The notes beneath the pieces were generated by a model. The model searched no databases. It had not been told where the DNA came from and worked only from the letters and a program-made list of their open reading frames with translations. Positions 1-43,866 of a stretch of 43,866 nucleotides of DNA are shown piece after piece. Location: assembly GCA_964366535.1 (NCBI GenBank), contig CAYIUC010000005.1, positions 1-43,866 on the forward strand. The letters run 5' to 3'. Both the position numbers and the translations under genes were made by a program. This DNA is from an uncultured Candidatus Saccharibacteria bacterium (GTDB lineage: Bacteria > Patescibacteriota > Minisyncoccia > Phycocordibacterales > UBA10002). Positions within the stretch are counted from its first letter, which is position 1, and each line of letters begins with the position of its first letter.

Positions 1-151
1 GGGGGGGGGGGGGGCCCCCCGACAAAAAATGGAAAGGAAATTTTTGGTTTTTGCTCCCGCGACCAAAGGGAGCGGACGAGGCGCGCAGATTCGAGCGTAC
101 GATTCAATTCAGAGCCACCACGCGCTCCGCGCGTGCGACACATCATTTGTT

Positions 152-179
152 TTGGAAATAGGTTCGGACTTGGTACAAT
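152..179 (+). promoter_or_regulatory. candidate sigma70-type promoter of cca
   Basis: TTGGAA at 152-157, a 16-nt spacer, and TACAAT at 174-179 preceded by TGg (extended -10). The ATG lies 15 nt downstream and no Shine-Dalgarno is visible. Confidence 0.4.
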
Positions 180-194
180 AAACACACATCAAAA

Positions 195-1796
195 ATGACA
201 AAAGAAAAAGACACTTTCTGTATTCCCGAGGAAGTCGCCAAAGTCGCAGAAACCATTGAAAAGAAAGGTTTTGAGGCGTATTTGGTAGGTGGGTGTGTGC
301 GCGACTTGCTACTAGAAAGGAAACCTTCCGATTGGGACATTACCACAAACGCTACTCCCGACGAGATACAAAAGCTTTTTGCGGAATCGTTTTATGAAAA
401 TGAGTATGGCACAGTAGGTGTAGTAACTGCATCCGAGGACCCGACGCTCAAGGTAGTCGAGGTTACCCCATACCGTCTTGAAGGGGCGTATTCCGACAAA
501 AGGCGGCCGGATTCGGTGTCTTTCAGTAAAAATCTAGAAGACGACCTTAAACGCCGCGACTTCACTATTAATGCTATCGCACTAAAGATAGAGCCCGTCA
601 ATGCTATAAACGACACTCTCACGGACATTTCTAAAGGACAAGAAATAATTCATAAAGGACAAAATAAAATGTCCGATAATGTCCGTGAGAATTCTAAAAG
701 ACATAACATAAATCATAAAGGACATCTTGTTGACCCATATAAAGGACAGGGTGACTTAAAGAAAACCCTTATAAAATCAGTCGGAAACCCACAAGAGCGA
801 TTTGCGGAGGACGGGTTGCGTCTTTTACGGGCGGTACGCATAGCCGCAGAGCTCGGTTTTACTATTGAAAATGAAACAGCAGACGCAATATTCAAACAAA
901 ATACGATTTTGAAAGAAATAGCTCCAGAGCGAATCCGAGACGAGTTTACAAAGATTCTTATGTCAGACCGTCCAATGGAGGGCATTATGTTGTGTAGCAA
1001 ATTGGGGCTTTTGCAACATTTTCTACCTGAAATTGAGCAATCGTTTCAGGTGAAACAAAACAAAGCGCACTCATTCGGTGTAGGAGAACATCTGCTAAAA
1101 ACCGTTTCGCATGCGGCAAAGAAAGGGTTTTCTTTGGAAATACGCCTCGCTTCCCTCTTGCACGACATATCTAAACCAGAAACGCGACGATGGTCTGAAG
1201 AAAAGAAGGACTGGACCTTCTACGGTCATGATGTTACAGGCGCCAGAACCACAGAAAGAATATTAACTCGCCTAAAGTTTCCCGTGAAACTTACCGAAAA
1301 GGTAGTAAAGTTGGTTCGTTGGCATATGTTCTTCTCGGATACAGAGGTCATAACGCATTCTGCGGTACGCCGACTACTTATGAATGTAGGCAAGGAAAAC
1401 ATATGGGACCTTATGAATGTGCGCGCCTGCGACCGTATAGGCACCGGTAGGCCAAAGGAAAGCCCGTACCGCCTCCGCAAGTACCACTCTCTTATAGAAG
1501 AAGTGATGCATGACCCAATAACGGTTGGCATGTTGAAAATCAAGGGTGGGGAAGTCGTGGAGATTGCAAAAATAAAGCCAAGCCCAAAAATTGGTTTCAT
1601 CCTTCATGCACTCCTTGAGGAGGTTTTGGATGATTCAAATAAGAACACCAAGGAGTATCTCACACAAAGAACCGTTGAATTATCTGCTCTTTCTGACAAA
1701 GAACTAGAGAAATTGGGTAAAAAGGGTAAAGAGAAACGAGTAGAAACGGAGGAGGCAAAGATAAGCGAGATTCGTGGTAAATACTGGGTAAAGTAA
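195..1796 (+). CDS. cca: CCA-adding tRNA nucleotidyltransferase (class II, with HD domain) carrying an in-frame repeat insertion
   Basis: 533-aa ORF. It shows GGCVRDLLL...DWDITT and RRDFTINA nucleotidyltransferase motifs and a C-terminal HD motif (LLHDISKP). About 40 extra residues of KGQ-type heptad repeats lie between RRDFTINA and DPYKGQGDL. Confidence 0.9.
   Translation: MTKEKDTFCIPEEVAKVAETIEKKGFEAYLVGGCVRDLLLERKPSDWDITTNATPDEIQKLFAESFYENEYGTVGVVTASEDPTLKVVEVTPYRLEGAYSDKRRPDSVSFSKNLEDDLKRRDFTINAIALKIEPVNAINDTLTDISKGQEIIHKGQNKMSDNVRENSKRHNINHKGHLVDPYKGQGDLKKTLIKSVGNPQERFAEDGLRLLRAVRIAAELGFTIENETADAIFKQNTILKEIAPERIRDEFTKILMSDRPMEGIMLCSKLGLLQHFLPEIEQSFQVKQNKAHSFGVGEHLLKTVSHAAKKGFSLEIRLASLLHDISKPETRRWSEEKKDWTFYGHDVTGARTTERILTRLKFPVKLTEKVVKLVRWHMFFSDTEVITHSAVRRLLMNVGKENIWDLMNVRACDRIGTGRPKESPYRLRKYHSLIEEVMHDPITVGMLKIKGGEVVEIAKIKPSPKIGFILHALLEEVLDDSNKNTKEYLTQRTVELSALSDKELEKLGKKGKEKRVETEEAKISEIRGKYWVK
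620..750 (+). repeat. tandem ~21-24 bp repeats carrying the TAAAGGACA motif, in frame inside cca
   Basis: Exact TAAAGGACA starts at 632, 653, 716 and 740. A variant TAAAAGACA starts at 694, and inverted TGTCC half-sites are at 670 and 680. The encoded peptides are SKGQEII/HKGQNKM/SDNVREN/SKRHNIN/HKGHLVDP/YKGQGDL. Confidence 0.85.
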
Positions 1797-2077
1797 GGCG
1801 AAGTTACACATGAAACAATAACTCCAGCAATAAAAACCGCCCAGTCATATTGGGCAATCTTCTTGATGCCCGGCGACTAGGCGGTATAGGAGATGGGGAA
1901 ACACAAAAATGGAATCTCAAGAAAAGCATTATCCAATTTTAGAAGTGTTTTTGGGGATATGTTTTCTTAGGAATAGAGCGGTAATGTTTCCCGTGTAACA
2001 TCGGCGCGGAAGGTTAACAACTAAAAAAAATTCTGCGCTAATGTCGAGAAAATGTTGCTGTCAAAGAACGAAAAGTG

Positions 2078-2262
2078 TCTAAAGGACATTATAAAGGACA
2101 TGTCCGTTACGCGTAAAGGACATTGTCCTTTAGAAACTGTGGATAAACTCCATAAATACGCAGAAAGACACACTTCTAATGGACATTCAAGGTTATAAAG
2201 GACAATTCTAAAGGACAGTGTCCTTTAGAATTGTCCTTTATAAATTGGTTGCTGTCCTTTAG
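2078..2262. promoter_or_regulatory. dense array of TAAAGGACA / TGTCCTTTA sites with nested palindromes and a consensus DnaA box
   Basis: Nine exact 9-mers occur: forward at 2080, 2092, 2114, 2196 and 2209; reverse at 2124, 2219, 2232 and 2253. There is a 19-nt palindrome at 2114-2132 and a 51-nt perfect palindrome at 2193-2243. TGTGGATAA at 2138-2146 is the reverse complement of TTATCCACA. Confidence 0.8.
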
Positions 2263-2297
2263 ATTTTGTGTCGTAACTACAAGATACGAGCCGAAGG

Positions 2298-2326
2298 TTG
2301 CAAAGAAAAAGGTTTTGTGCTATACT
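2298..2326 (+). promoter_or_regulatory. promoter of the rpsO-NYN-pnp cluster
   Basis: TTGCAA at 2298-2303, a 17-nt spacer, and TGcTATACT with TATACT at 2321-2326. The ATG lies 10 nt downstream. Confidence 0.6.
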
Positions 2327-2336
2327 TTGACTTACT

Positions 2337-2603
2337 ATGATAACCAAGAGAAAAAAGCAGAATGTAATTAAAGAGGTCGGCATGCACGATAAGGACACAG
2401 GGTCTCCGGAAGTGCAGGTCGGCATTTTGTCGCGCCGCATAGACGAACTTACACAGCACCTGAAAACGCACAAGAAGGATATACACTCGCGCCGAGGATT
2501 GCTCGGTATGGTGGCGGCACGCCAGTCGCATTTGCGTTATCTTCAAAAGAAGTACCCGAAACGCTATACTTCAGTAGTGCGAAAACTAGAACTAAAAAAG
2601 TAA
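2337..2603 (+). CDS. rpsO: 30S ribosomal protein S15
   Basis: 88 aa with the motifs DTGSPEVQVGILS...HLKTHKKDIHSRRGLL...YL typical of uS15. Confidence 0.95.
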   Translation: MITKRKKQNVIKEVGMHDKDTGSPEVQVGILSRRIDELTQHLKTHKKDIHSRRGLLGMVAARQSHLRYLQKKYPKRYTSVVRKLELKK

Positions 2604-3127
2604 TGTCGATTATAAAACACAAAGAACAGCGCGTTGCGGTGTTTATTGACACGCAAAATCTATATCACAGCGCAAAAAACCTGTACCGAGCGAATGTGAA
2701 CTTCGGCCAGGTGGTGAAGGATGCCGTTGCTGGAAGGCAGCTAGTACGCGCTCTCGCGTATGTTATTACTACTGAAAACGGCGAAGAAAAAGGGTTTTTT
2801 GACGCGCTTGCCAAGGTTGGCATTGAAACCAAGACGAAACCATTGCAAATTTTCGGTAGCGGCGCAAAAAAGGCGGACTGGGATGTGGGGTTGGCGATAG
2901 ATGCCGTAAAGATTGCGCCGAAGGTTAATGCCGTAGTATTGCTCTCGGGAGACGGCGATTTTATACCTCTTGTGGAATACCTGCAGACCAACCAAGGATG
3001 CCAAGTAGAGGTGGTGGCGTTTGGTAAATCCACTTCGCAAAAACTTATTGAGGCGGCAGACGACTTTACCGATTTGGATGAAAGCCCCCGCAAATATTTG
3101 CTCGGCAATAGCCGCGGCCGGCGATAG
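2603..3127 (+). CDS. NYN/LabA-like domain protein (predicted ribonuclease fold)
   Basis: 174 aa with motifs VFIDTQNL, DVGLAIDA and LLSGDGDFIPL. The start overlaps the rpsO stop as TAATG. Confidence 0.75.
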   Translation: MSIIKHKEQRVAVFIDTQNLYHSAKNLYRANVNFGQVVKDAVAGRQLVRALAYVITTENGEEKGFFDALAKVGIETKTKPLQIFGSGAKKADWDVGLAIDAVKIAPKVNAVVLLSGDGDFIPLVEYLQTNQGCQVEVVAFGKSTSQKLIEAADDFTDLDESPRKYLLGNSRGRR

Positions 3128-3153
3128 AAATCTTTTGTGCTACACTGTAGTGT

Positions 3154-5001
3154 ATGCAAAAAAGAGAATACTCGGTTGAGGTTGGCGGTAAGAAAATTAT
3201 TGCAGAGTTTAACGACTTGGCGGAGCAGGCAAACGGGAGCGTACTTATGCGCTCTGGAGATACGGCGGTGCTAGTAACCGCCGTGATGTCAAAAGATGAG
3301 GAAGATACGGATTACTTACCGCTTACCGTTGATTACGAGGAGCGGTTTTATGCAGTTGGAAAAATGCTAGGAAGCAGTTTTGTGCGCCGAGAGGGGAAAC
3401 CATCTGATGAGGCCGTTCTCGCGGGGCGCATCGTAGACCGAACCATTCGCCCGCTATTCGACCAACGAATACGCCACGACATACAGGTGGTGGCGCTTGT
3501 CCTAGCGCTTGGAAAGGATGCGTTTCCTGAAACACTCGCGACTATAGGCGCCTCGCTCGCGCTCGGCGCCTCCGACATTCCGTGGGGCGGGCCAGTTTCC
3601 GCAGTGCATATTGCCGAAGGTGCATTATCGCTGGTAGCGTGCGGCACTACAGGGCTTATCAATATGGTAGAAGCCGGCGGAATGGAAATTGAAGAAGCGG
3701 TGCTCGTAGCGTCGCTAGAGCATGCACAGAAAGAAATTGAAGTACTGCACAAGTGGCAAGAAAAAATAATCAAAGAAATAGGAAAGAGTAAACGCGTGAT
3801 CGCTTTCCAGAATCCTCCAGAAGAACTTGCGGAACTTTTCCACAAACACATTGAACCGAAGTTGGGAAATGCCGTGTTTTCAGGAACTCCTGGGCATAAA
3901 ACAATAGACGCTCTTAAGACCGAGTGGCTCACGCTTGCCGCGGAGAAATTCACGGGCGAAACGCGCGCACTCGCGTTTGCAGACGCGCATTTTGAACACG
4001 CGGTAAACAATCTTCTGCATCACGAGGCAATAGAAAACAGCCGGCGTGCCGATGGTAGGGGGGTAGATGAGGTGCGCCCACTCTTCGCGCAGGCGGGCGG
4101 CATATCGCCCGTACTACATGGCTCGGGCGTGTTTTACCGCGGCGGGACGCACATTCTGTCAACGCTCACGCTCGGCGGGCCGAAGGATGCGCAAATTTTA
4201 GACGCGCTACAAACGCACGGACAAAAAAAGCATTTTATGCACCATTACAACTTCCCGCCGTTTGGAACGGGCGAGACGGGAAAACTCGGGGGCAAGAATC
4301 GCCGCATGATAGGCCACGGCGCGCTTGCGGAAAAAGCGCTTATACCGGTACTGCCATCTCCAGAAATATTTCCGTACACAATTCGCGTCGTGTCTGAAGC
4401 CCTTTCTTCCAACGGTTCAACTTCTATGGGCAGCGTATGCGCCTCCTCACTCGCGCTTATGGACGGCGGCGTGCCGATCACGGCTCCAGTAGCCGGTATT
4501 GCATCGGGGCTTATGTTGAGCGCAGCGAAATCCGCCTCTGGCGGAATGGAATACCGCTACAAAATACTCACCGACATTCAAGGACCGGAAGACCACCACG
4601 GCGACATGGACCTAAAGGTAGCCGGGACGCGTAAGGGAGTAACGGCGGTACAGATGGATGTAAAAGTAGACGGCGTACCTAACGGAATACTAGCCGAAGC
4701 GCTTCAAAAGGCGCGCACGGCGCGACACTACATTTTAGACACAATGGAAAAGGTGCTCGGAGCGCCGCGCGCGGATATTGCGCCGTCGGCGCCAAAAATA
4801 CTAGTTGTGCGCGTACGCAAAGAGCAAGTAGGACTTGTGATTGGGAGCGGAGGAAAAACAATAAATGAAATAAAAGCTCGGACGGAAGTGGACGCGATAG
4901 ACATAGAAGACGATGGACGCGTCTTTATTACAGGCAAAAACGGCTCCGCCGAAAAAGCCGCCGCTGTCATCAAACACCTAATAGAGAGCGCCAGGAGGTG
5001 A
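3154..5001 (+). CDS. pnp: polyribonucleotide nucleotidyltransferase (PNPase), short form lacking the C-terminal S1 domain
   Basis: 615 aa with two RNase PH-like cores and a KH GxxG motif (GSGGKTINEI). The protein ends about 40 aa after KH. TACACT at 3141-3146 lies 7 nt upstream of the ATG. Confidence 0.9.
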   Translation: MQKREYSVEVGGKKIIAEFNDLAEQANGSVLMRSGDTAVLVTAVMSKDEEDTDYLPLTVDYEERFYAVGKMLGSSFVRREGKPSDEAVLAGRIVDRTIRPLFDQRIRHDIQVVALVLALGKDAFPETLATIGASLALGASDIPWGGPVSAVHIAEGALSLVACGTTGLINMVEAGGMEIEEAVLVASLEHAQKEIEVLHKWQEKIIKEIGKSKRVIAFQNPPEELAELFHKHIEPKLGNAVFSGTPGHKTIDALKTEWLTLAAEKFTGETRALAFADAHFEHAVNNLLHHEAIENSRRADGRGVDEVRPLFAQAGGISPVLHGSGVFYRGGTHILSTLTLGGPKDAQILDALQTHGQKKHFMHHYNFPPFGTGETGKLGGKNRRMIGHGALAEKALIPVLPSPEIFPYTIRVVSEALSSNGSTSMGSVCASSLALMDGGVPITAPVAGIASGLMLSAAKSASGGMEYRYKILTDIQGPEDHHGDMDLKVAGTRKGVTAVQMDVKVDGVPNGILAEALQKARTARHYILDTMEKVLGAPRADIAPSAPKILVVRVRKEQVGLVIGSGGKTINEIKARTEVDAIDIEDDGRVFITGKNGSAEKAAAVIKHLIESARR

Positions 5002-5043
5002 TAATGCAATTCGCCATATTGTTGAATACGCTATAATAGGCGT

Positions 5044-5982
5044 ATGGAGGATGAAGTAAAAAAAGAAAATGCTCCGAGTGGCGCGCCGCGCGTGCGCACC
5101 TACGAGCGCGATGTAGCGGAGTTTATGGAGCGCGAGGGTGGGACTGCGGCGAAAATTGCGCTTGCGGAGCAAGAGAAAAGAATTGACCGAGAACAAAAAC
5201 CACCCCTCCTTCCAGAGCGCGATTTTTCTTTTCCTGCTCCCTACCCTTCGGGGAGGGCGGGGGGAGGGGTGGTCTCTATTCCATCTCCTTCCGCCGAACG
5301 CCTTCGCGTGTCTGCGCGAGTGCTTGTGTTATGGAGTATCGCACTGGTCTTCCTAGTGGGAGCAACGGGAATAGGATACTGGTATTGGAGCAACCTGCCG
5401 GAAACGGTGGCTGTTCTACCAACCACGCCAAACTCGAGTACGCAAAAAATACTGATTGCCGACGCGGAAAAGCAATTGAACACGGCACAGCTCACTCGCG
5501 ATTCGTTTATCGCCGCTTTCGCGCGCGAGCGAACATCCGCTTTAGCACTCTCTTCATTTACGCTTGTAGTACCTGTGGCGGCGCGCTCTCTCACAACCGC
5601 CGAATTCCTATCGCTTCTCAATGCTGGAGTAGACGGAACATTCGCGCGCGCGCTCGCGCCAGAGTTTGTACTTGGATTGCGCGGACTTCCGCAAAACCGC
5701 GCATTTCTCATTTTTAAAACCAATTATTATCAAACGGCGCTAGCCGGCATGCTACAGTGGGAAGATACGCTATTTAATGATGCTGGTCCGCTGTTTGGGC
5801 AAGCGATTGGAGGTGTGCAATTTGCCGACAAGACCATTAAAAACCGCGATACGCGCATACTTCTTGATTCTTCCGGAAAAACCTTGCTTATATGGGGGTT
5901 TGCAAACAAAGAAACCATTATTATAACAACAGATGAAGATACATTTACCCAAGTTATTGGAAAATTGGTGCAAACGGAGTAA
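5044..5982 (+). CDS. hypothetical single-pass membrane protein
   Basis: 312 aa with one hydrophobic helix (VLVLWSIALVFLVGATGIGYWYW). TATAAT at 5032-5037 lies 6 nt upstream of the ATG. The ORF contains a palindromic-element segment. Confidence 0.6.
   Translation: MEDEVKKENAPSGAPRVRTYERDVAEFMEREGGTAAKIALAEQEKRIDREQKPPLLPERDFSFPAPYPSGRAGGGVVSIPSPSAERLRVSARVLVLWSIALVFLVGATGIGYWYWSNLPETVAVLPTTPNSSTQKILIADAEKQLNTAQLTRDSFIAAFARERTSALALSSFTLVVPVAARSLTTAEFLSLLNAGVDGTFARALAPEFVLGLRGLPQNRAFLIFKTNYYQTALAGMLQWEDTLFNDAGPLFGQAIGGVQFADKTIKNRDTRILLDSSGKTLLIWGFANKETIIITTDEDTFTQVIGKLVQTE
5236..5273. repeat. G/C-rich palindromic element copy inside a CDS
   Basis: GCTCCCTACCCTTCGGGGAGGGCGGGGGGAGGGGTGGT is 34/38 identical to 22154-22191. 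Both are read in the same frame (..GRAGGGVV..). Confidence 0.85.
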
Positions 5983-6005
5983 GTGTATGGTATAATTACG
6001 CAACA

Positions 6006-6365
6006 ATGGACAAAAAGACGATAAAACATTTTGAAGAAAAATTAAATGCGGAATTCGCGGAATTGCGCTCGGAGCTTGAAGGTATCGGGCGCAAAAACCC
6101 CGACAACCCGAAAGATTGGGAGGCGACGCCGGAAAAAATGGACACGCTCGCCTCGGACGAAACAGAAATAGCCGATAGTTTGGAGGCATTTGAGGGAAAT
6201 ACGGCAATTCTGAAACAATTGGAAATCCGCTACAACGAAGTCAAAGCGGCGCTCGCGCGCGTAAAGGCGGGCTCGTACGGGCTGTGCGAAAAGGGTGGGG
6301 AAGTGATAGAGAGGGACCGCCTTGATGCAAACCCTGCAGCAACGACTTGCAAAAAACACCTATAG
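6006..6365 (+). CDS. DksA/TraR-family-like protein with a degenerate C-terminal zinc finger
   Basis: 119 aa with a coiled-coil N-terminus and a C-terminal YGLCEKGGEVI...RLDANPAATTCKKH layout. The usual CxxC pairs read CxxG and CxxH. TATAAT at 5991-5996 lies 9 nt upstream. Confidence 0.55.
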   Translation: MDKKTIKHFEEKLNAEFAELRSELEGIGRKNPDNPKDWEATPEKMDTLASDETEIADSLEAFEGNTAILKQLEIRYNEVKAALARVKAGSYGLCEKGGEVIERDRLDANPAATTCKKHL

Positions 6366-6381
6366 CGATACGCTATTTTTT

Positions 6382-7959
6382 ATGAGTTTCGCCAAAGTTT
6401 GGAGCGCGGAAACACACCTGCTCGCGCCGCATCTAATATCTGTTGAAACAGACATTGCGCCAGGACTACATTCGTTTTCCGTCGTTGGGCTACCCGACAA
6501 GGCGGTAGAAGAATCGCGCGATCGCGTGTCGGCAGCAATTAAAAACAGCGGGTTCAAGTCGCCGAAGCAGAAAAACCAGAAAGTAACCGTCTCGCTCGCG
6601 CCGGCAGACCTAAAGAAAGAGGGGCCGGCGTTTGATTTGCCAATGGCGCTCGCGTACCTCAAAGCCGTTGGCGCTATCCGATTTGAAACGGAAAAGCGTT
6701 TGTTCCTAGGCGAACTTTCGCTTGATGGCGCACTACGCTCGGTTGCAGGCGTGTTACCGCTTGTAGAAGAAGCACGGAGGCGCGGATTTACAGAAGTATT
6801 CGTGCCACAAGAGAATGCGCGCGAAGCGGCGCTCGTGCGAGGAATTACGGTGTTTGCCGCGCAGACGCTTTCTGCGGTGATCGCGCATTTGATTCCAAAA
6901 GATCTGCCGGGAGACGGCGAGGACGCGCCGTTTGTAAAAAAGCGCGCTATAAAACCAACACCAGAAACGCCGATTCCTGACGAGCCGCCAGAAGCACAGA
7001 TTGATTTTTCAGACATTAAAGGGCAGGAAACCGCGAAGCGCGGGCTAGAAATTGCTGCGGCGGGAGGACACAACATATTGCTCTGGGGTCCGCCTGGGAC
7101 GGGCAAGACAATGCTCGCAAAAGCGTTTGCGGGAATCCTTCCGCCGCTTTCGTTTCAAGAAATGCTAGAGGTAACGGGCATACATTCTGTCGCGGGAAAA
7201 ATTCGCGACACACTAATAGCACACCCTCCCGTGCGAAGCCCGCACCATACTGCCTCGTATGTTTCCATAACAGGTGGAGGAGCGATACCGAAGCCGGGCG
7301 AGGCGACGCTAGCGCATAGGGGAGTGCTTTTCCTAGACGAATTCCCAGAGTTTGACAGGCGAGTGATAGATACCCTCCGCGAGCCATTGGAAGAACGAAT
7401 GATTTCCGTATCGCGTGCGCGCGGCTCGGCACACTTTCCTGCGCATTTTATATTGATTGCGGCGATGAATCCGTGCCCATGCGGAAACAAAGGCGTGAAA
7501 GGGAAATCGTGCGTGTGCGCGCCGAATGCGGCGGAACGCTACCGCAGGAAAATATCTGGACCGGTGATTGACCGCATTGACCTTGCAATTGAAGTGTCTG
7601 CCGTAGAGCACGGCAAGCTCTCGGAGGAGGCGCGAGACGGCTCGCTTTCGCGCGAGGTACGCGCGCGCGTCCTTGCGGCGCGCGCGCGGCAGGCAGAACG
7701 GTTTGCGAAGGCGAAACTTTCGGTAAAGACAAATGCCGATACTCCGGCAAAGCATATCGCCAAGCTTATTCCACTGGATGAAAAAACTAAGGGAATGTTA
7801 AACAGCAACGCGCGGCGCTTAGACCTATCGGCGCGCTCGTACCACCGCGTGATGAAGCTCGCGCGCACGATTGCCGACCTTGCCGAGCGCGAGCGCGTTT
7901 CCGAAGACGACATTTTAGAAGCCCTCCGCTACCGCCCGAAGCAGGTGCTGAATCAGTAA
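6382..7959 (+). CDS. comM: YifB/ComM family Mg-chelatase-like AAA+ ATPase
   Basis: N-terminal Lon-like domain (VVGLPDKAVEESRDRV...LAPADLKKEG), Walker A GPPGTGKT and Walker B LFLDEFPEF. I prefer the internal start MSFAKVW at 6382, which removes the overlap with the upstream gene. The track ORF starts at 6322. Confidence 0.85.
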   Translation: MSFAKVWSAETHLLAPHLISVETDIAPGLHSFSVVGLPDKAVEESRDRVSAAIKNSGFKSPKQKNQKVTVSLAPADLKKEGPAFDLPMALAYLKAVGAIRFETEKRLFLGELSLDGALRSVAGVLPLVEEARRRGFTEVFVPQENAREAALVRGITVFAAQTLSAVIAHLIPKDLPGDGEDAPFVKKRAIKPTPETPIPDEPPEAQIDFSDIKGQETAKRGLEIAAAGGHNILLWGPPGTGKTMLAKAFAGILPPLSFQEMLEVTGIHSVAGKIRDTLIAHPPVRSPHHTASYVSITGGGAIPKPGEATLAHRGVLFLDEFPEFDRRVIDTLREPLEERMISVSRARGSAHFPAHFILIAAMNPCPCGNKGVKGKSCVCAPNAAERYRRKISGPVIDRIDLAIEVSAVEHGKLSEEARDGSLSREVRARVLAARARQAERFAKAKLSVKTNADTPAKHIAKLIPLDEKTKGMLNSNARRLDLSARSYHRVMKLARTIADLAERERVSEDDILEALRYRPKQVLNQ

Positions 7960-8042
7960 ATTATGCATCTTATATGGTTTATATTGACTTATCCACAACG
8001 AAGAGTAAGTGAAATAAAAAACCTAAAACGGATTTTTTACCC

Positions 8043-9014
8043 CTAAAAGGGGTTTTTTGCTCCGCGAATTTCAAAGTGGAGGTGGGGGCCTGTGGAATTG
8101 CCCGTAGAACCGATGTTGCCGATAATTTCGCCGCGCGTAACTTGCTTGCCGATGTAGGTGAGTACTTGCGAAAGGTGCGAGTAGAGCGTCTGCGTGCCGT
8201 TTGGATGCGCCACGACGATATATTTGCCGTACCCGCCGTTCCAGCCGTCGTAGCGTGCAACAATAACCTCTCCTTCGGCTGAAGCGAAAATAGGCGCGCC
8301 GAAGTAATTGGCGAGGTCTACGCCATTGAAACCATGGAGCCCCTGCGTTTTGCGCCCGCCGAGTATGGGGCGAAGGTAGTACCCTTGGTACTCAGGGCCG
8401 CCTGCGCCGCGCACGCGCGATGGTATGGAGAGCGACACTTGCGCGAGCTCGCCGTCGGGGATAATTACTTCATCACCCACTGCAAGCGTAGCGTTTGTAG
8501 AAAGATTGTTAAAGAGCGCCACCTCGCGCGCGTCCGCCTTATACTGCTTCGCAATACTTGCGAGCGTATCGCCCTTTTTTACCATATGTCGCACGCCGGA
8601 AATTGGAAGAATGACAAGCGTTTCGCCCGGGCGAATGATGCCGTTCTTAATATTGTTTGCCCACACTACCGTATTGACGGAGACGCCAAACATTTTTGCA
8701 ATTTGCGAGAGCGTGTCGCCCTGCCGCACTACATATACGCTGATAGAGCCGTGCTCGCCGCTTGCGGAAATATCGGCAAGCGTACCTGAAGGGCCTGACT
8801 CGGGGAGTAGCGCCATTCCTCCTACAATAGCGATGTCGCCGCCGCCCTTGCCTGCGTTCGGGTCGGAATTTAAGGCAGAGCGCAAAAGCTCAATCGTTTG
8901 CGAGTTGCCTATGCCCGCCCCTTGCGACTCCTGCGCGTTTGCTTCCGAAGAAATGAGCGATTCTATAAAAGAAAATACGCCGGCTTCAACTGAAGCGGGC
9001 GCAAAAGAGAACAC
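8043..9014 (-). CDS. LysM-domain M23 family peptidoglycan endopeptidase
   Basis: Two LysM repeats (DTLSQIAKMFGVSVNTVVWANNI; DTLASIAKQYKADAREVALFNNL) and M23 motifs (HGFNGVDLA...GNSTGPHLHFEI). The track start is a GTG, and a signal-peptide-like segment continues in frame upstream of it. Confidence 0.85.
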   Translation of the reverse strand: MFSFAPASVEAGVFSFIESLISSEANAQESQGAGIGNSQTIELLRSALNSDPNAGKGGGDIAIVGGMALLPESGPSGTLADISASGEHGSISVYVVRQGDTLSQIAKMFGVSVNTVVWANNIKNGIIRPGETLVILPISGVRHMVKKGDTLASIAKQYKADAREVALFNNLSTNATLAVGDEVIIPDGELAQVSLSIPSRVRGAGGPEYQGYYLRPILGGRKTQGLHGFNGVDLANYFGAPIFASAEGEVIVARYDGWNGGYGKYIVVAHPNGTQTLYSHLSQVLTYIGKQVTRGEIIGNIGSTGNSTGPHLHFEIRGAKNPF

Positions 9015-9302
9015 TAGGGCAGAAACAATGAGTATAGAAGAAACACCCTTAGTCCAAAGGGTAAAACGCGTACTATACTTTGTCGCCTGGGAGGAATTGG
9101 CTACGGAAGAATCGCCAGGTTCATGTGAGGTAAATACTATAAGTTTTTTCTAATTGCTAATCGTTCTGATGGCGGAAATTACAACCGAAAAACGATACAG
9201 AAGCACATTCGTTACTAACCTCTTTATACTATCAGAGGTAGAACGAAAGGGCAACCCTGCAAGTACGGGTTTTCCACAGGTAAATATGCTATAATAAAGT
9301 GT

Positions 9303-9539
9303 ATGAAAGAAGAAATGCCACGCCGCCAATCGCTCTTTTGGGATGTGGACCCGAAAACAATTGACCCAGAAAAGCACGGCCGCTATATCATTGAGCGGAT
9401 TTTGGACTTCGGCGATGATGCGGAGGTGCGGTGGGTATGGCGATACTACGACCACGCGCTCATACGCGATGTGGTGCAGCGTTCGCGCGCGCTTTTCCCA
9501 GAAACGCGCTCTTTTTGGAACCTAATGTTTGCAACATAA
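9303..9539 (+). CDS. small conserved-looking protein upstream of the AbiEii-type gene (possible antitoxin partner)
   Basis: 78 aa. TGcTATAAT at 9287-9295 lies 7 nt upstream of the ATG. The stop is 5 nt before the next start. Confidence 0.55.
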   Translation: MKEEMPRRQSLFWDVDPKTIDPEKHGRYIIERILDFGDDAEVRWVWRYYDHALIRDVVQRSRALFPETRSFWNLMFAT

Positions 9540-9544
9540 ACAAC

Positions 9545-10207
9545 ATGAATGAATGGATTCCTAAACGCGAAGTTTTACCTGCATCCACGCAAAAGGCATT
9601 GGAATATGCCCGCAAAGAACACTGGCTGGAAAAAAGCACTTGGTACCTAGCTGGTGGCACAGCGCTCGCGCTACAGGTCGGACATCGGCAATCGGTTGAC
9701 CTGGACTTCTTTACACAAGAAAAAACCTTTGCCCCCGCGGAAGTAACGCGGCATTTCCCCGATACGGTGTGGAAAAGTACAATAGTTAAAGAAGGCACCG
9801 TGTACGGTACGCTATGCAAAGCAAAAGTAAGTTTTATCGCATATCCGTTCTTTATCCCCGCCGTTCCTTTTTTAAGATATGGCGCTGTCGCCGTGCTTGA
9901 TAAAGACGACATTGCCGTTATGAAAATAATTGCGCTCAGTCAGCGCGGACGCAAACGCGATTTCGTTGATTTGTATTGGTACGCGAAACATAACGCCCCA
10001 CTAGAATCGGTGCTTACCAAATTACCTAGGCAATACCCGACCGTTGCGCATAACTTCCAGCATATTATCAAGAGTTTAACCTATTTCAACGACGCAGACG
10101 CCGACCAAATGCCTGCATTGCTTTTTGACGCGACATGGGAGGACATTAAAGAGTATTTCCGCGCGGAAGTGCCGGCGATTGCGAGAAAACTTATCGGGCT
10201 AGATTAG
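9545..10207 (+). CDS. nucleotidyltransferase of the AbiEii/AbiGii toxin family
   Basis: Contains the motif WYLAGGTALALQVGHRQSVDLDFF. I chose the start MNEWIPK at 9545 to avoid overlap with the upstream gene. The track ORF starts at 9431. Confidence 0.7.
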   Translation: MNEWIPKREVLPASTQKALEYARKEHWLEKSTWYLAGGTALALQVGHRQSVDLDFFTQEKTFAPAEVTRHFPDTVWKSTIVKEGTVYGTLCKAKVSFIAYPFFIPAVPFLRYGAVAVLDKDDIAVMKIIALSQRGRKRDFVDLYWYAKHNAPLESVLTKLPRQYPTVAHNFQHIIKSLTYFNDADADQMPALLFDATWEDIKEYFRAEVPAIARKLIGLD

Positions 10208-10226
10208 CGGAGTTATACACAGGCGC

Positions 10227-10256
10227 TTATAGCACGCCCCCCCCCAGTGGTATACT
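10227..10256 (+). promoter_or_regulatory. candidate promoter with a C9 homopolymer in the -35/-10 spacer
   Basis: TTATAG at 10227-10232 and an 18-nt spacer containing nine C (10237-10245). The -10 is TGgTATACT with TATACT at 10251-10256. Confidence 0.45.
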
Positions 10257-10270
10257 GGAAAAATACATAA

Positions 10271-10339
10271 ACCACCCCCTCTGTATCTCCCCCTTAATCA
10301 AGGGGGAGAAGCCCGAGCAGAGCGAGGGAGAGGGGGTGA
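10271..10339. repeat. nested G/C-rich palindromic element in the leader of the secreted-protein gene
   Basis: The outer arms CACCCCCTCT and AGAGGGGGTG pair perfectly. The inner hairpin is TCTCCCCCTTaatcAAGGGGGAGA. Confidence 0.85.
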
Positions 10340-10377
10340 TGTATTTTAGCAAGTTATTATTACGCAATAGCATAAGT

Positions 10378-12408
10378 ATGAAAAAACTTCTATGGTTGGG
10401 TGCGGTTGGCATTTCGGTATTTGCATTTGTCTCAGTTGCGCAAGCGCAAGATGTCGGGTTTGAGAATATCTTTGAGAGCGTATCGGTAGACCTAAAGGTA
10501 AACGGGCAAGATGGACCAGTAACGGTCAATTCTGGAGATCGCATCGTCGTCTCATGGCTTTCCGAAGGAGCAGCGAGATGCAAGGGAAACTGGAGCAAGA
10601 ACGACATTAAGACGAGCGGCACCGTATCGGGGCGCATCTCGCGCTCTGTTGTGATTAAAGCCGCTTGCATAGACAAGGAAAACAATCGCGATGATGATGC
10701 GGTAGTTGTAAATGTTACCGGCAAGCCGGCTGTTACTACACCTGTGCCTGTGACCCCCACCACCTCCGCGCAGCCGAGACAGCTGGTTTGCGGCTCTGTG
10801 GGAGATGTCAACGGTGATGGAGTGATTTCGCAAACAGATGCAGATTTGGTCGCACAACTTGTTGCTGGGTCACGCACGCCGTCTGCAGTTGAATTAGTTC
10901 GAGCAGATGTAAGCGGCGATGGAGAGTTAAAGGCAAACGATATAACCCTTATAAACCGTTATCTCGCTGGGATGGACTCTACATTTCCGCGTTGTACCGG
11001 AGCCTCAACCACCACCTCCGCGCAGGAATTGCCGAACATGACATTAAGCAAGGCAACGGTGAACTCAGGCGAGATGTTTAAGGTTAATTTTACTTTTCCG
11101 AGAAATGGCTTGGGCTCTCGACTATATATCACCTGCCCTGCTTCAGTGAGCACGCGCACTACTTCTGAATTATGCAACTCAAGCGTTGATGTAACTTCCA
11201 ATACTGACTGGACGCTCATTTTCTACAACACCTCTACACAAACTCAACGGGTTCAGTTAAGTTACAATGTAACTTTGCCGAACAATGCCGGTGTAGGTGG
11301 AGTCGGTGGTTTTGTAGATGTGTTACCCGCCCCCACCACCTCCGCGCAGCCGAAGATTACGGTGCTCAGTCCGAATGGGGGGGAGAACTACAAGGTTGGG
11401 GATACAATAAATGTCCGGTGGAATGTGGCAAATATCCCCGCAAATACGACCGTTGGGTTGCAGATTTCATACAGTTCAAATGCTGTCGTATATGAGGATG
11501 TGATTGTTTCAGAAAACCTACAACCAGATTTGAAAGGCGGGCATTCGTGGGTAATACCGACAAAATATGGGGGAAGCAGTATGAATCCTAATTTGTTCAA
11601 GATGCGGGCGATTCTATACGGTTCTGCAATTAAGGACACAAGCCAATTTCAAGATTATAGCGACTCTTATTTCACCATCACCGCCCCCGCACCAACCGCA
11701 AGCCCGATTACCGTAGACCTCAAAGCAAACAAAGGAGACGGGGCGAACGATGGGCCGATAACTGTTGCCGCAGGAACCTCCATCGGGCTCTTGTACACGA
11801 CTACTGGTAAGGTAGAACGGTGCACGGGTGATGTAGAAGGCGGCTCAAATGGGAGCAAACGAATCATTGCAAGCGAATCAAAGACCTACACAGTTAGCTG
11901 TACGCAAGACGGCGGCACTGGAACTGCGAGCGACTCTGTGCGCGTAGAAGTAACGCAGGCGATTACCGAAATTACCCCCGCAACCGCTCCTGTACTAAGC
12001 GCAAGCGCGCCCACAATCTCCGGCACGCGCACGGCAGCGGGCGACAAGCTCTACCCGGGTTCCATGTCCATTACCTCAACGATACAAAATAGCGGCGGAC
12101 CACTCACCACTTCCGTATCAGCTCGCTTCCAGTACTCGCCCAACAATGGCGCAAATTGGTACGACTTCCAGGAAGTAGGCCCGATTAGCACTACCCCCAA
12201 GAATGTCTCGCACACATGGGATGGCGGCGTTGGGAATTTCTGTTTCCGTGTCGCGATAGATAGCGGCACCGACAATATCGGACCTTCTGCTTGTATAGAA
12301 ATTCTCCCGCAAGCGGGGGCGTTTATCGGCGTATCGCGCGAACTAGCCGCGACTGCAGTACCCGATACGGATGTGTGGAACTTCTTGAAGGCGTTTTTTG
12401 GGAGGTGA
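10378..12408 (+). CDS. large secreted protein with dockerin-like repeats and Ig-like modules
   Basis: Signal peptide MKKLLWLGAVGISVFAFVSVAQA from 10378. Dockerin-type pairs are DVNGDGVISQTDADLV and DVSGDGELKANDITLINRYLAG. Three TTSAQ(P) linkers are each encoded by an identical 17-nt sequence. Confidence 0.75.
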   Translation: MKKLLWLGAVGISVFAFVSVAQAQDVGFENIFESVSVDLKVNGQDGPVTVNSGDRIVVSWLSEGAARCKGNWSKNDIKTSGTVSGRISRSVVIKAACIDKENNRDDDAVVVNVTGKPAVTTPVPVTPTTSAQPRQLVCGSVGDVNGDGVISQTDADLVAQLVAGSRTPSAVELVRADVSGDGELKANDITLINRYLAGMDSTFPRCTGASTTTSAQELPNMTLSKATVNSGEMFKVNFTFPRNGLGSRLYITCPASVSTRTTSELCNSSVDVTSNTDWTLIFYNTSTQTQRVQLSYNVTLPNNAGVGGVGGFVDVLPAPTTSAQPKITVLSPNGGENYKVGDTINVRWNVANIPANTTVGLQISYSSNAVVYEDVIVSENLQPDLKGGHSWVIPTKYGGSSMNPNLFKMRAILYGSAIKDTSQFQDYSDSYFTITAPAPTASPITVDLKANKGDGANDGPITVAAGTSIGLLYTTTGKVERCTGDVEGGSNGSKRIIASESKTYTVSCTQDGGTGTASDSVRVEVTQAITEITPATAPVLSASAPTISGTRTAAGDKLYPGSMSITSTIQNSGGPLTTSVSARFQYSPNNGANWYDFQEVGPISTTPKNVSHTWDGGVGNFCFRVAIDSGTDNIGPSACIEILPQAGAFIGVSRELAATAVPDTDVWNFLKAFFGR

Positions 12409-12425
12409 TAAATCTTTTCTTAAAT

Positions 12426-12569
12426 CTCCCCCTCGGTTGAGGGGGAGTACTCCGACTTTAGTCGGAGGGAGGGGGTGGGTCAGCAAAACACCACCCCTCC
12501 GCTTCGCAGACTCAGCACCTCCCCTTAGGTAAAGGGCAGGTTAAAAGAGAGGCAGGGTGAGGGGGTGTT
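12426..12569. repeat. two adjacent G/C-rich palindromic elements
   Basis: 12426-12480 contains hairpins CTCCCCCTCggttGAGGGGGAG and CTCCGACtttaGTCGGAG. 12488-12569 has outer arms ACACCACCCCTC and GAGGGGGTGT. Both end in GAGGGGGTG. Confidence 0.8.
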
Positions 12570-12622
12570 TTACAAAATCCGACCAAAAGTGTCGGATTTT
12601 TGTTTGTGCTATGCTTTCGCGT

Positions 12623-14548
12623 ATGTCGCACCTAGACCAACTGAATCCGCGCCAGCGCGAGGCGGCAGAGCATCGCGACGGGCCGCTTCTCATTATCGCT
12701 GGCGCGGGGGCGGGCAAGACACGCGTGATTGCGCACAGAATTTTGCATCTTATACAAAGCGGAGTTGCGCCGGAATCCATTCTCGCGATTACCTTCACGA
12801 ACAAGGCGGCACAAGAGATGCGGGAGCGCGTATACACCCTATTATCATCAGACCGCGCCAGATGTTTGCAGCCCACAACATCTGGCGCGGGAGACACGGA
12901 AGAGCTTCCTTTCATCTCCACCTTTCACTCACTTGGAGCTACACTCCTCCGCAACCATCCAGAGATTGCCGGGCTACCAAAACGCTTCACAATCTTTGAC
13001 CGAGGCGACTCCGTGCGCGCGGTGAAAAAGGCGACTGCGCTTGCCGGCTTTGACCCGAAGAACTTTGAGCCGCCGAAAATACTTTCTGCAATCAGCCGCC
13101 AAAAAGGGGAGGGGGTTACTGCAGACGCCTTCGCAGAGCAAGCGAGCGACTTCTTCCCGCGCGTCGTGTCGCGCGTGTGGGACGCATACGAAAAGATTCT
13201 CGCCGAAGAAAAGGCGGTTGACTTCGATGACCTTCTACTCAAGACATCGCTTCTCTTAAAGAAAGAATCCGCGCTACGAGAGCGCTATCAAAACCAGTGG
13301 CGTTTCGTGCATATAGACGAATACCAGGACACAAACCGCGTGCAGTACGACATCGCACGCCTCCTTGCCGAGAGCCATCGCAACATTGCGGTTGTAGGCG
13401 ATGCGGACCAGAATATTTACCAGTGGCGCGGAGCATCTATGCGCAATATTTTGGACTTTGAAAAGGATTGGCCTAATGCAAAAGTGGTAACGCTTGAAGA
13501 AAATTACCGCTCCACGCAAACGATTCTAAACGCCGCCAATCGGGTGATTGAGAAAAACAAACACCGCCTACCGAAAACGCTTTTTACGAAAAACGGCGGC
13601 GGGGAGCCGATTGGGCTTTTCGCTGGGCTAGACGAAGCGCACGAAGCGCAGTTTGTCGCAAGCACTTCCCAAGCGCTCATTGCGCACGGCACTATGGCTA
13701 GGGAAATCGCCGTTTTGTTTCGCGCCAACTTCCAAAGCCGCGCGTTGGAAGAAGCGTTTCTCAATGCCGACATTCCGTACCAAGTAGTCGGCGTGCGATT
13801 TTTTGAACGAAAAGAAGTAAAAGACATACTTTCATATGTTCGTGCGGCACTAGACGCACAAAATACAGCTGATTTTGCGCGCATTGTGAATGTTCCAACG
13901 CGAGGAATCGGCAAAGTAACACTGCTGAAGATTCTTGCGGGGCGGGAAGGCGAACTGCCGTTTGGTATGCGGCAAAAAGTTTCCGGGCTCCGCGCACTTC
14001 TAGCCAAAATAAAAGAAAAACTTGAGCATGAACAGATTTCAGTCGCTCTGAAATATATTCTTACTGCAAGCGGGTTGGAAAAAACGCTTCGCGAGGGAAG
14101 TGAAGAAGACGAGGAGCGGCTCTTAAACATCCGCGAGCTTATTGTCTTTGCAATGCGCTATGACGCGCGGGAGGGGGAGCGCAGCACGCTTGTGGAAGCG
14201 TTTTTGCAAGACGCAGCACTCCAGAGCGACCAAGATGAACTGAAAGAAGAGAAGAACGCCGTTCGGCTTATGACTGTGCACGCCGCGAAAGGACTTGAGT
14301 TTGATATCGTGTTTATCACAGGTCTTGAAGACGGGTTATTCCCGCATGCGCGACTATTTGCCGAAAGCGTTACTGCGGAAGCTGCCGAAGAGGAACGGCG
14401 GCTTTTCTATGTGGCGCTTACTCGAGCAAAGAAAAAGGTGTACCTCTCATATGCCGGTATGCGGAGCGTATTCGGCTCGCGGCAAGCAAACCTCCCCTCG
14501 GAGTTTATCTTTGACATTCCGGAGGAATTGCTAGAAGCTGAAACCTAG
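12623..14548 (+). CDS. uvrD: UvrD/PcrA-type superfamily 1 DNA helicase
   Basis: Motifs AGAGAGKTRV, FTNKAA, VHIDEYQDTN, LEENYRST and VHAAKGLEF. I chose the start MSHLDQLNPRQ at 12623, with TATGCT at 12609-12614 lying 8 nt upstream. Confidence 0.9.
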   Translation: MSHLDQLNPRQREAAEHRDGPLLIIAGAGAGKTRVIAHRILHLIQSGVAPESILAITFTNKAAQEMRERVYTLLSSDRARCLQPTTSGAGDTEELPFISTFHSLGATLLRNHPEIAGLPKRFTIFDRGDSVRAVKKATALAGFDPKNFEPPKILSAISRQKGEGVTADAFAEQASDFFPRVVSRVWDAYEKILAEEKAVDFDDLLLKTSLLLKKESALRERYQNQWRFVHIDEYQDTNRVQYDIARLLAESHRNIAVVGDADQNIYQWRGASMRNILDFEKDWPNAKVVTLEENYRSTQTILNAANRVIEKNKHRLPKTLFTKNGGGEPIGLFAGLDEAHEAQFVASTSQALIAHGTMAREIAVLFRANFQSRALEEAFLNADIPYQVVGVRFFERKEVKDILSYVRAALDAQNTADFARIVNVPTRGIGKVTLLKILAGREGELPFGMRQKVSGLRALLAKIKEKLEHEQISVALKYILTASGLEKTLREGSEEDEERLLNIRELIVFAMRYDAREGERSTLVEAFLQDAALQSDQDELKEEKNAVRLMTVHAAKGLEFDIVFITGLEDGLFPHARLFAESVTAEAAEEERRLFYVALTRAKKKVYLSYAGMRSVFGSRQANLPSEFIFDIPEELLEAET

Positions 14549-14554
14549 CGCTTT

Positions 14555-14626
14555 GCGGAAGGCAAAATTTCGTCCTCTTTACCCTCTCTACGGGGGTCCT
14601 ACGAGATACGAAATTTCGCCTTCCGC
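14555..14626. repeat. 72-nt hairpin element, copy 1 (19-bp stem, conserved 34-nt loop)
   Basis: GCGGAAGGCAAAATTTCGT, then a 34-nt loop, then ACGAAATTTCGCCTTCCGC. The loop is identical to that of 30291-30362. The element lies between the uvrD stop and the rsmA start. Confidence 0.85.
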
Positions 14627-14654
14627 TTCGCGCTCAACGAGTTTTGTTATTATT

Positions 14655-15488
14655 ATGTTTGCAAAAAAATCACTGGGTCAACATTTTCTACGAAGCCGCG
14701 CCGCATTAGAAAAAATCGCGGCGGCCCCAGCGCTTACGCCGACTGATGTTGTGTTGGAGGTTGGACCAGGGGAGGGAGCGCTTACCGTTCTTCTCTTAGA
14801 ACGAGCAGGGAAAGTCGTTGCTGTAGAAAAAGATGCGCGGCTTATACCGATTTTGCAAGAAAAGTTTGCGCGCGAGATTGCTGCAGGAAAATTGGGACTC
14901 GTGCACGCTGATATTCTCGAAATCAAGACGCCCCAGATGTTTAGAAAAACCGCGCCAGATGTTGATGGGCTTCAAACATCTGGTGCGGTTTTTCCGGCCG
15001 CCGCATACAAAATCGTCGCCAATCTTCCGTACTACATCACTGGGCAATTCTTGCGTAAGTTTCTGCAAACCGAAACACAACCGAGTATGATGGTTTTACT
15101 GCTGCAAAGAGAAGTGGCGAAACGCATCACAGCGACCGACAAAAAAGAATCTATTCTTTCGCTTAGCGTTAAGTGCTACGGGGCTCCGCGCTACATAACA
15201 ACAGTTAAAGCCGGCTCCTTCTCGCCGCCGCCGAAGGTGGATTCGGCGATACTAGCGATTGAAGATATTTCTAAAGATTTCTTCACGGGTGGAGGGGTTG
15301 TCTTCTCCGAAGAAACATTTTTTACTATTATTAAAAAGGGCTTCGCGCATCCGCGTAAACTACTTTCTAACAACCTCGACATCAGTGCATCTGTGCTGGA
15401 ACAATGCGGCATACACGCGCGGGCGCGTGCCGAAAATGTTTCTTTGGAACAATGGAAGTGTATCGCAAGTGCATCACGAAGTGCCTAG
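14655..15488 (+). CDS. rsmA: 16S rRNA (adenine1518/1519-N6)-dimethyltransferase
   Basis: MFAKKSLGQHFL start and the SAM motif VLEVGPGEGALT. The longer track ORF from 14553 merely reads through the hairpin element. Confidence 0.85.
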   Translation: MFAKKSLGQHFLRSRAALEKIAAAPALTPTDVVLEVGPGEGALTVLLLERAGKVVAVEKDARLIPILQEKFAREIAAGKLGLVHADILEIKTPQMFRKTAPDVDGLQTSGAVFPAAAYKIVANLPYYITGQFLRKFLQTETQPSMMVLLLQREVAKRITATDKKESILSLSVKCYGAPRYITTVKAGSFSPPPKVDSAILAIEDISKDFFTGGGVVFSEETFFTIIKKGFAHPRKLLSNNLDISASVLEQCGIHARARAENVSLEQWKCIASASRSA

Positions 15489-16415
15489 CATGGGCACGGT
15501 CTGTGCTTGTGATGGTAGAGGGAAACATCCGAATACTGCATACATTAAACACGGGGCTCCTTGCGGTATGTAGCTTCCAAGCATAAATAGGGTAAACGGC
15601 GCATTGAAATTAAGAAACGCTTGCGAACCGGTGTAATGCGTCATTAGTGCAAGTGGTGGTACCGAAAGAGGTACCATACCAACTAGCCAGTTGCCGCTAC
15701 AGGTGCAAGGAAAAACATACACGACCATCCCTCCAAACCCGGGTATCTGCGCATCTGCGCGCGGCATAAGTGCGTCCGTAAGTTTCTGAAACAAAGATGT
15801 AACTCTATGCCGCCACGGCGACTCCCAAGAGATAGTACGCACATTTTTTCGCGACTCGCTTACAAATTGCGTAAGAAAGTCGGTTGTTGTAGCTAGGGCA
15901 AGCGAGCGCATGTCGCCCGCAAGTTTTTCCAATTCTTCCGCAGAGCGGCCTTGTTCTCCTCCAACTCGCTTAACTATTTCCAGAAATTGCTCCAGATTGC
16001 GCGAGTTTGGATTTTCTTTTTTTGTCTCTTCTCCTGCCCTTAACTTAAGGGGAGGTGCCCCGACGCTTTGGTCGGGGCGGAGGGGTGTTTTCTTTTCGTA
16101 TAAAAAAACATTCAGAGCCGCTAGGGTTTTTGGCCCAACCACTCCTAGTTCGCCCTTAATCGCATGCTCGCGTTGAAACACCGCGACCGACCTTGCCGTG
16201 GCAGCGCCAAAATAATTTGTTTCCTTGCTAGGCGAGCCAGCACCGGTATTAGCAACGCGCGTTTCCGCTCGTTCGTTCAAAAGTCTCTGGAGAGCGAACA
16301 CATCGGGGCCGCGCGAACCAAATTGGAGATCGCGCGCAAAGCGCCATTCTCCTGCATACGCGGGCTGAAACGCCACGACACACAAAATAGCGGATATAAA
16401 TACGCGAGACATCAT
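15474..16415 (-). CDS. secreted protein with a PG_binding_1-like peptidoglycan-binding domain
   Basis: Signal peptide MMSRVFISAILCVVAFQPAYA and the motif GSRGPDVFALQRLLN...YFGAATARSVAVFQ. It contains an in-frame palindromic element. Its 3' end overlaps rsmA by 15 nt in convergent orientation. Confidence 0.65.
   Translation of the reverse strand: MMSRVFISAILCVVAFQPAYAGEWRFARDLQFGSRGPDVFALQRLLNERAETRVANTGAGSPSKETNYFGAATARSVAVFQREHAIKGELGVVGPKTLAALNVFLYEKKTPLRPDQSVGAPPLKLRAGEETKKENPNSRNLEQFLEIVKRVGGEQGRSAEELEKLAGDMRSLALATTTDFLTQFVSESRKNVRTISWESPWRHRVTSLFQKLTDALMPRADAQIPGFGGMVVYVFPCTCSGNWLVGMVPLSVPPLALMTHYTGSQAFLNFNAPFTLFMLGSYIPQGAPCLMYAVFGCFPLPSQAQTVPMLGTS
16031..16089. repeat. G/C-rich palindromic element inside a minus-strand CDS
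   Basis: CCCTTAAcTTAAGGG and GCCCCGACgctttgGTCGGGGC hairpins followed by GGAGGGGTGTT. On the minus strand it is translated as ..RPDQSVGAPPLKLRAGEE.. Confidence 0.8.
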
Positions 16416-16440
16416 ATATTCAAGTATACTATACTCATAA

Positions 16441-17430
16441 ATGATGCGGACACGCCCAATTACAATATCCGCCGTTATATTTCTCGCCGCACTCGTCGGC
16501 TTCTTTGCCTATTCTGAATACATAAATCAAGGTGAAGAGGTTGCGGCGCGAGAAGAAGCGCCCGCGAGCGTTCTCGGTTCTGCGGCGCTTATCGCCGACA
16601 GCGACCGCGACGGATTAAAGGATTGGGAGGAAGAACTTTGGCGCACTGCTCCCGACAAACCAGATACAGATGCCGACGGCACGAATGATGCGGAGGAAAT
16701 AAAAAACGGAAGGAATCCGCTTATTGCAGGCCCTGAAGATAAGCTAGATGCCGCAACCGCCGCGACTAAGGTGAACCCAGACGCAAAAACGACTACAACC
16801 GACACCGAGCGCCTTGCGAGAGAAATCTTTGGCACCTACCTTTCCACCAGGCAAGAAGGTCTGCCCCTTTCGCAAAATGAAATTGCAAACATAATAGACA
16901 CGGTATCTGCAAGCGTACCAGAAGAAAGCCCTAAAATATTTACCGCTACGGATGTGAAAACATTTGCCGATGAAAATAGCGCGGCGTTACGCGCGTACGG
17001 AAATGCACTCGGCTCAGTGCTCAAAAAGCCATGGCCCGCGCGCGAAAACGAAATTGCCGTCTTTGAACGCGCAATACAAGACGAAAACCCCGAGACGGCG
17101 CGGCTAGACCTTGCCAACCTCACGCCCATTTCGCTCGCATACGGCAATATGGGGAAAGACATCGCACGCATACAAGCCCCCGCGGGCGCGCTAGCTTCGC
17201 ACCTGCGCGCCGCAAACGCCACAATGGAGATAGGCGAGAGCGTGCGCGGTATGAGCTCTGCTCTAGATGATCCCATCAAGGCAGTATCAAGTGTCGCTCG
17301 CTACTTCGGCGCAGGCCCTCGACTAGGAGACGCGCTTGCGGAATTGCGAGCATACCTAGAAAACCGAGGTATTTCGTACACAGAAGACGAAGATGGTTAC
17401 GCGCTGTGGAATGCGACCGCTAACCAGTAA
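16441..17430 (+). CDS. membrane-anchored protein with thrombospondin type-3-like calcium-binding repeats
   Basis: N-terminal TM helix ITISAVIFLAALVGFFAY. Repeats are DSDRDGLKDWEE and DTDADGTNDAEE. TATACT at 16430-16435 lies 5 nt upstream of the ATG. Confidence 0.6.
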   Translation: MMRTRPITISAVIFLAALVGFFAYSEYINQGEEVAAREEAPASVLGSAALIADSDRDGLKDWEEELWRTAPDKPDTDADGTNDAEEIKNGRNPLIAGPEDKLDAATAATKVNPDAKTTTTDTERLAREIFGTYLSTRQEGLPLSQNEIANIIDTVSASVPEESPKIFTATDVKTFADENSAALRAYGNALGSVLKKPWPARENEIAVFERAIQDENPETARLDLANLTPISLAYGNMGKDIARIQAPAGALASHLRAANATMEIGESVRGMSSALDDPIKAVSSVARYFGAGPRLGDALAELRAYLENRGISYTEDEDGYALWNATANQ

Positions 17431-17446
17431 ATTAACCGCCCAGAGA

Positions 17447-17526
17447 CAACCCCTCCTGCCTCCCCCAAGGGGAGGTTCTGACCCTCCCTTCCCTTTGGGG
17501 AGGGAGTAGGAGGGAGGGGTGGTGTG
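17447..17526. repeat. nested G/C-rich palindromic element
   Basis: Hairpins CCTCCCCcaaGGGGAGG and CCCTCCCttccctttGGGGAGGG lie within CCCCTCCT...AGGAGGGAGGGG arms. The element ends in GGGGTGGTG. Confidence 0.8.
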
Positions 17527-17614
17527 TTTGATTGGGTTTTCCACTTCCGCACACAAAACAAACCCTCTATAATAAGGGCACGGAAGACGCCTCGCTAAAC
17601 GCGACAGGCGAATT

Positions 17615-19705
17615 ATGCGTTGCAAACACATTACAACTCTGCTCATCGTCTCTCTTTTCGTAACTGGCTCGCTATTTACGCCGACGAAGCGCGCCCATGC
17701 GCTTGTGAGCTGTATTCCAGCCATCGCCCCTATTCCAGATATACCACTAGCCGTACCTGTACAAAACTTCGGAGAAATGACGCGGCAAAATATTGCCAAT
17801 ACTTTCAGTGCCTCCAATTTCACCAAAGAGTGCATTCTGGATGCGATGGTTACATTCCTCAAAGAAGCGCTGATACAAAACATCACCGGCTCCATTGTGG
17901 ATTGGATAAACAACGACTTTGAGGGCGGTCCGGCGTTCGTAACCGACCCCGCAGGGTTTTTCGTAAATATTGCCGACGAGACCGCCGGGCGGTTTATAGA
18001 AAATCAATTAGGTCCCATCGGACAACTGCTTTGCAGTCCGTTTGACTTGCGACTGCGTTTGAATCTTTGGCTTGCAACAAGCGCCTCGCGCAAGCAGTAC
18101 ATCGGCTGTCGCCTTACCGATGTGCAGATGAATGTGCACGATGCGTTTACACAAGGTTCGTTTATCGCTTCCGGCGGTTGGAAAACATTTAACGCAATAA
18201 CTTCCGACCCTCGCAACAACCAATACGGCGCGTTCCTCTACGCCTCGGACGCTCTTAACAATGAATTCGTCAAAAGGGCGAATGAAACACTTCGCGATCT
18301 CTCGTACGGTAGGGGATTTCTGTCGTTTAAAAAATGTTCTGAGTGGGTAGATGCATCAAGTGAGGGAACGGGCGAGGGGAGCGGAAAAAGATGCGCAAAA
18401 TACAAAGTGGAAACCCCTGGCTCTCTTATCAACAACCAACTAAATAATGCGTTCGGCTCGGAATTGCGCAAATTTGAGTTGGCGGACGAAATAAACGAGG
18501 TGTTTCAAGCGCTTGTAAACTATGGGCTTCGGCAAGTGTTTACAGCGACAGGCGGCGGACTCCGTGGCGCGAGCAAGGCGGCGGCGGGACAAGAAAGCGC
18601 GGCGTCGCGCCTGCGAAGGTCAGAGGGTACGATAATGAACGAGGTATATGCAAACACGCAAACCGACACAACCGGTGGATTTATAACTACAAAATATGAT
18701 TTGGCTTCTAAGGACGACAATACGCTCACAAAAGTTGTGGCGGAAACAAAATCAGGAAGCGCGGGCGGCAGTAATGGAGAGCGGTTGTCGCCAGACCGAA
18801 ATCTTGCGCTTAATAGGCCGGCATCACAATCGGGATATTATGCCTTACCGCGCTATGATGCCGACAAAGCAGTCAATGGAGGCAAGGACGCGGTCAAGGG
18901 CGATTGTTATGGCTTCAACTGCGCCGCAGTAACCTCCAAATCATCCCCGATATACTGGGAAGTTGCGCTAGGGAAAACATATTCCATAAAAGAAGTGTGG
19001 ATACACAAGGCAAACGACCTTTCTTATGATGCAGCGTTGGGGACATTTAAACTTTCTATCTTAAAGCCGGACCGCGGTATCGCGTACACGAAAGAAGTTG
19101 CGGCCAATTCTGCCACTGCGATTCCACTCGTGATGCCGAACATCAATACCGCTGGCGCGATTGTGCGCATTGAGCGCGCGAATGGAGACGAACTTGCGCT
19201 TGCAGAAGTAGAAGTGTACGGCACGGAATGGGAGACGGCGACTGCAAACACGCCGCCGCCAACTGGCGTTACCGCTCCTCCACCTAGTGCAACTCCAGTG
19301 GTTTCGGTACAACGAAATGTGGAACTGAAAATTGACGGTCCGGTATTTACCATCAATGAACCGATCGTAAATGCGCATATAGGCATCTCAATGGACCAAC
19401 AAGTGGGTACGACATACAAGCCGTTTGCGCCACAGCAAGCGTTTTCAAAAATCCTCGTGCGGGTAAAAAATCAGGAAACGGGTGTGGAGAAGTTTACTGA
19501 GGAGTTTACCAATACGGAAATAAAAACATACCGCACCACCCAAACCTTTAGTGCCACGGCGGGAGAAAAAATAACCGTCGGATACGAGTTTACTCCACAA
19601 AGCGGCGCAAAGGGAAACTACGCGCTTAACACCGAAATAATCGGCTCGGATGGAAATCAGGTTCCCGGTGCCGTAAGCACAATGAGAATTCAAGCACCAA
19701 ATTAA
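17615..19705 (+). CDS. secreted protein with a C-terminal F5/8 type C (discoidin)-like domain; first gene of the T4SS-like operon
   Basis: Signal peptide MRCKHITTLLIVSLFVTGSLFTPTKRAHA. Discoidin-like block: NLALNRPASQSGYY...AVNG...YWEVALGKTYSIKEVWIH...LALAEVEVYG. Confidence 0.6.
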   Translation: MRCKHITTLLIVSLFVTGSLFTPTKRAHALVSCIPAIAPIPDIPLAVPVQNFGEMTRQNIANTFSASNFTKECILDAMVTFLKEALIQNITGSIVDWINNDFEGGPAFVTDPAGFFVNIADETAGRFIENQLGPIGQLLCSPFDLRLRLNLWLATSASRKQYIGCRLTDVQMNVHDAFTQGSFIASGGWKTFNAITSDPRNNQYGAFLYASDALNNEFVKRANETLRDLSYGRGFLSFKKCSEWVDASSEGTGEGSGKRCAKYKVETPGSLINNQLNNAFGSELRKFELADEINEVFQALVNYGLRQVFTATGGGLRGASKAAAGQESAASRLRRSEGTIMNEVYANTQTDTTGGFITTKYDLASKDDNTLTKVVAETKSGSAGGSNGERLSPDRNLALNRPASQSGYYALPRYDADKAVNGGKDAVKGDCYGFNCAAVTSKSSPIYWEVALGKTYSIKEVWIHKANDLSYDAALGTFKLSILKPDRGIAYTKEVAANSATAIPLVMPNINTAGAIVRIERANGDELALAEVEVYGTEWETATANTPPPTGVTAPPPSATPVVSVQRNVELKIDGPVFTINEPIVNAHIGISMDQQVGTTYKPFAPQQAFSKILVRVKNQETGVEKFTEEFTNTEIKTYRTTQTFSATAGEKITVGYEFTPQSGAKGNYALNTEIIGSDGNQVPGAVSTMRIQAPN

Positions 19706-19708
19706 CCA

Positions 19709-21652
19709 ATGAAAAAACTTATTATCATCGTTTTGTTGCTCGGCATCGCACTCGCTCCGGTGGGCGGGGGGGTGGCTTTTGCAGTGGAAACCGGCGGAAA
19801 TGCCCCGCAAACAAACGGCGAGGTGAATGGCGGGTGCGGGATGTTTTCTATAGGCGACTGCATCACCTTCTTTATTGCCCAAATGGGCAATATGGTAATG
19901 ACGCTTGTCTCTAGCGTGCTCAGTATAGCGGGCGCGGCGCTGAACTTCTCGGTGGACCTTACCGTCAATATGAGCGCGTTTCTTGCAAAGGTAAAAATTG
20001 TGGATGTGGGGTGGAAGATAATGCGCGATATTGCAAACCTTTTCTTCATCTTCATACTCCTCTGGGTCGGAATACGCACTATTTTGCAAATGGGAAGCGA
20101 CAACGAGGTGCGTAAGACGCTTCTATGGGTAGTAGTAATGGCACTTCTTATAAACTTCTCGCTCTTTATCACCAAAGCGGTGGTGGATATGGGAAACATT
20201 GCAACACTCCACTTCTACGACGCTATGCGCCCCGACCTATATGAGAACGGGCAACCAGTAAAGGATGCGCAAGGAAAACAAGTAAAGGCGGGTCTTTCCG
20301 ACATATATATGGAAGGGCTAAAAATGCAGACCTTTATGGGGAGCGGTAGCTCTGTGAACAACTTAGTCGCAACTGCAGGCGGCTTCACCAACCAATTTAT
20401 CAAAATTGGGTTGGTAACAATTCTCGGCTCCGTCTTCTTCCTTGTGGCGGCGTTTGTTTTCTTCGCCGCCGCATTTCTCTTTATCGGTCGCGCGGTTGTG
20501 CTTATGTTCCTTATGTTACTCTCGCCACTCGCATTTGCGGCGCAGGTGATACCAAGCATGCAGGGACAAGCTAAGCGTTTTTGGGATACACTTCTCAAAC
20601 AAACCTTCTTCGCTCCGCTCTATATGGCGCTCACTTATGTCGTGGCCAAGGCAATACAAAGTAACGGATTTTCGGACCTTACCAACATTACCGGCAACCA
20701 AGCATCGTTTGCCGCGCTCCTTACTGGCGAACCGTCTGACAATATCGGCATTGTTGTCAACTACATCTTCCTCATCGGCGCGATGGTGTACACGCTCGTT
20801 ATCGCAAGCCAGGGTGGCGCGTATGGAAGCAAGATGGTCATCGGCTGGGGCAAATCGCTCCAAGGGTGGGGGCAGGGGCTCGTTACAGGTGCCGCGGGAG
20901 GGGTTGCCGCGCGCGCTTTGGGCGGTCTTTCCAAGGCGGCGACGGGCGGCTTGTCGGGAACCACGAGTGCCTTTGGGCGCGCGGCGCTCCGCACTGCCGA
21001 CCGTTTGCAAAATATGAAAATCGGCGGCAAGTCATACAAGGAGATGCAAGAGAAGGGGACTTTCTTTGGAGTGGGGGAGGAGGAGATAGAACGAAACATG
21101 AAGCAGTTTAAGAGCCGACCGCAAGAACAAGCGGCGTACCTCTCGCGACTTTCCGAAGGCCAACGGCGTAAGGCATATGAGAAGTTGTCGGCACGAGATA
21201 GGGTTGCAATTGAGCGTACTGGCGTATTGCAACAAGCGCAGATAAACGATATGTATGGACGCCTCAATCCAGAGGAGCGTGACAAGGTTGACGAGGCGCG
21301 ACGCAAGGTACGACAAGAAGAGGGTAATGAACAACGAATGGCTACCGTGGAAACAATCACTGCGGTTCCAGTTGGTACGCCGCTTACTGCCGACCAAATA
21401 ACAGCGGTTACTCAACTCCGCCCAAATCAAGCGCGCGATCTTTCACACGAAGCGCGTACAAACCCTGAAATTATTCGCCGTTTGCGTCCACAACACCTAC
21501 GCGATTTGATGGAAAATGGAAACCTACTTCCGGATGAAATACAGGCAATAATGAATGAGATAGGAGTAGTGGGTGCACCGATAACATATCCAGCGCAGAA
21601 TGCCCAACGCACTTATGTTCAAAATCCGGCAAATGCGGTCTTATGGACGTAA
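19709..21652 (+). CDS. polytopic membrane protein, VirB6/TrbL-like
   Basis: 647 aa with a signal peptide, at least six hydrophobic helices and a charged cytoplasmic tail. The start is 3 nt after the upstream stop. Confidence 0.5.
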   Translation: MKKLIIIVLLLGIALAPVGGGVAFAVETGGNAPQTNGEVNGGCGMFSIGDCITFFIAQMGNMVMTLVSSVLSIAGAALNFSVDLTVNMSAFLAKVKIVDVGWKIMRDIANLFFIFILLWVGIRTILQMGSDNEVRKTLLWVVVMALLINFSLFITKAVVDMGNIATLHFYDAMRPDLYENGQPVKDAQGKQVKAGLSDIYMEGLKMQTFMGSGSSVNNLVATAGGFTNQFIKIGLVTILGSVFFLVAAFVFFAAAFLFIGRAVVLMFLMLLSPLAFAAQVIPSMQGQAKRFWDTLLKQTFFAPLYMALTYVVAKAIQSNGFSDLTNITGNQASFAALLTGEPSDNIGIVVNYIFLIGAMVYTLVIASQGGAYGSKMVIGWGKSLQGWGQGLVTGAAGGVAARALGGLSKAATGGLSGTTSAFGRAALRTADRLQNMKIGGKSYKEMQEKGTFFGVGEEEIERNMKQFKSRPQEQAAYLSRLSEGQRRKAYEKLSARDRVAIERTGVLQQAQINDMYGRLNPEERDKVDEARRKVRQEEGNEQRMATVETITAVPVGTPLTADQITAVTQLRPNQARDLSHEARTNPEIIRRLRPQHLRDLMENGNLLPDEIQAIMNEIGVVGAPITYPAQNAQRTYVQNPANAVLWT

Positions 21653-21658
21653 CCTCAT

Positions 21659-22702
21659 ATGAAATTTACACATACACAAGCCCTAGAATCTCTTAACAAA
21701 CTCCCGCAAGAGACGCGCGAGCGCGTCACTTCGCAAGAAATAACCGACGCGACTATTCGTATCGCGGAAAGAAATGTAGTTCCAAAAGAAAAGATCCTTG
21801 CTTTTAGTTCTGCAGTAGGAACTGTACTACTCGGTTTGATTCAAAAAGAAAAACTTGCCGAGCAGTTGGTTGCAGAGTTGCAACTGCCGCCAGAAAAAGC
21901 CGCCGCGATTGCGGGGGAGGTGGAGAAAGAGATTTTTAATAGTTCTCCCTCTGCCCCTTTTTCAAAGGGGAAGTCCCCGAGTCCGTCTAAGGCGGACGAG
22001 GGGGTAGGGGTTGGTCACGCACAAGGCATACCCCTCCGCCCCGCCCCGCCAGTCGGCGAGGCGGGGCACCTCCCCTCTCAAAGAGGGGAGGGGGAACAAA
22101 AACAAATTTCTCCCCCTCGCCCCGTCCCCATCCGCAAGCCACTACCCCCTCTTGCTCCCTCCCTTTTGGGGAGGGCGGGGGGAGGGGTTGTACCCTCTCT
22201 CCAATCCCTCCTCGCCGACATTCGCCGCGGCACGGCATACGACGAGAATCGTATAGCCGATGCCTTCCGAAAAACGCCGATTGAAGTCAAGCAGTCGCTA
22301 GAGAGTGTCGGGTTTCTATCACGAATGGAAGGCGTTGCGAAAAAGTTTGGTTTAAATGTGGAAGAAACTGGGGAGCTCGTGAGCGAGTCGGGGCTCGTAA
22401 TGCTCGGGCTAACACAACCAATGAACTTCGTAGACAATCTCACGAAACGATTGCGACTGCCGCGCGACCGCGCGATGGCGGTAGGGCAAGCGGTAAATAT
22501 GGAGGTACTGCGCCCAGTGCGGGAAATTTTGCGGAAGATGAGTGTGCCGTCGGAGGAGCTGCGATTTGCGCCGCCCGCCACCCCTGCTCCTTCACAAAAT
22601 CCTCCCCCAACCCCCTCCTTTAGTAAAGGAGGGGGCGGAGGGGGCGGATTTTCTCCAGTGCAAAAATACACTACCGACCCCTACCGCGAACCAATAAACT
22701 AA
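21659..22702 (+). CDS. hypothetical protein with two homologous ~60-aa modules separated by a repeat-element-derived Pro/Gly linker
   Basis: IAERNVVPKEK...GTVLLGLIQ...LQLPPEKAAAIAGEV aligns with VAKKFGLNVEE...GLVMLGLTQ...LRLPRDRAMAVGQAV. The linker at 21945-22191 consists of palindromic elements. Confidence 0.6.
   Translation: MKFTHTQALESLNKLPQETRERVTSQEITDATIRIAERNVVPKEKILAFSSAVGTVLLGLIQKEKLAEQLVAELQLPPEKAAAIAGEVEKEIFNSSPSAPFSKGKSPSPSKADEGVGVGHAQGIPLRPAPPVGEAGHLPSQRGEGEQKQISPPRPVPIRKPLPPLAPSLLGRAGGGVVPSLQSLLADIRRGTAYDENRIADAFRKTPIEVKQSLESVGFLSRMEGVAKKFGLNVEETGELVSESGLVMLGLTQPMNFVDNLTKRLRLPRDRAMAVGQAVNMEVLRPVREILRKMSVPSEELRFAPPATPAPSQNPPPTPSFSKGGGGGGGFSPVQKYTTDPYREPIN
21945..22191. repeat. 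three tandem G/C-rich palindromic elements, in frame in a CDS
   Basis: Copies at 21945-22016, 22031-22097 (opposite arm order) and 22108-22191. Each contains CCCC...GGGG hairpins. Confidence 0.8.
22596..22652. repeat. 57-nt nested palindrome (AAAATCC-type element) in frame in a CDS
   Basis: AAAATCCTCCCCCaaCCCCCTCCTTTAgTAAAGGAGGGGGcgGAGGGGGcGGATTTT. It is translated as NPPPTPSFSKGGGGGGGFS. Confidence 0.85.
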
Positions 22703-22703
22703 T

Positions 22704-23105
22704 ATGAAGTATCAGACACCGCAATTTATAGACATAGAAGACAAGCTATTTGGGCCGTTTACGGTCAAACAATTCATCTACCTAGTCGGTGGAGCTGGAC
22801 TTTCGTTTATCGCATATCGTTTTTTGCCGACCGTTATAAATATAATCGTCATCCTGCCGATTGCCGCACTCGCACTCGCACTCGCGTTTTGGAAAATCAA
22901 CGGCAAACCGTTTGTGTTTATCTTAGAATCCGCTATTCGTTATTACTTCTCCGACAAGCTCTACCTCTGGCGCAAGGTGCCTAAAACCATGTTGGCAAAG
23001 AGTGTCGCGCCAAACGCCCCCCCAACAATACCGAAATTAAATGAAGGCAAGTTGCGCGACCTCACTTGGACGCTAGACATTTCGCATACGACAACGCGAA
23101 AGTAA
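22704..23105 (+). CDS. PrgI-family-like (VirB3-like) small two-TM protein
   Basis: FIDIEDKLFGPFTVKQFIYLVGGAGLSF followed by a second helix. The start is 1 nt after the upstream stop. Confidence 0.6.
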   Translation: MKYQTPQFIDIEDKLFGPFTVKQFIYLVGGAGLSFIAYRFLPTVINIIVILPIAALALALAFWKINGKPFVFILESAIRYYFSDKLYLWRKVPKTMLAKSVAPNAPPTIPKLNEGKLRDLTWTLDISHTTTRK

Positions 23106-23123
23106 GCGGGGTATACTATCACC

Positions 23124-23750
23124 ATGCCACCACATACGAAACCAACACAGGAGTTCGTCCCAATCTCTGAAATACGAGACGGGGTGCTCATTTTGCGAGA
23201 CGGCGGGTTGCGCGCTTTGCTTATGGTCTCATCTGTCAACTTCGCGCTCAAATCCGAAGACAACCAAGAAGCGATACTTCTGCAGTTTCAAAACTTCCTT
23301 AATACGCTGGATTTTTCGGTACAAATTGTAGTACATTCGCGCCGTTTTGATGTGCGTCCTTACCTTGCCCTATTAGAAGAACGAGTGAAGGCGCAAGAAA
23401 CGGAACTCTTGAAAATCCAAACGCGCGAGTATATCGGCTTCGTGCGCTCGTTTACCGAAAGCACTGCAATTATGTCCAAAACCTTCTTTATCACCGTGCC
23501 GTATTCGCCTACTCCAGTTAAACTTAAGGGCGGGCTTCCTGTCGGGTTCCGCAAAAACCAATCAAAAAGCGCTACGGCCAGCGACTTCAACGAAACCAGA
23601 ACGCAATTGGAGCAGCGTATCTCTATTGTGGAGCAGGGGCTTACGCGGTGCGGGCTGCGCACCGCGCGGCTTGGAACAGACGAAGAGATAGAGTTGTTTT
23701 ATAAATTGTTTAACCCTGGCGAAGAACAGCATGCGGCAGTTACCGCATAA
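23124..23750 (+). CDS. T4SS-associated protein resembling a VirB4/TraC N-terminal (non-ATPase) domain
   Basis: Contains EFVPISEIRDGVLILRDGGLRALLMVSSVNFALKSEDNQ. TATACT at 23112-23117 lies 6 nt upstream of the ATG. Confidence 0.45.
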   Translation: MPPHTKPTQEFVPISEIRDGVLILRDGGLRALLMVSSVNFALKSEDNQEAILLQFQNFLNTLDFSVQIVVHSRRFDVRPYLALLEERVKAQETELLKIQTREYIGFVRSFTESTAIMSKTFFITVPYSPTPVKLKGGLPVGFRKNQSKSATASDFNETRTQLEQRISIVEQGLTRCGLRTARLGTDEEIELFYKLFNPGEEQHAAVTA

Positions 23751-23757
23751 AAATACT

Positions 23758-25572
23758 ATGGGAATCTTTGATTTTCTAAAACCAAAAAGGAAAGAGACGG
23801 ACGAGGTAACCCCGATACTACCCGAACAAATCTACCAGTCGGGAGTTTTGGAATTGCGCGATGTGCTCGCGCCCGCCGCGCTCAAAATCTCTCCAAAAAT
23901 CCTAAATCTCGGCGAGAAAATAGCGCGTTCATACTTTGTCATCTCATATCCGCGCTTTCTCACCGCAGGGTGGTTCTCACCAATTATCAATTTGGACAAA
24001 GTATTTGATGTTTCCATCTTCGTACACCCAGTGGAGACAGGAAAGGTGCTGAAGCAATTCCAAAAGAAAGTCGCCGAGGTGCAAAGCCAAATACACACTA
24101 GGGAGGAAAAGGGGTTCGTGCGCGACCCGCAGTTGGAAACCGCCTACCAAGACCTAGAGAAACTGCGCGATGAACTGCAACAGGCGCAGGAAAAGATTTT
24201 TGATGTTGGGCTCTACCTCACGCTCTATGCGGACTCGGAAGAAGAGTTGGAAAAGGTGGAGAGCGAGGTGAAGTCCATTATGGAAGCGAAGCTCGTGTAT
24301 ATGAAGCCCGCGCTCTTCCAGCAGGCAGAAGGGTTCCGCTCGGTAGCGCCTTTAGCCACCGACGAACTCCTAGTGCACTCTAAACTAAACTCCGGACCGC
24401 TTTCTTCCATCTTTCCATTTATTTCGTTTGACCTCTCGTCCGACAAAGGCATTCTATACGGCATAAACAGACACAACTCGTCGCTAGTGCTGTTTGACCG
24501 ATTTTCTCTGGAAAACTACAACTCTGTCGTCTTCGCAAAGTCCGGCGCGGGCAAGTCGTATATGATGAAGCTGGAAATTCTCCGCACGCTTATGTTTGGT
24601 ACGGAAGTTATTGTGATTGACCCCGAAAAAGAGTACGCGTTTCTCGCAGAATCGGTGGGAGGAAAATTCTTTTCCATCTCGCTTACATCCGAACACCACA
24701 TAAACCCATTTGACCTACCGCTCCCGCGCGAAGACGAGTCGCCAGCGGATATATTGCGAAGCCATATAATTTCCTTGGTCGGGCTTTTCCGCATTATGCT
24801 CGGAGGTCTATCACCCGAAGAAGATGCACTCGTAGACCGCGCGATTACAGAAACATACGCGCTCAAAGACATTACGCCCGACTCGGACTTTGGAAAAACC
24901 GAGCCGCCGCTACTTTCCGATTTTGAACTGGTGCTCGCGGGTATGGAAGGCGCAGAAAGTATCCGCGTACGGCTCACCAAATATACGAAGGGCACCTGGT
25001 CAAACTTCATAAACCGCCCATCCAATGTTTCCATAGACGGAAACCTTGTCGTGTTTTCTTTGCGAGACATGGAAGACGAGCTAAAATCGGTCGCTACTTA
25101 CATCGTAACGCACCACATCTGGAACGCGGTACGCAGAAACCTGAAGCGCCGCCTACTGATTGTAGACGAGGCGTGGTGGATGATGAGGAGCGAAGATACT
25201 GCATCTTTCCTTTTATCTGTAGCAAAACGCGGGCGCAAATATTTCTTGGGGGTGGCAACTATTACGCAAGATGTGGACGACTTCCTCTCTTCGCCATACG
25301 GATTGCCGATTGTTACAAACTCTTCTATCCAGATGCTACTTAAGCAGTCGCCGGCAGTGATAGATCGCATCCAAAAAGTATTTAACCTGACAGATGAGGA
25401 AAAGTACCTGCTCTTGGAGTCGGATGTGGGGGAGGGGCTTTTCTTCGTAGGGCTGAAGCATGTTGCGATAAAAATCGTTGCTTCCTATACCGAAGATCAG
25501 ATTATTACCAGCGACCCATCGCAACTTTTGGCGATTAAGAAAGCGAAAGACGAATTGAAAGCAGCTTCATAG
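23758..25572 (+). CDS. VirB4/TrbE/TraC-like type IV secretion ATPase
   Basis: Walker A is FAKSGAGKSYMMK and Walker B is LLIVDEAWWM, with the motif GVATITQD. I prefer the start MGIFDF at 23758; the track ORF starts at 23731. Confidence 0.75.
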   Translation: MGIFDFLKPKRKETDEVTPILPEQIYQSGVLELRDVLAPAALKISPKILNLGEKIARSYFVISYPRFLTAGWFSPIINLDKVFDVSIFVHPVETGKVLKQFQKKVAEVQSQIHTREEKGFVRDPQLETAYQDLEKLRDELQQAQEKIFDVGLYLTLYADSEEELEKVESEVKSIMEAKLVYMKPALFQQAEGFRSVAPLATDELLVHSKLNSGPLSSIFPFISFDLSSDKGILYGINRHNSSLVLFDRFSLENYNSVVFAKSGAGKSYMMKLEILRTLMFGTEVIVIDPEKEYAFLAESVGGKFFSISLTSEHHINPFDLPLPREDESPADILRSHIISLVGLFRIMLGGLSPEEDALVDRAITETYALKDITPDSDFGKTEPPLLSDFELVLAGMEGAESIRVRLTKYTKGTWSNFINRPSNVSIDGNLVVFSLRDMEDELKSVATYIVTHHIWNAVRRNLKRRLLIVDEAWWMMRSEDTASFLLSVAKRGRKYFLGVATITQDVDDFLSSPYGLPIVTNSSIQMLLKQSPAVIDRIQKVFNLTDEEKYLLLESDVGEGLFFVGLKHVAIKIVASYTEDQIITSDPSQLLAIKKAKDELKAAS

Positions 25573-25579
25573 ATAAAGT

Positions 25580-25936
25580 ATGGAAGAAAATGCAAAACAA
25601 GAACCAAAAATAGACAAAGCAACTGGCATTGTGATGATTGCCGTCGCGGCGCTTTTTGATATTGCGAATGCCGGTATTAACCTAATACCCGTACTAGGGC
25701 AAATTCTCGCAGTGCTAATTTCTATAGTCGGGTACTGCACATTTACACTATGGTTCTGGAAGCGAGGTATCGGATTTGTAAATCCTAAGCGTACTGCAAC
25801 ATTTTTCGGTTCAGGAATTATTGAAGCGATTCCGGTACTAAATATTCTTCCCGCGCTCACGGTCGGGGTGGCGCTCACTGTCGGCATGGTACAATTAGAA
25901 GACAGAACCGGGATTAAATTACCGGAAAAAGTATGA
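25580..25936 (+). CDS. small polytopic membrane protein
   Basis: 118 aa with three to four hydrophobic helices. Tightly packed within the operon. Confidence 0.55.
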   Translation: MEENAKQEPKIDKATGIVMIAVAALFDIANAGINLIPVLGQILAVLISIVGYCTFTLWFWKRGIGFVNPKRTATFFGSGIIEAIPVLNILPALTVGVALTVGMVQLEDRTGIKLPEKV

Positions 25937-26889
25937 AGAGAATATTTTTTCTTATCGTCTTTCTCGCCGCCGTGCCGGCTTTTGCCGCGCTGCCGCCTTC
26001 GCCAGACGCGGTGGTCATAACGCTATCGCCAGAAAAGCCCGCGCCAGATACGACGGTGCAGGCAACGCTCTCCATTTTGAGCGGCGGCAGCGCGGCGGAT
26101 ATGGATATAGAGTGGCTTGTAAACGGAACATCGATACGGAAAGGGAAGGGGGTATCTTCTATTTCGTTCCGCACCGGGAAGCTCGGCGCCCGAACTACGC
26201 TCACAGCGCGGATTTCAGAAGGCGAAGAAAAAGTTGAGAAGACGCTCGTGCTTTCTCCCGCATCAGTCGTGCTTGTAGCAGAATCAGACGGCAATGTGCC
26301 GCCTTTCTACCGCGGCAAAACGCTTTTTTCTTACCATGGCTCAACTCGCATTGCGGCAATTCCATTCTTTGCAAGCGCAAACGGCGCGCGCGCGAACCCA
26401 AAAACGCTCAGCTACACTTGGCGTATTGCCGACAGAGTACCCGAGGGCTCGTCTGGAATTGGGCGCGATGTGTTTACATTCTACGCAAAAGTGCCGTTCC
26501 GACCGACGGAAATAGAAGTGGAAGTTGCGACAGTAGATGGGAGCGCAATCGCCGAAGGGCGCATTCTTGCCGAAGCGAAAGCGCCTGAAATAGTACTCTA
26601 CGAAACACACCCGCTATACGGGACGCTCTGGAACAAGGCGCTCTCGGAACTAACGCTAGTTGCGCCAGAGGTGCGCGTGCTTGCAGAGCCGCTCTTCTTC
26701 AACAAAGCCGATGCGCCATTTCTCAAATATGACTGGACGCTATCCGGCAAAAAGGTCGGCGCCCAGTCTGACGCGAGCGTAGTATTTCGCAAAGAGGGCG
26801 CGGAAGGCACAGCGGGCGTTACCGTCGAGATAACCAACCCGCGCGCAATGTTTCAGTTTGGCGAAGCGCGTGGAGTGATACATTTTTAA
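25933..26889 (+). CDS. secreted hypothetical protein
   Basis: Signal peptide MKRIFFLIVFLAAVPAFA. The start overlaps the upstream stop as ATGA. Confidence 0.6.
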   Translation: MKRIFFLIVFLAAVPAFAALPPSPDAVVITLSPEKPAPDTTVQATLSILSGGSAADMDIEWLVNGTSIRKGKGVSSISFRTGKLGARTTLTARISEGEEKVEKTLVLSPASVVLVAESDGNVPPFYRGKTLFSYHGSTRIAAIPFFASANGARANPKTLSYTWRIADRVPEGSSGIGRDVFTFYAKVPFRPTEIEVEVATVDGSAIAEGRILAEAKAPEIVLYETHPLYGTLWNKALSELTLVAPEVRVLAEPLFFNKADAPFLKYDWTLSGKKVGAQSDASVVFRKEGAEGTAGVTVEITNPRAMFQFGEARGVIHF

Positions 26890-26921
26890 TATACGAATAT
26901 ACGAATTATACGAATCTACAA

Positions 26922-27971
26922 ATGTCTACGAATAAAACAAAATTGGTTGGAATAATTGCGGGCACAGGCACGCTGATTTTGTTTGTTCTCCCGTTCTTTG
27001 TCTTTGCCGCCGATTATATTCCGCTTGCGTCAATTCCTGGCACCACTGAAGTTGGGAAAACAACCGCATCGCTCTCGTCTTACCTTACCGGTATGTACCG
27101 AGTGGGCATAGGCGCTGCGGGAATACTTGCCGTACTTATGCTCGTCTGGGGCGGATTCCAGTATGCGACTACGGAAGCGGTAATGGGAAAAAGCGAAAGT
27201 AGGGGTATTATTATGAATGTCGTATGGGGTCTCGCGGTAATTCTAGGCTCGTACCTTCTTCTCGTCACCATCAACCCGCGTCTAGTAGACATCGGCCTCA
27301 CGATTGGGAATTTGAATAGGGTGAATCGTACTAGAATACCAACACCGGAAGAAACTTACGGTAAATTTCTTGATAGTATGCTCCAAAGAGTACAGGCGAC
27401 ATCTCAAAAAGCACGGGACATAAAAAAACTTTCTGACGATAAGCGACTAGAGCGTGGTTTACTTCAACAAAAAATTGACGAGGGGAATTATGAGAACGAC
27501 GCGGAACTTGAATCTCTTCAATCACAAATAAACTTACTGGACAAAGAAGTTGGTTTTTTGGATGTACAAGAAGTTAATGTGCGAAATTATGAAAACGCGC
27601 TTGATCAAATTGATTTGAATAGCAAAAACATGTTGGATTGTCTTACCGGATATGGGTCTTGCCAAAGATATGTTAGCAATAGCGCGGTATCAAGATTTAT
27701 TAGAAATAAGATCCTTGGGGGAAGATCAGAAACGCAACTACAAGCAGACGAAGCGGAAGCCGCGAAGTTTTTAGATGGCGCACAAAAAGATGCTAATAAA
27801 CGCATGGCGGAATTGCGCGCGGCGGGTTTAACACAAAGAGCAGATGCGTTGCAGACAAAAATAAATGGTATGACTGATCAATTCACTCGAGGAAAAGATT
27901 TCGGGAGGGCGTGTGATGGGGCCACTAAACCTATGCCAACGAATTGGAGATCGGGAGACGCGTGCCCATAA
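26922..27971 (+). CDS. T4SS pilin-like (TrbC/VirB2-like) N-terminal module fused to an AT-rich coiled-coil C-terminal half
   Basis: A signal peptide is followed by two hydrophobic helices (GIGAAGILAVLMLVWGGFQY; VVWGLAVILGSYLLLVTINP). The C-terminus is rich in heptad-like charged sequence. Confidence 0.55.
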   Translation: MSTNKTKLVGIIAGTGTLILFVLPFFVFAADYIPLASIPGTTEVGKTTASLSSYLTGMYRVGIGAAGILAVLMLVWGGFQYATTEAVMGKSESRGIIMNVVWGLAVILGSYLLLVTINPRLVDIGLTIGNLNRVNRTRIPTPEETYGKFLDSMLQRVQATSQKARDIKKLSDDKRLERGLLQQKIDEGNYENDAELESLQSQINLLDKEVGFLDVQEVNVRNYENALDQIDLNSKNMLDCLTGYGSCQRYVSNSAVSRFIRNKILGGRSETQLQADEAEAAKFLDGAQKDANKRMAELRAAGLTQRADALQTKINGMTDQFTRGKDFGRACDGATKPMPTNWRSGDACP

Positions 27972-27975
27972 TTTT

Positions 27976-29193
27976 ATGCAAAACAAAACCAAAAAAATAA
28001 TCTGGGGGGTTCTGATTGTACTACTAGCGGCGGCTGGAGCATTTGCGTATTGGTGGTTCTTTATGCGTCCCAGTGCCGAAGTTGCCGTGAGTGAGCCCGT
28101 GACATTTCCAACAGGAGAAAATATCGGCATCGACGAAGGTAGTCCAGAGTTGCTCGGCGGACAAGGCAATATCGGGATAGAGGAAGGAGAGGCCCCGCTC
28201 CTACGGCAACTTACCAAAAACCCCGTTGCTGGAGCAGTAATTTTCTCGCGCGCCGGCTCTACACTCGTGCGCTATGCCGAGCGCGGCACTGGGCATTTAT
28301 TTGAAATCGGCGCAGACGATGCCGAACCAAAACGCATCTCCAACCAGACAATTCCAGAAATCGGCGAGGTGCTTTGGAAGCCAGATGGGTTGGGTATTAT
28401 CGTACGCTACGCAAAGGAATCGGCGGGTACGGAATACATTGAGAGTTTTTATGCAAGCGTTCCCGCCGACGCTACAGAAGACGCGCCGCTCCGCGCATCT
28501 TTCCTCCCGCGCAATATCCGAACGCTTGCGTTCTCGCCTACCGGCAATACGCTCTTTTATCTTTCGGAAAACTCTTCCGGCTCCTCCGGTATTCTCGCTG
28601 CGCCCGACGGCACGCGCAAAAACACCTTGTTTGAACTGCCTCTAAAAGATCTTGCAGTAATATGGTCGGTAAACGATTCGCTCTTCCTCACGACGCGCGC
28701 GTCGTCGGGCGCTCCCGGGCACCTCTTCTCTGTCGGTACACAAAGCGGAGCAGTTGATGTTGTCGCAAGCGACACTGGGCTCACAGCGCTTACAAGCCGA
28801 GGAGGAACTCTAGCGCTTCTTGCATCAAGCGGGGAAGGCGGCTCGGGTCTTTCGCTCTTTAATCGCTCTTTGGGAGACATAACACCGCTCGGGCTACAAA
28901 CACTCGCCGATAAGTGCGTATGGGGCAAGCGTACGCGCACAAACGCATATTGCGCGGTACCAAGCGGAATACCAGGAAACAACTTCCCCGATAGTTGGTA
29001 CCAAGGGGTTATACAAACAGAAGACGCTTTGTGGGCAATTGATGCCGAAGACGCGCGCGCTTCTATTGTCGCAGACATAAGCGAGGTTGCGCGTGAGAGC
29101 ATTGATGCTTTTAATTTTGATATCAGCCCAGACGACAAATATCTACTTTTCCAAAACAAAAACGATTTAAGCTTGTGGCTGCTTAAGATTTAG
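27976..29193 (+). CDS. membrane-anchored beta-propeller-like (TolB/PD40-like) protein
   Basis: I prefer the start MQNKTKKIIWGVLIVLLAAAGAFAYWWFF at 27976. Repeated segments of the type LAFSPTGNTLFYLSE and WKPDGLGIIVRY are present. Confidence 0.55.
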   Translation: MQNKTKKIIWGVLIVLLAAAGAFAYWWFFMRPSAEVAVSEPVTFPTGENIGIDEGSPELLGGQGNIGIEEGEAPLLRQLTKNPVAGAVIFSRAGSTLVRYAERGTGHLFEIGADDAEPKRISNQTIPEIGEVLWKPDGLGIIVRYAKESAGTEYIESFYASVPADATEDAPLRASFLPRNIRTLAFSPTGNTLFYLSENSSGSSGILAAPDGTRKNTLFELPLKDLAVIWSVNDSLFLTTRASSGAPGHLFSVGTQSGAVDVVASDTGLTALTSRGGTLALLASSGEGGSGLSLFNRSLGDITPLGLQTLADKCVWGKRTRTNAYCAVPSGIPGNNFPDSWYQGVIQTEDALWAIDAEDARASIVADISEVARESIDAFNFDISPDDKYLLFQNKNDLSLWLLKI

Positions 29194-29935
29194 AGACACC
29201 CGATGTTTGCCGCCTATCAACATCGGGTGTCAGGCGGCGCCGCACTACAACCTCCTGCACAATCGCAAAAAGGTTAGAAGTGGTCCAGTAGAGCGCGACT
29301 GCGCCGGAGATGGTATATGCAGCGATTGCCGCCACAATCGGCATTACATACTTCATTTGCATATGCATACCGTGCATCAACTCCCCTTGAAATGATCCGT
29401 CGCGCGAGCCGGGAGTCGGTGGCGGCATAACTAACTTTACCTGGAAAAATTGCGTGATGCCGGCAAGCGCCGCAAGAAAGATACTTTTCCCAGCAATGTC
29501 TATAAGACCTAAAAATTCCATATTCACTTCTGGGCGTGGGATAAAGGAGTAGCGAAGCGCCTCGTTGATGTCTGGGAGCCCGCCGCGAAAGAACACATAG
29601 TAGAGCGAAATAATAACAGGAAGTTGTATAAGAAGAAGGAAAAACCCCGCGAACGGGTTGATGCGCTTTTCTTTGTAGAACGCCATCGTAGCGCGCGCGT
29701 ACCCCTCGCGGTCGCCATCAAATTTCTTTTTTAGCGCGTCTAGCTCTGGTTGGAACTTACGCATAGCAAATTGCGTTTCAATAGAGCGTTTAGAGAGGGG
29801 AAAGAGTATAAGCTTCACCGCTATTGTGAGGATAATAACCGCGAGACCGGCATCAGCTCCCGGTAGAATGTCCATCAAAAAAACCAACCCATTATAGAGC
29901 GGTTGGTAGAATACTTCCTTAAACAATTCTAGCAT
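29183..29935 (-). CDS. yidC: membrane protein insertase YidC/Oxa1 (short form)
   Basis: 250 aa with GLAVIILTIAVKLILFPLSKRS...MRKFQPELDALKKKF. It lies downstream of rnpA as in the canonical operon. Confidence 0.9.
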   Translation of the reverse strand: MLELFKEVFYQPLYNGLVFLMDILPGADAGLAVIILTIAVKLILFPLSKRSIETQFAMRKFQPELDALKKKFDGDREGYARATMAFYKEKRINPFAGFFLLLIQLPVIISLYYVFFRGGLPDINEALRYSFIPRPEVNMEFLGLIDIAGKSIFLAALAGITQFFQVKLVMPPPTPGSRDGSFQGELMHGMHMQMKYVMPIVAAIAAYTISGAVALYWTTSNLFAIVQEVVVRRRLTPDVDRRQTSGVSKS

Positions 29936-29953
29936 TTGCTTATCGTAGCAAAA

Positions 29954-30280
29954 TTAACGCTCGCCGTACACTTCAGAAAGCGCTTTTTGTATCGCCGCAA
30001 ACGAAGCGCCTACTCCACCTTTGGTAACCATTACCACCGATGCGGTATACGCTTGCATGCTTGCTAAATTGGCGTATAACGCCTCGTAGAAGCGGCGGCG
30101 CGCCAAGTTGCGTGCGACCGCAGTCGCCGCCGCTTTTTTTGACACAACTACGGCGCATTTCGGCTTTTCGCTATCTGTATTGTATAGCCGTATGCTAAAT
30201 AAAGGCGAATGGAAAACTCTAAGCGGCCTTCCGAGGCGCTTAAACTCCGCAATAGTGATGCGATTTATTTTTTTTAGCAT
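29954..30280 (-). CDS. rnpA: ribonuclease P protein component
   Basis: 108 aa with motifs VVSKKAAATAVARNLARRRF. It lies downstream of rpmH. Confidence 0.85.
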   Translation of the reverse strand: MLKKINRITIAEFKRLGRPLRVFHSPLFSIRLYNTDSEKPKCAVVVSKKAAATAVARNLARRRFYEALYANLASMQAYTASVVMVTKGGVGASFAAIQKALSEVYGER

Positions 30281-30290
30281 GTGTCACTTC

Positions 30291-30362
30291 GCAGAAAGCG
30301 GAATTTTTTCCTCTTTACCCTCTCTACGGGGGTCCTACGAGATAAAAAATTCCGCTTTCTGC
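30291..30362. repeat. 72-nt hairpin element, copy 2 (perfect 19-bp stem, conserved 34-nt loop)
   Basis: GCAGAAAGCGGAATTTTTT, then a 34-nt loop, then AAAAAATTCCGCTTTCTGC. It fills the rpmH-rnpA spacer. Confidence 0.85.
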
Positions 30363-30366
30363 TTCG

Positions 30367-30501
30367 TTACACCGTAAGACGCTTACGACCTTTCTGCCTG
30401 CGGCGAGCGATTACGCGCTTTCCGGAGGTGCGGCTCATACGCGCGAGGAAGCCGTGCGTCCTCGCGCGCTTTTTCTTCTTTGGTTTGTAGGTAAAGCTCA
30501 T
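30367..30501 (-). CDS. rpmH: 50S ribosomal protein L34
   Basis: My own translation gives [44 protein letters not shown]. The ORF is below the track length cutoff. Confidence 0.9.
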
Positions 30502-30616
30502 AGAAAATGTTGTACACCGGCTGTACACATATTATTAACACAACGGGGCTTTCCGCGCAACTTACGCGCTCGCCGTAGCGCGCTATACTTCTGTAATTGC
30601 CGCACTCGCAAAAAAT

Positions 30617-31963
30617 ATGATGCCAAAACAATTATGGGATAGCGCGCTTGTGGAAGTTGGGTTGTCTGTGTCCAAAGCGAACTTCCAAACATGGTTTAAA
30701 GATACCGCCATTTCCAGAATGGAAGACGGTGTGGCGTATCTTGCTGTGCCAAACGCTTTCGTGCGCGACTGGCTTTCTGACAAGTACCACAAGATGATTA
30801 TGCATGCATTGCGCGGCCTATCGGAGAGCGTTCGCTCTGTAGAGTATGTAATCTCTAAAGACGAGCCGAAGAAGGCGCTAGAAGCGGCGGCGTGGGTACC
30901 TGGGGTTACCCAAGGAAACAACGAGTTGCCGCTTAAAGAGCATTATATAAATAAAGAAAGCAACTTAAACCCGCGCTACACATTTGATTCTTTTGTAGTC
31001 GGGCCTTTCAACGAACTAGCGCACGCCGCAGCGCAAGCGATTATGAAAAAACCCGCCGTGTACAATCCGCTCTTTTTTTACGGCAACACCGGGCATGGAA
31101 AGACGCACCTCATTCAAGCCGTTGGGAACCATCTAGCCAAAGCAGACCCGTCAAAAAAAGCGTTTTATATCACCTCGGAAAAGTTTCAGATTGAGTTTGT
31201 CGCAGCGATGCAGGCAAACCGCATAAACCAATTTAAAGAAAAGTACCGCGTGTACGACCTGTTTATAATGGACGACATACAATTCCTTTCGGAAAAATGG
31301 AAGACGCAAGAAGAACTTTTTCATCTCTTCAATACGCTCTACGAAAACAACCGTCAAATTATATTTTCTGCAGATGTGCATCCAAATTTCATCTCTGATA
31401 TTCAAGACCGCCTAAAGTCGCGCTTTGCATCCGGTATGGTAGTAGACCTGCCGGCACCCGACTTTGAGTCGCGCATCGCCATCTTACAATCAAAAGCAAA
31501 ACAAGCCGGATTCCAAATGTCACTTGATACAGCGCAGTATCTAGCAGGAATTATAGAAGGGAATATTCGCGAACTGGAGGGACTTCTCAATGCTATTGTA
31601 TGCAATTCACAGTTAAAGGGTAGGGAACTTACGCTAAATGAAGTAAAGGGGATTGTAAAGGCAAACGAAAAACCAAAGAAAACAACTTCGGTTAAAGATG
31701 TCTTGCGTGTAATTTCACATTTTTACCAAATAGAAGAGAGTAGTATTTATGAAAAGACGCGGCGAAAGGAAGTGGTGCGCCCTCGGCAAATTGCAATGTT
31801 TCTACTTCGTGAAGATTGCAGTGTGTCGTACCCGCTAATAGGGCAGAAATTAGGCGGGAGAGACCATACTACGGTTATACATTCGTATGAGAAAATAAAA
31901 GAGGAGTTAAAACATAACAGCGAATTGGAACAGGAGATCAAACAATTGCGCGCAATGTTGTAG
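30617..31963 (+). CDS. dnaA: chromosomal replication initiator protein DnaA
   Basis: Walker A GNTGHGKTHL, Walker B LFIMDDIQF, and the C-terminal DNA-binding motif GGRDHTTVIHSYEKI. Confidence 0.95.
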   Translation: MMPKQLWDSALVEVGLSVSKANFQTWFKDTAISRMEDGVAYLAVPNAFVRDWLSDKYHKMIMHALRGLSESVRSVEYVISKDEPKKALEAAAWVPGVTQGNNELPLKEHYINKESNLNPRYTFDSFVVGPFNELAHAAAQAIMKKPAVYNPLFFYGNTGHGKTHLIQAVGNHLAKADPSKKAFYITSEKFQIEFVAAMQANRINQFKEKYRVYDLFIMDDIQFLSEKWKTQEELFHLFNTLYENNRQIIFSADVHPNFISDIQDRLKSRFASGMVVDLPAPDFESRIAILQSKAKQAGFQMSLDTAQYLAGIIEGNIRELEGLLNAIVCNSQLKGRELTLNEVKGIVKANEKPKKTTSVKDVLRVISHFYQIEESSIYEKTRRKEVVRPRQIAMFLLREDCSVSYPLIGQKLGGRDHTTVIHSYEKIKEELKHNSELEQEIKQLRAML

Positions 31964-32171
31964 TGGGGAAAAGATATAGAAAGATTGTGGAAAAGTTAAT
32001 TATAAAAAATATAAAACGAAAATATCCCAGTTATATTCAAAGATACAACAAAGATATGAACATCAAAAAAGAAAAAATAAGCAATAAATATAAATATAAA
32101 ATGCGTTTTTCCACATATACACATAACCATACTCATACTCTTAATCTTTATTTACTAAAAATATAAATACT
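31964..32171. other. candidate oriC / DNA unwinding region in the dnaA-dnaN spacer
   Basis: A strongly AT-rich 208 bp spacer. Two inverted near-consensus DnaA boxes occur: TGTGGAAAA at 31986-31994 and TTTTCCACA at 32107-32115. A/T tracts lie between them. Confidence 0.5.
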
Positions 32172-33269
32172 ATGAAAGGAGAATGTTTCAAAGATAAACT
32201 AGAACAGGCGATGCGGCACGCAAGCCGTATGACCAGCAAAAACCCATCTCTTCCTGTGCTTGCCTGCGTGCTAGTAGAGGCAAAGAAGGGGTCGCTTCTT
32301 GTGCGCGCCACCAACATAGATGTGTCTTACGAGGCAAGCGTACCTGCACGCGTTGAGAAAGATGGAGTTGTCGCTCTTTCCGGCGCGGCGCTTACTTCGT
32401 TTTTGTCCGGATCTTCGGCGCAGAATATTTCTTTTAGTTCTACAGCTGGAGGTATATCGGTGCGCGTAGGAAACTCAAACGCAACATTCAAAGTGTTTCC
32501 TCACGAGGATTTTCCAAATTTTTCGCACCCGAAAGAGTCCGCAAACCAAATTCCTGTGTCGCAAGTGCTTTCTGGCCTAAAGTCGGTACTCTACAGCGCT
32601 TCCATGTCGTCGGTGCGCCCAGAACTTTCCAGTATTTATATATTTTCAGAGGGGAATGGCGTGGTGTTTGTGGCAACCGACTCTTTCCGCCTTGCGGAAA
32701 AGCACATAACACTTCAGAAAAACATTCAGTTTACACCGACACTTGTGCCCGCCAAAAACGCATCGGAACTTCTGCGTGTGCTTTCTGAAATGGAGCAGGA
32801 ATTATGTTTTGTGTCTAGCGAAAAAGGTCAGTTTGCGGTGCAAGGTGGAGGAATGCTCTTTACCTCGCGGACCATAGACGGCTCATTTCCCGACTACAAG
32901 CAAATTATTCCAAAGGATTTTGTAACGACCATTACCATCTTAAGAGATGATTTTCTAAAGGCGCTTCAACTTATTGCCGGGCTTTCCGAAAAATCAAACC
33001 AGATTGTTCTCAATGTGCCGAAGGAGGAGGGTGAGATTTCTTTGTTTGTGAAAAACGCAGAGGTGGGGGAGGGGACGAGCAAAATAAAAGCGGCTGTTTC
33101 CGGTGAGCCGTTTGAGATGAGCTTCAACGCGAGATATCTCTTGGACTGCCTAAACGCTATTTCCGAGCCGTCCGTATCGCTCTTATTCTCAGGCGCTGCA
33201 AAACCATTGATGCTCACAGGCACAGGCAACGCCTCCTTCCGCTACATCGTAATGCCGATGAATAGGTAG
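32172..33269 (+). CDS. dnaN: DNA polymerase III beta sliding clamp
   Basis: 365 aa with a three-domain layout and a C-terminal ...RYIVMPM motif. It lies immediately downstream of dnaA. Confidence 0.9.
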   Translation: MKGECFKDKLEQAMRHASRMTSKNPSLPVLACVLVEAKKGSLLVRATNIDVSYEASVPARVEKDGVVALSGAALTSFLSGSSAQNISFSSTAGGISVRVGNSNATFKVFPHEDFPNFSHPKESANQIPVSQVLSGLKSVLYSASMSSVRPELSSIYIFSEGNGVVFVATDSFRLAEKHITLQKNIQFTPTLVPAKNASELLRVLSEMEQELCFVSSEKGQFAVQGGGMLFTSRTIDGSFPDYKQIIPKDFVTTITILRDDFLKALQLIAGLSEKSNQIVLNVPKEEGEISLFVKNAEVGEGTSKIKAAVSGEPFEMSFNARYLLDCLNAISEPSVSLLFSGAAKPLMLTGTGNASFRYIVMPMNR

Positions 33270-33275
33270 CGGTTT

Positions 33276-35801
33276 TTACTCAGTAACATAAAAACTCACG
33301 CTTGCCTCGGAGCGGTTCAGGGCGGTGTCGTATACGACTACTTTGAGATCGTTTGCTTCTTGGATTCCGTTCGTATCTTTTGGGATAAAAGAGAATGAGA
33401 ACGGAGTAGAAAACGAGGAATCGGCAAACACTCCGTTTATATAAAGTTCCGCTTTGAGCAAGCCGTACTTTTTCGGCGCGGCGAGTATAGACACCGCAAC
33501 GCGCGCAGTTTTTCCGAACGCCACGCCCGCCGCGGGCGCGGCTATAGAAACAGTCGGTGCAAATTCCGGCTTGTGAATCTGGTCTGTATCGGTAGGTATC
33601 ACTGCATCCGTCTCGTCATTTAATTTCTGTTCTTCCGCCCACTTGCGCACTGGCGTTTCCCAAAGCAAGAATTGCGGGTCCGCTTCAGGATTAAAAGGTT
33701 TTATGCCGTTTCGAGGAGAATCTTTATCTATCCAATACAAGATATCATGCACCTCGCGCACAACGCGCTCCTCGCGCGTTTCCGCGGGCGTGTACTCCGT
33801 CGCGAGCTTTCCAGACATTCGATCTACTGTAAATGCTTTGCCTCCGCGCCATTCGCCCTTAAGTACTGGCGGTAAACCTTCTATGCTTTCTGTGGGCGGC
33901 GGCGGAAATGCTTCGCGCGGCATAAGCGGAAGAGCTTCGCGTATAAATTCGTTCCAGAGCGGCGCGACTATAAACCCCGCCACTTTTTTCTCCATAGGCG
34001 TTGCATCATTGTTGCCCGCCCACGCGCCTACAGCGAGAGTGGGCGAGTACCCCACGATCCACGCGTCTTTGTAGTCGTTGGTGGTACCTGTCTTTGCTGC
34101 GACAGAAAACCCTGGGACATATAGGTATGAGTGGACACCGAAGGCGGGCGCTCGTGCTTTGTCATCGGAAAGCACATCGGAGATTTGCAGTGCTACTGCT
34201 TCGGGTAGAACGCGCTCGGTATTTGGGCGCGGCTCTTTTAGCAGTTCATTTGATGGGTTAAATATTTGCCGTACGCTGTGTGCCTCGTTTTTCTCTCCTT
34301 TGTTTGCAAACACCGCATACGCTCCGGTGAGTTCCAAAAGCTTCACCTCGCCGCCGCCGAGTACCAGAGTCAATCCGTACTGATTCGCGTTTGTGAGGGT
34401 TGATAGCCCCATAAGCGATGCGAGCGCGAAAGTGTCTTGCTGGCCCGCAAGGTAGAGCGTCTTTACCGAAGGTATGTTTACCGATTGAGCGAGCGCTTCG
34501 CGCATAGTAATAGGTCCTCGGTATTTTTCGTCATAATTTCCCGGCGAGTAGCAAACTTCCTCCGGATTGTCAGACTCGTTTAATGGCTTGCCCTCTGCGT
34601 CACAGCGTGCGCTAAATTGCGTTGGAAGATCAAAGAGCGCGGTATCGGGCGTGTAGCCCTTTAAAAACGCCTCCGCGTACGCAAAGGGCTTAAACGCCGA
34701 GCCGGGCTGCCTCCCAGGTCCAGTCGCCACATTGAAGTTACCGTCTATTGCAGTATCAAAGTAGTCGCGGGAGCCGACGAGTGCTAGCACATCGCCTGTT
34801 TTAGGGTCTATGGCTACGAGCGACGCGTTTTCTGCGTTGTATTTTTGTTCGTTTTCCAGTGCGTGCTTTTTCACAATTTTCTCTGCGAGTTCTTGCAAGC
34901 GCCAGTCCAAAGTTGTGATGACGCGAAGCCCCGCTTCGGCGACGCTCTCTCCGTACTCGCGCACCAGTTCATCGCGAACCATAAGCGTGAAGTGCGGCGC
35001 ACGGATGCCGTACGGGTCCATCGGTTGGAACGCCACCTCTTCGTTTTGCGCCACTGCATATTCGGCTTCTGTAATAAAACCAGCTCCGCGCATACGCAGA
35101 AGCGCGAGATTTTTCCTGTCTTCCAATTGTTTTTTATTAACTCCGTAGGGCGAGAAGTACGATGGCGCGTTGGGAAGCGCCGCTAGGTACGCCGATTCTG
35201 CAAGAGTAAGATCTTTTGCCGTTTTATTAAAATATGCCTTGCTCGCTTCCTCAATGCCATAAATATTGCCGCCGTACGGAGCTTCGTTTAGGTAGAGTTC
35301 CAGTATTTCATCTTTCGTAAGCACCTTTTCCAGTTTAAGCGCTAAGACCCACTCTTTGAGTTTGCGCGAGATTTTCTTCTCTCCTGTAAGAAGCGAATTC
35401 TTAACAACTTGCTGTGTGATTGTAGAGCCGCCCTGTCCGTAGCTTCGACTTACTAGGTTTGCTAGTACGGCGCGCAGTATCGCTTTCGGTTCAATGCCGT
35501 TATGTTCGTAAAACCGCGCGTCTTCCAGCGCCACAGCCGCATTGCGTACGAACGGAGAAATGTCGTCAAAGGAAACAACACGCCGCTTGACGCCGCGGTG
35601 TAGGTCGTAGAGTAGCACCGTGCCTGTGCGGTCGTATATTTTGGTGGACTCGCTAATGCGTCTTTCGTGAAGCGATGCAAGGTCTGGAATGCGAAAACTG
35701 GAAATCCAAAGCGCCGCGCCTCCCGCCGCGAGGAGCGCGAGCGAGGCGGAGAAAATGAAGAGTCGTTTGAAAAGCCCGTGTTTTTTGTTCCGCCGTTGCA
35801 T
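33276..35801 (-). CDS. bifunctional class A penicillin-binding protein (PBP1A-type) with a C-terminal extension
   Basis: GT51 motifs are EDARFYEHNGI, GGSTITQQ and RKLKEW. Transpeptidase motifs are SAFKPF, SVN and KTGTT. I prefer the start MQRRNKK at 35801; the track ORF starts at 35819. Confidence 0.9.
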   Translation of the reverse strand: MQRRNKKHGLFKRLFIFSASLALLAAGGAALWISSFRIPDLASLHERRISESTKIYDRTGTVLLYDLHRGVKRRVVSFDDISPFVRNAAVALEDARFYEHNGIEPKAILRAVLANLVSRSYGQGGSTITQQVVKNSLLTGEKKISRKLKEWVLALKLEKVLTKDEILELYLNEAPYGGNIYGIEEASKAYFNKTAKDLTLAESAYLAALPNAPSYFSPYGVNKKQLEDRKNLALLRMRGAGFITEAEYAVAQNEEVAFQPMDPYGIRAPHFTLMVRDELVREYGESVAEAGLRVITTLDWRLQELAEKIVKKHALENEQKYNAENASLVAIDPKTGDVLALVGSRDYFDTAIDGNFNVATGPGRQPGSAFKPFAYAEAFLKGYTPDTALFDLPTQFSARCDAEGKPLNESDNPEEVCYSPGNYDEKYRGPITMREALAQSVNIPSVKTLYLAGQQDTFALASLMGLSTLTNANQYGLTLVLGGGEVKLLELTGAYAVFANKGEKNEAHSVRQIFNPSNELLKEPRPNTERVLPEAVALQISDVLSDDKARAPAFGVHSYLYVPGFSVAAKTGTTNDYKDAWIVGYSPTLAVGAWAGNNDATPMEKKVAGFIVAPLWNEFIREALPLMPREAFPPPPTESIEGLPPVLKGEWRGGKAFTVDRMSGKLATEYTPAETREERVVREVHDILYWIDKDSPRNGIKPFNPEADPQFLLWETPVRKWAEEQKLNDETDAVIPTDTDQIHKPEFAPTVSIAAPAAGVAFGKTARVAVSILAAPKKYGLLKAELYINGVFADSSFSTPFSFSFIPKDTNGIQEANDLKVVVYDTALNRSEASVSFYVTE

Positions 35802-35833
35802 GCAAAGAAATACTAGCACATACTATGATTTGT

Positions 35834-37036
35834 ATGGAGAAAATAAATACTAATAGGATAGCAATAGAACAGGCCACAGAACGAAGCATCGCGACGATCT
35901 TACCTTCGCGTGAGGCGCTCATAAACGAATTGATGAGCGGAAAGAAAATGAAGTTTTACATTGGATGCGACGCAACGGGTCCAGATTTGCACATAGGGCA
36001 TGCAACAAATTTTCTTTTGCTTGAACGTTTGAGGAAACTTGGCCATGAAATCATTGTTCTCTTTGGAGATTTTACTGCGCGCATTGGAGACCCTACAGGG
36101 AGAGATACGGAACGCAAAATGCTTTCTGAAGCAGAGGTGGGGGAGAATATATCGAATTGGACACATCAGGTTGGCCGTGCGCTTAATTTAAATGATGCGC
36201 ATAATCCTGTGCGCATAGAAAAAAATAGTTCGTGGTTGGGGAAACTTGGTTTTGCAGAAGTGCTTGATCTCGCATCTTCGTTCACCGCACAGCAAATGAT
36301 TGAGCGCGACATGTTCGAGAAAAGGTGGAAGAATAAAAAACCGATTTATCTGCACGAGTTTTTGTATCCATTAATGCAGGGCTATGACAGTGTTGCGCTT
36401 GGGGTGGACGGTGAAGTGGGGGGGAACGATCAGACATTCAATATGTTGACCGGCAGAACATTGCTCAAGAAATACAAAAACACAGAAAAGTTTGTGATTG
36501 CAACAACGCTCTTAATCAATCCAAAGACGGGGAAAAAGTTGATGAGTAAAAGCGAAGGCCGATATGTCGCTCTCTCAGCGACGCCGCATGATATGTTTGG
36601 CGGTGTAATGGCTCTCCCAGATGAGGCAATCAGCCAGTTATTTATTGACTGCACCGAAGTTCCAATTACTGAAGTTGGACAATGGGAACAAAAATTAAAA
36701 GACGGCGTCAATCCACGCGATGTCAAAATACACCTTGCTACAGAAATAGTGACTCGTTTCCATAGTCGAACAGACGCCGAGAAAGCGCGCGCAAGCTTCC
36801 GCGCAACATTTGGCGAAGGCAGGCCACAGGAGTTTGTAGATGTGCCGCAAGCAAGCGCAGTGGAAACACTTCTTGAAAATGGGATTATTACTTCAAAGAC
36901 CGACCTACGCCGACTCATTGCAGAGGGTGCGGTAACAGAAGTCGGAAGCGGCAAAAAGCAGGGGGAGGATTTTCTGAAAAATCCTCCCCCTGGGGAATAC
37001 CGGCTCGGCAAGCACCGCTTTGTGCGGATTGTTTAG
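35834..37036 (+). CDS. tyrS: tyrosine--tRNA ligase
   Basis: HIGH motif (LHIGHATN), KMSKS-like motif (KLMSKSEG) and a C-terminal S4-like domain. I prefer the start MEKINTN at 35834, with TACTAT at 35821-35826 lying 7 nt upstream. The track ORF starts at 35825. Confidence 0.85.
   Translation: MEKINTNRIAIEQATERSIATILPSREALINELMSGKKMKFYIGCDATGPDLHIGHATNFLLLERLRKLGHEIIVLFGDFTARIGDPTGRDTERKMLSEAEVGENISNWTHQVGRALNLNDAHNPVRIEKNSSWLGKLGFAEVLDLASSFTAQQMIERDMFEKRWKNKKPIYLHEFLYPLMQGYDSVALGVDGEVGGNDQTFNMLTGRTLLKKYKNTEKFVIATTLLINPKTGKKLMSKSEGRYVALSATPHDMFGGVMALPDEAISQLFIDCTEVPITEVGQWEQKLKDGVNPRDVKIHLATEIVTRFHSRTDAEKARASFRATFGEGRPQEFVDVPQASAVETLLENGIITSKTDLRRLIAEGAVTEVGSGKKQGEDFLKNPPPGEYRLGKHRFVRIV
36961..36990. 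repeat. perfect 13-bp-stem palindrome inside tyrS, related to the AAAATCC-type element arms
   Basis: GGGGGAGGATTTTctgaAAAATCCTCCCCC, which encodes GEDFLKNPPP. Confidence 0.8.
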
Positions 37037-37175
37037 ATTGCCTCGTCTTCGCTCTCGTCTCCAATTTCTGGAGCCGTTTCCTCCTCTTCTTCCACACTTA
37101 AAATCGGATCCAATTGTTCTTCATCCATACCTCTTGTAGGTTATCTTATAAAAGGTACGGGATAGTTGTAACAGA

Positions 37176-37679
37176 TTAGGTTTTCTTTGCAACATGCTCG
37201 CTTGTGGAAAACTTTTCAGTGGCGAGACAAGTTAGGCCTATCGCGAGCGCGTCGTATTCGTCGTCTAGGCGTTTCTTTTTTGAGAGAGGAACAAGTTTCT
37301 GCACCATTTCGGTAACTTGCTTTTTGTCGCTCTTGCCGTAACCCGTCACCGCTATTTTGATTTGGAGCGGCGTGTATTCAAAAATCTTTAGTCCTGCGCG
37401 CGCGGCCTCGTAGAGTACGACGCCGCGCGCTTCCGCTACTTTCATTGCTGTTTTTTGGTTAGAGAATAGAAACAGGGTTTCTATAGCAAGCGCGTTTGGT
37501 TTCCATTTTCGTATCGCATCTTGTACCGCGCCGCCTATTGTCGCGAGCCGCTCGCCGTGCGTTTGTTTTTTGTCGGTAATAGCGCACGCAGAAAAAAGTG
37601 CAATCTCTTGCCCGTTCTGTTTTTCCAGCACTGCAATTCCCAATCTGTCATACCCTGGATCTATAGCGAGCACGCGCAT
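37176..37679 (-). CDS. ruvC: crossover junction endodeoxyribonuclease RuvC
   Basis: MRVLAIDPGYDRLGIAVLE start with catalytic acidic residues in context. TACACT lies 6 nt upstream on the minus strand. Confidence 0.9.
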   Translation of the reverse strand: MRVLAIDPGYDRLGIAVLEKQNGQEIALFSACAITDKKQTHGERLATIGGAVQDAIRKWKPNALAIETLFLFSNQKTAMKVAEARGVVLYEAARAGLKIFEYTPLQIKIAVTGYGKSDKKQVTEMVQKLVPLSKKKRLDDEYDALAIGLTCLATEKFSTSEHVAKKT

Positions 37680-37836
37680 ATTGGTAGTGTAGCAAGTTAT
37701 CGGGCGGTTTTTAAATCCATCCCCCGGCCCCTTCCTTTACAAAGGAAGGGGAAAAATGCAACACACAGGAACATTAATTAAATCTTTACTATAAAACATA
37801 TATTTTATATAATGTAGAAATTAAAAGTTAAAAAAA

Positions 37837-38064
37837 GTGAGTATGAATAATTTTGCAAAAGAGCAAACGAATAAAGAAGTTGTAGGTTTTGGTAGGGTTT
37901 TGAGAGGTTTTCTTATATTTTGTGTTATTTGGTGGGTATTGATGGGCTTTTCTATTATATTTATATCCCCAAATATATGGTTAGCTGGGGTTGTTTTCTT
38001 GGCGGGTGCAGGATATCTTGGATACCGTTTGTGGGGGAAGAAAAAGAATAAAATTGTTAGTTAG
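37837..38064 (+). CDS. small two-TM membrane protein (islet gene)
   Basis: 75 aa with the hydrophobic helices FLIFCVIWWVLMGFSIIFI and LAGVVFLAGAGYLGY. AT-rich codon usage. Confidence 0.45.
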   Translation: MSMNNFAKEQTNKEVVGFGRVLRGFLIFCVIWWVLMGFSIIFISPNIWLAGVVFLAGAGYLGYRLWGKKKNKIVS

Positions 38065-38070
38065 AGTAAT

Positions 38071-38427
38071 ATGGTTCTCATCTACAACCAAAAACTTAAA
38101 CCCAGAGCCCGTGAATTAAGAAAAAATCAGACACCCGCAGAAGCGTTGTTGTGGGAACAAATCAGAGGTAAAAAAATTAAAAATTGCCAATTTGTTAGGC
38201 AAAGAGCGATCGCTAGTTTTATTGTTGATTTTGTGTGCCTACAGTCAAAGTTGGTGATAGAAATTGACGGACCAATTCATCTGCAACATAGAAACACCGA
38301 TACTTTTCGTCAGGAACAACTAGAGTTGCTCGGATTTAGAGTTTTGCGTTTTTCTAATAAAGAAGTTGAGGCAGATATTAACTCAGTGATTGGAGTGATT
38401 GCTTGGAATTTAAATCCAACCTCCTAG
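38071..38427 (+). CDS. DUF559 / Vsr-like endonuclease-domain protein (islet gene)
   Basis: Contains RELRKNQTPAEALLWEQIRGKK...QFVRQ...IVDFVC...LVIEIDGPIH...R...L...GFRVLRFSNKEV. Its last codons run into the flanking repeat. Confidence 0.7.
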   Translation: MVLIYNQKLKPRARELRKNQTPAEALLWEQIRGKKIKNCQFVRQRAIASFIVDFVCLQSKLVIEIDGPIHLQHRNTDTFRQEQLELLGFRVLRFSNKEVEADINSVIGVIAWNLNPTS

Positions 38428-38474
38428 CCCCCCTTCCTTTATAAAGGAAGGGGGGGTGGGGGGATGGATTTTTC

Positions 38475-39008
38475 TCATTCTGCGTTGGTGAAAACCTCTT
38501 GCACATCTTCGTATGCTTCCAGTTTTTCTACTAGTGCAGATAGTTTTGCAAGGTCTTCGTCGGAGAGCGGGGTAGTGGTCGTTGGTTTCCATCCGTCCGC
38601 CGTTTTCTCAAACGCCCACGCCGCGGCGCCTGGCCCAGCCAAGTTGCCGCCATTTTCCGATAGTAGGTGTTTAATTTCTTGCGAGACGCGATTTCGGCTA
38701 TCGGTGAGCACTTCTATAATAAGCGCCACACCGCCCGGCCCGTACGCTTCGTAGCGCACTTGTTCTAACGCCGCGCCGCCGCCCTCCTCCGTCGCTTTCT
38801 TAATTGCGCGCTCAATGTTGTCGCTCGGCATATTTTCCTTACGCGCGCGCTCTATGGCGGCGCGGAGCGCCGGAGCGTTTTTGTCGCCTTTCGCGCGCCG
38901 TGCTTCGTCTCCAATCAGTCGCGCGAACTTGCTAAACACGCGGCTCTTAACCGCATCGGTTTTGCCTTTTTTCTCTTTTATCTGACTCCATTTGTTGTGT
39001 CCGGACAT
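38475..39008 (-). CDS. yebC: YebC/PmpR family protein, shortened form
   Basis: MSGHNKWSQIKEKKGK start, YEAYGPGGVALIIEVLTDSRNR, and C-terminal EDVQEVFTN. At 177 aa it is shorter than the roughly 240 aa typical of the family. TATAAT lies 8 nt upstream on the minus strand. Confidence 0.85.
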   Translation of the reverse strand: MSGHNKWSQIKEKKGKTDAVKSRVFSKFARLIGDEARRAKGDKNAPALRAAIERARKENMPSDNIERAIKKATEEGGGAALEQVRYEAYGPGGVALIIEVLTDSRNRVSQEIKHLLSENGGNLAGPGAAAWAFEKTADGWKPTTTTPLSDEDLAKLSALVEKLEAYEDVQEVFTNAE

Positions 39009-39053
39009 GTTTTGTGATTATATGCCTATAGAATTGAAAAGCAAAGGATCTTT

Positions 39054-39491
39054 ATGAGTGTTGTATATATTGATCGTCGCGCGAGTTATGGTTTCCCTGA
39101 CTGGGTATTACAGTGGGAAATGCACGATTTGCAAAACAATGGCCCGGAATCAATCAATTTGAAAAAATTAGGCGCGTTCACTAACCCACAAGACCAGCAT
39201 AGCCGGTTGGTCACTGGGCGCGTTCTTTTTGCGCATCTTAGACAATCTGGTCTTATAACTAATTGTCTCAACATTCAAGATGCAAAATCTCTCATGGCGG
39301 ACTCAATTTTTCGTAAACCGCCCTTTACGGGTACACGGACGCTCTTGTGGAAATCAACGGTATTGGGTATGTGCAGAAACCTGTATGTTCCATATATACA
39401 GAACATTTTCGGACAAACGCCAATAATTTACTACTACTGGCTTGAGTACCAAGTGAATCTTGATGTTCATTGGGGGTTATTAAACCCGTGA
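39054..39491 (+). CDS. hypothetical protein (orphan, lower GC)
   Basis: 145-aa ORF. Unlike its neighbours it has an AAGGA Shine-Dalgarno-like site about 6 nt upstream of the ATG, and it is followed by a clear terminator. Confidence 0.45.
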   Translation: MSVVYIDRRASYGFPDWVLQWEMHDLQNNGPESINLKKLGAFTNPQDQHSRLVTGRVLFAHLRQSGLITNCLNIQDAKSLMADSIFRKPPFTGTRTLLWKSTVLGMCRNLYVPYIQNIFGQTPIIYYYWLEYQVNLDVHWGLLNP

Positions 39492-39502
39492 ACAAAATCA
39501 AA

Positions 39503-39530
39503 AGCACCCGCAGCAATGCGGGCTTTTTTA
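39503..39530. terminator. bidirectional intrinsic terminator
   Basis: AGCaCCCGCagcaatGCGGGCT hairpin flanked by AAAA on the left and TTTTTT on the right. It lies between convergent genes. Confidence 0.7.
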
Positions 39531-39534
39531 TTTC

Positions 39535-39807
39535 CTACCAATGTAATTTATAAATCCAGTCGTGCGGGCCAACAGTCAGTAGAAGCGCAGTTTTACCATC
39601 AAGAAATCTGAATGCGATGCGGTACCGGCGGTCAATGCGGAATGTCCACCGCGCCTTTTCTTTCGGCTCAAGTTTTTCAGTGTTCAGCGAAGGATGAAAA
39701 GGGTTAATGGAAAACAGCCCTTGTTGTTTGGTCGCTTTCTGTTGGATTTCGTTCGGTAACGAGCGGAAACGGCGTTCAAACTCTTCGGTGGCTAATAATA
39801 TAATCAT
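39535..39807 (-). CDS. RelE/ParE-superfamily toxin
   Basis: 90 aa from MIILLATEEF. The pattern F..RFRSLP...NPFHPSLNTEKLEP...WTFRIDRRYRIAFRF....LLLTVGPHDWIY is typical of the family. The longer track ORF start at 39888 would overlap the antitoxin gene. Confidence 0.65.
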   Translation of the reverse strand: MIILLATEEFERRFRSLPNEIQQKATKQQGLFSINPFHPSLNTEKLEPKEKARWTFRIDRRYRIAFRFLDGKTALLLTVGPHDWIYKLHW

Positions 39808-39814
39808 AATCTGC

Positions 39815-40060
39815 TTAGCGCGCGAGCGTTCGTAGCGAAGAAATTCTGCGCACGCGCCCGGCGCGGTAGTCAGCCTCGGCGCGCTCAACGCTGTTTAGAA
39901 AATCCGGATTAAACATTTCAAAAGCCGCTGCCATTTTTTCCAAACGGTCAGCATCCATTTCCACCACAACCCTCTTCGTGGTCTTCGTTGTTTTTTGTTT
40001 TATATTAAGCGTTAAAGTCATACAGCCATCATAGCATATTTTTTTATTTGTATCTATCAA
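39815..40060 (-). CDS. putative antitoxin
   Basis: Small ORF of 81 aa, or 68 aa from MTLTLNIK at 40021. It ends 7 nt before the toxin start and begins directly after the ruvB stop. Confidence 0.5.
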   Translation of the reverse strand: MIDTNKKICYDGCMTLTLNIKQKTTKTTKRVVVEMDADRLEKMAAAFEMFNPDFLNSVERAEADYRAGRVRRISSLRTLAR

Positions 40061-40062
40061 AA

Positions 40063-41079
40063 CTATATCAAAGTGTTTTTAACTCCGTGCACATGTTCAT
40101 GCGCTTTGGGGGTGGCGCGGCGGCCGCGTGGTGTGCGTTCAATGAGGCCGAGTTGTAGTAAGTAGGGCTCGTTTACTTCTTCAAGAGTCGCTTCCTCTTC
40201 CGATAGCGCGGCCGCCAATGTGTTTAGCCCAACAGGCCCACCCCCAAACTTCTGAATAAGAGTTTCCAAAAGCGCGCGGTCGGACGCATTGAGCCCCAAT
40301 GTATCAACGCCTAGAAGCGCGAGCGCATCTTCTACAATCTCTTCCGTAAGCGCCCCGCGCTTTAGTTGAGCAAAATCGCGGCATCGTTTAAGTAGGTAAT
40401 TGCCTACGCGCGGGGTAGCGCGGCTTCGCTCTGCTATGGCGCGCACGGCGTTTTCATCTATAGCAATTTCTAATAGGCGCGCGGAACGGCGGATAATTTT
40501 CTCAATTTCTTCTGTAGAATAAAACTCCAACCGATGCACACCGCCGCCAAAGCGCGAGCGGAGCGGCGAAGAGAGAAGCGCGATGCGCGTCGTAGCGGCA
40601 ATAAGCGTAAAGGGCGGCAGTTCCAGTTGTATCGTGCGCGCCGAAGGTCCTTTACCGATAATGATGTGCAGCTCGCCGGTTTCCATTGCCGGGTAGAGCA
40701 CTTCTTCAATAGAGCGGTTCAGTCGGTGAATTTCGTCTATAAACAAAATGTCGCCGGCAGAAAGGTTTGTGAGGATTGACGCAAGGTCGCCAACCTTCTC
40801 AATTGCAGGTCCAGAGGTGGACTTCATTTGCGCGCCCATTTCTTTCGCAATCAAATGCGCCAAGGTGGTCTTACCAAGCCCAGGCGGACCGTAAAAGAGG
40901 ATATGCTCTGGCGGATGTTTGCGTTCCGCCGCCGCAGAAAGGAGTATTTTTAGGTTTCCGGTAATTTGTTTCTGCCCGATATATTCGTTCCACGAGGCAG
41001 GGCGGAGCGCGGAGTCCAAAAACGCATCGCGCTTTGCCCCCGTTTCTTCTCCTTGTTTTTTGCTTTTTGGGGTTGACAT
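40063..41079 (-). CDS. ruvB: Holliday junction branch migration ATPase RuvB
   Basis: Walker A GPPGLGKTTLA, Walker B LFIDEIHRL and the motif TLIAATT. Confidence 0.95.
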   Translation of the reverse strand: MSTPKSKKQGEETGAKRDAFLDSALRPASWNEYIGQKQITGNLKILLSAAAERKHPPEHILFYGPPGLGKTTLAHLIAKEMGAQMKSTSGPAIEKVGDLASILTNLSAGDILFIDEIHRLNRSIEEVLYPAMETGELHIIIGKGPSARTIQLELPPFTLIAATTRIALLSSPLRSRFGGGVHRLEFYSTEEIEKIIRRSARLLEIAIDENAVRAIAERSRATPRVGNYLLKRCRDFAQLKRGALTEEIVEDALALLGVDTLGLNASDRALLETLIQKFGGGPVGLNTLAAALSEEEATLEEVNEPYLLQLGLIERTPRGRRATPKAHEHVHGVKNTLI

Positions 41080-41118
41080 TTTAATTGCACTATGCTAGGA
41101 TACTTTTGGTTTCAAGCT

Positions 41119-41268
41119 CGCGAATCTCTAAGCAATAGAATCTTCGGGTTTTTTGACGCTTCGTCATGGATGTTCCGGTCGGGTGCTTCACGGCCTCCTA
41201 CGGGAACACCCCACAGAGCTGTGTTTTGCTTTTCATCTTGTATGAAAAGTATTGCTTAGAGATTCGCG
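41119..41268. repeat. 150-bp unit bounded by perfect 19-nt inverted repeats (MITE-like or long-stem RNA)
   Basis: CGCGAATCTCTAAGCAATA at 41119-41137 is the exact reverse complement of TATTGCTTAGAGATTCGCG at 41250-41268. An internal hairpin CTTTTCATcttgtATGAAAAG is present. Confidence 0.6.
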
Positions 41269-41349
41269 TTCTGGAAATCGCTTTTGCAAATCTATCTCGC
41301 CTTTGCACGCGCCGCCACTGCCTCACGCGCATTTTTTGTTTTCTAATAC

Positions 41350-43023
41350 CTATTCATTAAACCCGACCACGCGCTCGACCTCTTCAAACGACGAAATGCC
41401 CGCGAGCGCCTTCAAAATGCCGTCTTGCGGCATAGTCATAAGCCCTTGCGGAAGCGCAGCGGCGCGGATTTCGCGCTCGCTCGGGTTTTCGCGGATAATT
41501 TTCTCAATAGCGGCATCCATTGCTATGCCTTCAAATACGCCGATGCGCCCTTTATAGCCCGTCTCGGAACATTTACTGCATCCTACTGGTTTCCAAAGCT
41601 TCATTTGCGGCGGTACCGCTTCGCCCGCCGGCATATTTGCGAGTGTTTGTTCAATCTGTTTCTTTTCTTCTGCTGTTGGCGCGGTCTCCTTTTTGCAATG
41701 CGGGCAAAGTTTCCGCACCAGGCGCTGGGCGAGCGTGAGCGTTACCGCCGAAGACATAATTTTCGGGTCAATGCCTAGGTCCATAAGGCGGGGGAATGAG
41801 CCCGCGGCATTGTTGGTATGCAGAGTAGAAAATACCATATGCCCCGTGAGTGAGGCGTTCAGAGCGACTCCTGCGGTCTCGTTGTCGCGGATCTCGCCGA
41901 CCATAATCACATCCGGGTCTTGCCGTAAGGCGGAGCGCAGGCCTTCCAAAAAGGTATACTCTTCTTTCGGATGTACTTGCGTCTGCACGATGCCTTTCAG
42001 ATGATACTCAACCGGGTCTTCAATAGTGATCACCTTCACTCCAGGCGTATAAATGGCGCGCAAAAATGCGTACAGGGTGGTTGTCTTGCCGCTCCCAGTA
42101 GGGCCCGTAGTCAAAATCATCCCATTTGGTTTCTTGATCTCTTTTTCAACAAGTGTGCGCAAGCGCGCGGGCATACCGAGCTCTTCCATCTTGACGGCAA
42201 TAGTTGCGGGGTTCAACACGCGCAGCACTACCGATTCGCCATAGGCGCCGGGAATTACCGAAGTTCGTATTTCAATTTCCGTACCTTCCAGCCGTACGCT
42301 AAACCGCCCGTCTTGCGCTTCCTCGCGGACATTCAAGAGAAGCCCCGATACAAGTTTTACTCGCGAGAGGATAAGTGCGAAAGCATCGCTATCGATTGAC
42401 GCGAGGTCGTTCAACACGCCGTCTAGCCGTATGCGTACGCGAACACCCGACTCCTCCGGTTCTAGGTGGATGTCGGAGGCGTTGGTAGAAAGCGCCCCAG
42501 CGAGCAATGTCTCCACGGTGCGCGAGATGCGCGATGCTTGCTTGGAAGCAAGCTCGTTACGGAGCACCTGCGCAATGTCGGCAACTGTTTTCAGATTTTT
42601 TGCCTGCGCCGATACCTCGCTTTCGGAAATTGTGATGGAGCCGGAATGCTCCTCACGCGCAAACGACAGGTCTTTGTAGCGTCCCCACGCTTTTTCTAGC
42701 CCTTTTCGCTCTGACATAAAGAGCTCTACCTCGTAGCCCGCTCCAGAAAGTTTCTTGAGCGCTGCTTTCGTTTCTTTTTGTTCGGGCGAAAACACAGCAA
42801 CGCTTACTTTCTTGCCGTTTAATCCAAAACCCGCCGCGAGTGCAGTGCGCGCTTCTGTTTCGGGGATGAGCCGCAAGGCATCTAGCTCAATGGGGGTAGG
42901 GATGAGGTCTATATAGGGGATACCAGCTTTTTCCGCCTGGGTTTGCACAAGCTCGCGCTCCTCGCGCTCGCGTAGGTCTTTCAGTTGTTCGCCCTGCTTT
43001 TCTTCCGAAAATGAGATAGGCAT
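41350..43023 (-). CDS. pilB: GspE/PilB-family type II secretion / type IV pilus assembly ATPase
   Basis: N-terminal GSPII_E_N-like domain, Walker A GPTGSGKTTT and a tetracysteine motif CPHCKK...CSKCSETGYKGR. TATACT lies 8 nt upstream on the minus strand. Confidence 0.9.
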   Translation of the reverse strand: MPISFSEEKQGEQLKDLREREERELVQTQAEKAGIPYIDLIPTPIELDALRLIPETEARTALAAGFGLNGKKVSVAVFSPEQKETKAALKKLSGAGYEVELFMSERKGLEKAWGRYKDLSFAREEHSGSITISESEVSAQAKNLKTVADIAQVLRNELASKQASRISRTVETLLAGALSTNASDIHLEPEESGVRVRIRLDGVLNDLASIDSDAFALILSRVKLVSGLLLNVREEAQDGRFSVRLEGTEIEIRTSVIPGAYGESVVLRVLNPATIAVKMEELGMPARLRTLVEKEIKKPNGMILTTGPTGSGKTTTLYAFLRAIYTPGVKVITIEDPVEYHLKGIVQTQVHPKEEYTFLEGLRSALRQDPDVIMVGEIRDNETAGVALNASLTGHMVFSTLHTNNAAGSFPRLMDLGIDPKIMSSAVTLTLAQRLVRKLCPHCKKETAPTAEEKKQIEQTLANMPAGEAVPPQMKLWKPVGCSKCSETGYKGRIGVFEGIAMDAAIEKIIRENPSEREIRAAALPQGLMTMPQDGILKALAGISSFEEVERVVGFNE

Positions 43024-43073
43024 ATGTGTAAAGTATATCCCATAAAGACGCCAAAAGCCCCTGTTTCAGGGGC

Positions 43074-43102
43074 TTGACTTTTAATACAGGAGGTGCTATA
43101 CT
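43074..43102 (+). promoter_or_regulatory. near-consensus sigma70 promoter of the lipoprotein gene
   Basis: TTGACT at 43074-43079, a 17-nt spacer, and TGcTATACT with TATACT at 43097-43102. The -10 sits within the palindrome CTATACtGTATAG. Confidence 0.65.
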
Positions 43103-43162
43103 GTATAGTAGATAGCGGTCAACTGAATGACTGAAATCTGAAACCTTTTACGGAGAGAGAAA

Positions 43163-43567
43163 ATGAAAAATCTGGTTTTGTTTGTTGTTGTTTCAATTTT
43201 GTTGGTTGGGTGCGCCACCGCGCAAAAAAGCGCGAGTACGCGCTCGCCGATGTATGTGGTGACAAACACCACTTCATCGGTGACCACCACAGGCACCAAT
43301 GTGGTGTCGGTAGTGAACTCACAAACCCAGAGCTTCCTGAAACCGCAGAGGCGATGGAGTGTGATGGGGTTGGTGTTCGGGGAGAAAGACCCAATTCCAA
43401 CGCAAGTGCCGTCGGGGCAGAGTGTTCAGCAGGGGGAACCCGCACCGAACATCATCGTGGTGGAGCAGCCATACGGATATGGATACTATCGGTATCCGTA
43501 CGCCAGAGTACCGGCATACTCAGGTGAACAACGAAGGTTGTTCGGGAGAAAGTTTCGGATACCATAG
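43163..43567 (+). CDS. small lipoprotein
   Basis: Signal peptide with lipobox MKNLVLFVVVSILLVGC. GGAGAGAG Shine-Dalgarno-like sequence lies upstream. Confidence 0.65.
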   Translation: MKNLVLFVVVSILLVGCATAQKSASTRSPMYVVTNTTSSVTTTGTNVVSVVNSQTQSFLKPQRRWSVMGLVFGEKDPIPTQVPSGQSVQQGEPAPNIIVVEQPYGYGYYRYPYARVPAYSGEQRRLFGRKFRIP

Positions 43568-43581
43568 TGGACAATGTCCGC

Positions 43582-43619
43582 GAGGCGCACAAACGAAGTT
43601 TGCGCGCCTCTTCTTTTGT
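43582..43619 (+). terminator. intrinsic terminator after the lipoprotein gene
   Basis: GAGGCGCACAAAcgaagTTTGCGCGCCTC hairpin (one mismatch) followed by TTCTTTTGTG. Confidence 0.65.
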
Positions 43620-43674
43620 GCGCATACTAGGCGGCACCAGATGTTTGAGGCCTATCAACATCTAGCGCCGCCAC

Positions 43675-43866
43675 TATGACTAGCACAAGCATCTCCGACA
43701 CCGCTAATTTTGCGCGCGAGTTTCTCGCGCGATTATATCCTAGCGCAAAGGGCGCGACTACTGTCGGTCTGTACGGCGATTTAGGTAGTGGTAAAACTAC
43801 ATTCGTTCAGCAAGTCGCAAGGGCGCTTGGTGTCGCCGGCTCCGTCCAGAGCCCTACTTTTGAGAT
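43675..43866 (+). CDS. tsaE: tRNA threonylcarbamoyladenosine biosynthesis ATPase TsaE (5' part; runs off the window)
   Basis: My own translation gives MTSTSISDTANFAREFLARL...VGLYGDLGSGKTTFVQQVARALGV...VQSPTFEI. It contains the P-loop and SPTF motifs. Confidence 0.75.

Follow-up and report, generated by a model that had tools for sequence, protein, structure and literature searches.

Why should a nine-nucleotide word that is arrayed in the non-coding DNA downstream of cca also be reiterated in frame inside the cca gene of small groundwater bacteria, and is it the protein or the DNA that is selected there? The window, the whole 43.9 kb stretch of DNA analyzed here, contained 13 exact copies of TAAAGGACA on both strands, compared with a mean of 0.33 in dinucleotide shuffles (n = 100; maximum three copies, with none of the 100 reaching 13). 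The motif observation of the sequence-only reading was correct and far above chance. All 13 copies were located in two clusters, four in cca and nine in an array at 2080–2261, and a search of the other ~43 kb of the window returned no exact copy. Inside cca, the four copies reported at 632, 653, 716, and 740 were all found on the plus strand with the 21 and 24 bp spacings given, the two inverted TGTCC half-sites were present at 670 and 680, and the quoted translation of the repeat block was exact for the open reading frame at 195–1796. TAAAAGACA was likewise present in the gene but starts at 695 rather than at 694. The features of the gene are as follows:

195–1796, plus strand: cca, encoding a class II CCA-adding enzyme of 533 aa with a C-terminal HD domain (Pfam, AlphaFold, and fold matches)
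585–725, plus strand: in-frame insertion between motifs B and C (residues ~131–177, ~42 aa extra)
611–724, plus strand: two diverged 63-bp tandem units building the insert (611–661 versus 674–724, 75% identical)
632–640, plus strand: motif copy 1, TAAAGGACA, reading (S)KGQ
653–661, plus strand: motif copy 2, TAAAGGACA, reading (H)KGQ
670–703, plus strand: decayed copies, two inverted (TGTCCGATA at 670 and TGTCCGTGA at 680) and one direct (TAAAAGACA at 695)
716–724, plus strand: motif copy 3, TAAAGGACA, reading (H)KGH, the counterpart of the native first turn YKGH of relatives
740–748, plus strand: motif copy 4, TAAAGGACA, reading the native motif C residues (Y)KGQ

Further degenerate copies were identified at 607 (TAAACGACA) and 619 (TCACGGACA). 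At the positions of the decayed copies (670–703), relatives of the window carried perfect inverted copies that read NVLY.

On sequence and predicted fold, the cca product is a class II tRNA nucleotidyltransferase with an HD domain, a family in which sequence alone does not reliably separate CCA-adding from CC-adding, A-adding, or poly(A) polymerase activity. It displayed the Pfam domains PolyA_pol (PF01743, E = 9e-34), PolyA_pol_RNAbd, HD, and tRNA_NucTran2_2, and motifs A (GGxVRD), B (RRDFTxNA), C (DxxxGxxDL), and D (EDxLRxxRAxR) were invariant in a 30-sequence alignment. The AlphaFold model (pLDDT 85.5, pTM 0.80) gave Foldseek best matches to 1MIV, 6QY6, and 3WFR with target-normalized TM-scores of 0.67–0.72, and 1MIV and 6QY6 are CCA-adding enzymes. 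The statement that motifs B and C normally lie close together was borne out by the solved CCA enzymes, and alignment to 6IBP, 1MIV, and the 491-aa enzymes of a sister clade delimited the insertion. 6IBP and 1MIV aligned to residues 15–130 and 178–313 of the cca product, with five residues in between compared to 47 here, flanked by motif B as RRDFTINA and motif C as DPYKGQGDL. The Pfam matches left a gap at the same place, with 154 as the last residue of the head domain and 221 as the first of the RNA-binding domain. The structure model, which the sequence-only reading had proposed as a check, predicted a disordered loop on the surface of the head domain at the tip of a β-hairpin, with residues 136–170 below a pLDDT of 50 between strands 129–134 and 172–179. 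Tandem Repeats Finder reported nothing for positions 1–3000 because the two 63-bp units are too diverged.

Comparison with relatives suggested how the insertion arose. The CCA enzymes of the sister clade (491 aa, 72–73% identity) had no insert and retained the flanking arrays; at one such locus (L006), arrays were kept on both sides of cca and the downstream gene was rpmE instead of rpsO. The native turn codons Y-K-G-H/Q already spelled the site in insert-less genes (L006, L007, L061, and L064), and beyond the insert clade native KG[HQ] turns were always spelled as the site, with other residues found in site-less lineages. Variation in repeat number was observed between close relatives, as two strains 97% identical outside the gap were separated by a clean 72-bp indel between two copies of ttcTAAAGGACA. 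Every insert-bearing lineage had four to eight copies of the perfect 9-mer; gene conversion from the intergenic array could also keep intragenic copies perfect without a function in cca. Of the two origins that had been put forward for the block, expansion of a repeat array into an essential gene was upheld by the native site codons, the 63-bp duplication, and the 72-bp indel, while nothing pointed to a mobile element that would have transposed into cca. It had also been stated that comparably long segments without repeats in the CCA enzymes of other lineages would speak against the idea. Three Parcubacteria enzymes (P0030, P0031, and P0048) do carry unrelated inserts of 35–50 aa at the same hairpin, and the B–C loop is therefore generally permissive; the DNA-level signal nevertheless stands.

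That signal was evident in how the copies are encoded. Across nine cca genes, all of the KG[HQ] tripeptides (35/35, a count that does not represent 35 independent events as the sequences are phylogenetically related) were spelled xxT-AAA-GGA-CAx against a background codon usage of 68% for AAA, 38% for GGA, and 26% for T at the third position. The same word in cca was also read as [IL]KD (four times) and, inverted, as [NSD]VLY (five times), such that it was used in three reading frames and both orientations within cca genes, and the TT[C/A] flank preference was alike inside and outside cca. Between relatives, motif positions differed by 0–11% in cca and 0–15% in the arrays compared with 7–39% and 21–50%, respectively, for the spacers, a contrast inflated by the preference of the aligner for motif-to-motif matching; third codon positions of cca differed by 36–79%. 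These patterns support selection on the intragenic copies as DNA, and the KGQ loop would be primarily a feature of the DNA and only secondarily one of the protein. The second suggestion of the sequence-only reading, that the cca body carries functional binding sites, is in this way backed at the DNA level by codons, frames, flanks, and divergence, while the binding of a protein to them is what we infer from these. The expanded array and the selected sites in cca, originally posed as alternatives, are supported as parts of one story.

The sites in cca belong to a larger arrangement of three groups, one on the yraN/tRNA side, one inside cca, and one in the array at 2080–2261; the first lies beyond the contig end and was seen in relatives. 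Downstream of cca the window contains:

1800–2060, plus strand: conserved structured element from the cca stop to the array, a candidate small RNA or 3′ UTR structure
2080–2261, both strands: array of nine exact TAAAGGACA copies (five forward and four reverse), with one-mismatch copies at 2101 and 2177
2138–2146, minus strand: perfect match to the DnaA-box consensus (TTATCCACA), separating the array halves
2298–2326, plus strand: promoter-like TTGCAA-17-TATACT for rpsO (2337–2603), 37 bp past the last motif copy

The array was kept in relatives even with a different downstream gene (L006), and it includes a perfect 51-bp palindrome at 2193–2243. The DnaA box at its center kept its position in all six relatives examined, a conserved pair of DnaA boxes was identified upstream of cca in relatives, and relatives differed in how far the rpsO promoter lies from the array. 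Direct repeats of the site peaked at spacings of 12–13 and 21 bp, and palindromes had 0–2 bp between half-sites. For the element at 1800–2060, RNAalifold predicted 49 pairs in an alignment of eight relatives, 17 of which showed compensatory changes, and the folding z-scores were −3.3 (plus strand) and −4.6 (minus strand). Rfam at gathering thresholds gave no match in the whole window, including 1800–2060, and microRNA matches on the 51-bp palindrome that appeared with E-value thresholds only were considered spurious.

The extended site TT[C/A]TAA[A/C]GGACA recurred across the class Paceibacteria (Parcubacteria). A palindromic-pair scan of GTDB species genomes identified 115 loci, of which ~48 were Patescibacteria loci from 46 assemblies, and multi-copy loci were found in Taylor-, Kaiser-, Adler-, Nomura-, Campbell-, and Vogelbacteria. 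A single palindromic-pair locus was present in 44 of the 46 assemblies, a figure that refers to one palindromic arrangement in incomplete metagenome-assembled genomes. Long array-bearing contigs included JAGORR010000001.1 (638 kb, array at 96–104 kb), CAITGV010000001.1 (488 kb, array at 392–400 kb), and Ga0233425_10000524 (98 kb). Recurrent neighbors were yraN (19), cca (15), and a gene for a winged-helix protein adjoining ftsK (9; family fam3), and sites were located within the open reading frames of cca, fam3, and yraN, in fam3 in the disordered N-terminus and linker. At 36 Paceibacteria loci, perfect DnaA boxes reached a density of 0.85 per kb up to 120 bp from sites versus 0.08 elsewhere (~11-fold). 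Some contexts resembled ordinary operators, such as a palindrome that overlies the yraN stop a short way ahead of tRNA-Pro, or the sites 150–300 bp upstream of a giant surface-protein gene.

The sole candidate that emerged for the protein that reads these sites, offered only as a lead, is the Paceibacteria family fam3, in which an Avd-like four-helix bundle is joined through a disordered linker to a winged helix. The family has at least 643 members, and the gene that encodes it is itself dense with these sites; a search within 6 kb of cca in the clade and in the whole window of this study did not recover it. Other candidates were discarded. YraN is described as a single-stranded DNA endonuclease that natural transformation requires and that works together with the ComM helicase, the genes beside the array encode a membrane protein (312 aa) and a DksA/TraR-like protein (119 aa), and a TrmB-like gene near yraN at three loci (L003, L004, and L008) was not a recurrent neighbor. 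A LexA/SOS box was dismissed, as the LexA-like gene upstream at one locus (L001) had no sites at its promoter. The pattern of DNA uptake sequences, which occur about once per kb genome-wide, was not seen either, as the word was missing from the rest of the window (~43 kb) and from 231 kb of Paceibacteria dnaA loci. A ParB/parS site was not supported by sequence: the 9-mer is unrelated to the 16-bp palindrome TGTTNCACGTGAAACA, and parS-like words near cca were found only with one to three mismatches (at 1042, 1276, 1802, and 1985).

The explanation we consider probable is a selected array of sites for a putative DNA-binding protein, an array whose repeats have expanded into a permissive loop. 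The sites would be the targets of a sequence-specific double-stranded-DNA-binding protein. From the comparative data, the codons of the turn YKGH...DPYKGQ would have spelled the site twice, 24 bp apart and in the same frame, and slippage or unequal recombination between these direct copies would duplicate whole codons, so that the array could grow or shrink without breaking the frame. Being disordered and at the surface, the loop that this adds to the protein would be tolerated. Most copies in cca would point one way because the forward orientation gives hydrophilic K-G-H/Q, the reverse gives V-L-Y, and one forward frame contains a stop. All sites together would form a multivalent platform for an oligomeric binder, to which the cca copies may add valency. 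As such a platform would include DnaA boxes and lie near dnaA, chromosome-level control, either of replication or of segregation, would be favored over repression of one promoter. A more specific and tentative version, which we consider less likely than not, is a class-wide Paceibacteria cis element, not described so far, in which arrays of the 12-mer with DnaA boxes would be read by an oligomeric protein with an Avd-like bundle and a winged helix for replication control or segregation, and which, in these highly compacted genomes, would be kept in part as an overlapping code within disordered loops of essential genes (cca, the binder gene, and the ends of yraN).

Two rival explanations also assign the sites to a DNA-binding function. 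They could be ordinary transcription-factor operators for yraN, the adjacent tRNAs, the small RNA or rpsO, fam3/ftsK, and the giant surface protein, with the cca copies as auxiliary sites for looping or as a roadblock. Dimeric helix-turn-helix proteins typically have palindromes of this kind, with 0–2 bp between half-sites, and in L001 the start codon of yraN overlaps with a site. At least 12 lineages have a palindrome at the yraN stop or immediately behind it, 90–180 bp ahead of tRNA-Pro; sites also precede the giant surface-protein gene, and a promoter-like element overlaps sub-cluster A. Against these, 9–19 sites per locus together with selected arrays within open reading frames are unusual for operators, relatives differ in the array-to-rpsO-promoter distance and can have another downstream gene, no further site occurs in the 44-kb window, and the palindromic pair is confined to one locus in nearly all assemblies, such that we regard operators as rather unlikely. 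Somewhat less likely still is that the arrays are the chromosomal replication origin or an iteron-like part of it, with the 9-mers as sites for an origin-binding factor that cooperates with DnaA and origin DNA spilling into cca, as in RepA_N plasmids. This is encouraged by the perfect DnaA box in the array, the conserved pair upstream of cca, and the co-localization of boxes with sites. The direct repeats at 12–13 and 21 bp, together with the DnaA box, have the helical-repeat spacing of iterons. Raw GC skew follows the gene strand and a strand-corrected version was therefore used, which was −0.05 to the left of cca and +0.03 to the right and did not flip at dnaA in the window. Of the 24 genes from cca to dnaA, 21 head toward dnaA, and genes point away from each other at the yraN|cca boundary, a divergence that is sharper at fam3|ftsK loci; however, more distant yraN/cca loci displayed no orientation switch. 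The classical origin neighborhood is also elsewhere in the window, where yidC on the minus strand adjoins dnaA, followed by an AT-rich 208-bp spacer with two DnaA boxes and then dnaN. The cca-dnaA distance is 28.8 kb in the window and 15.6 kb, on the other side, in the rearranged relative Ga0233425_10000524. Eighty Paceibacteria dnaA loci (231 kb) had not a single TAAMGGACA site at a density of 0.71 relaxed DnaA boxes per kb, and no AT-rich unwinding element was evident in 1797–2336. The host gene of the repeats is an RNA nucleotidyltransferase gene and not that of a binder as in iteron systems, a role that fam3 may fit elsewhere. The 9-mer was also rejected as a variant DnaA box, as it matches the consensus at five of nine positions and the DnaA domain IV contacts in the window (motif GGRDHTTV) are canonical by comparison with the contacts of E. 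coli DnaA.

The remaining explanations deny the intragenic copies a function as binding sites. They would be a neutral by-product if slippage of the native copies were combined with gene conversion from the array 1.4 kb away, an idea that accommodates shifts in copy number between close strains, several decayed copies in the insert of the window itself, a sister clade that lives without the insert, and unrelated inserts at the same hairpin in other lineages. We consider it improbable, as four to eight perfect 9-mers persist while spacers and synonymous sites are near saturation, conversion tracts would homogenize the spacers too and these are not homogenized, and the native KG[HQ] turns beyond the insert clade always spell the site. 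A selfish palindromic repeat, resembling a Rickettsia palindromic element or a MITE inserted in cca and the intergenic region, would explain an in-frame insertion of palindromic DNA in a surface loop of an essential gene, as well as copies in a disordered segment of a second host gene, fam3. Dispersal is nonetheless missing, with 13/13 copies in two adjacent clusters in 44 kb; the conserved unit of 9–12 bp is not embedded in a longer element and lacks target-site duplications, and the same word occurs class-wide at syntenic loci. Viral contigs were essentially without the word, giving just seven isolated palindromes, each the sole match in its stretch, and a phage or plasmid origin was rejected on this basis. 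The selfish repeat is thus a very improbable source, and selection at the protein or RNA level is hardly more credible. A basic K-G-H/Q loop might aid tRNA binding, being rich in lysine and histidine and situated on the head domain of a tRNA-binding enzyme, or the AAAGGA of each copy might act in the mRNA as a Shine-Dalgarno-like or regulator-binding element. Neither accounts for the invariant codon choice or for a word that is read in three frames and inverted and that also populates non-coding arrays in both orientations, and the loop is predicted to be disordered, varies in copy number, and is dispensed with in the sister clade.

A selected array extending into a permissive loop has partial counterparts in known systems. 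In RepA_N-family plasmids of the pAD1 and pSK41 type, the origin repeats lie in frame inside rep; as would be the case in cca, where binding is inferred, protein-binding repeats occupy a variable, dispensable central segment of the coding sequence and one stretch serves as both cis element and linker peptide. In contrast, rep encodes the protein that binds the repeats of a proven origin, whereas cca is an unrelated essential enzyme gene beside a chromosomal element with a putative binder; the fam3 gene of other Paceibacteria is a closer analog of RepA_N rep than cca is. Rickettsia palindromic elements are selfish, dispersed, single-lineage repeats of 100–150 bp found in frame in protein genes. 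Like the cca insert, they add a surface-loop peptide to conserved or essential proteins from repetitive palindromic DNA, while the sites in cca differ as a 9–12-bp word at one syntenic locus that is class-wide and appears to be under purifying selection as DNA. Chromosomal parS sites are bound by ParB and one lies inside the spo0J/parB coding region; they share with the sites described here an origin-proximal and position-tolerant placement, often within genes, palindromic form, and few loci per chromosome, but are unrelated in sequence and are neither densely arrayed nor expanded as an insertion. DnaA-box clusters outside oriC, such as E. coli datA and DARS and the B. subtilis clusters, are accompanied by accessory-factor sites. 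The loci here similarly have conserved DnaA boxes away from the dnaA-dnaN spacer that are flanked by the sites of another putative factor, but with only one to three DnaA boxes per locus, far outnumbered by putative accessory sites that reach into coding sequence. Other inserts in class II CCA enzymes, 35–50 aa in other Parcubacteria, share the permissive B–C hairpin, while an insert made of a reiterated DNA word common to the flanking non-coding arrays was found in this clade only.

If true, the locus would be a clean natural example of dual-use sequence, in which a disordered loop of an essential and deeply conserved enzyme is dictated by selection on an array of DNA sites and not on the protein. 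A caution for annotation also follows, in that Parcubacteria proteins with KGH/KGQ-repeat inserts should not be taken to contain functional protein motifs there. The locus would also reveal a conserved cis element in an entire class of uncultivated bacteria with reduced genomes, for which, to our knowledge, almost nothing has been established on replication control, segregation, or transcription factors, and the defined 12-mer, the adjacency of DnaA boxes, and the candidate binder family provide handles for testing. Should the tentative class-wide version hold, the protein sequence of a housekeeping enzyme would have been shaped by selection on DNA-binding sites.

The exact word TAAAGGACA occurred 13 times on the two strands of the 43,866 bp window, compared with a mean of 0.33 copies in dinucleotide-preserving shuffles (0 of 100 reached 13). 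All 13 copies were confined to cca and to one intergenic array balanced in orientation (5 forward, 4 reverse); at one mismatch, two further copies appeared in cca (607 and 695) and two in the array (2101 and 2177). A sequence-only reading had reported the word as repeated in frame within cca (620-750), and its coordinates, translation, and spacings were correct in the window, except that the copy placed at 694 lies at 695.

Features of the window discussed in the text
195..1796, +: cca ORF, class II CCA-adding enzyme with HD domain, 533 aa
632, 653, 716, 740: exact TAAAGGACA copies within cca
2080-2261: intergenic array between cca and rpsO, nine exact TAAAGGACA copies
2138-2146, -: perfect DnaA box TGTGGATAA between the two array halves
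6322..7959: comM
29183..29935, -: yidC, directly upstream of dnaA
30617..31963: dnaA
31986 and 32107: DnaA boxes TGTGGAAAA and TTTTCCACA in the very AT-rich, 208-bp dnaA-dnaN spacer
32172..33269: dnaN

The closest cca homologues were from 'Parcubacteria group bacterium Gr01-1014_17', Taylorbacteria, Kaiserbacteria, and Paceibacterota MAGs and, judged by sequence, the window is a Parcubacteria/Paceibacteria contig. It begins, within 1-194, with a G14C6 homopolymer run that is probably an assembly-end artefact. The repeated cca block consists of two diverged tandem units of 63 bp (611-661 and 674-724). Alignment with the solved CCA-adding enzymes 6IBP and 1MIV, which match residues 15-130 and 178-313, delimited the insertion: 47 residues separate these blocks here, compared with five in 6IBP/1MIV. 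In a 30-sequence alignment of homologues, 'IALN' ran directly into 'ALIDPYKGQ' in the nearest clade without the insert (P0016-P0018; 491 aa, 72-73% identity), and repeat number varied among P0001-P0015 with 18-70 additional residues rich in KGH/KGQ and 'NVLYNSKGH'. Other Parcubacteria CCA enzymes (P0030, P0031, and P0048) contained unrelated, non-repetitive 35-50-aa inserts at the same hairpin between motifs B and C (RRDFTINA and DPYKGQGDL in the window; alignment A1, columns 230-290). The AlphaFold2 model (pLDDT 85.5, pTM 0.80) agreed with the solved enzymes except at residues 136-170, a beta-hairpin tip between strands 129-134 and 172-179 with pLDDT <50. Alignment and model together identify the insert as a predicted disordered surface loop at a permissive site.

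The contigs of relatives were retrieved and their DNA compared directly. Every K-G-H/Q tripeptide in nine cca genes (35 of 35) was spelled xxT-AAA-GGA-CAx, against a background usage in the same genes of 68% for AAA, 38% for GGA, and 26% for third-position T. A second frame of the 9-mer gave [I/L]KD four times in these genes, the inverted 9-mer gave [N/S/D]VLY five times in cca genes, and in relative L107 the 9-mer was translated as MSF immediately after motif B. The preference for TT[C/A] before the 9-mer was equal inside and outside cca; within the gene, this flank supplies the Ser, Tyr, and His codons ahead of KG. Divergence between relatives at motif positions was 0-11% inside cca and 0-15% in intergenic arrays, compared with 7-39% and 21-50% at spacer positions and 36-79% at cca third codon positions; these figures overstate independence, as the aligner favors motif-to-motif pairing and the sequences are related, but the direction is unambiguous. 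Outside the insert clade, KG[QH] at the native turn (L006, L007, L061, and L064) was always spelled as a site, and lineages without a site had FEGQ, FDGM, FNGR, YEGQ, and similar residues, such that even the 'native' YKGQ seems imposed by the DNA word. The loop, predicted to be disordered, contains an in-frame array of a conserved word that is under purifying selection at the DNA level, and this array is the same in kind as the flanking non-coding ones. The observation is genuine rather than artefactual, and the sequence-only interpretation is supported.

The insert-free relative L006 carries sites on both sides of cca: an upstream array (487, 504, and variants) and, downstream, ~13 TAA[A/C]GGACA sites (2794-3047), where the next gene is rpmE and not rpsO. 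The flanking arrays therefore predate the insert and are tied to cca and yraN rather than to rpsO. Two native site copies in cca are 24 bp apart in a single frame, so any slippage or unequal exchange between them would add whole codons. Array copy number changes by recombination between copies; P0004 and P0009 share 97% identity apart from one clean indel of 24 aa (72 bp) that is bounded by two ttcTAAAGGACA copies. The bias of cca copies (39 forward, 5 reverse) fits coding constraints since one forward frame holds a stop codon, another encodes hydrophilic KG[HQ], and the inverted word is translated as VLY.

A conserved ~260-nt element (1800-2060, +) separates the array from the cca stop codon; it has four helices, compensatory changes in 17 of 49 predicted pairs across eight relatives, and G-U pairs favoring the + strand. 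It matched no Rfam family and, as a cca-linked element of Paceibacteria, is a candidate for a novel small RNA or a structured 3' UTR. A minus-strand promoter-like TTTACG-18-TATAAT (2088-2117), made by the spacer of two motif copies, faces this element. The sole window matches to the parS consensus TGTTNCACGTGAAACA (1042, 1276, 1802, and 1985; 1-3 mismatches) clustered within the 3' half of cca and at the two termini of the element, two being encoded by conserved cca residues (SFQVKQ and KFPVKL). Elsewhere, the window holds an AbiEii-family toxin gene and an unannotated ORF block with PrgI and a VirB4/TraG-like ATPase (9431-10207 and 16441-25572), the latter block resembling the type IV secretion system known for Patescibacteria.

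When GTDB species, represented by one genome each, were scanned for the palindrome pair TAAAGGACA-N(0-2)-TGTCCTTTA, 115 loci were identified, including ~48 Patescibacteria loci from 46 assemblies; most of the remainder were single palindromes in unrelated phyla, and viral contigs yielded only seven, all isolated. Clustering of flanking ORFs at 43 multi-copy loci revealed recurrent neighbors: yraN/UPF0102 (19 loci), cca (15), fam3, a ~300-aa protein family adjoining ftsK (9), and xth (6). In a third recurrent context (L027, L032, L046, L100, L121, and L122), the sites were 150-300 bp upstream of a gene for a giant, repetitive surface protein (1200-1600 aa). At least 12 lineages, including many distant Paceibacteria, have a TAAAGGACA/TGTCCTTTA palindrome that overlaps the yraN stop codon or immediately follows it (L028 1847, L050 6052, L051 812, L061 2570, L015 1545, and others), typically 90-180 bp upstream of tRNA-Pro; several of them use the word's own TAA as the stop codon. 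YraN is described in a preprint as an endonuclease needed for natural transformation and a partner of the ComM helicase. The relatives carry tRNA-Gly(gcc) and tRNA-Arg(tcg) between yraN and cca; the window contig ends short of tRNA-Arg(tcg), tRNA-Gly(gcc), a DnaA-box block, and yraN, all directly upstream of cca in all relatives, and ARAGORN detected no tRNA in the whole window. No published description of the class-wide motif was found.

The fam3 family (at least 643 Paceibacteria members) repeats the principle of sites in a disordered coding segment. Its genes, divergent from ftsK (L058 3221-4048, L105 5198-6157, L112 3473-4393, and other loci), carry up to ~ten sites within the ORF. The predicted fold combines an N-terminal four-helix bundle like the 23S-rRNA-IVS/Avd proteins 2GSC, 2RLD, and 8UB7 (target-normalised TM-score 0.83-0.85), a linker (170-203) predicted as disordered, and a C-terminal winged helix that matched BlaI, ArsR, MarR, and AspA less strongly. 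Sites fall in the disordered N-terminus and linker, translated as KGQ, KGH, KDT, or VLY, and KG[HQ] was 17-fold above shuffled expectation in 120 members. The sites in its own gene make fam3 the only candidate binder, a gene that contains the binding sites of its product being a familiar arrangement; no member was detected in the window, nor in this clade within a distance of 6 kb from cca.

Perfect DnaA boxes accompany the sites. One occupies the same array position in the window and all six relatives examined, and relatives share a conserved block TGTCCGTTATACACA-N11-TTATCCACA in the yraN to tRNA-Gly interval, where the DnaA-box pair TTATACACA-N11-TTATCCACA overlaps a motif copy (L001 5663-5691 and L003 5741-5769). 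Across 36 Paceibacteria loci, perfect boxes numbered 0.85 per kb within 120 bp of sites versus 0.08 per kb elsewhere (~11-fold). That the array is a true origin would be favored by gene orientation in the cca to dnaA interval (21 of 24 genes point toward dnaA), by the strand-corrected GC-skew component that changes at cca (-0.05 left, +0.03 right) with no flip at dnaA, and by the sharply divergent gene orientation at fam3|ftsK loci. However, we do not think that it is oriC proper, since the yidC-dnaA-spacer-dnaN stretch at 29183-33269 is the classical origin neighborhood and 80 Paceibacteria dnaA loci held zero TAAMGGACA sites (relaxed DnaA boxes, 0.71 per kb). The array locus remains near dnaA despite rearrangement, as in Ga0233425_10000524 dnaA lies on the other side of cca, at a distance of 15.6 kb.

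The word is probably the site of a sequence-specific, likely oligomeric, DNA-binding protein, and the three site groups around cca would act jointly as one multivalent platform. Site density, tolerance of coding sequence, DnaA-box coupling, dnaA proximity, and varied gene contexts point to chromosome-level control close to the origin, in replication or segregation, as the most likely role. The main rival is an ordinary regulon with multiple operators; after it come a true origin, a neutral by-product, a selfish repeat, and selection at the protein or RNA level. In appearance the cca array is closest to Rickettsia palindromic elements, whose defining features (dispersed, bounded, lineage-specific) the array did not show on testing. 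In working principle it is closest to RepA_N plasmid rep genes, which carry origin repeats in frame within their variable center. parS within parB and DnaA-box clusters (datA, DARS) share coding tolerance, origin proximity, and DnaA coupling with the array but differ in sequence and architecture. The array is filed among coding-embedded cis-element arrays, involving a class-wide motif and a putative binder; it is a striking case of dual coding, in a gene that is essential, and offers a way into the chromosome biology of bacteria that have not been cultivated.

Follow-up and report, generated by a model that had tools for sequence, protein, structure and literature searches.

A dense array of the 9-mer TAAAGGACA downstream of cca, in the 43,866-nucleotide stretch of DNA analyzed here (the window), is the expanded form of the downstream arm of a three-part module built around the gene for the CCA-adding enzyme, and sequence comparison indicates that this arm belongs to a module conserved across the Paceibacteria at Cca identities down to approximately 43%. 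The module comprises an upstream part (the 9-mer and one or two DnaA boxes, followed by tRNA-Arg and tRNA-Gly), an in-cca part (9-mers followed by parS-like sites), and a downstream part (parS-like sites followed by the composite 9mer-9mer-DnaA box-9mer). The boxes are conserved, keep a defined geometry, are co-located with DnaA boxes and parS-like sites, and are associated with the gene of a winged-helix protein. The explanation that we consider probable, if only modestly so, is that the cca module serves as an origin-proximal chromosome-maintenance hub rather than as a simple operator, its boxes being bound by the lineage-specific winged-helix protein; we infer both the hub role and the identity of the binder.

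The cca gene (195..1796, + strand) encodes PolyA_pol head, RNA-binding, and HD domains and carries internal 9-mers as well as two parS-like sites. The contig stops immediately to the left of cca, and the gene neighbors of the array are cca, rpsO, NYN, and pnp. Nine exact copies of TAAAGGACA are present at 2080-2261 in the 540 bp non-coding gap between cca and rpsO (1797-2336), on the + strand at 2080, 2092, 2114, 2196, and 2209 and on the - strand at 2124, 2219, 2232, and 2253. With two one-mismatch copies at 2101 (-) and 2177 (+), the downstream array (2080..2261) has the orientation >>><[DnaA box]>><<<, and it includes GGACATGTCC (2096-2105), a 19-nt palindrome (2114-2132), and a 51-nt perfect palindrome (2193..2243) containing four boxes, two direct and two inverted. 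A preliminary description of the locus had reported the exact sites, GGACATGTCC, and the palindromes along with the DnaA box, the 540 bp gap, and the spacing from the array to the rpsO -35 hexamer; all of its coordinates match the sequence. Its claim of over-representation was likewise borne out, with 13 exact copies in the window versus 0.33 expected, a count reached by 0 of 100 shuffles. No exact copy was found in the 43.8 kb window outside the downstream and in-cca arrays, contrary to the generic scattered repeat that the description had named as the finding that would count against a binding array. A literature search with the 9-mer returned primer noise only.

Spacings between boxes of the array are irregular (9-13, 17-18, 21, and 24 nt) and involve both orientations. 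Direct repeats, spaced 11-13, 17-18, 21, and 24 nt apart, match inverted pairs in frequency. The arms of the 51-nt palindrome (2193-2217 and 2219-2243) are 100% complementary, and its predicted DNA fold (-24.3 kcal/mol, z = -12) makes hairpin extrusion possible. The palindrome is not conserved among relatives and is most likely a by-product of the site layout, since its arrangement differs among them. The dimeric binder proposed in the preliminary description is therefore only partly upheld: inverted pairs do exist, but direct repeats are equally common and the largest palindrome is not kept.

A second array, missed by the preliminary description, lies inside cca (607..748, + strand), with exact copies at 632, 653, 716, and 740 and one-mismatch copies at 607 and 695. 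All in-cca boxes of the window are in frame and read xKG(Q/H), while relatives carry 6-8 in-cca copies, some of them reverse (NVLY) and some frame-shifted (LKD). Inside genes, TAAAGGACA is thus kept in three reading contexts, namely xKGH/Q, LKD/IKD, and reverse VLY. The motif-encoded insert of Cca (600..704, + strand; residues 136-170) is a predicted disordered loop, the AlphaFold2 model having a pLDDT of 84.6 overall versus 25-31 at residues 136-170, where no secondary structure was assigned. The insert is variable in length and missing from more distant Cca proteins. Retention of the word in three reading contexts and the predicted disorder of the encoded insert suggest that box conservation acts at the DNA level. 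In the window's clade, the 9-mer word has created this predicted disordered loop of 35 residues within Cca.

Four parS-like sites, also overlooked previously, lie between the in-cca and downstream 9-mer arrays, and the 43.8 kb window has no others. Sites were called parS-like when near-consensus to the 14-nt core GTTTCACGTGAAAC, with one or two mismatches in those of the window. Two are inside cca and have a single mismatch each, GTTTCAGGTGAAAC (1043..1056), for which an equivalent is present in L004, L005, L007, and L048, and GTTTCCCGTGAAAC (1277..1290). The remaining two have two mismatches each, GTTACACATGAAAC (1803..1816) being located 7 nt past the cca stop codon and GTTTCCCGTGTAAC (1986..1999) being located 81 nt ahead of the array. 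The site at 1803 had been considered as the 5' arm of an RNA stem and was reread as parS-like; a structured RNA of approximately 200 nt between cca and the array was also rejected, its closing stem being two parS-like palindromes. The 9-mer itself bears no likeness to the 16-bp parS palindrome TGTTNCACGTGAAACA.

In some lineages parS-like sites lie outside the 9-mer brackets, and a strict boundary role is therefore not universal. Among 35 distant cca loci, 31 have parS-like sites, and perfect parS sites are present in distant cca loci, while all 24 ftsK-side loci examined are devoid of them. Searches with approximate query sequences found neither ParA nor ParB in the window or in the other DNA examined, which did not amount to whole genomes, and a literature search on parS, oriC, and ParB in Patescibacteria yielded nothing relevant.

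A consensus DnaA box (2138..2146, - strand), reading TGTGGATAA on the + strand and TTATCCACA on the - strand, is embedded in the downstream array. The sequence AACTGTGGATAAAC is invariant in four close relatives, and in distant lineages the same box is sandwiched by 9-mers, the distance to the neighboring 9-mers being 1-5 bp in most distant lineages (L085, L080, L094, L066, L024, L028, and L077). The conserved composite can be written 9mer-n2-9mer-n2-4-DnaA box-n1-5-9mer, a formula that describes geometry only. A DnaA box was also present in all four cca loci picked without regard to the motif. The DnaA box noted in the preliminary description is accordingly a real and conserved component of the element.

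The dnaA gene begins at 30617, approximately 28 kb from the array, and the cca module is therefore origin-proximal. The array is not supported as the chromosomal origin itself, because it has a single DnaA box, lacks an AT-rich unwinding element, coincides with no consistent skew switch in the relatives compared, and competes with a better candidate between dnaA and dnaN. One box is exact and no other lies within one mismatch, so there is no oriC-type cluster; the AT content of the spacer is 0.62, and its richest 40-mer (0.75) falls outside the array. GC skew was discarded as an origin test, as it follows local gene orientation only, and it shows no consistent switch at the module in L004, L005, and L007. 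The dnaA-dnaN gap (31964..32171), some 28-30 kb from the array, is the textbook candidate: it is far more AT-rich than the spacer, is flanked by inverted boxes, TGTGGAAAA (31986) and TTTTCCACA (32107), and adjoins rnpA and yidC. A reading in which the cca module is the origin, or half of a bipartite origin, with the 9-mer binder as an accessory factor, is improbable in our judgment, although several observations speak for it. Origin-binding accessory factors are found in other bacteria (CtrA, Spo0A, AdpA, and HP1021), and parS sites are normally origin-proximal. Furthermore, perfect-consensus DnaA boxes flank cca in opposite orientations in several genomes (two or three within ~2.5 kb), the boxes of the dnaA-dnaN gap in the window are one-mismatch only, and the ~30 kb to the right of the array has all of its genes in one orientation and a positive GC skew.

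Comparison with relatives, which the preliminary description had proposed as a check, revealed a conserved spacer rather than the unconserved one that would have weighed against it. In close relatives (L004, L005, L007, and L048), the downstream array has 8-11 copies over a span of 182-195 bp with the DnaA box in the same place, in keeping with the earlier suggestion of a dense array for a putative sequence-specific DNA-binding protein. The internal arrangement and orientation of the copies are not kept, while the 9-mer itself is. Relatives with Cca proteins 74-82% identical have 16-20 exact copies each, in the same three clusters and with none elsewhere in ~21 kb. All four loci picked by Cca homology contain a 9mer-9mer-DnaA box(-9mer) composite 370-500 nt past the cca stop codon. 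The 35 distant cca loci were retrieved only through their in-gene 9-mer copies, after which the flanks were scored; 8 of 27 upstream flanks and 12 of 31 downstream flanks contained exact 9-mers, against 0.006 per locus by chance, and 14 of 27 upstream flanks contained exact DnaA boxes. A pattern scan of species-representative genomes, requiring three exact 9-mer copies per match, returned mostly Paceibacteria among the matches listed, located either at cca or at the winged-helix gene next to ftsK; single copies elsewhere in these genomes, a sign of a wider regulon, would escape such a scan. The Paceibacteria carrying the module are a class of tiny groundwater bacteria. Matches outside the Patescibacteria consisted of regular-period tandem repeats and an unrelated hairpin repeat family in Chlamydiae. 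A derivation of the spacer from a decayed xth/xer region was considered and dropped, as the similarity was not found.

The second context provides a candidate for the protein that binds the boxes. TAAAGGACA also marks the promoter and the linker region of an uncharacterized gene divergent from ftsK, which encodes a Paceibacteria family of ~230-300 aa modeled with a helical bundle at the N terminus and a winged helix at the C terminus, joined by a disordered linker. All 80 winged-helix loci, picked by protein homology regardless of the motif, carry an exact 9-mer at the gene, with a density of 2.63 per kb versus 0.018 per kb in 340 kb of flanks, where only six copies occur. Across these loci the 9-mers concentrate in two zones, -100 to 0 and +400 to +700. 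The invariant residues of the family fall largely in the recognition helix and wing (10 of 16), the recognition-helix residues being SEKTIQRE and GERRW. The neighbors of the gene are ftsK and a PG-binding protein, with no ParA, ParM, or TubZ gene among them, and the window encodes neither the winged-helix protein nor ftsK. Pfam and NCBIfam returned weak generic HTH matches only, and Foldseek weak matches only, to generic winged helices and a four-helix bundle; the closest structural matches include the MecI/BlaI and ArsR repressors, and TubR and AspA are matched as well (E 0.03-0.1). Since 80 of 80 of its genes carry the 9-mer, the winged-helix protein is the likely binder of TAAAGGACA, by guilt by association, because the motif also lies within the coding sequence of that gene, and it appears to autoregulate through the same boxes. 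Flanking preferences of the 9-mers agree only partially between the winged-helix promoters and the region downstream of cca. A gene of the TrmB family located upstream of cca in L004 and L005 was rejected as the binder: its family is not that of the ftsK-side proteins, and its synteny does not extend to L007.

An ordinary operator array is the alternative to be taken most seriously, although we regard it as rather unlikely. Here a winged-helix repressor or activator would govern a small regulon (its own gene, ftsK, cca, rpsO-NYN-pnp, and perhaps a small RNA of the spacer), the DnaA boxes and parS-like sites being independent of it. Promoter-located autoregulatory boxes fit an ordinary transcription factor as well as they fit a hub, those at -100 to 0 of the winged-helix gene forming the classic autoregulation layout, and two clusters 500-600 bp apart would suit DNA-looping repression. 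The resemblance to MecI/BlaI and ArsR points the same way, and in the window's clade the array abuts the rpsO promoter. A conserved promoter-like site, TTGCAA-17-TATACT (2298..2326, + strand), precedes the rpsO start at 2337, its -35 hexamer at 2298 being 36 nt from the last 9-mer, and the array itself contains a promoter-like sequence on the - strand, TTTACG-18-TATAAT (2117 to 2088). However, the distance to the rpsO -35 is not fixed, varying from 36 to 72 nt among close relatives, and target sites do not hold fixed promoter positions. In distant lineages cca and xth converge on the downstream element with their 3' ends, a position in which an mRNA promoter would not be expected, and the location upstream of rpsO emphasized in the preliminary description, while true of the window, is incidental. 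Many boxes are deep within coding sequence, the 1-5 bp packing on a consensus DnaA box is kept across lineages, and 9 to 20 sites greatly exceed what an operator needs.

A function in RNA or single-stranded DNA, with inverted copies forming hairpins of a terminator, processing site, leader, or small RNA, is very improbable. The 51-nt palindrome folds strongly, two inner hairpins in the spacer upstream of the array show compensatory changes, and on the - strand a T-run comes after a CCGCC hairpin; but copy arrangement and orientation drift while the 9-mer stays, the opposite of pairing conservation, direct repeats are as common as inverted ones, and coding as well as non-coding DNA carries boxes on either strand. 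Rfam gave zero matches at gathering thresholds, and its E-value mode produced only generic hairpin matches on the palindrome. Least credible, and largely refuted, is a selfish or slippage repeat (MITE-, REP-, or RPE-like) or the remnant of a plasmid- or phage-type iteron origin, the latter having been raised in the preliminary description. Copy number and arrangement do change fast between relatives, the in-frame cca insertion recalls Rickettsia palindromic elements, and a Chlamydiae MAG has dispersed hairpin elements made from a similar 9-mer. Against this, the copies occupy two specific loci across the class among the matches listed, with none elsewhere in the window and few in the winged-helix flanks, and hold a fixed geometry with DnaA boxes. 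The module lies in conserved housekeeping synteny across the class with no rep gene, and rep, integrase, or transposase context is lacking in the window's clade. Iteron origins have direct repeats of 17-22 bp at regular spacing (~22 bp), whereas the units here are non-contiguous 9-mers in both orientations at the irregular spacings given above. Of the functions listed earlier (iteron, centromere, operator), classical iterons do not fit, and centromere comes closest because the array flanks the parS-like cluster.

Several known systems share features with the chromosome-maintenance hub that we favor. Binding of DnaA to the Caulobacter centromere provides a precedent (Mera et al. 2014, as cited in PMC6667618). 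As far as that citing account goes, the parS region of Caulobacter crescentus (Mera, Kalogeraki and Shapiro 2014) resembles the cca module in having DnaA boxes in or next to an origin-proximal parS region, off the origin, which implies an initiator-centromere link. Unlike in Caulobacter, the DnaA box here is sandwiched at 1-5 bp by boxes for a putative third, lineage-specific factor, and the module is situated around and inside cca. Many short direct and inverted repeats, a small protein that binds them, and autoregulation (the last two predicted here) are shared with TubR-tubC, AspA, ParR-parC, and omega of pSM19035. Structural matches to the winged helix include TubR and AspA, although these are weak and no better than the ArsR and MecI matches. 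In contrast to those systems, there is no adjacent ParA, ParM, or TubZ partner, the neighbor being ftsK, and the array is irregularly spaced, partly in coding sequence, chromosomal, and class-wide.

Sites for a second protein are likewise interleaved with DnaA boxes at E. coli datA and DARS (IHF/Fis) and at oriC (CtrA, Spo0A, AdpA, or HP1021), so that the binding or activity of DnaA can be tuned by their occupancy. DnaA boxes outside the origin with putative accessory sites packed close by, a feature of DnaA-regulatory loci, are found here. The cca locus differs from these systems: it is not a DnaA-box cluster, does not qualify as an origin by standard criteria, involves a putative accessory protein of an unrelated, uncharacterized family, and includes parS-like sites. 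As in the ParB-parS clusters of B. subtilis, P. aeruginosa, and Corynebacterium, near-consensus GTTTCACGTGAAAC sites, some in coding sequence, lie within tens of kb of dnaA. Unlike in those clusters, the 9-mer is not parS, the cluster is at cca and not at parAB, and ParB was not found in the DNA examined.

In the proposed mechanism, each TAAAGGACA would be a recognition box for one subunit of the lineage-specific DNA-binding protein. This protein, DnaA, and a ParB-type protein would come together as neighbors in an origin-proximal nucleoprotein hub, in which the helical-bundle domain could link the three clusters of boxes. Occupancy of the boxes beside the DnaA box would help or hinder DnaA binding there and would also set a limit to the ParB-parS complex. 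Any changes in the expression of cca, rpsO, ftsK, and the binder's own gene at the transcriptional level would be secondary consequences. A bolder formulation, which we offer tentatively as plausible yet short of probable, is that of a previously undescribed CPR hub at cca, where the ftsK-side winged-helix protein would co-assemble with DnaA and ParB on interleaved boxes and couple initiation, origin segregation, and division in these minimal cells, the boxes being selected strongly enough to enter coding sequence in three frames and to create the Cca loop.

The Patescibacteria represent a large share of bacterial diversity and are mostly uncultured, and to our knowledge almost nothing is known about the control of their replication and segregation. 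For these organisms the module supplies a concrete map of cis-elements (the 9-mer, DnaA boxes, and parS), together with a candidate trans-factor, the winged-helix protein, which has no characterized relatives and is testable without cultivating the organism. The KGH/Q, LKD/IKD, and VLY readings and the Cca insert provide an unusually clean case of apparent DNA-level selection overriding protein constraints. Furthermore, the module is usable as an origin-proximal landmark in fragmented metagenome-assembled genomes.

The 9-mer TAAAGGACA (complement TGTCCTTTA) is one element of a three-part, class-wide module that combines 9-mer boxes with DnaA boxes and parS-like sites around and inside cca; the same boxes mark the promoter and the linker of a single uncharacterized winged-helix gene beside ftsK. 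An exact-word search of the spacer between cca (195-1796) and rpsO (2337-2603) recovered the boxes at 2080, 2092, 2114, 2196, and 2209 on the forward strand and at 2124, 2219, 2232, and 2253 on the reverse strand, and a one-mismatch search added 2101 (reverse) and 2177 (forward). Every coordinate of the preliminary description was correct, and the 19-nt palindrome, the 51-nt palindrome, GGACATGTCC, and the DnaA box TGTGGATAA (2138-2146) were each found again. Four exact boxes absent from that description lie inside the cca ORF (632, 653, 716, and 740), with one-mismatch boxes at 607 and 695. The window contains 13 exact copies versus 0.33 expected, a count reached in 0 of 100 shuffles; none was found beyond the cca and spacer arrays in the remainder of the 43.8 kb. 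The contig comes from metagenomic sequence of Hainich groundwater (0.1 um fraction), and its nearest named relatives are Parcubacteria/Paceibacteria MAGs.

Close relatives (loci L004, L005/L006, L007, and L048, with Cca 74-82% identical to that of the window) carry 16-20 exact 9-mers per locus, always in three clusters located just upstream of cca, within cca, and in the cca-rpsO spacer, with none outside these clusters over approximately 21 kb. Comparison of the spacer in relatives, a check proposed in the preliminary description, revealed that the array is kept, with conserved copy number (8-11), conserved span (182-195 bp), an invariant block (AACTGTGGATAAAC), and outer copies that face inward in conserved orientation. 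Relatives shared neither the 51-nt palindrome nor the internal order and orientation of the copies, and the last box lies at a variable distance (36-72 nt) from the rpsO promoter. The extended box consensus approximates TT(A/C)TAAAGGACAT. The window opens with G14 C6 (1-20), apparently an artefact of sequencing or assembly, so that the contig begins just inside the region that in relatives holds the upstream 9-mer and DnaA boxes and tRNA-Arg/tRNA-Gly, and no tRNA genes were found within the window.

To establish the breadth of the word, one genome per species was scanned for three exact copies spaced no more than 30 nt apart, yielding at least 120 stretches. Among the matches listed, most were Patescibacteria of the Paceibacteria type, and these fell in two contexts, inside cca and at a gene divergent from ftsK. 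Matches outside the Patescibacteria were discarded, being either regular tandem repeats or, in Chlamydiae, an unrelated family of dispersed hairpins. The dispersed hairpins, found on many contigs (L038, L065, L073, L091, L108, L110, and L113 of Chlamydiae MAG JABDBC01, together with L054), consist of contiguous tandem 9-nt units (TAAGGGACR / TAAAGGACR) similar to the Paceibacteria box. Their organization is unlike that of the Paceibacteria arrays and no winged-helix homologue lies nearby; the likeness is probably coincidental.

The distant cca matches, whose Cca is only 41-59% identical to that of the window, sit at a conserved Y-K-G-x...D-P-Y-K-G-Q-x-D-L-K-D with 24/17-nt spacing, and thus the same word is read in two frames. 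The in-gene boxes of the window translate as xKG(H/Q), while the cca genes of relatives also contain reverse copies (NVLY) and frame-shifted copies (LKD). What is conserved is the DNA word rather than the peptide it encodes. The resulting insert varies in length and is missing from more distant Cca proteins, and in an AlphaFold2 model of Cca (pLDDT 84.6 overall) residues 136-170 have a pLDDT of 25-31 and no secondary structure; as modeled, additional boxes thus encode a loop that Cca tolerates.

Composites of 9-mers and DnaA boxes recur on both sides of cca in distant lineages. The upstream composite reads TGTCCTTTA, approximately 17 nt with a degenerate box, and TTATCCACA, followed by tRNA-Arg and tRNA-Gly, while the downstream composite reads TAAAGGACA-n2-TAAAGGACA-n2-4-TGTGGATAA-n1-5-TGTCCTTTA and takes the form TAAAGGACA-t-TGTCCTTTA-gaaac-TGTGGATAA in the window. 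Flanks were scored for 35 distant cca loci retrieved only via their in-gene copies. An exact DnaA box was present upstream in 14 of 27 and downstream in 7 of 31, and an exact 9-mer in 8/27 and 12/31, respectively, against a chance of 0.006 per locus for a given exact 9-mer. Furthermore, the downstream composite was present in all four cca loci picked by Cca similarity only, and in-gene boxes, parS-like clusters, and upstream DnaA boxes were each present in three of the four. In the window, parS-like sites matching GTTTCACGTGAAAC occur inside cca (1043 and 1277) and in the spacer (1803 and 1986), positions that lie between the two 9-mer arrays; these are the only matches with up to three mismatches in the whole window. 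With a cut-off of two mismatches, each of 36 cca loci surveyed contained 1-7 such sites, perfect in seven loci, and the flank analysis placed them in 31 of 35 distant loci (mean 3.1 per locus), compared to approximately 0.03 per 8 kb expected by chance. None occurred in 24 ftsK-side loci (approximately 185 kb). ParB is not encoded in the window.

In the second context, boxes lie within a gene for a protein of 230-300 aa, oriented divergently to ftsK, and directly upstream of that gene. The protein family numbers at least 1,642; every member carries a hypothetical or a generic DeoR/ArsR annotation, and no curated family was matched. In the predicted structure a disordered linker joins an N-terminal helical bundle (pLDDT >90) to a C-terminal winged helix, and the structural matches, to MecI/BlaI, ArsR, AspA, and TubR, are weak and generic; 10 of 16 invariant residues fall in the recognition helix and wing. 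In 80 metagenomic loci picked by protein homology only, blind to the motif, the exact 9-mer was present at the winged-helix gene in every case (80/80), the strongest evidence that family and box belong together. Density was 2.63 per kb at these genes (224 copies over 85 kb) against 0.018 per kb in the remaining 340 kb (6 copies). The copies clustered at -100 to 0 and +400 to +700, and the promoter cluster has a layout typical of autoregulation, as judged from sequence. The ftsK-side arrays contained no DnaA boxes beyond chance, and the window does not encode the winged-helix gene. A TrmB-family winged-helix gene two genes upstream of cca (L004, 7612-8388; L005, 8358-9128) was set aside as a candidate, being of another family than the ftsK-side protein and not syntenic in L007.

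Other features of the window are as follows. The rpsO -10 hexamer TATACT ends 10 nt before the ATG, with no Shine-Dalgarno sequence in 2321-2339, and therefore the mRNA may be leaderless or nearly so. An NYN-domain (RNase-like) gene (2603-3127) separates rpsO from pnp (3154-5001), an order kept in all Paceibacteria loci examined; the encoded PNPase is short (615 aa) and lacks an S1-domain match, and some relatives have approximately 700 aa with an S1 domain. The spacer preceding the array (1837-1975) contains two conserved hairpins in which compensatory changes are seen. One is CCGCCCAGTC...GACTAGGCGG, with a T-run after it on the reverse strand, the other is AGAAAA...TTTTCT, and the conserved unpaired stretch AGGAGATGGGGAAACA separates them. 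They had no Rfam match and could represent a small RNA or bidirectional terminator. A supposed closing stem of a structured RNA in the spacer proved to be two parS-like palindromes. Co-oriented ORFs at 16441-29193, including a PrgI-like protein (22704-23105), a VirB4/TraC-like ATPase (23731-25572), and neighboring large ORFs, many without a Pfam match, probably form a type IV secretion or pilus-like cluster.

By the usual criteria the array is not the replication origin: it holds a single DnaA box and lacks an AT-rich unwinding element, and skew shows no consistent switch in L004, L005, or L007. The genes yidC, rnpA, dnaA, and dnaN lie at 29-33 kb, with dnaA approximately 28 kb from the module, and the conventional oriC candidate is the very AT-rich dnaA-dnaN gap (31964-32171), with inverted near-consensus boxes on both sides (TGTGGAAAA at 31986; TTTTCCACA at 32107). 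Two box-like words, TGTACAC(A/C), occur upstream of dnaA (30500-30616), adjoining rpmH, rnpA, and yidC on the opposite strand, and the sole further exact DnaA box (7989-7997) lies in the gap after a comM-like gene (6322-7959). The plasmid- or phage-type origin remnant raised in the preliminary description is contradicted by housekeeping synteny across a class and by a motif that, among the three-copy Patescibacteria matches listed, marks only two loci; the latter, together with its confinement to the arrays in the window, also argues against a dispersed repeat. A simple rpsO operator was rejected because most lineages place the downstream element between cca and a convergent xth gene, flanked by the 3' ends of both, with a xerC/D-like gene next. 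Most Paceibacteria lineages (loci L085, L080, L094, L020, and L209-L211) have xth (exonuclease III) and/or the xerC/D-like recombinase gene before rpsO, and both are missing between the element and rpsO in the clade of the window.

Each box would serve as a single binding unit for the winged-helix protein, whose helical bundle would bridge box clusters. Such a complex, beside DnaA and around ParB-loading sites, would constitute an origin-proximal chromosome-maintenance hub. Close precedents are the accessory-factor sites at datA, DARS, and oriC, and TubR and AspA, which are winged-helix centromere-binding proteins. Another of the closest is the binding of DnaA to the Caulobacter centromere (Mera et al. 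2014, as cited in PMC6667618). The leading alternative is a conventional transcription factor that controls a very small regulon. As a chromosome-maintenance hub, the complex would modulate how DnaA binds the sandwiched box, confine the ParB complex, or do both, and its effects on transcription would be secondary.

What the first reader, a model, noticed from the sequence alone, without database searches (positions are those of the whole stretch)
5236..5273. The same 38-nt element sits in the same reading frame in two unrelated proteins
GCTCCCTACCCTTCGGGGAGGGCGGGGGGAGGGGTGGT (5236-5273, in the membrane protein 5044-5982) matches GCTCCCTCCCTTTTGGGGAGGGCGGGGGGAGGGGTTGT (22154-22191, in ORF 21659-22702) at 34 of 38 positions.

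Both copies start on a codon boundary. They encode APYPSGRAGGGVV and APSLLGRAGGGVV. The surrounding proteins share nothing else, so nucleotide-level identity points to insertion or spread of a DNA element rather than protein homology.
Basis: seen in the sequence. Interest (0 to 1): 0.65.

Follow-up and report, generated by a model that had tools for sequence, protein, structure and literature searches.

The report
Triplex-type DNA repeat translated inside genes
The shared 38 bases are two copies of a short G/C-rich, structure-prone DNA repeat of a kind so far described only between genes in E. coli; here it sits inside two unrelated genes and is read through as a floppy protein linker.

Summary
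The two segments match at 34 of 38 positions, both lie in frame 0, and the two proteins share nothing else.

The segment is a DNA repeat, not a protein motif. Both copies use the same rare codons. An orthologue with 51% amino-acid identity keeps the element at 36/39 nt while the rest of the gene is 60% identical. Other orthologues lack it, carry it elsewhere, or carry a different repeat at that place.

Its anatomy is CCCTCCCC, loop, GGGGAGGG, CGGG, GGGAGGGG. This is a class II purine-type intrastrand triplex motif, the kind described in E. coli as BoxC / PIT / TMECO. The purine half is also a canonical G-quadruplex motif.

My scan finds 10 such motifs at 8 places in the 44-kb window, against 0.15 in shuffles. 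Five places are intergenic. Three are coding, all in predicted disordered linkers.

The consensus has no stop codon in any of the six frames, so an in-frame copy is simply translated.

The same element also sits in frame in Bacteroidota genes for ComM, a hydrolase and a restriction enzyme.

How copies spread, and whether a triplex or quadruplex forms in cells, is not shown. I rate it a new variant of a known kind, of moderate interest.

The parts
5236..5273 (+). Family-A copy 1, in ORF 5044-5982, sense strand, frame 0. Y arm 5239-5246 CCCTACCC (one C>A relative to the consensus), loop 5247-5249, R arm 5250-5257 GGGGAGGG, loop 5258-5261 CGGG, RH arm 5262-5269 GGGAGGGG. It encodes residues 65-77, APYPSGRAGGGVV.
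   Evidence: the residues fall in the pLDDT<50 segment 52-76
22154..22191 (+). Family-A copy 2, in ORF 21659-22702, sense strand, frame 0. Y 22157-22163 CCCTCCC, loop 22164-22168, R 22169-22175 GGGAGGG, loop 22176-22179 CGGG, RH 22180-22186 GGGAGGG. It encodes residues 166-178, APSLLGRAGGGVV.
   Evidence: the residues fall in the pLDDT<50 segment 157-179
17479..17520 (+). Degenerate third copy (69% to copy 1), intergenic. Triplex motif 17484-17519: CTCCCTTCCC ttt GGGGAGGGAG tag GAGGGAGGGG.
17450..17475 (-). Small triplex motif of another family (CCTCCCC ttg GGGGAGG ca GGAGGGG), intergenic, next to the copy above. The same family lies next to a family-A copy in L120 and also occurs in L119.
22598..22650 (.). 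Family-B double motif that reads as a triplex motif on both strands: AATCCTCCCCC aa CCCCCTCCTTT agt AAAGGAGGGGG cgga GGGGGCGGATT. It lies in the C-terminal linker of ORF 21659-22702, residues about 314-331 (PPPTPSFSKGGGGGGG).
   Evidence: DNA hairpin z -4.6; pLDDT<50 over 297-337; same site in orthologue L119 5536-5597
37714..37751 (-). Family-B triplex motif with 11 perfect triads, intergenic, upstream of ruvC (37176-37679, minus strand).
38413..38470 (.). Family-B double motif. The + strand has 13 perfect triads (CCCCCCTTCCTTT at AAAGGAAGGGGGG gt GGGGGGATGGATT). It lies between ORF 38071-38427 and ORF 38464-38754, and the ATG at 38464 lies in the RH arm.
   Evidence: z -6.1
10274..10309 (-). 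Triplex motif with 9 perfect triads (TCTCCCCCT tgatta AGGGGGAGA tac AGAGGGGGT), intergenic between the AbiEii-like gene and ORF 10336-12408.
5044..5982 (+). Host gene 1: a conserved hypothetical protein with one long hydrophobic helix. The element lies in the variable linker between the conserved N-terminal helices (residues 20-51) and the helix at 82-116.
21659..22702 (+). Host gene 2: a two-domain hypothetical protein directly upstream of PrgI-like and VirB4-like type IV secretion genes. Both of its linkers carry repeats.

Best explanation
The 38-nt segment is a copy of a short, dispersed, G/C-rich DNA repeat. Its parts, in order on one strand, are a pyrimidine arm (CCCTCCCC), a 3-5 nt loop, the complementary purine arm (GGGGAGGG), a 4-nt loop (CGGG), and a second purine arm that mirrors the first (GGGAGGGG).

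This is the sequence definition of a class II purine-motif intrastrand triplex motif. The kind is known in E. coli as BoxC / PIT / TMECO. The purine half is also a textbook G-quadruplex motif.

Shown here:
- The lineage, a groundwater Parcubacteria-type (Ca. Taylorbacteria-like) bacterium, carries several families of such motifs at high density.
- They lie mostly between genes.
- The copies inside genes lie only where the protein is a disordered linker.
- The family-A consensus has no stop codon in any of the six frames.
- Every coding copy keeps conserved protein sequence upstream and downstream in one frame, so it is most simply read through, giving a Gly/Pro/Ser/Arg/Ala-rich peptide.
- Identity is kept at the nucleotide level (same rare codons, unchanged synonymous sites). 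Presence differs among orthologues.

Inferred, not shown:
- Copies arise by a DNA-level copying process. Possibilities are template switching at the folded single strand, gene conversion between copies, or an unknown enzyme acting in trans.
- They then persist wherever they do no harm, that is in spacers, linkers and surface loops.
- The fold (hairpin, then triplex or quadruplex) forms only transiently, in single-stranded DNA during replication or transcription, or as a hairpin or quadruplex in the mRNA.

The resemblance between the two proteins is a by-product of translating the same repeat.
For: Repeat and significance.

Architecture: my ITxF-style scan used stems of at least 7, at most 1 bad triad, and loops of 1-9 and 1-6 nt. 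It finds 10 class II motifs at 8 places in 43.9 kb, against a mean of 0.15 in 20 block shuffles. Other families in the window obey the antiparallel G.G-C / A.A-T / T.A-T rule over 9-13 consecutive triads. A parallel (direct-repeat) rule reaches only 7-8 triads at those places, mostly with a mismatch.

The class and its E. coli family are described in PMC4666352. A TMECO-type 35-mer written from memory hits a median of 18 places per genome in E. coli genomes, and the five listed best hits lie under no annotated feature.

DNA level rather than protein level: codon usage, synonymous sites, no other homology.

Presence and absence: alignments A1 and A2 and orthologue DNA. A family-B motif in P0035 occupies the linker where the window has family A.

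Linker location: pLDDT<50 and no secondary structure over residues 52-76, 157-179 and 297-337.

Stop-free frames: 6 of 6 for the consensus and copy 2, 5 of 6 for copy 1, against 11% of random 38-mers from the window.

Intergenic enrichment: 5 of 8 places lie in the 9% of the window that is non-coding.

The same element lies in frame in loops of Prevotella ComM, a PA2218-like hydrolase and an Eco57I/MmeI-like enzyme.

The repeat is real in four independent assemblies.
Against: For family A itself the mirror rule is not discriminating. The G6 run lets the third arm also be read as a direct repeat of GGGGAGGG.

Both window copies carry a substitution in the pyrimidine arm. The purine half is invariant in all four copies of the lineage, apart from one synonymous change in loop 2 of the L120 copy. 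This fits a G-quadruplex or peptide constraint at least as well as a triplex.

The hairpin energies of the two copies are ordinary for their composition (z -0.01 and -1.6).

According to PMC4666352, the E. coli motif gave no triplex signal in double-stranded DNA in vitro, guanine methylation was not blocked in in vivo DMS footprinting, and purine triplexes do not form in RNA.

No mechanism of spread was found. There is no transposase among the 38 ORFs of the window, no significant target duplication, and no copy of the tested pattern in 2.9 million viral contigs.

Only about five family-A copies from this lineage could be examined.
Confidence: 0.8

Rival explanations
1. The selected feature is the G-quadruplex (GGGG A GGG C GGGGGG A GGGG) on the sense strand, not a triplex. 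It would act in the mRNA or on the non-template DNA strand, for example by slowing ribosomes or polymerase between protein domains. The upstream C-rich arm would be a competing hairpin that tunes it.
For: The purine half is invariant in the four copies of the lineage, apart from one synonymous change in loop 2 of L120, while the pyrimidine arm carries the substitutions. G4Hunter scores are 2.6-2.7, the highest in the window, and the three canonical G4 motifs in the window are exactly the three family-A copies. With quadruplexes allowed, the RNA fold of the bare element prefers a quadruplex. Non-palindromic coding copies lie 6 sense to 2 antisense.
Against: 81 of 125 occurrences of the G-rich 20-mer in other genomes keep the complementary pyrimidine arm upstream. 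The other motif families in the window (AAAGGAAGGGGGG and similar) follow the triad rule but are poor quadruplex formers. With 20-nt flanks the predicted mRNA fold is two hairpins, not a quadruplex. Most copies are intergenic in either orientation.
Confidence: 0.2
2. The element is a miniature transposable element that inserts with a target-site duplication of about 9-10 bp, mobilised by an enzyme encoded elsewhere in the genome.
For: Copy 2 is flanked by TACCCCCTCT / TACCCTCTCT (9/10). Copy 1 is flanked by TTTCTTTTCC / TCTCTATTCC (8/10). Relative to P0035, the window protein has the SFP / SIP motif on both sides of the element. A GCT trinucleotide precedes the pyrimidine arm in 26 of 42 de-duplicated copies from unrelated genomes, with no pairing partner. 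This could be a recognition or cleavage site.
Against: In pyrimidine-rich contexts of the window, repeats of this quality are common: at least 9/10 in 30 of 313 controls and at least 8/10 in 82 of 313. They are absent at the L119 and L120 copies. There are no terminal inverted repeats beyond the hairpin itself. No transposase or RAYT-type gene is in the window. PMC4666352 found no link of the E. coli family to mobile elements.
Confidence: 0.1
3. GRAGGGVV is a short protein motif acquired convergently, or conserved, in two linkers.
For: The peptide is identical in both window proteins, and GRAGGGV recurs in P0004 and P0002.
Against: Identical rare codons (about 2e-6 by codon frequencies). Unchanged synonymous sites. 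Variable position and absence among orthologues. The same DNA is read in another frame (GEGGGRG) in Prevotella ComM and the hydrolase. The same DNA is also intergenic at 17479-17520 and in Gillisia.
Confidence: 0.02
4. The element is not translated. Ribosomes hop over it, as over the GC-cluster-derived 'byp' inserts of a yeast mitochondrion or the gap in phage T4 gene 60.
For: It is a short G/C-rich hairpin insert in coding DNA, with similar sequence on both sides of the window copies.
Against: Every coding copy examined keeps upstream and downstream conserved sequence in one frame counted through the element. This holds for about 7 independent family-A sites plus the family-B sites. That is expected only if the element is translated. 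The coding copies have no stop codon in the frame that is used.
Confidence: 0.03
5. Chance low-complexity similarity or an assembly artefact.
For: Both segments lie in Pro/Gly-rich, low-complexity linkers.
Against: 0 of 100 shuffles give even one match to the 21-mer. Four independent assemblies span both copies in their own contexts.
Confidence: 0.01

Closest known systems
BoxC / PIT elements / TMECO of E. coli and other Proteobacteria (intrastrand triplex motifs; Holder et al. 2015, PMC4666352, which cites Hoyne et al. 2000 and Hoyne & Maher 2002)
   Same: The order pyrimidine arm, loop, complementary purine arm, loop, mirror purine arm on one strand (class II). G/C-rich, about 31-37 nt. Many dispersed copies with conserved arms and variable loops. 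Some occur as double motifs that read on both strands. Copy number differs sharply between close relatives.
   Different: The arms are CCCTCCCC / GGGGAGGG (8 triads) with a 4-nt second loop, not CCCTCNCCC / GGGNGAGGG (9 triads) with a 3-nt loop. The TMECO pattern has 0 matches in the window. TMECO is 'always located intergenically' in E. coli MG1655. Here copies are inside genes and translated. The host is a Parcubacteria-type bacterium, not a proteobacterium.
Rickettsia palindromic elements (Ogata et al. 2000, Science; from my own knowledge)
   Same: Repeated DNA inserted in frame into unrelated protein genes, translated, and tolerated because it lands in permissive parts of the proteins. It produces spurious peptide similarity between unrelated proteins.
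   Different: Those elements are about 100-150 bp, A/T-richer long hairpins confined to Rickettsia. They have no purine mirror arm and no G tracts.
GC clusters and 'byp' inserts of yeast mitochondrial genes (Lang et al. 2014, PNAS; from my own knowledge)
   Same: Short G/C-rich hairpin elements that colonise coding sequence.
   Different: They are organellar, and byps are skipped by the ribosome. Here the frame is kept through the element, which argues for translation.
REP / BIME elements and their RAYT transposases
   Same: Short G/C-rich palindromic dispersed repeats.
   Different: REPs are extragenic, have a conserved GTAG-type 5' motif and go with a RAYT gene. None of these features was seen here. 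REPs have no third arm.

Membership tests
Class II purine-motif intrastrand triplex motif (ITxF definition, PMC4666352) | Three consecutive blocks on one strand in the order 5' pyrimidine arm, purine arm, reverse-Hoogsteen arm 3' | tested here: met
   Copy 1: CCCTACCC ttc GGGGAGGG cggg GGGAGGGG. Copy 2: CCCTCCC ttttg GGGAGGG cggg GGGAGGG.
Class II purine-motif intrastrand triplex motif (ITxF definition, PMC4666352) | Stems of 6-15 nt, at most one mismatch when longer than 7, loops of 1-6 nt | tested here: met
   Copy 1 has 8 triads with 1 mismatch and loops of 3 and 4. Copy 2 has 7 perfect triads and loops of 5 and 4. The consensus (L119 copy) has 8 perfect triads and loops of 3 and 4.
Class II purine-motif intrastrand triplex motif (ITxF definition, PMC4666352) | Third arm antiparallel to the purine arm, with G.G-C, A.A-T or T.A-T triads | tested here: inconclusive
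   The rule is met for family A, but the G6 run also allows a parallel reading of equal length. For the other families in the window the antiparallel rule holds over 9-13 triads, against 7-8 for the parallel rule.
Class II purine-motif intrastrand triplex motif (ITxF definition, PMC4666352) | The single strand actually folds into a triplex (CD, NMR, melting) | not testable with these tools
   ViennaRNA models neither triplexes nor DNA quadruplexes. Only hairpin and RNA-quadruplex energies were computed.
TMECO / BoxC / PIT family of E. coli | Pattern CCCTCNCCC N3-6 GGGNGAGGG N3 GGGNGAGGG | tested here: not met
   0 matches on either strand of the window. The arms differ by one position in length, and loop 2 is 4 nt.
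TMECO / BoxC / PIT family of E. coli | Intergenic location | tested here: not met
   3 of 8 places in the window lie inside ORFs whose flanking sequence is conserved in frame in 11 and 18 orthologues.
Canonical G-quadruplex motif (G3+ N1-7, four tracts) | Four runs of at least 3 G separated by 1-7 nt | tested here: met
   5250-5269, 22168-22187 and 17497-17519 are the only three matches in the window. G4Hunter scores are 2.68, 2.6 and 2.28.
In-frame selfish repeats of the Rickettsia palindromic element type | Repeat inserted in frame in unrelated protein-coding genes and absent from some orthologues | tested here: met
In-frame selfish repeats of the Rickettsia palindromic element type | Element of about 100-150 bp forming one long hairpin; sequence related to the Rickettsia families | tested here: not met
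   The element is 31-38 nt with an 8-bp hairpin plus a third arm.
REP / RAYT | Associated RAYT (IS200/IS605-like Y1 transposase) gene and a conserved 5' GTAG-type motif | tested here: not met
   No such domain in the 38 ORFs of the window. The 5' flank is GCT, not GTAG. The rest of the genome was not available.
Any Rfam RNA family | Covariance-model match at the gathering score | tested here: not met
   No hit in the window or in 18 loci from other phyla. Only chance-level hits appear at E up to 10.

The most novel reading that the evidence does not exclude
A single, very widely distributed family of about 36-nt triplex/quadruplex-forming elements has a conserved 5' boundary (GCT-CCCTCCCC). 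It actively colonises protein-coding genes in frame across distant phyla: Parcubacteria linkers, Prevotella ComM, a Bacteroidota hydrolase and a Chitinophagaceae restriction enzyme. A conserved, still unknown, sequence- or structure-specific copying mechanism would drive this. The family would be a general source of new disordered linkers and loops, and of local deletions, in bacterial proteins.
Probability: 0.15. Interest if true: 0.8.

Novelty: new variant of a known kind. Interest (0 to 1): 0.55.

Why it matters
Intrastrand triplex motifs (BoxC / PIT / TMECO) have been described as strictly intergenic repeats of unknown function, linked to local genome instability. Finding the same architecture translated inside genes has three consequences.

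(1) It explains a class of puzzling Gly/Pro/Arg-rich peptide matches between unrelated proteins in metagenome-derived genomes. These matches should not be read as homology or as domains.

(2) It gives natural 'filled' and 'empty' sites in orthologous genes. From these the way such motifs spread, decay and provoke deletions can be worked out.

(3) It suggests that part of the variable disordered linkers in the small proteomes of these bacteria is built from genomic repeats.

If the cross-phylum copies turn out to be one family with a common mechanism, they would be a general, unrecognised mutational source of protein loops.

Tried and rejected
- Rfam: no family at the gathering score in the window or in 18 loci from other phyla. 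Only chance-level microRNA hits appear around the element.
It returned other phyla rather than relatives of the window.
- The metagenome scan with a pattern tailored to the lineage gave 9 hits, only one of them (L129) the known orthologue. Frame usage could therefore not be tabulated genome-wide.
- A protein search with the six-frame peptides concatenated, meant to count frames across all public proteins, failed. Only 34 candidates were collected and none scored (one search was a parameter error).
- Viral contigs: 0 matches to the element pattern.
- Target-site duplication: the flanking direct repeats (9/10 and 8/10) are not significant against pyrimidine-rich controls, and they are absent in L119 and L120.
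- Read-level polymorphism (excision, G-tract length): only assembled contigs at about 4-5x depth were available. No variant was seen, and absence cannot be concluded.
- Loop sequences of copies from other phyla show no enrichment of stable tetraloops; 23 different loops were found.
- Hairpin energy alone does not distinguish the two copies from shuffles.
- No paper in the library contains the element's sequence in a bacterial context, and none was found on translated repeats in Patescibacteria.
Full report
OBSERVATION

The two segments are as described. 5236-5273 and 22154-22191 agree at 34 of 38 positions. Both begin on a codon boundary of ORFs 5044-5982 and 21659-22702. They encode APYPSGRAGGGVV and APSLLGRAGGGVV.

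The shared 21-mer occurs twice in the window and never in 100 dinucleotide-preserving shuffles, even with three mismatches allowed. The repeat finder extends the match by 4 nt on the 5' side and adds a degenerate third copy at 17479-17520, between genes.

BLASTP finds nothing in common between the two proteins except the element. hhalign of the two orthologue alignments gives probability 0.08%.

Contigs assembled independently from four groundwater metagenome runs span each copy in its own context without a difference. So this is not an assembly chimera.

CONTEXT

The window is a whole 43.9-kb contig of a Parcubacteria-type bacterium. The closest named homologue is from Candidatus Taylorbacteria. 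The contig carries:
- rnpA-yidC and dnaA-dnaN;
- ruvABC;
- a PNPase-like gene, a comM/yifB-like gene and uvrD;
- a type IV secretion-like cluster (PrgI, VirB4-like).

No transposase was found.

Host gene 1 (5044-5982) has 17 orthologues. The N-terminal 45 residues and everything from the hydrophobic helix onwards are conserved. Between them is a linker of variable length and sequence.

Host gene 2 (21659-22702) has two conserved helical domains, a conserved C-terminal DPYREPI motif, and two variable linkers.

AlphaFold models give pLDDT below 50 and no secondary structure for residues 52-76 of protein 1 and for 96-150, 157-179 and 297-337 of protein 2. The element encodes residues 65-77 and 166-178. 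It therefore lies in disordered linkers. Conserved sequence on both sides is in the same frame in all orthologues, so the element is inside real coding sequence.

DNA ELEMENT, NOT PROTEIN MOTIF

- Both copies use the same codons, including rare ones (GCT 11% of Ala, AGG 6% of Arg, CCC 19% of Pro). The product of the window's codon frequencies for the shared residues is about 2e-6.
- The orthologue P0004 (locus L119) is 51% identical in protein. At the same site it has GCTCCCTCCCCTTCGGGGAGGGCGGGGGGAGGGGTTGT. That is 36/39 nt identical with 8/9 four-fold sites unchanged. The rest of the gene is 578/957 nt (60%) with 37/73 four-fold sites unchanged.
- P0002 (L120) has the element at a different place in the linker, next to a smaller motif. 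P0003 and P0028 lack it.
- P0035 (L124) has a different repeat of the same type in the linker where the window has this one.
- Each window copy differs from the L119 copy by two substitutions. The L119 copy therefore looks like the consensus.

WHAT THE ELEMENT IS

The consensus reads CCCTCCCC-TTC-GGGGAGGG-CGGG-GGGAGGGG. In order, this is a pyrimidine arm, its Watson-Crick purine complement, and a second purine arm that is the mirror image of the first.

This is the definition of a class II purine-motif intrastrand triplex motif. Holder et al. (PMC4666352) describe such motifs as abundant in bacteria. They characterise an E. coli family (BoxC, re-described as PIT elements, their TMECO) with the pattern CCCTCNCCC N3-6 GGGNGAGGG N3 GGGNGAGGG. 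Their findings on that family:
- The single strand forms a stable triplex in vitro.
- No triplex signal was seen in double-stranded DNA in vitro, and in vivo DMS footprinting showed no protection of the guanines.
- Earlier work found no promoter or terminator activity.
- The motif is always intergenic in MG1655.
- It is associated with local sequence instability.

A TMECO-type 35-mer that I wrote from memory matches a median of 18 places per genome in E. coli genomes, and the five listed best hits lie under no annotated feature.

I wrote a scan with comparable rules: stems of at least 7, at most one bad triad, loops of 1-9 and 1-6. It finds 10 motifs at 8 places in the window, against a mean of 0.15 in 20 block shuffles. 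The places fall into these groups:
- Family A (the finding): 5239, 22157 and 17484.
- Family B: 22598-22650, 37714-37751 and 38413-38470. Two of these are double motifs that read on both strands. One has 13 perfect triads in which T replaces A in the third arm, as the triad rule allows.
- A small family: 17450.
- A single motif: 10274.

For these other families the antiparallel (mirror) rule holds over 9-13 triads, while a parallel rule reaches only 7-8, mostly with a mismatch. For family A both readings are possible because of the G6 run. So the class assignment of family A rests on the sequence rule and on its company, not on a discriminating test.

The purine half of family A is also a canonical G-quadruplex motif. 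The three such motifs in the window are exactly the three family-A copies. No Rfam family matches.

WHERE THE COPIES LIE

In the window, 5 of 8 places are in the 9% of sequence that is non-coding. The 3 coding places are all in the disordered linkers named above.

In L119, six of seven motifs lie in the single orthologue of host gene 2. L124 has two double motifs, both in ORFs. Three other related loci have none. This echoes the strong differences between close relatives reported for Enterobacter.

The family-A consensus has no stop codon in any of the six frames. The same is true of 11% of random 38-mers. An insertion that keeps the frame can therefore simply be translated.

The shared frame 0 of the three independent sites in this lineage is not significant (about 0.11).

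BEYOND THE LINEAGE

The 20-mer GGGGAGGGCGGGGGGAGGGG occurs in many unrelated genomes. In 81 of 125 occurrences the complementary arm CCCTCCCC lies upstream. In one Planctomycetota genome there are dozens of copies with an extra hairpin nested in the loop.

Because I searched for the purine half, identity there is by construction. The trinucleotide GCT before the pyrimidine arm is not: it occurs in 26 of 42 de-duplicated copies and is unexplained.

Several of these copies are in frame inside well-known genes:
- Prevotella comM in at least three species (SSLPTGEGGGRG). This falls in a gap against the solved ComM structure 8rxd.
- A PA2218-like alpha/beta hydrolase (GSLPFGEGGGRG).
- An Eco57I/MmeI-like restriction-modification enzyme in a 34%-GC Chitinophagaceae genome (APTPSGRAGGGA, the same frame as in the window).

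A comM remnant (L085) has a deletion of about 125 nt that starts exactly at the 3' end of the G tract. This is in line with the reported instability, but it is a single case.

MECHANISM

Shown:
- This is a dispersed nucleotide repeat with the triplex-motif architecture.
- It is enriched between genes and, within genes, confined to disordered segments.
- It is kept at the nucleotide level, and its presence varies among orthologues.

Inferred:
- Copies are made by a DNA-level process and survive where they are harmless.
- The fold forms transiently in single strands.

How copies spread is unknown. The flanking direct repeats of the window copies (9/10 and 8/10) are not significant in pyrimidine-rich context and are missing elsewhere. 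None of 2.9 million viral contigs carries the tested pattern.

The purine half is better conserved than the hairpin arm. This leaves open that the quadruplex, or pairing of the G tract with C/T-rich sequence just downstream in the mRNA, is the property that matters. Ribosomal bypass is unlikely, because the frame is kept through every coding copy.

VERDICT

The element is a new variant of a known kind: an intrastrand triplex motif, related in architecture to BoxC / PIT / TMECO but not a member of that family. Its notable feature is that it is translated inside genes, both in a Parcubacteria-type lineage and in Bacteroidota.

Noticed in passing
L024 699-718, L100 4154-4173 (minus strand), L020, L085; L065 2510-2529; L007 4327-4346 (minus strand): The same element lies in frame in Bacteroidota genes. 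These are Prevotella comM (SSLPTGEGGGRG, in a gap against solved ComM 8rxd), a PA2218-like hydrolase (GSLPFGEGGGRG), and an Eco57I/MmeI-like restriction-modification enzyme of a 34%-GC Chitinophagaceae genome (APTPSGRAGGGA).
   Followed up: partly
L085 around 2047-2066: A Prevotella comM remnant has a deletion of about 125 nt, relative to L024, that begins exactly at the 3' end of the element's G tract. The upstream part of the gene is also lost.
   Followed up: partly
window 14551-14630 and 30287-30366: An 80-nt repeat (85% identical) is built as an inverted repeat around CCTCTTTACCCTCTCTACGGGGGTCCTACGAGAT. One copy lies at the start of the ksgA-like gene. The other lies between rnpA and dnaA, where an origin region or rpmH would be expected.
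   Followed up: no
window 2114-2266 and 611-724: Arrays of the 9-mer TAAAGGACA and its complement form a perfect 25-nt palindrome (2193-2243) upstream of the S15-like ORF (2337-2603) and the NYN-domain gene. Related copies lie inside the CCA-adding / poly(A) polymerase-like ORF. They look like operator sites.
   Followed up: no
alignment A1 (P0002, P0003, P0005, P0008, P0010): Orthologues of host gene 2 carry another translated repeat in both linkers (NTNIRMNTNLRMSTNKTE and variants). So the linkers of this protein family collect different genome-specific repeats.
   Followed up: no
window 22033-22095, 16025-16085, 12515-12548; L122 linker of P0036: A composite two-hairpin G/C-rich element (CCCCTCCGCCCCG..CGGGGCACCTCCCCT..AGGGGAGG) recurs in the window in both orientations. 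It also occurs in the linker of a host-gene-1 orthologue. It does not meet the triplex rule.
   Followed up: no
window 12853-12890, 14952-14986, 29197-29224, 43634-43668: Repeated GCGCCAGATGTT ... AACATCTGGCGC-type inverted repeats (up to 35 nt, 91% complementary between distant copies) of unknown meaning.
   Followed up: no
L001-L118 (JANOFL01 contigs): One Planctomycetota genome (SOY_64_metabat_58) carries dozens of copies of a roughly 70-nt repeat. In it the same pyrimidine and purine arms enclose a second hairpin (GCCGCTGCTTTGAGCGGTG).
   Followed up: no
L036 4489-4508 and L092 5532-5551: In two Flavobacteriia (Gillisia limnaea in L036; taxon of L092 inferred from the matching sequence context, not read from its title) the element sits 3 nt upstream of the ATG of the same roughly 540-residue gene. 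The loop differs between the two (TTTT vs CTTC).
   Followed up: no

Follow-up and report, generated by a model that had tools for sequence, protein, structure and literature searches.

REP sequences usually occur in tens to hundreds of copies per genome, REPIN-RAYT systems have been described mainly from Proteobacteria, and the CPR, with their very small and gene-dense genomes, have few interspersed repeats. The terminal inverted repeats of MITEs are conserved since they are read by the transposase, and target-site duplications flank the element. An attC site is a hairpin of conserved structure and varying sequence, with a variable terminal structure and RYYYAAC/GTTRRRY boxes. REP units are imperfect palindromes preceded at the foot, on the 5' side, by GTAG; they often have a required mismatch in the stem and conserved bases in the loop, and a Y1 transposase reads them as single-stranded DNA (PMC3333891, PMC8266576). 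REPINs, extragenic hairpins of about 100 nt, commonly show compensatory changes between their arms (PMC3116915). In the BIME-1 elements of Escherichia coli, a well-conserved linker with an IHF site separates a REP from an iREP (PMC3333891). Bacterial MITEs with hairpin-forming inverted repeats include Correia, ERIC and RUP (in part from PMC3184786). For Parcubacteria, we found no palindromic repeat family described in the literature searched.

Here, we analyze two hairpins in a 43,866-nt stretch of DNA (the window, meaning that whole stretch). A preliminary description reported them as 72-nt elements sharing a 34-nt loop, and both 72-nt sequences are found where it placed them (14555–14626 and 30291–30362). 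The shared 34-mer, CCTCTTTACCCTCTCTACGGGGGTCCTACGAGAT, occurs exactly twice in the window, on the + strand each time and without mismatches (14574–14607 and 30310–30343), which bears out the reported identity at all 34 positions. A search allowing three mismatches finds no third copy in the window, and the expected number of chance matches is 0 (100 shuffles). Recounting the stems also gives the six differences in 19 positions that had been reported: positions 3, 7, 11, 17 and 18 are double changes that keep Watson–Crick pairing, and at position 10 the first copy (W1) has A opposite C while the second (W2) has G:C. A single long hairpin is predicted on both strands, with RNA energies of −43 to −53 kcal/mol (z about −8; none of 200 shuffles is equally stable) and z of −7 to −8 for the DNA fold of the same elements. 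The 72-nt sequences are correct as far as they go, but a repeat finder carries the similarity between the copies to 80 nt (family D1) and the full units are longer still, about 88–92 nt (Table 1), because the fold adds an outer helix beyond a 3×3 internal loop.

Table 1. Features of the two copies in the window (positions are those of the whole stretch)
Feature	Position	Strand	Remarks
W1 (copy 1), whole element	14547..14634	+	88 nt; covariance-model score 107.8 bits
W1 outer helix, 5' half AGCGC	14547..14551	+	pairs with GCGCT 14630–14634 (fold)
W1 triplet TTT	14552..14554	+	3×3 internal loop with TTC 14627–14629; alignment of copies
W1 main-stem 5' arm	14555..14577	+	19 nt first described, C (opposite A), CTC
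W1 near-invariant tip TTTACCCTCTCTACGGGGGTCCTAC	14578..14602	+	apical hairpin 14581–14597, fixed T.G, loop TCTAC
W1 3' arm	14603..14626	+	GAG, A (opposite C), T (bulge), 19 nt first described
W1 triplet TTC and outer helix 3' half GCGCT	14627..14634	+	fold, alignment
W2 (copy 2), whole element	30281..30372	+	92 nt; covariance-model score 102.7 bits
W2 outer helix 5' half GTGTCAC and triplet TTC	30281..30290	+	fold
W2 main-stem 5' arm	30291..30313	+	
W2 near-invariant tip, same sequence as W1 tip	30314..30338	+	
W2 main-stem 3' arm	30339..30362	+	
W2 triplet TTC and outer helix 3' half GTTACAC	30363..30372	+	fold

Two copies with identical centres, taken by themselves, might have arisen by chance, from a recent duplication of the segment or through an error of assembly. 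Against this, the flanks of W1 and W2 are unrelated beyond 80–90 nt, so the copies are not part of a larger duplication, which the preliminary description had named as a finding that would overturn it. W1 is identical in two independent assemblies from other samples (Hainich groundwater) and therefore is no assembly artefact. With a chance expectation of 0 and 13 further distinct copies in other organisms, we count this explanation as refuted and leave it a negligible probability.

Further copies were sought in three ways. Genome contigs, one genome per species, were scanned for the exact 20-mer CCCTCTCTACGGGGGTCCTA; metagenomes were scanned with a pattern that fixed parts of the arms and the tip flanks and left the apical 15 nt free; and a covariance model built from 14 copies was run unfiltered on the window and on syntenic loci, which were identified by all-against-all blastn of the fetched loci. 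The 20-mer gave seven loci in four MAGs: Parcubacteria Gr01-1014_17 (four contigs), Candidatus Taylorbacteria RIFCSPLOWO2_01_FULL_48_100, JAUYPY01 and a MAG labelled Saccharibacteria. Of the eight metagenome loci, one is a chance match, two are duplicates and five are new copies, with a single substitution in the free apical 15 nt (in L009). The covariance model found one variant copy in a syntenic locus (L026:12814–12910, tip CTTCACCCTCTCTACGGGGGCTCCGACG), which keeps the apical hairpin and has three changes in the tip flanks, with GTAG becoming GTCG. In the window, it returned no further or degenerate copy, just ordinary terminators and other palindromes. A search for the 34-nt loop elsewhere had been proposed in the preliminary description; run as 20-mer and pattern scans with synteny walks, it brings the total to 15 distinct copies, 2 in the window and 13 more, in at least eight Parcubacteria (CPR) organisms.

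Within the reach of these scans, the family is confined to a few Taylorbacteria-like Parcubacteria (CPR) genomes. The window itself is placed among Taylorbacteria-like Parcubacteria by its RsmA and DnaA homologues (best RsmA match 70% identical; DnaA 86% identical to that of Gr01-1014_17), and Hainich groundwater assemblies contain the same organism. Viral contigs, a phage collection and a plasmid collection contain no match to the element, a protein database queried with peptides from ORF read-through of the element yields no candidate, and the window has no tRNA or tmRNA. The literature searched on CPR and Parcubacteria repeats, MITEs, RNA motifs and the tip sequence held nothing relevant.

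The aligned copies share one architecture. From the outside inwards, an outer helix of 3–7 bp with variable sequence is followed by a triplet, TTY on the 5' side and TTC on the 3' side, which is present in 13 of the 15 copies and complementary in none. The main stem then has 19–20 bp, one C opposite A (C:G in four copies), a one-base bulge and three more pairs, for a total of 23 bp. The last of these pairs lie inside the 34 nt that had been described as loop. The centre is conserved as claimed, but it is not all loop, since its outer bases (C)CTC/GAG(A) pair, and the CTC/GAG pairs covary in other copies as CCC/GGG and CGC/GCG. Further in, an internal loop (TTT opposite CCTAC) leads to the apical hairpin (A)CCCTC-TCTAC-GGGGG(T), with 5–6 bp, a fixed T.G pair and the loop TCTAC. 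The resulting tip of about 26 nt is asymmetric and barely varies: among the 15 copies, only L009 (C to T in the loop) and L026 (flanks of the apical hairpin) depart from it. This near-total invariance is in part a product of the way copies were found, because both large scans required parts of the tip; L026 is the sole copy found without requiring tip sequence. In the apical 15 nt, all copies agree but for one base in one of them. Every unpaired segment is rich in pyrimidines on one strand and in purines on the opposite one, and CTACG occurs twice in the tip, 11 bp apart, or about one helical turn. Docking of the two internal loops, as in a hairpin ribozyme, was rejected on geometry, with a probably continuous helix of about 24 bp between them.

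The preliminary description attributed the stem changes to selection on structure. In the 15-copy alignment, 94.3% of 507 cells are standard pairs, and 19 of 34 pairs change on both sides (72 cells), including four of the five outer-helix pairs. None of 500 shuffles attains the observed pairing and covariation values, and moving the partners by 1–3 columns lowers pairing to 39–54%. Many double changes are transversions (a single pair may appear as A-U, C-G, G-C and U-A), and 1-bp indels are mirrored across both arms in four copies (L004, L009, L011 and L026). One-sided G-U changes number 2 in 507 cells; sporadic mismatches comprise seven A.C, one G.T and a few others. This covariation is genuine and far exceeds what a pair of copies could reveal; the uncompensated stem changes offered as counter-evidence did not emerge from the 15 copies. 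Two parts of the original claim stand, the complementarity of drifting stems and a tip far more conserved than those stems; that the pattern points to an RNA is not supported.

The asymmetry of the wobble pairs was considered as a guide to the working strand. It is weak and contradictory: the A.C excess would weakly favour G.U tolerance on the minus strand, but the copies with A.C mismatches are mostly those whose plus form is transcribed. Of the two fixed non-Watson–Crick positions, moreover, the apical T.G favours one strand and the C.A at the top of the stem the other. We therefore draw no conclusion on strand from it.

All copies are intergenic, and gene ends lie 0–20 nt from the outer helix. 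Most of the 106 nt separating the uvrD/pcrA stop codon (14546–14548) from the rsmA start (14655) are taken up by W1. W2 occupies the entire 86-nt spacer from the rpmH stop codon (30367–30369) to the rnpA start (30280), and since both genes are on the minus strand, the operon transcript carries the reverse complement of W2. The 3' half of its outer helix is the complement of the last rpmH codons and stop, and W2 lies 245 nt upstream of dnaA (start at 30617). Other copies neighbour recR/rplU, a metallo-beta-lactamase-fold gene, a small acidic ORF/tyrS, gyrA/methyltransferase, ychF/DUF5671, hpf/cyclophilin, an RRM protein gene, an xer-like recombinase gene, a sigma-70 gene and ftsW/murG, all of them unrelated housekeeping genes. 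Relative to co-directional flanking genes, the plus form is sense in about 7–8 copies and antisense in three, and several copies lie between convergent genes. Element orientation relative to local GC skew is mixed and unbiased, which does not speak for transposition specific to the lagging strand; in the window, the skew itself tracks gene strand, without a switch at dnaA. The uvrD stop codon shares its last two bases with the 5' half of the W1 outer helix.

Close relatives differ in which sites are occupied. The uvrD-rsmA site is filled in the window, whereas in one relative (L017) there is no spacer and the genes overlap. In another (L016), a 35-nt spacer holds a mini version with an outer helix, a 3×3 loop and a 6-bp stem (GCGAAA/TTTCGC), which may be an internally deleted remnant, although its fold is not significant. 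The rpmH-rnpA site is filled in the window and empty in Gr01-1014_17 (L024, 1 nt) and JAUYPY01 (L025, 6 nt), both of which carry the family at other sites. Gr01-1014_17 (L003/L024) and L026 have the element at the small-ORF/tyrS site, where the window, L025 and L027 carry ordinary bidirectional terminators instead. The gyrA end is filled in Gr01-1014_17 (L004) and empty in a Taylorbacteria MAG (L014). Insertion into the loop of a pre-existing terminator is unsupported, the empty sites having either no spacer or unrelated terminators.

Two pairs of orthologous loci show what happens to a copy that persists. In L007 and L009, flanks about 80% identical enclose an element at one common site, with the whole unit, triplets included, inverted. 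In L010 and L011, the flanks are 78–80% identical (blastn) and the elements have the same orientation; their 34-nt centres are identical, and the arms show one compensated substitution and one mirrored indel between the two loci. In persisting copies, the arms diverge about as fast as the flanks and stay Watson–Crick complementary, and the tip is nearly unchanged, so that the constraint on the tip is much stronger than that on arms or flanks. These sites amount to a natural experiment in which orthologous arms drift about neutrally yet remain complementary beside a near-constant tip.

The preliminary description called this pattern the opposite of REP-like elements. That contrast fails, because compensatory arm changes are common in REPINs (PMC3116915) and BIME-1 has a conserved centre (PMC3333891). 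Moreover, the minus strand of the tip fits the definition of a REP itself (PMC3333891, PMC8266576). In W1 it reads GTAGGACCCCCGTAGAGAGGGTAAA, that is, GTAG, G and an imperfect hairpin, and 14 of the 15 copies have CGTAG-G-ACCCCC-GTAGA-GAGGGT, in which GTAG lies 5' of a short, imperfectly palindromic hairpin whose stem has a fixed mismatch and whose loop is conserved. On the + strand, GTCC|TACG in the tip fits the cleavage consensus of E. coli iREP-II (PMC3333891), here in a CPR host. The family is also like REPs and REPINs in being short, extragenic and dispersed in both orientations, with a whole-unit hairpin of about 90–100 nt, and like REPINs in maintaining that hairpin by compensatory changes. 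Nor do the copies stand apart from mobile repeats, as had been suggested: they show both orientations, presence/absence differences, mirrored indels and almost no G-U pairs.

There are clear differences. The stem of a REPIN is formed by two inverted REPs, whereas here one REP-like unit sits at the tip of a long unrelated palindrome; the arms in the 15-copy alignment contain no GTAG/CTAC or REP hairpin. The conservation pattern is reversed, with the centre most conserved and the ends least. The copy number seen is low for a REP: the unfiltered covariance model finds 2 in the 43.9 kb of the window, and the exact 20-mer finds at least 4 in Gr01-1014_17. A tblastn search for Y1 transposases over about 277 kb, only part of it from element-bearing genomes, found none in the element-bearing loci. 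The one Y1 gene met, in loci of a relative without the element (L022/L023), scores as IS200 and not as RAYT; a link to the family was rejected, this being an ordinary IS200 with its own unrelated end hairpins. GTAG beside a hairpin could also be a coincidence, with a chance of about 2% by our estimate. We take the REP-like tip, a likeness of sequence, as a lead and not as proof of REP membership.

On balance, we give about an even chance to the reading in which the two window copies represent a family, not described before, of interspersed palindromic DNA repeats some 90 bp long that act as a folded single strand recognised at the tip. The family most resembles repeats of the REP/REPIN/BIME-1 type, with their conservation pattern reversed. 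A hairpin working at the DNA level is suggested by the strict Watson–Crick pairing, the mirrored indels, the conserved triplets and bulge, and the orientation-independent placement. In its working form it would be folded as a single strand, either as single-stranded DNA at the replication fork or as an extruded cruciform. A structure-specific protein that copies or maintains the element would recognise the tip, whose mini-hairpin is headed by GTAG and has a fixed mismatch, and would read the interruptions (triplets and bulge) as well. The best precedent for such a protein is the REP-type Y1 (HUH) tyrosine transposase, although another nuclease or recombinase is possible. The arms would be kept complementary because the hairpin is the substrate, and intrastrand template switching, in which one arm is copied from the other, probably helps and would account for the mirroring of the 1-bp indels as well. 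The many co-transcribed copies would incidentally fold as hairpins of about 28 bp in operon mRNAs. Against this reading, besides the differences given above, no partner enzyme was found in the roughly 277 kb, only part of which comes from carriers, and the fixed apical T.G and the strong conservation of the tip in situ would also fit an RNA or a host function.

The comparison with BIME-1 leads to another candidate, a host-domesticated DNA site whose asymmetric centre binds a nucleoid protein or other DNA-binding protein on the BIME-1 (RIP) model. Its role would be chromosome structuring, topological insulation or bidirectional termination. BIME-1 likewise has inverted palindromic units around a well-conserved asymmetric centre of about 30 nt, occurs as single units in intergenic spacers, and has a conserved long linker between its palindromic units (PMC3333891). 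A function independent of orientation would suit the mixed orientations; the tip is conserved in situ; its CTACG repeats are spaced as noted above; and at tyrS the element occupies the exact place of the relatives' plain bidirectional terminator. However, the arms here are simple complementary strands without REP hairpins or GTAG of their own, and they vary freely with compensation, whereas REPs are conserved in sequence. Binding to a duplex needs neither 28 bp of complementarity nor mirrored indels nor a non-complementary triplet pair. No IHF-like consensus was recognised in the tip, as judged by eye; neither window copy has a T-tract or is called as a terminator; and rarity among related genomes, with orthologous sites often empty, is odd for a needed site. 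We consider a host site quite unlikely.

A functional structured RNA would be a co-transcribed hairpin with an invariant tip recognised by a protein or RNA. It could be a processing or stability element of the RNase III type between cistrons, or a small-RNA precursor on a processing stalk. The very strong covariation through three helices is in keeping with this, as are the invariant U.G in the apical stem (typical of RNA recognition sites), the purine/pyrimidine asymmetry of all unpaired segments, and a tip conserved in situ while its flanks diverge. In addition, the copies in the operons uvrD-rsmA, rpmH-rnpA, ftsW-murG and gyrA-methyltransferase must be transcribed, because there is no room for a promoter of their own. 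The copies nevertheless behave as interspersed DNA. Their orientation relative to transcription is not fixed (the sense, antisense and convergent placements above, and the inversion between L007 and L009), so the RNA tip would differ between copies, and a dedicated RNA function is less likely for that reason. G-U pairs on the + strand are nearly absent (two, both sporadic), A.C mismatches fall mostly in plus-transcribed copies, and presence and absence turn over without a common gene context. As the preliminary description had supposed, no known RNA family was recognised: Rfam has no match in the window at gathering thresholds, and up to E = 10 only generic miRNA-shaped hairpins appear, at E of 0.6 or more (mir-641 scores 17.6 bits against a threshold of 100). 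Overall, a functional RNA appears unlikely to us.

MITEs resemble the family in size, intergenic position, co-transcription into long RNA hairpins and presence/absence polymorphism between relatives. The ends behave differently: where MITE termini are conserved, the outer helix and arm ends of this element are its most variable columns, covarying as CAC/GTG, CGC/GCG, TGC/GCA and GGGC/GCCC. A target-site duplication was considered and rejected. The sole direct repeat, CTTYG...CTTCG, belongs to the structure, because its G and C form a covarying pair (columns 12–86: GC in 12 copies, AU in 2). In the DNA examined, there are no solo half-elements, no arm matches outside complete copies and no copies flanking a gene, and no parent IS was found there; the patterns used for the collection scans span the element centre, and a full-length IS with the same ends would escape them. 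The absence of matches to Rfam families and to IS ends also bears on the preliminary description, which had named a match of either kind as grounds for withdrawing its reading.

Further likenesses exist to the attC sites of integrons: an outer box helix and an inner helix, the latter with an extrahelical base, lie on either side of an unpaired central spacer, and the site comes directly after stop codons. Here, the ends are CAC/CGC ... GTG/GCG after TTY/TTC, with no conserved AAC/GTT and no RYYYAAC/GTTRRRY, and the terminal structure is invariant instead of variable. The neighbours are essential housekeeping genes and not cassette arrays, and the window copies are 15.7 kb apart. Intrinsic terminators were also rejected for the window copies: neither W1 nor W2 is called as a whole, and neither has a T-tract (W1 is followed by CAACGAG, W2 by CGTAAGA). 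The sole terminator call at W2 (30288–30302) is a 5-bp sub-stem in the 5' arm, and regional calls are within the range of shuffles. Among the other copies, roughly one in two has a T run following the outer helix. Consensus scans do not support promoter function of W1 or W2.

Another reading, to which we give a small probability, below that of a host site, is a new structure-defined replicator or functional hairpin in CPR bacteria. It could be a fold-back hairpin transposon, in which the arms would be regenerated one from the other at each move or repair and a novel enzyme would read the tip alone. Alternatively, it could be a processing stalk that would either release a small RNA of about 26 nt or carry a protein-binding tip, in hosts whose regulatory repertoire is minimal. 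We keep this reading because the indels are mirrored and because the outer helix of W2 pairs the insert with pre-existing rpmH codons.

With no match in Rfam, the literature searched or the phage and plasmid collections, the element family is new, and its kind has precedent in interspersed palindromic repeats. Its distinctive features are the invariant REP-like tip on a freely covarying stalk and its occurrence in CPR bacteria. Should the REP-like reading hold, single-strand (HUH-type) repeat systems would reach the CPR with a new architecture in which a long stalk carries a single recognition hairpin. Should the RNA reading hold, the family would be a new RNA motif inserted in essential operons such as rpmH-rnpA and ftsW-murG.

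The element can also affect assembly and annotation. It breaks or ends contigs, one of which (L019) begins 45 nt upstream of a copy, and it is liable to be misread as a miRNA-like gene or as an N-terminal extension of an ORF.

A second family of palindromic repeats in the window has the form CCGCGCCAGATGTT(T)G-loop-CAACATCTGGCGCGG. Stems are conserved and loops vary. Two copies lie within ORFs, namely uvrD and rsmA, and the copy in rsmA encodes APDVDGLQTSGA, which is part of a segment that some RsmA homologues lack. In this respect the family is similar to palindromic insertions that stay in frame, of which the Rickettsia RPEs are an example.

Two other kinds of repeated motif are present in the window. 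The G+C-rich 42-nt motif, CTCCCT.CCCTT.GGGGAGGGCGGGGGGAGGGG, occurs in three copies with 69-88% identity; two of the three are within ORFs that have no Pfam match, and each forms hairpins. Clusters of the motif TAAAGGACA / TGTCCTTTA are found inside the gene for a CCA-adding/poly(A) polymerase-like protein, downstream of this gene, and upstream of an NYN-domain gene, and include a perfect palindrome of 25+25 nt (window 2193-2243). These clusters could represent an array of operators or a further repeat.

Coordinates of repeats, sites and genes in the window and in other loci (L numbers)
Feature	Location	Strand	Match
Second palindromic family	window 12853-12890, 14944-14994, 29195-29232, 43630-43672		
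G+C-rich 42-nt motif	window 5232-5273, 17479-17520, 22150-22191		
TAAAGGACA / TGTCCTTTA motif clusters	window 611-724, 2114-2266		
Gene run	window 17615-29193	+	few Pfam matches
Other long GTAG-rich palindromes/repeats	L018:976-1072; L021:7183-7247; L022:6355-6457		
dif/lox-like sequence ATACTTCGTATAATGTATGTTAATCCAC	L010:~592-619	minus	
dif/lox-like sequence ATACTTCGTATAATGTATGTTAATCCAC	L011:~470-497		
IS200-type Y1 transposase gene	L022:97-531; L023:1347-1781		NCBIfam NF033573, 120 bits

The GTAG-rich palindromes and repeats of relatives are at or close to the uvrD-rsmA region that holds one window copy of the hairpin element. The L018 palindrome shares the layout of that element (outer helix, 3x3 internal loop and long stem), the L021 sequence is a TTCGTAGG hairpin and the L022 sequence consists of ATTCGTA motifs in tandem. 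The UvrD/PcrA homologue at L021:4069-7176 (1035 aa) carries Hint/intein-splicing domains and is thus an intein-containing helicase.

In L010 and L011, the dif/lox-like sequence ATACTTCGTATAATGTATGTTAATCCAC is identical and is flanked by the hairpin element on one side and by an xer-like tyrosine recombinase gene on the other, an arrangement like xerS/difSL. L022 and L023 belong to different assemblies, and both loci encode one and the same RsmA homologue, that of a relative of the window organism. Their IS200-type gene has the end hairpins CCCCGCGG-CTCTG-CCGCGGG and CCTCGGGG-CTCTG-CCCCGAGG.

The plus-strand gene run encodes, among others, a PrgI-like protein and an ATPase of the VirB4/TraG type, which makes it a type IV secretion-like cluster. 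Its position is immediately upstream of yidC-rnpA-rpmH/dnaA, with synteny kept in the loci of Gr01-1014_17 (L024) and JAUYPY01 (L025). There is no GC skew switch at dnaA in the window. Elsewhere in the window, at 9431-10207, a gene for a nucleotidyltransferase toxin of the AbiEii type, which belongs to the type IV toxin-antitoxin systems, sits amid housekeeping genes.

Follow-up and report, generated by a model that had tools for sequence, protein, structure and literature searches.

Type IV secretion systems (T4SSs) of Patescibacteria have already been described in papers from 2023 to 2025. In a survey of 3,035 genomes (Quinonero-Coronel et al. 2025, Microb Genom, PMC12102498), the available part of the text places the Patescibacteria VirB4 proteins in a clade nested in MPF-FATA. 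According to the same part of that text, TrsD, reported there for Patescibacteria, is encoded near virB4 together with PrgI, VirB6, and VirB2-like pilins; a relaxase is absent, and VirD4 homologs distant from virB4 are common. The clusters are located near dnaA/dnaN/rnpA/ksgA/rpmH, especially in Paceibacteria. In Southlakia epibionticum ML1, which belongs to another class (Saccharimonadia), the T4SS genes SEML1_0006-0019 are essential for epibiotic growth, as shown by Tn-seq (Wang et al. 2023, Cell, PMC10633639). The essential genes include those for pilins, and neither a coupling protein nor a relaxase was recognized in the cluster (PMC10633639; PMC12857230). The low locus-tag numbers (0006-0019) suggest that this cluster lies near the chromosome start. 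According to a 2025 review, no T4SS before that of Patescibacteria had been shown to be essential for the bacterium carrying it.

In the present study, we analyzed a block of genes in a stretch of 43,866 nucleotides (hereafter, the window means this whole stretch). The block is very likely a chromosomal T4SS of the Patescibacteria type, in a Paceibacteria (Parcubacteria) genome, and it is not a new kind of system. A preliminary description of the same DNA had taken the locus for a chromosomal, possibly essential surface machine and not for a conjugative element, which is also the conclusion in the literature (PMC10633639 and the available part of PMC12102498).

The region between 17615 and 29193 consists of head-to-tail ORFs on the forward strand, separated by gaps of 1-32 nt or joined by an ATGA overlap of 4 nt (25933-25936). 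Eleven ORFs had been counted in this range. The ten that were listed have the right coordinates and are all on the forward strand, but the count is one too high for this range, which comprises these ten only; one more conserved gene lies upstream of ORF1, at a distance of 184 nt (Table 1). The start codons chosen agree with the N-termini of the orthologs: the VirB4 start at 23758 gives MGIFDFLK, which aligned from residue 1 in most loci, and the ORF10 start at 27976 agrees with the ortholog consensus MxKK. The housekeeping neighbors claimed for the block were confirmed; the genes around it are those for UvrD, RsmA, YidC, RnpA, DnaA, and DnaN, as well as rpmH. ORF10 is convergent with yidC, and the two genes overlap by 11 nt. 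Promoter-like and terminator-like sites inside the block were not in excess over those in shuffled sequences, which speaks neither for nor against one transcript.

Table 1. Features of the block and its surroundings, with coordinates in the window
Feature	Coordinates	Strand	Basis
80-nt direct repeat, first copy	14551-14630		
Divergent neighbor	15474-16415	-	Signal peptide and PG_binding_1 (PF01471 at 5.6e-7)
Upstream conserved gene, likely the eleventh	16441-17430	+	N-terminally membrane-anchored, DxDxDG repeats
ORF1, secreted or anchored surface protein	17615-19705	+	Model and ortholog matches
ORF2, polytopic membrane protein	19709-21652	+	About six hydrophobic segments in residues 1-371
ORF3, soluble Pro/Gly-rich protein	21659-22702	+	Internal duplication, no TM segment
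ORF4, PrgI/VirB3-like small membrane protein	22704-23105	+	PF12666
ORF5, TrsD-like, free-standing homolog of the VirB4 N-terminal domain	23124-23750	+	Model matches, synteny
ORF6, VirB4 ATPase of the MPF-FATA/CD1110 type, without its own N-domain	23758-25572	+	NF045971
ORF7, small membrane protein (118 aa)	25580-25936	+	Three or four hydrophobic segments
ORF8, secreted or anchored, three tandem Ig/FnIII-like beta-sandwich domains	25933-26889	+	AF2 and Foldseek
ORF9, VirB2-type T4SS pilin domain (residues about 1-125)	26922-27971	+	Ortholog profile
ORF10, N-terminally membrane-anchored protein	27976-29193	+	TM segment, residues 5-31
80-nt direct repeat, second copy	30287-30366		
rpmH, neighbor of the block	30367-30501	-	

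The comparison set comprised about 80 species-level Patescibacteria genomes (loci), ranked by VirB4 similarity; 494 relatives were confirmed. The gene order expected to hold in relatives is indeed conserved: about 80 species-level genomes are syntenic here, and the synteny extends to the flanks uvrD-rsmA and yidC-dnaA-dnaN.

ORF6 carries both the Walker A (SGAGKSY) and the Walker B (LLIVDEAWW) motifs that had been reported for it, and it matched the NCBIfam model of the CD1110-family VirB4 (NF045971) with an E-value of 1.6e-103; the score of 347 bits exceeds the cutoff of 325, and the match spans model positions 178-733. It also matched PF19044, AAA_10, and DUF87, and matched the solved VirB4 C-domain (PDB 4AG5) at 3.5e-41. 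The ATPase is thus a VirB4 and not a HerA or FtsK protein. Its identity to the VirB4 of 80 species-level Patescibacteria genomes is 72-79%. Judged from percent identity and the best curated model (CD1110), ORF6 is assigned to the clade of Patescibacteria VirB4 proteins within MPF-FATA.

The N-terminal domain that ORF6 lacks is encoded by ORF5, earlier described as a VirB4 N-domain-like protein and corresponding to the known TrsD-like component. The matches of ORF5 were sub-threshold and fell at N-terminal model positions (VirB4_plasma, 1.5e-8; CD1110, 5.2e-6), with TrsD at 2.3e-3. This ORF is separate and directly upstream of virB4 in 78 of the 80 loci, mostly with gaps of 1-9 nt, and all three frames relative to virB4 were seen across the loci. 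As the two ORFs remain separate in all of these frames, ORF5 is a real gene and not the product of a frameshift. Our analysis thus also indicates that TrsD and VirB4 are stably split into two genes.

ORF4 matched PrgI (PF12666) at 7.5e-11, with a score of 42.9 bits where the cutoff is 27, and contains a hydrophobic hairpin at residues 32-67. An ortholog with about 47% identity is found in 76 of the 80 loci. In the case of ORF2, hydropathy shows that about 275 aa after the hydrophobic part form a hydrophilic C-terminal domain. The window copy gave no match to TrbL/VirB6 (PF04610) and no sequence match in the PDB; three of 33 orthologs matched PF04610 (best 2.6e-4), and an ortholog occupies the same position in 60 of the 80 loci. 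An 'extended' VirB6 architecture has been reported (PMC12857230), and the sequence features suggest that ORF2 is probably such an extended VirB6/TrbL-like channel subunit.

ORF9 has a signal-like segment and two TM segments by hydropathy, and C-terminal of the pilin domain a variable extension (about 225 aa) with a coiled coil and Cys residues. Among its positional orthologs, 38 of 41 matched T4SS_pilin (PF18895; best 2.4e-10) and three matched TrbC/VirB2. The window copy itself is below the Pfam threshold; it matched the profile of the orthologs at 2.7e-38, as did no other ORF of the window, which bears out its earlier naming as a T4SS-pilin-like protein. The preliminary assignment of the membrane ORFs to T4SS families thus stood for PrgI and the pilin, and was weaker for TrbL/VirB6.

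The block closely resembles the Patescibacteria-clade T4SS as given in the available part of PMC12102498, with an MPF-FATA VirB4, TrsD, PrgI/VirB3, a probable VirB6-like protein, and a VirB2-like pilin, without a relaxase or a nearby T4CP, and in a chromosomal, dnaA-proximal location. Nothing essential differs from that account, although the block has one pilin gene with a long C-terminal extension and not a pilin array. The S. epibionticum cluster likewise has Gram-positive-like subunits and pilins and lacks recognizable coupling and relaxase proteins, but it has six divergent pilins and peptidase/lysozyme genes downstream of virB4, whereas here a single pilin and no hydrolase are found within the block. 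VirB4, PrgI, and TrsD homologs, together with the lack of an outer-membrane core complex, are also shared with the conjugative MPF-FATA systems (CTn2/CD1110, pCF10 Prg, and pGO1 Trs). In monoderms, these conjugative systems have a relaxase, a T4CP, a VirB8-like protein (PrgL/TraM), a VirB1-like hydrolase, and surface adhesins, and no VirB2 pilin. By contrast, the relaxase, T4CP, and VirB8 were not found here among the ORFs scanned, and a VirB2-type pilin is present.

Among the approximately 40 largest ORFs of the window, no relaxase, T4CP, or integrase domain was detected, in agreement with the earlier observation. This absence covers 44 kb only, and other parts of the genome could code for a T4CP or a relaxase. 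Flanking att-like repeats had also been said to be absent. An 80-nt direct repeat does bracket the block (Table 1); the two copies are 85% identical, share an identical 35-nt core, and enclose a segment of 15.7 kb. The repeat is an unannotated hairpin with strong covariation, and on other contigs it occurs as single copies between unrelated housekeeping genes. It is a dispersed intergenic hairpin element and not an att site, and the claim stands to that extent. As the best VirB4 model is of the ICE type (CD1110) and the repeat encloses the cluster, the segment from 14551 to the copy at 30287 could be regarded as an ICE remnant or cargo of the Gram-positive MPF-FATA type. We consider this extremely improbable: the same segment also includes rsmA, yidC, and rnpA, and the GC content of the block (0.48-0.53) is the same as that of its flanks, with no compositional break. 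The gene order is identical in dozens of species-level genomes that do not have the repeat. An ICE origin is thus largely refuted by synteny, the missing mobility genes, and the dispersed nature of the repeat.

The lack of a relaxase and a T4CP in the scanned ORFs also bears on a second alternative, in which VirB4 and the pilin would take up DNA from the host or the environment, either to obtain nucleotides or to be transformed by it. DNA import by Helicobacter ComB and archaeal Ced does not need a relaxase or a coupling protein. Such uptake has been proposed for Saccharibacteria, which are unable to make nucleotides (PMC11665869), and ORF6 has a weak similarity to the archaeal import ATPase CedB (4e-9). 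However, the CedB match reaches 35.6 bits against a cutoff of 700 bits, while the conjugative-type CD1110 model passes its cutoff. No ComEC- or CedA-like channel was seen in the block, and in S. epibionticum the comEC-dependent competence is dispensable whereas the T4SS is essential. We therefore regard DNA uptake as unlikely; it is, moreover, a sub-hypothesis about the substrate of the T4SS and not a different machine.

Several of the remaining proteins of the block are envelope proteins. The AF2 model of ORF1 has a pLDDT above 90 over residues 391-696, and three parts are distinguished: a helical N-domain (about 50-320), an F-type-lectin/F5-8C domain of the carbohydrate-binding kind (about 391-540), and an Ig-like beta-sandwich (about 556-696). 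Foldseek matched the fucose-binding modules 2J22 and 4GWJ (TM 0.86, E about 1e-9). The orthologs have F5/8-type-C matches in Pfam (best 2.7e-12), and the lectin match of the window copy is below the Pfam threshold. What had been called a discoidin-domain protein is better termed a protein with an F-type-lectin/F5-8C fold, on the basis of Foldseek and the AF2 model. Across 43 orthologs, the N-domain is conserved and the C-terminal modules are variable; some homologs contain DUF4141 and a weak N-terminal similarity to TrbJ. ORF1 is a candidate adhesin.

The upstream conserved gene encodes a protein with one TM-like segment (residues 4-28) and thrombospondin-type-3-like (TSP3) calcium-binding repeats, with weak matches to MtsD/CglD (4e-5). 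A homolog is at the same position in 36 of the 80 loci, and in 31 of 32 related genomes its distance to the ORF1 ortholog is less than 60 nt (about 2 nt). The divergent neighbor has a homolog near the block in only 12 of the 80 loci, and its product may be a cell-wall factor associated with the block. ORF3 had been described as a duplicated-module protein, and the internal repeat was confirmed (module of about 40-90 aa; self-alignment E of 5e-7); it gave no match in Pfam or NCBIfam. A slot for ORF3, at least 499 nt between the orthologs of ORF2 and PrgI, is present in all 60 loci, and sequence similarity was detectable in 17. ORF7 is small and polytopic, as noted earlier, and gave no meaningful Pfam match; in 26 aligned orthologs D27 and P91 are conserved, and its gene-sized slot is variably present (43 of 68 loci).

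ORF8 has an N-terminal hydrophobic segment (residues 1-24) and an ortholog in 73 of the 80 loci. Its AF2 model (pLDDT 83.6, pTM 0.69) gave Foldseek matches to multi-Ig/FnIII chains only. By position ORF8 was the best candidate for a VirB8; this was rejected, as the model has three Ig-like domains and no NTF2/VirB8 fold. Profile searches gave no VirB8/PrgL match for any ORF of the block; the check by model for a VirB8 fold covered ORF8. Nor was a VirB1-like protein identified. ORF10 has the TM segment of the beta-propeller-like protein that it was thought to be, and an ortholog in 60 of the 80 loci. The propeller likeness is weak: the ortholog profile matched TolB propellers at 2.7e-3 at best, and the PD40 match (8.4e-3) is below the Pfam threshold. 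Judged from these matches, the ectodomain is probably a TolB/PD40-like beta-propeller. In the available part of the text of PMC12102498, the lectin, three-Ig, propeller, and TSP3-repeat genes are without family assignment.

Pilins that are variable and greatly extended at the C-terminus, a lectin fold, and Ig-like and propeller proteins are typical of adhesive organelles, and the substrate-recruiting T4CP is absent. It might thus be supposed that VirB4 would only assemble a VirB2-type filament carrying the ORF1 lectin for binding to the host and that nothing would pass through it. This seems quite improbable, as a probable VirB6-like channel subunit and PrgI/VirB3 are retained and the very high conservation of VirB4 suggests a role beyond adhesion. 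In addition, type IV pili are already thought to give these bacteria attachment and motility (PMC11665869), and a PilB-type ATPase is encoded in the window.

The cytoplasmic VirB4 ATPase is encoded by two genes, for the TrsD-like N-domain and the ATPase core, beside those for a PrgI/VirB3-like anchor and a VirB2-type pilin. From established knowledge of T4SSs, a secretion system with a surface part would work as follows. VirB4/TrsD would dock on PrgI and the polytopic ORF2 to form a membrane translocon. The translocon would extract the ORF9 pilin and polymerize it, and the resulting surface filament or conduit would cross the monoderm envelope. Four fast-evolving extracytoplasmic proteins, namely the TSP3-repeat protein, the lectin ORF1, ORF8 as a three-Ig stalk, and the propeller of ORF10, would form the wall-spanning, host-contacting part, and ORF1 would bind a host surface glycan. 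Lacking the DNA-processing parts, the machine is most likely not conjugative. Contact-dependent exchange with a host, either export of effectors or other proteins or import of host material, is more likely, and it fits the essentiality of the homologous cluster in S. epibionticum. Function and essentiality in the Paceibacteria lineage are, in this, extrapolated from Saccharimonadia.

The envelope proteins may also be considered together. They may constitute a lineage-specific, fast-evolving module that is co-inherited with VirB4/TrsD/PrgI and supplies the missing VirB5/7/8/9/10 functions in Paceibacteria, a proposal that we regard as doubtful. In such a module, ORF1 may be a VirB5/TrbJ-like pilus tip, in which a helical N-domain with a DUF4141/TrbJ-like leader is fused to swappable glycan-binding modules that set the host range; the pilin may display its large C-terminal domain; and ORF8 with its three Ig domains, ORF10 with its propeller, and the TSP3-repeat protein may form a wall-spanning stalk. 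If true, a monoderm T4SS pilus would here have an architecture not described before.

The Patescibacteria T4SS is itself an important problem, and the block, in which the published hallmarks are all seen or probable, is a clean example of it from Paceibacteria. The value that our analysis adds is modest, and includes a per-gene map of the conserved, unannotated envelope partners of the T4SS core (ORF1, ORF8, ORF10, and the TSP3-repeat protein). In the loci ranked by VirB4 similarity, the identities are about 75% for VirB4, 58% for TrsD, and 47% for PrgI, and those of the flanks are 58% for DnaA, 53% for UvrD, 46% for YidC and RsmA, and 39% for DnaN; the envelope proteins of the block are at about 30%. 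In the genomes compared, the cytoplasmic core is thus conserved at least as well as DnaA while the surface parts diverge. This pattern fits an indispensable machine with a host-adapting interface.

Ten consecutive ORFs occupy the plus strand between 17615 and 29193, not the eleven announced in a preliminary description, which itself enumerates ten. The head-to-tail arrangement, with junctions of 1-32 nt or ATGA overlaps, was as described, and the start codons chosen for ORF6 (VirB4) and ORF10 match the N-termini of their orthologues. An eleventh gene, encoding thrombospondin-3-type calcium-binding repeats, precedes ORF1 by 184 nt; because the orthologues of the two genes adjoin in 31 of 32 related genomes, this upstream gene belongs to the conserved block. 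The spacer between the two genes is about 2 nt in relatives versus 184 nt here, where two G+C-rich hairpins are followed by a perfect TATAAT. These features suggest that in this genome the upstream gene may have lost its transcriptional coupling to the other operon genes. Counts of promoter-like and terminator-like sites in the block were not above the shuffled expectation, and GC content does not change along it.

Housekeeping genes were identified on both sides of the block, including the rsmA and yidC-rnpA-rpmH-dnaA neighbours already reported. The placement next to the origin region is an inference from gene content only, since the cumulative GC skew has no turning point within the window, and a DnaA-box scan of the dnaA-dnaN spacer gave only two boxes, each with one mismatch.

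Features of the gene block and its surroundings
Feature	Position	Strand	Length (aa)	Remark
LysM + M23 peptidase	8043-9014	-		secreted
AbiEii nucleotidyltransferase toxin	9431-10207	+		1.9e-17
Type I dockerin protein	10336-12408	+	690	domain match 3.2e-11
UvrD/PcrA	12557-14548			left flank
80-nt hairpin, first copy	14551-14630			uvrD/rsmA gap
RsmA/KsgA	ends at 15488			left flank
PG_binding_1 protein	15474-16415	-		secreted; Cys-rich C-terminus
Upstream gene	16441-17430	+		eleventh gene
Spacer	17431-17614			184 nt
G+C-rich hairpins	17458-17476; 17482-17507			in spacer
TATAAT	17568-17573			in spacer
ORF1	17615-19705	+	696	lectin-fold protein
ORF2	19709-21652	+	647	candidate VirB6-like
ORF3	21659-22702	+	347	soluble
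ORF4	22704-23105	+	133	PrgI/VirB3-like
ORF5	23124-23750	+	208	TrsD
ORF6	23758-25572	+	604	VirB4
ORF7	25580-25936	+	118	small, polytopic
ORF8	25933-26889	+	318	Ig/FnIII-like
ORF9	26922-27971	+	349	T4SS-pilin-like
ORF10	27976-29193	+	405	membrane-anchored
80-nt hairpin, second copy	30287-30366			rnpA/rpmH gap
YidC, RnpA, RpmH		-		right flank
DnaA, DnaN, class A PBP				right flank, beyond YidC/RnpA/RpmH
DUF559 endonuclease-like	38071-38427	+		6e-34
YebC/PmpR-family ORF	38475-39008	-	177	
HigB-like toxin	39535-39888	-		weak, 3.2e-4
PilB/GspE-type T2SSE ATPase with MshEN domain	41350-43023	-		1.5e-116

We assigned ORF6 as a VirB4 ATPase, in agreement with the preliminary description. It matched the NCBIfam CD1110-family VirB4 model at positions 178-733 (1.6e-103; 347 bits against a cutoff of 325) and the solved VirB4 C-domain 4AG5 (3.5e-41), and its translation contains the reported Walker A (SGAGKSY) and Walker B (LLIVDEAWW) motifs. 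ORF5, previously called VirB4 N-domain-like, indeed aligned with the N-terminal part of VirB4 models and with TrsD, under their cutoffs. The ORF5 orthologue was always a separate ORF directly upstream of virB4 in 78 related loci, in all three relative frames; thus, we read TrsD/VirB4 as a true split gene, and a frameshifted virB4 pseudogene was ruled out. ORF4 scored over the Pfam gathering threshold as the PrgI/VirB3-like protein it had been taken for.

The window copy of ORF9 was under Pfam thresholds. Among its positional orthologues, 38 of 41 matched PF18895 (T4SS_pilin) and three matched TrbC/VirB2, and the window copy, the sole such pilin in the window, fitted the profile of its orthologues (2.7e-38), which bears out the pilin-like assignment. 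Its C-terminal region of about 225 residues is an unconserved extension. The VirB6/TrbL-like reading of ORF2 stood in part. The protein is polytopic; in its hydropathy profile, about six hydrophobic segments precede a hydrophilic tail of some 275 aa. However, TrbL/VirB6 was matched by only three of 33 orthologues, and profile searches with the full-length protein and with the TM domain alone found no VirB6 or TrwI among solved structures; ORF2 is thus a probable, though not an established, VirB6-like protein.

Comparison of ORF1 orthologues showed that the helical N-domain is conserved and that the C-terminal modules vary; here these modules are an F-type-lectin/F5-8C fold and an Ig-like domain (both with pLDDT >90 in the AF2 model). 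Foldseek matched the former to fucose-binding modules (TM 0.86, E about 1e-9), so that the discoidin domain reported earlier is better termed an F-type-lectin/F5-8C fold. The N-domain was modelled with low confidence (pLDDT 45-75), and its DUF4141/TrbJ similarity is restricted to the leader-proximal 30-40 residues; a putative VirB5 role is a lead and not a result. The structure model of ORF8 consists of three tandem Ig/FnIII-like domains, a fold that rules it out as the missing VirB8. The beta-propeller-like description of ORF10 was right as to the membrane anchor, whereas the similarity to the TolB propeller is weak. ORF3 is internally duplicated, as proposed, and ORF7 has no family, as a search for pilins and other known families gave only scattered chance-level matches. 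Consistent with the preliminary description, relaxase, coupling protein (T4CP, VirD4), VirB8, VirB9, VirB10, VirB11 and integrase domains were absent from the approximately 40 largest ORFs of the 44-kb window; such genes could still lie farther away in the genome. A VirB1-like wall-opening function, absent from the operon, could come from either of two proteins encoded nearby on the minus strand, the LysM + M23 peptidase and the PG_binding_1 protein; of the 80 related loci, only 12 had a detectable gene for the latter close to the block.

Flanking att-like repeats had been reported as lacking. In fact, two direct copies of an 80-nt hairpin bracket rsmA, the T4SS genes and yidC-rnpA, as might be expected of the remnant of an integrated conjugative element (ICE). 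The hairpin has a 19-bp stem and an invariant 35-nt apex, CCTCTTTACCCTCTCTACGGGGGTCCTACGAGATA, identical in both copies; the stem differences are compensatory, and the folding z-score is about -8. Seven more copies were found in metagenome contigs (L081-L087). Aligned together, the nine sequences show 16 pairs with changes in both partners, almost all strictly Watson-Crick, and 93.6% of cells are paired, a share that falls to about 50% if the partners are slid. No Rfam family was matched anywhere in the window, nor around the first copy. Since other copies lie between unrelated housekeeping genes (e.g., ftsW/murG), and none of the 80 syntenic loci (the best 80 of at least 494) carries the hairpin, we judge it to be a dispersed intergenic element; att sites of an island are ruled out, and an ICE remnant is effectively excluded. 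In two of the seven further copies, a tyrosine-recombinase gene follows about 90 nt downstream. A small RNA, a DNA palindrome or MITE-like element, and a recombinase site are candidates for the nature of the hairpin.

We scanned one genome per species for VirB4 relatives, confirmed at least 494, and compared the best 80. All 80 were Patescibacteria MAGs, labelled as Parcubacteria, Paceibacterota, Kaiser-, Taylor-, Zambryski-, Nomura- and Campbellbacteria, and, loosely, 'Saccharibacteria'. Gene order was conserved throughout these best 80: UvrD-RsmA-(PG-binding)-upstream gene-ORF1-ORF2-(ORF3)-PrgI-TrsD-VirB4-(ORF7)-ORF8-ORF9-ORF10-YidC-DnaA-DnaN. A slot of the size of ORF3 was present in 60 of 60 loci; one of the size of ORF7 occurred in 43 of 68. 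Median identity was 75% for VirB4, 58% for TrsD and 47% for PrgI; 58% for DnaA, 53% for UvrD, 46% for YidC and RsmA and 39% for DnaN; and about 30% for the extracytoplasmic proteins. That VirB4 exceeds DnaA, UvrD and DnaN is striking for a secretion ATPase, though ranking the loci by VirB4 similarity inflates its value.

Several other genes in the window were recorded. The PilB/GspE-type ATPase points to a start of type IV pilus genes close to the right end of the window; the type IV pilus is the other envelope machine reported essential in Saccharibacteria. The type I dockerin upstream of uvrD is a surface or cellulosome-type module of a kind unusual in a reduced genome. Defence- or toxin-like small genes (AbiEii, DUF559, HigB-like) are scattered among housekeeping genes. 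The YebC/PmpR-family ORF may be a truncated or frameshifted gene: of the roughly 245 positions in the model, its alignment takes in approximately the first 137.

Southlakia epibionticum has a Gram-positive-like T4SS with pilins, with no recognisable coupling or relaxase protein, and essential by Tn-seq (Wang et al. 2023, PMC10633639). In a survey of 3,035 Patescibacteria genomes (Quinonero-Coronel et al. 2025, PMC12102498), the VirB4 clade is monophyletic and nested in MPF-FATA; TrsD is the commonest accessory component, usually adjoining virB4; PrgI/VirB3, VirB6 and VirB2-like pilins occur near virB4; VirB8 mostly escapes detection and hardly any relaxases are present; and the Paceibacteria cluster is close to dnaA, dnaN, rnpA, ksgA and rpmH. 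A 2025 review recognises this T4SS subtype (PMC12857230), and its function has been termed 'completely unknown' (PMC11665869). As every published hallmark of gene content and position was found again in the window, with ORF2 as a probable VirB6, the locus is a typical member of a system already described. The preliminary description was essentially right save for the ORF count and the missed repeat, and its interpretation as a chromosomal surface machine, not a conjugative element, is supported.

Beyond what is directly observed (gene content, the split VirB4, synteny and no DNA-processing genes nearby), we propose that PrgI and the VirB6-like ORF2 would form the docking site of VirB4/TrsD, which would power pilin extraction and polymerisation, with the lectin, Ig, propeller and TSP3 proteins as the wall-spanning, host-contacting part. 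DNA import by this machine and a purely adhesive pilus are both live sub-hypotheses. The proposed machine would serve contact-dependent exchange with the host cell, not conjugation.
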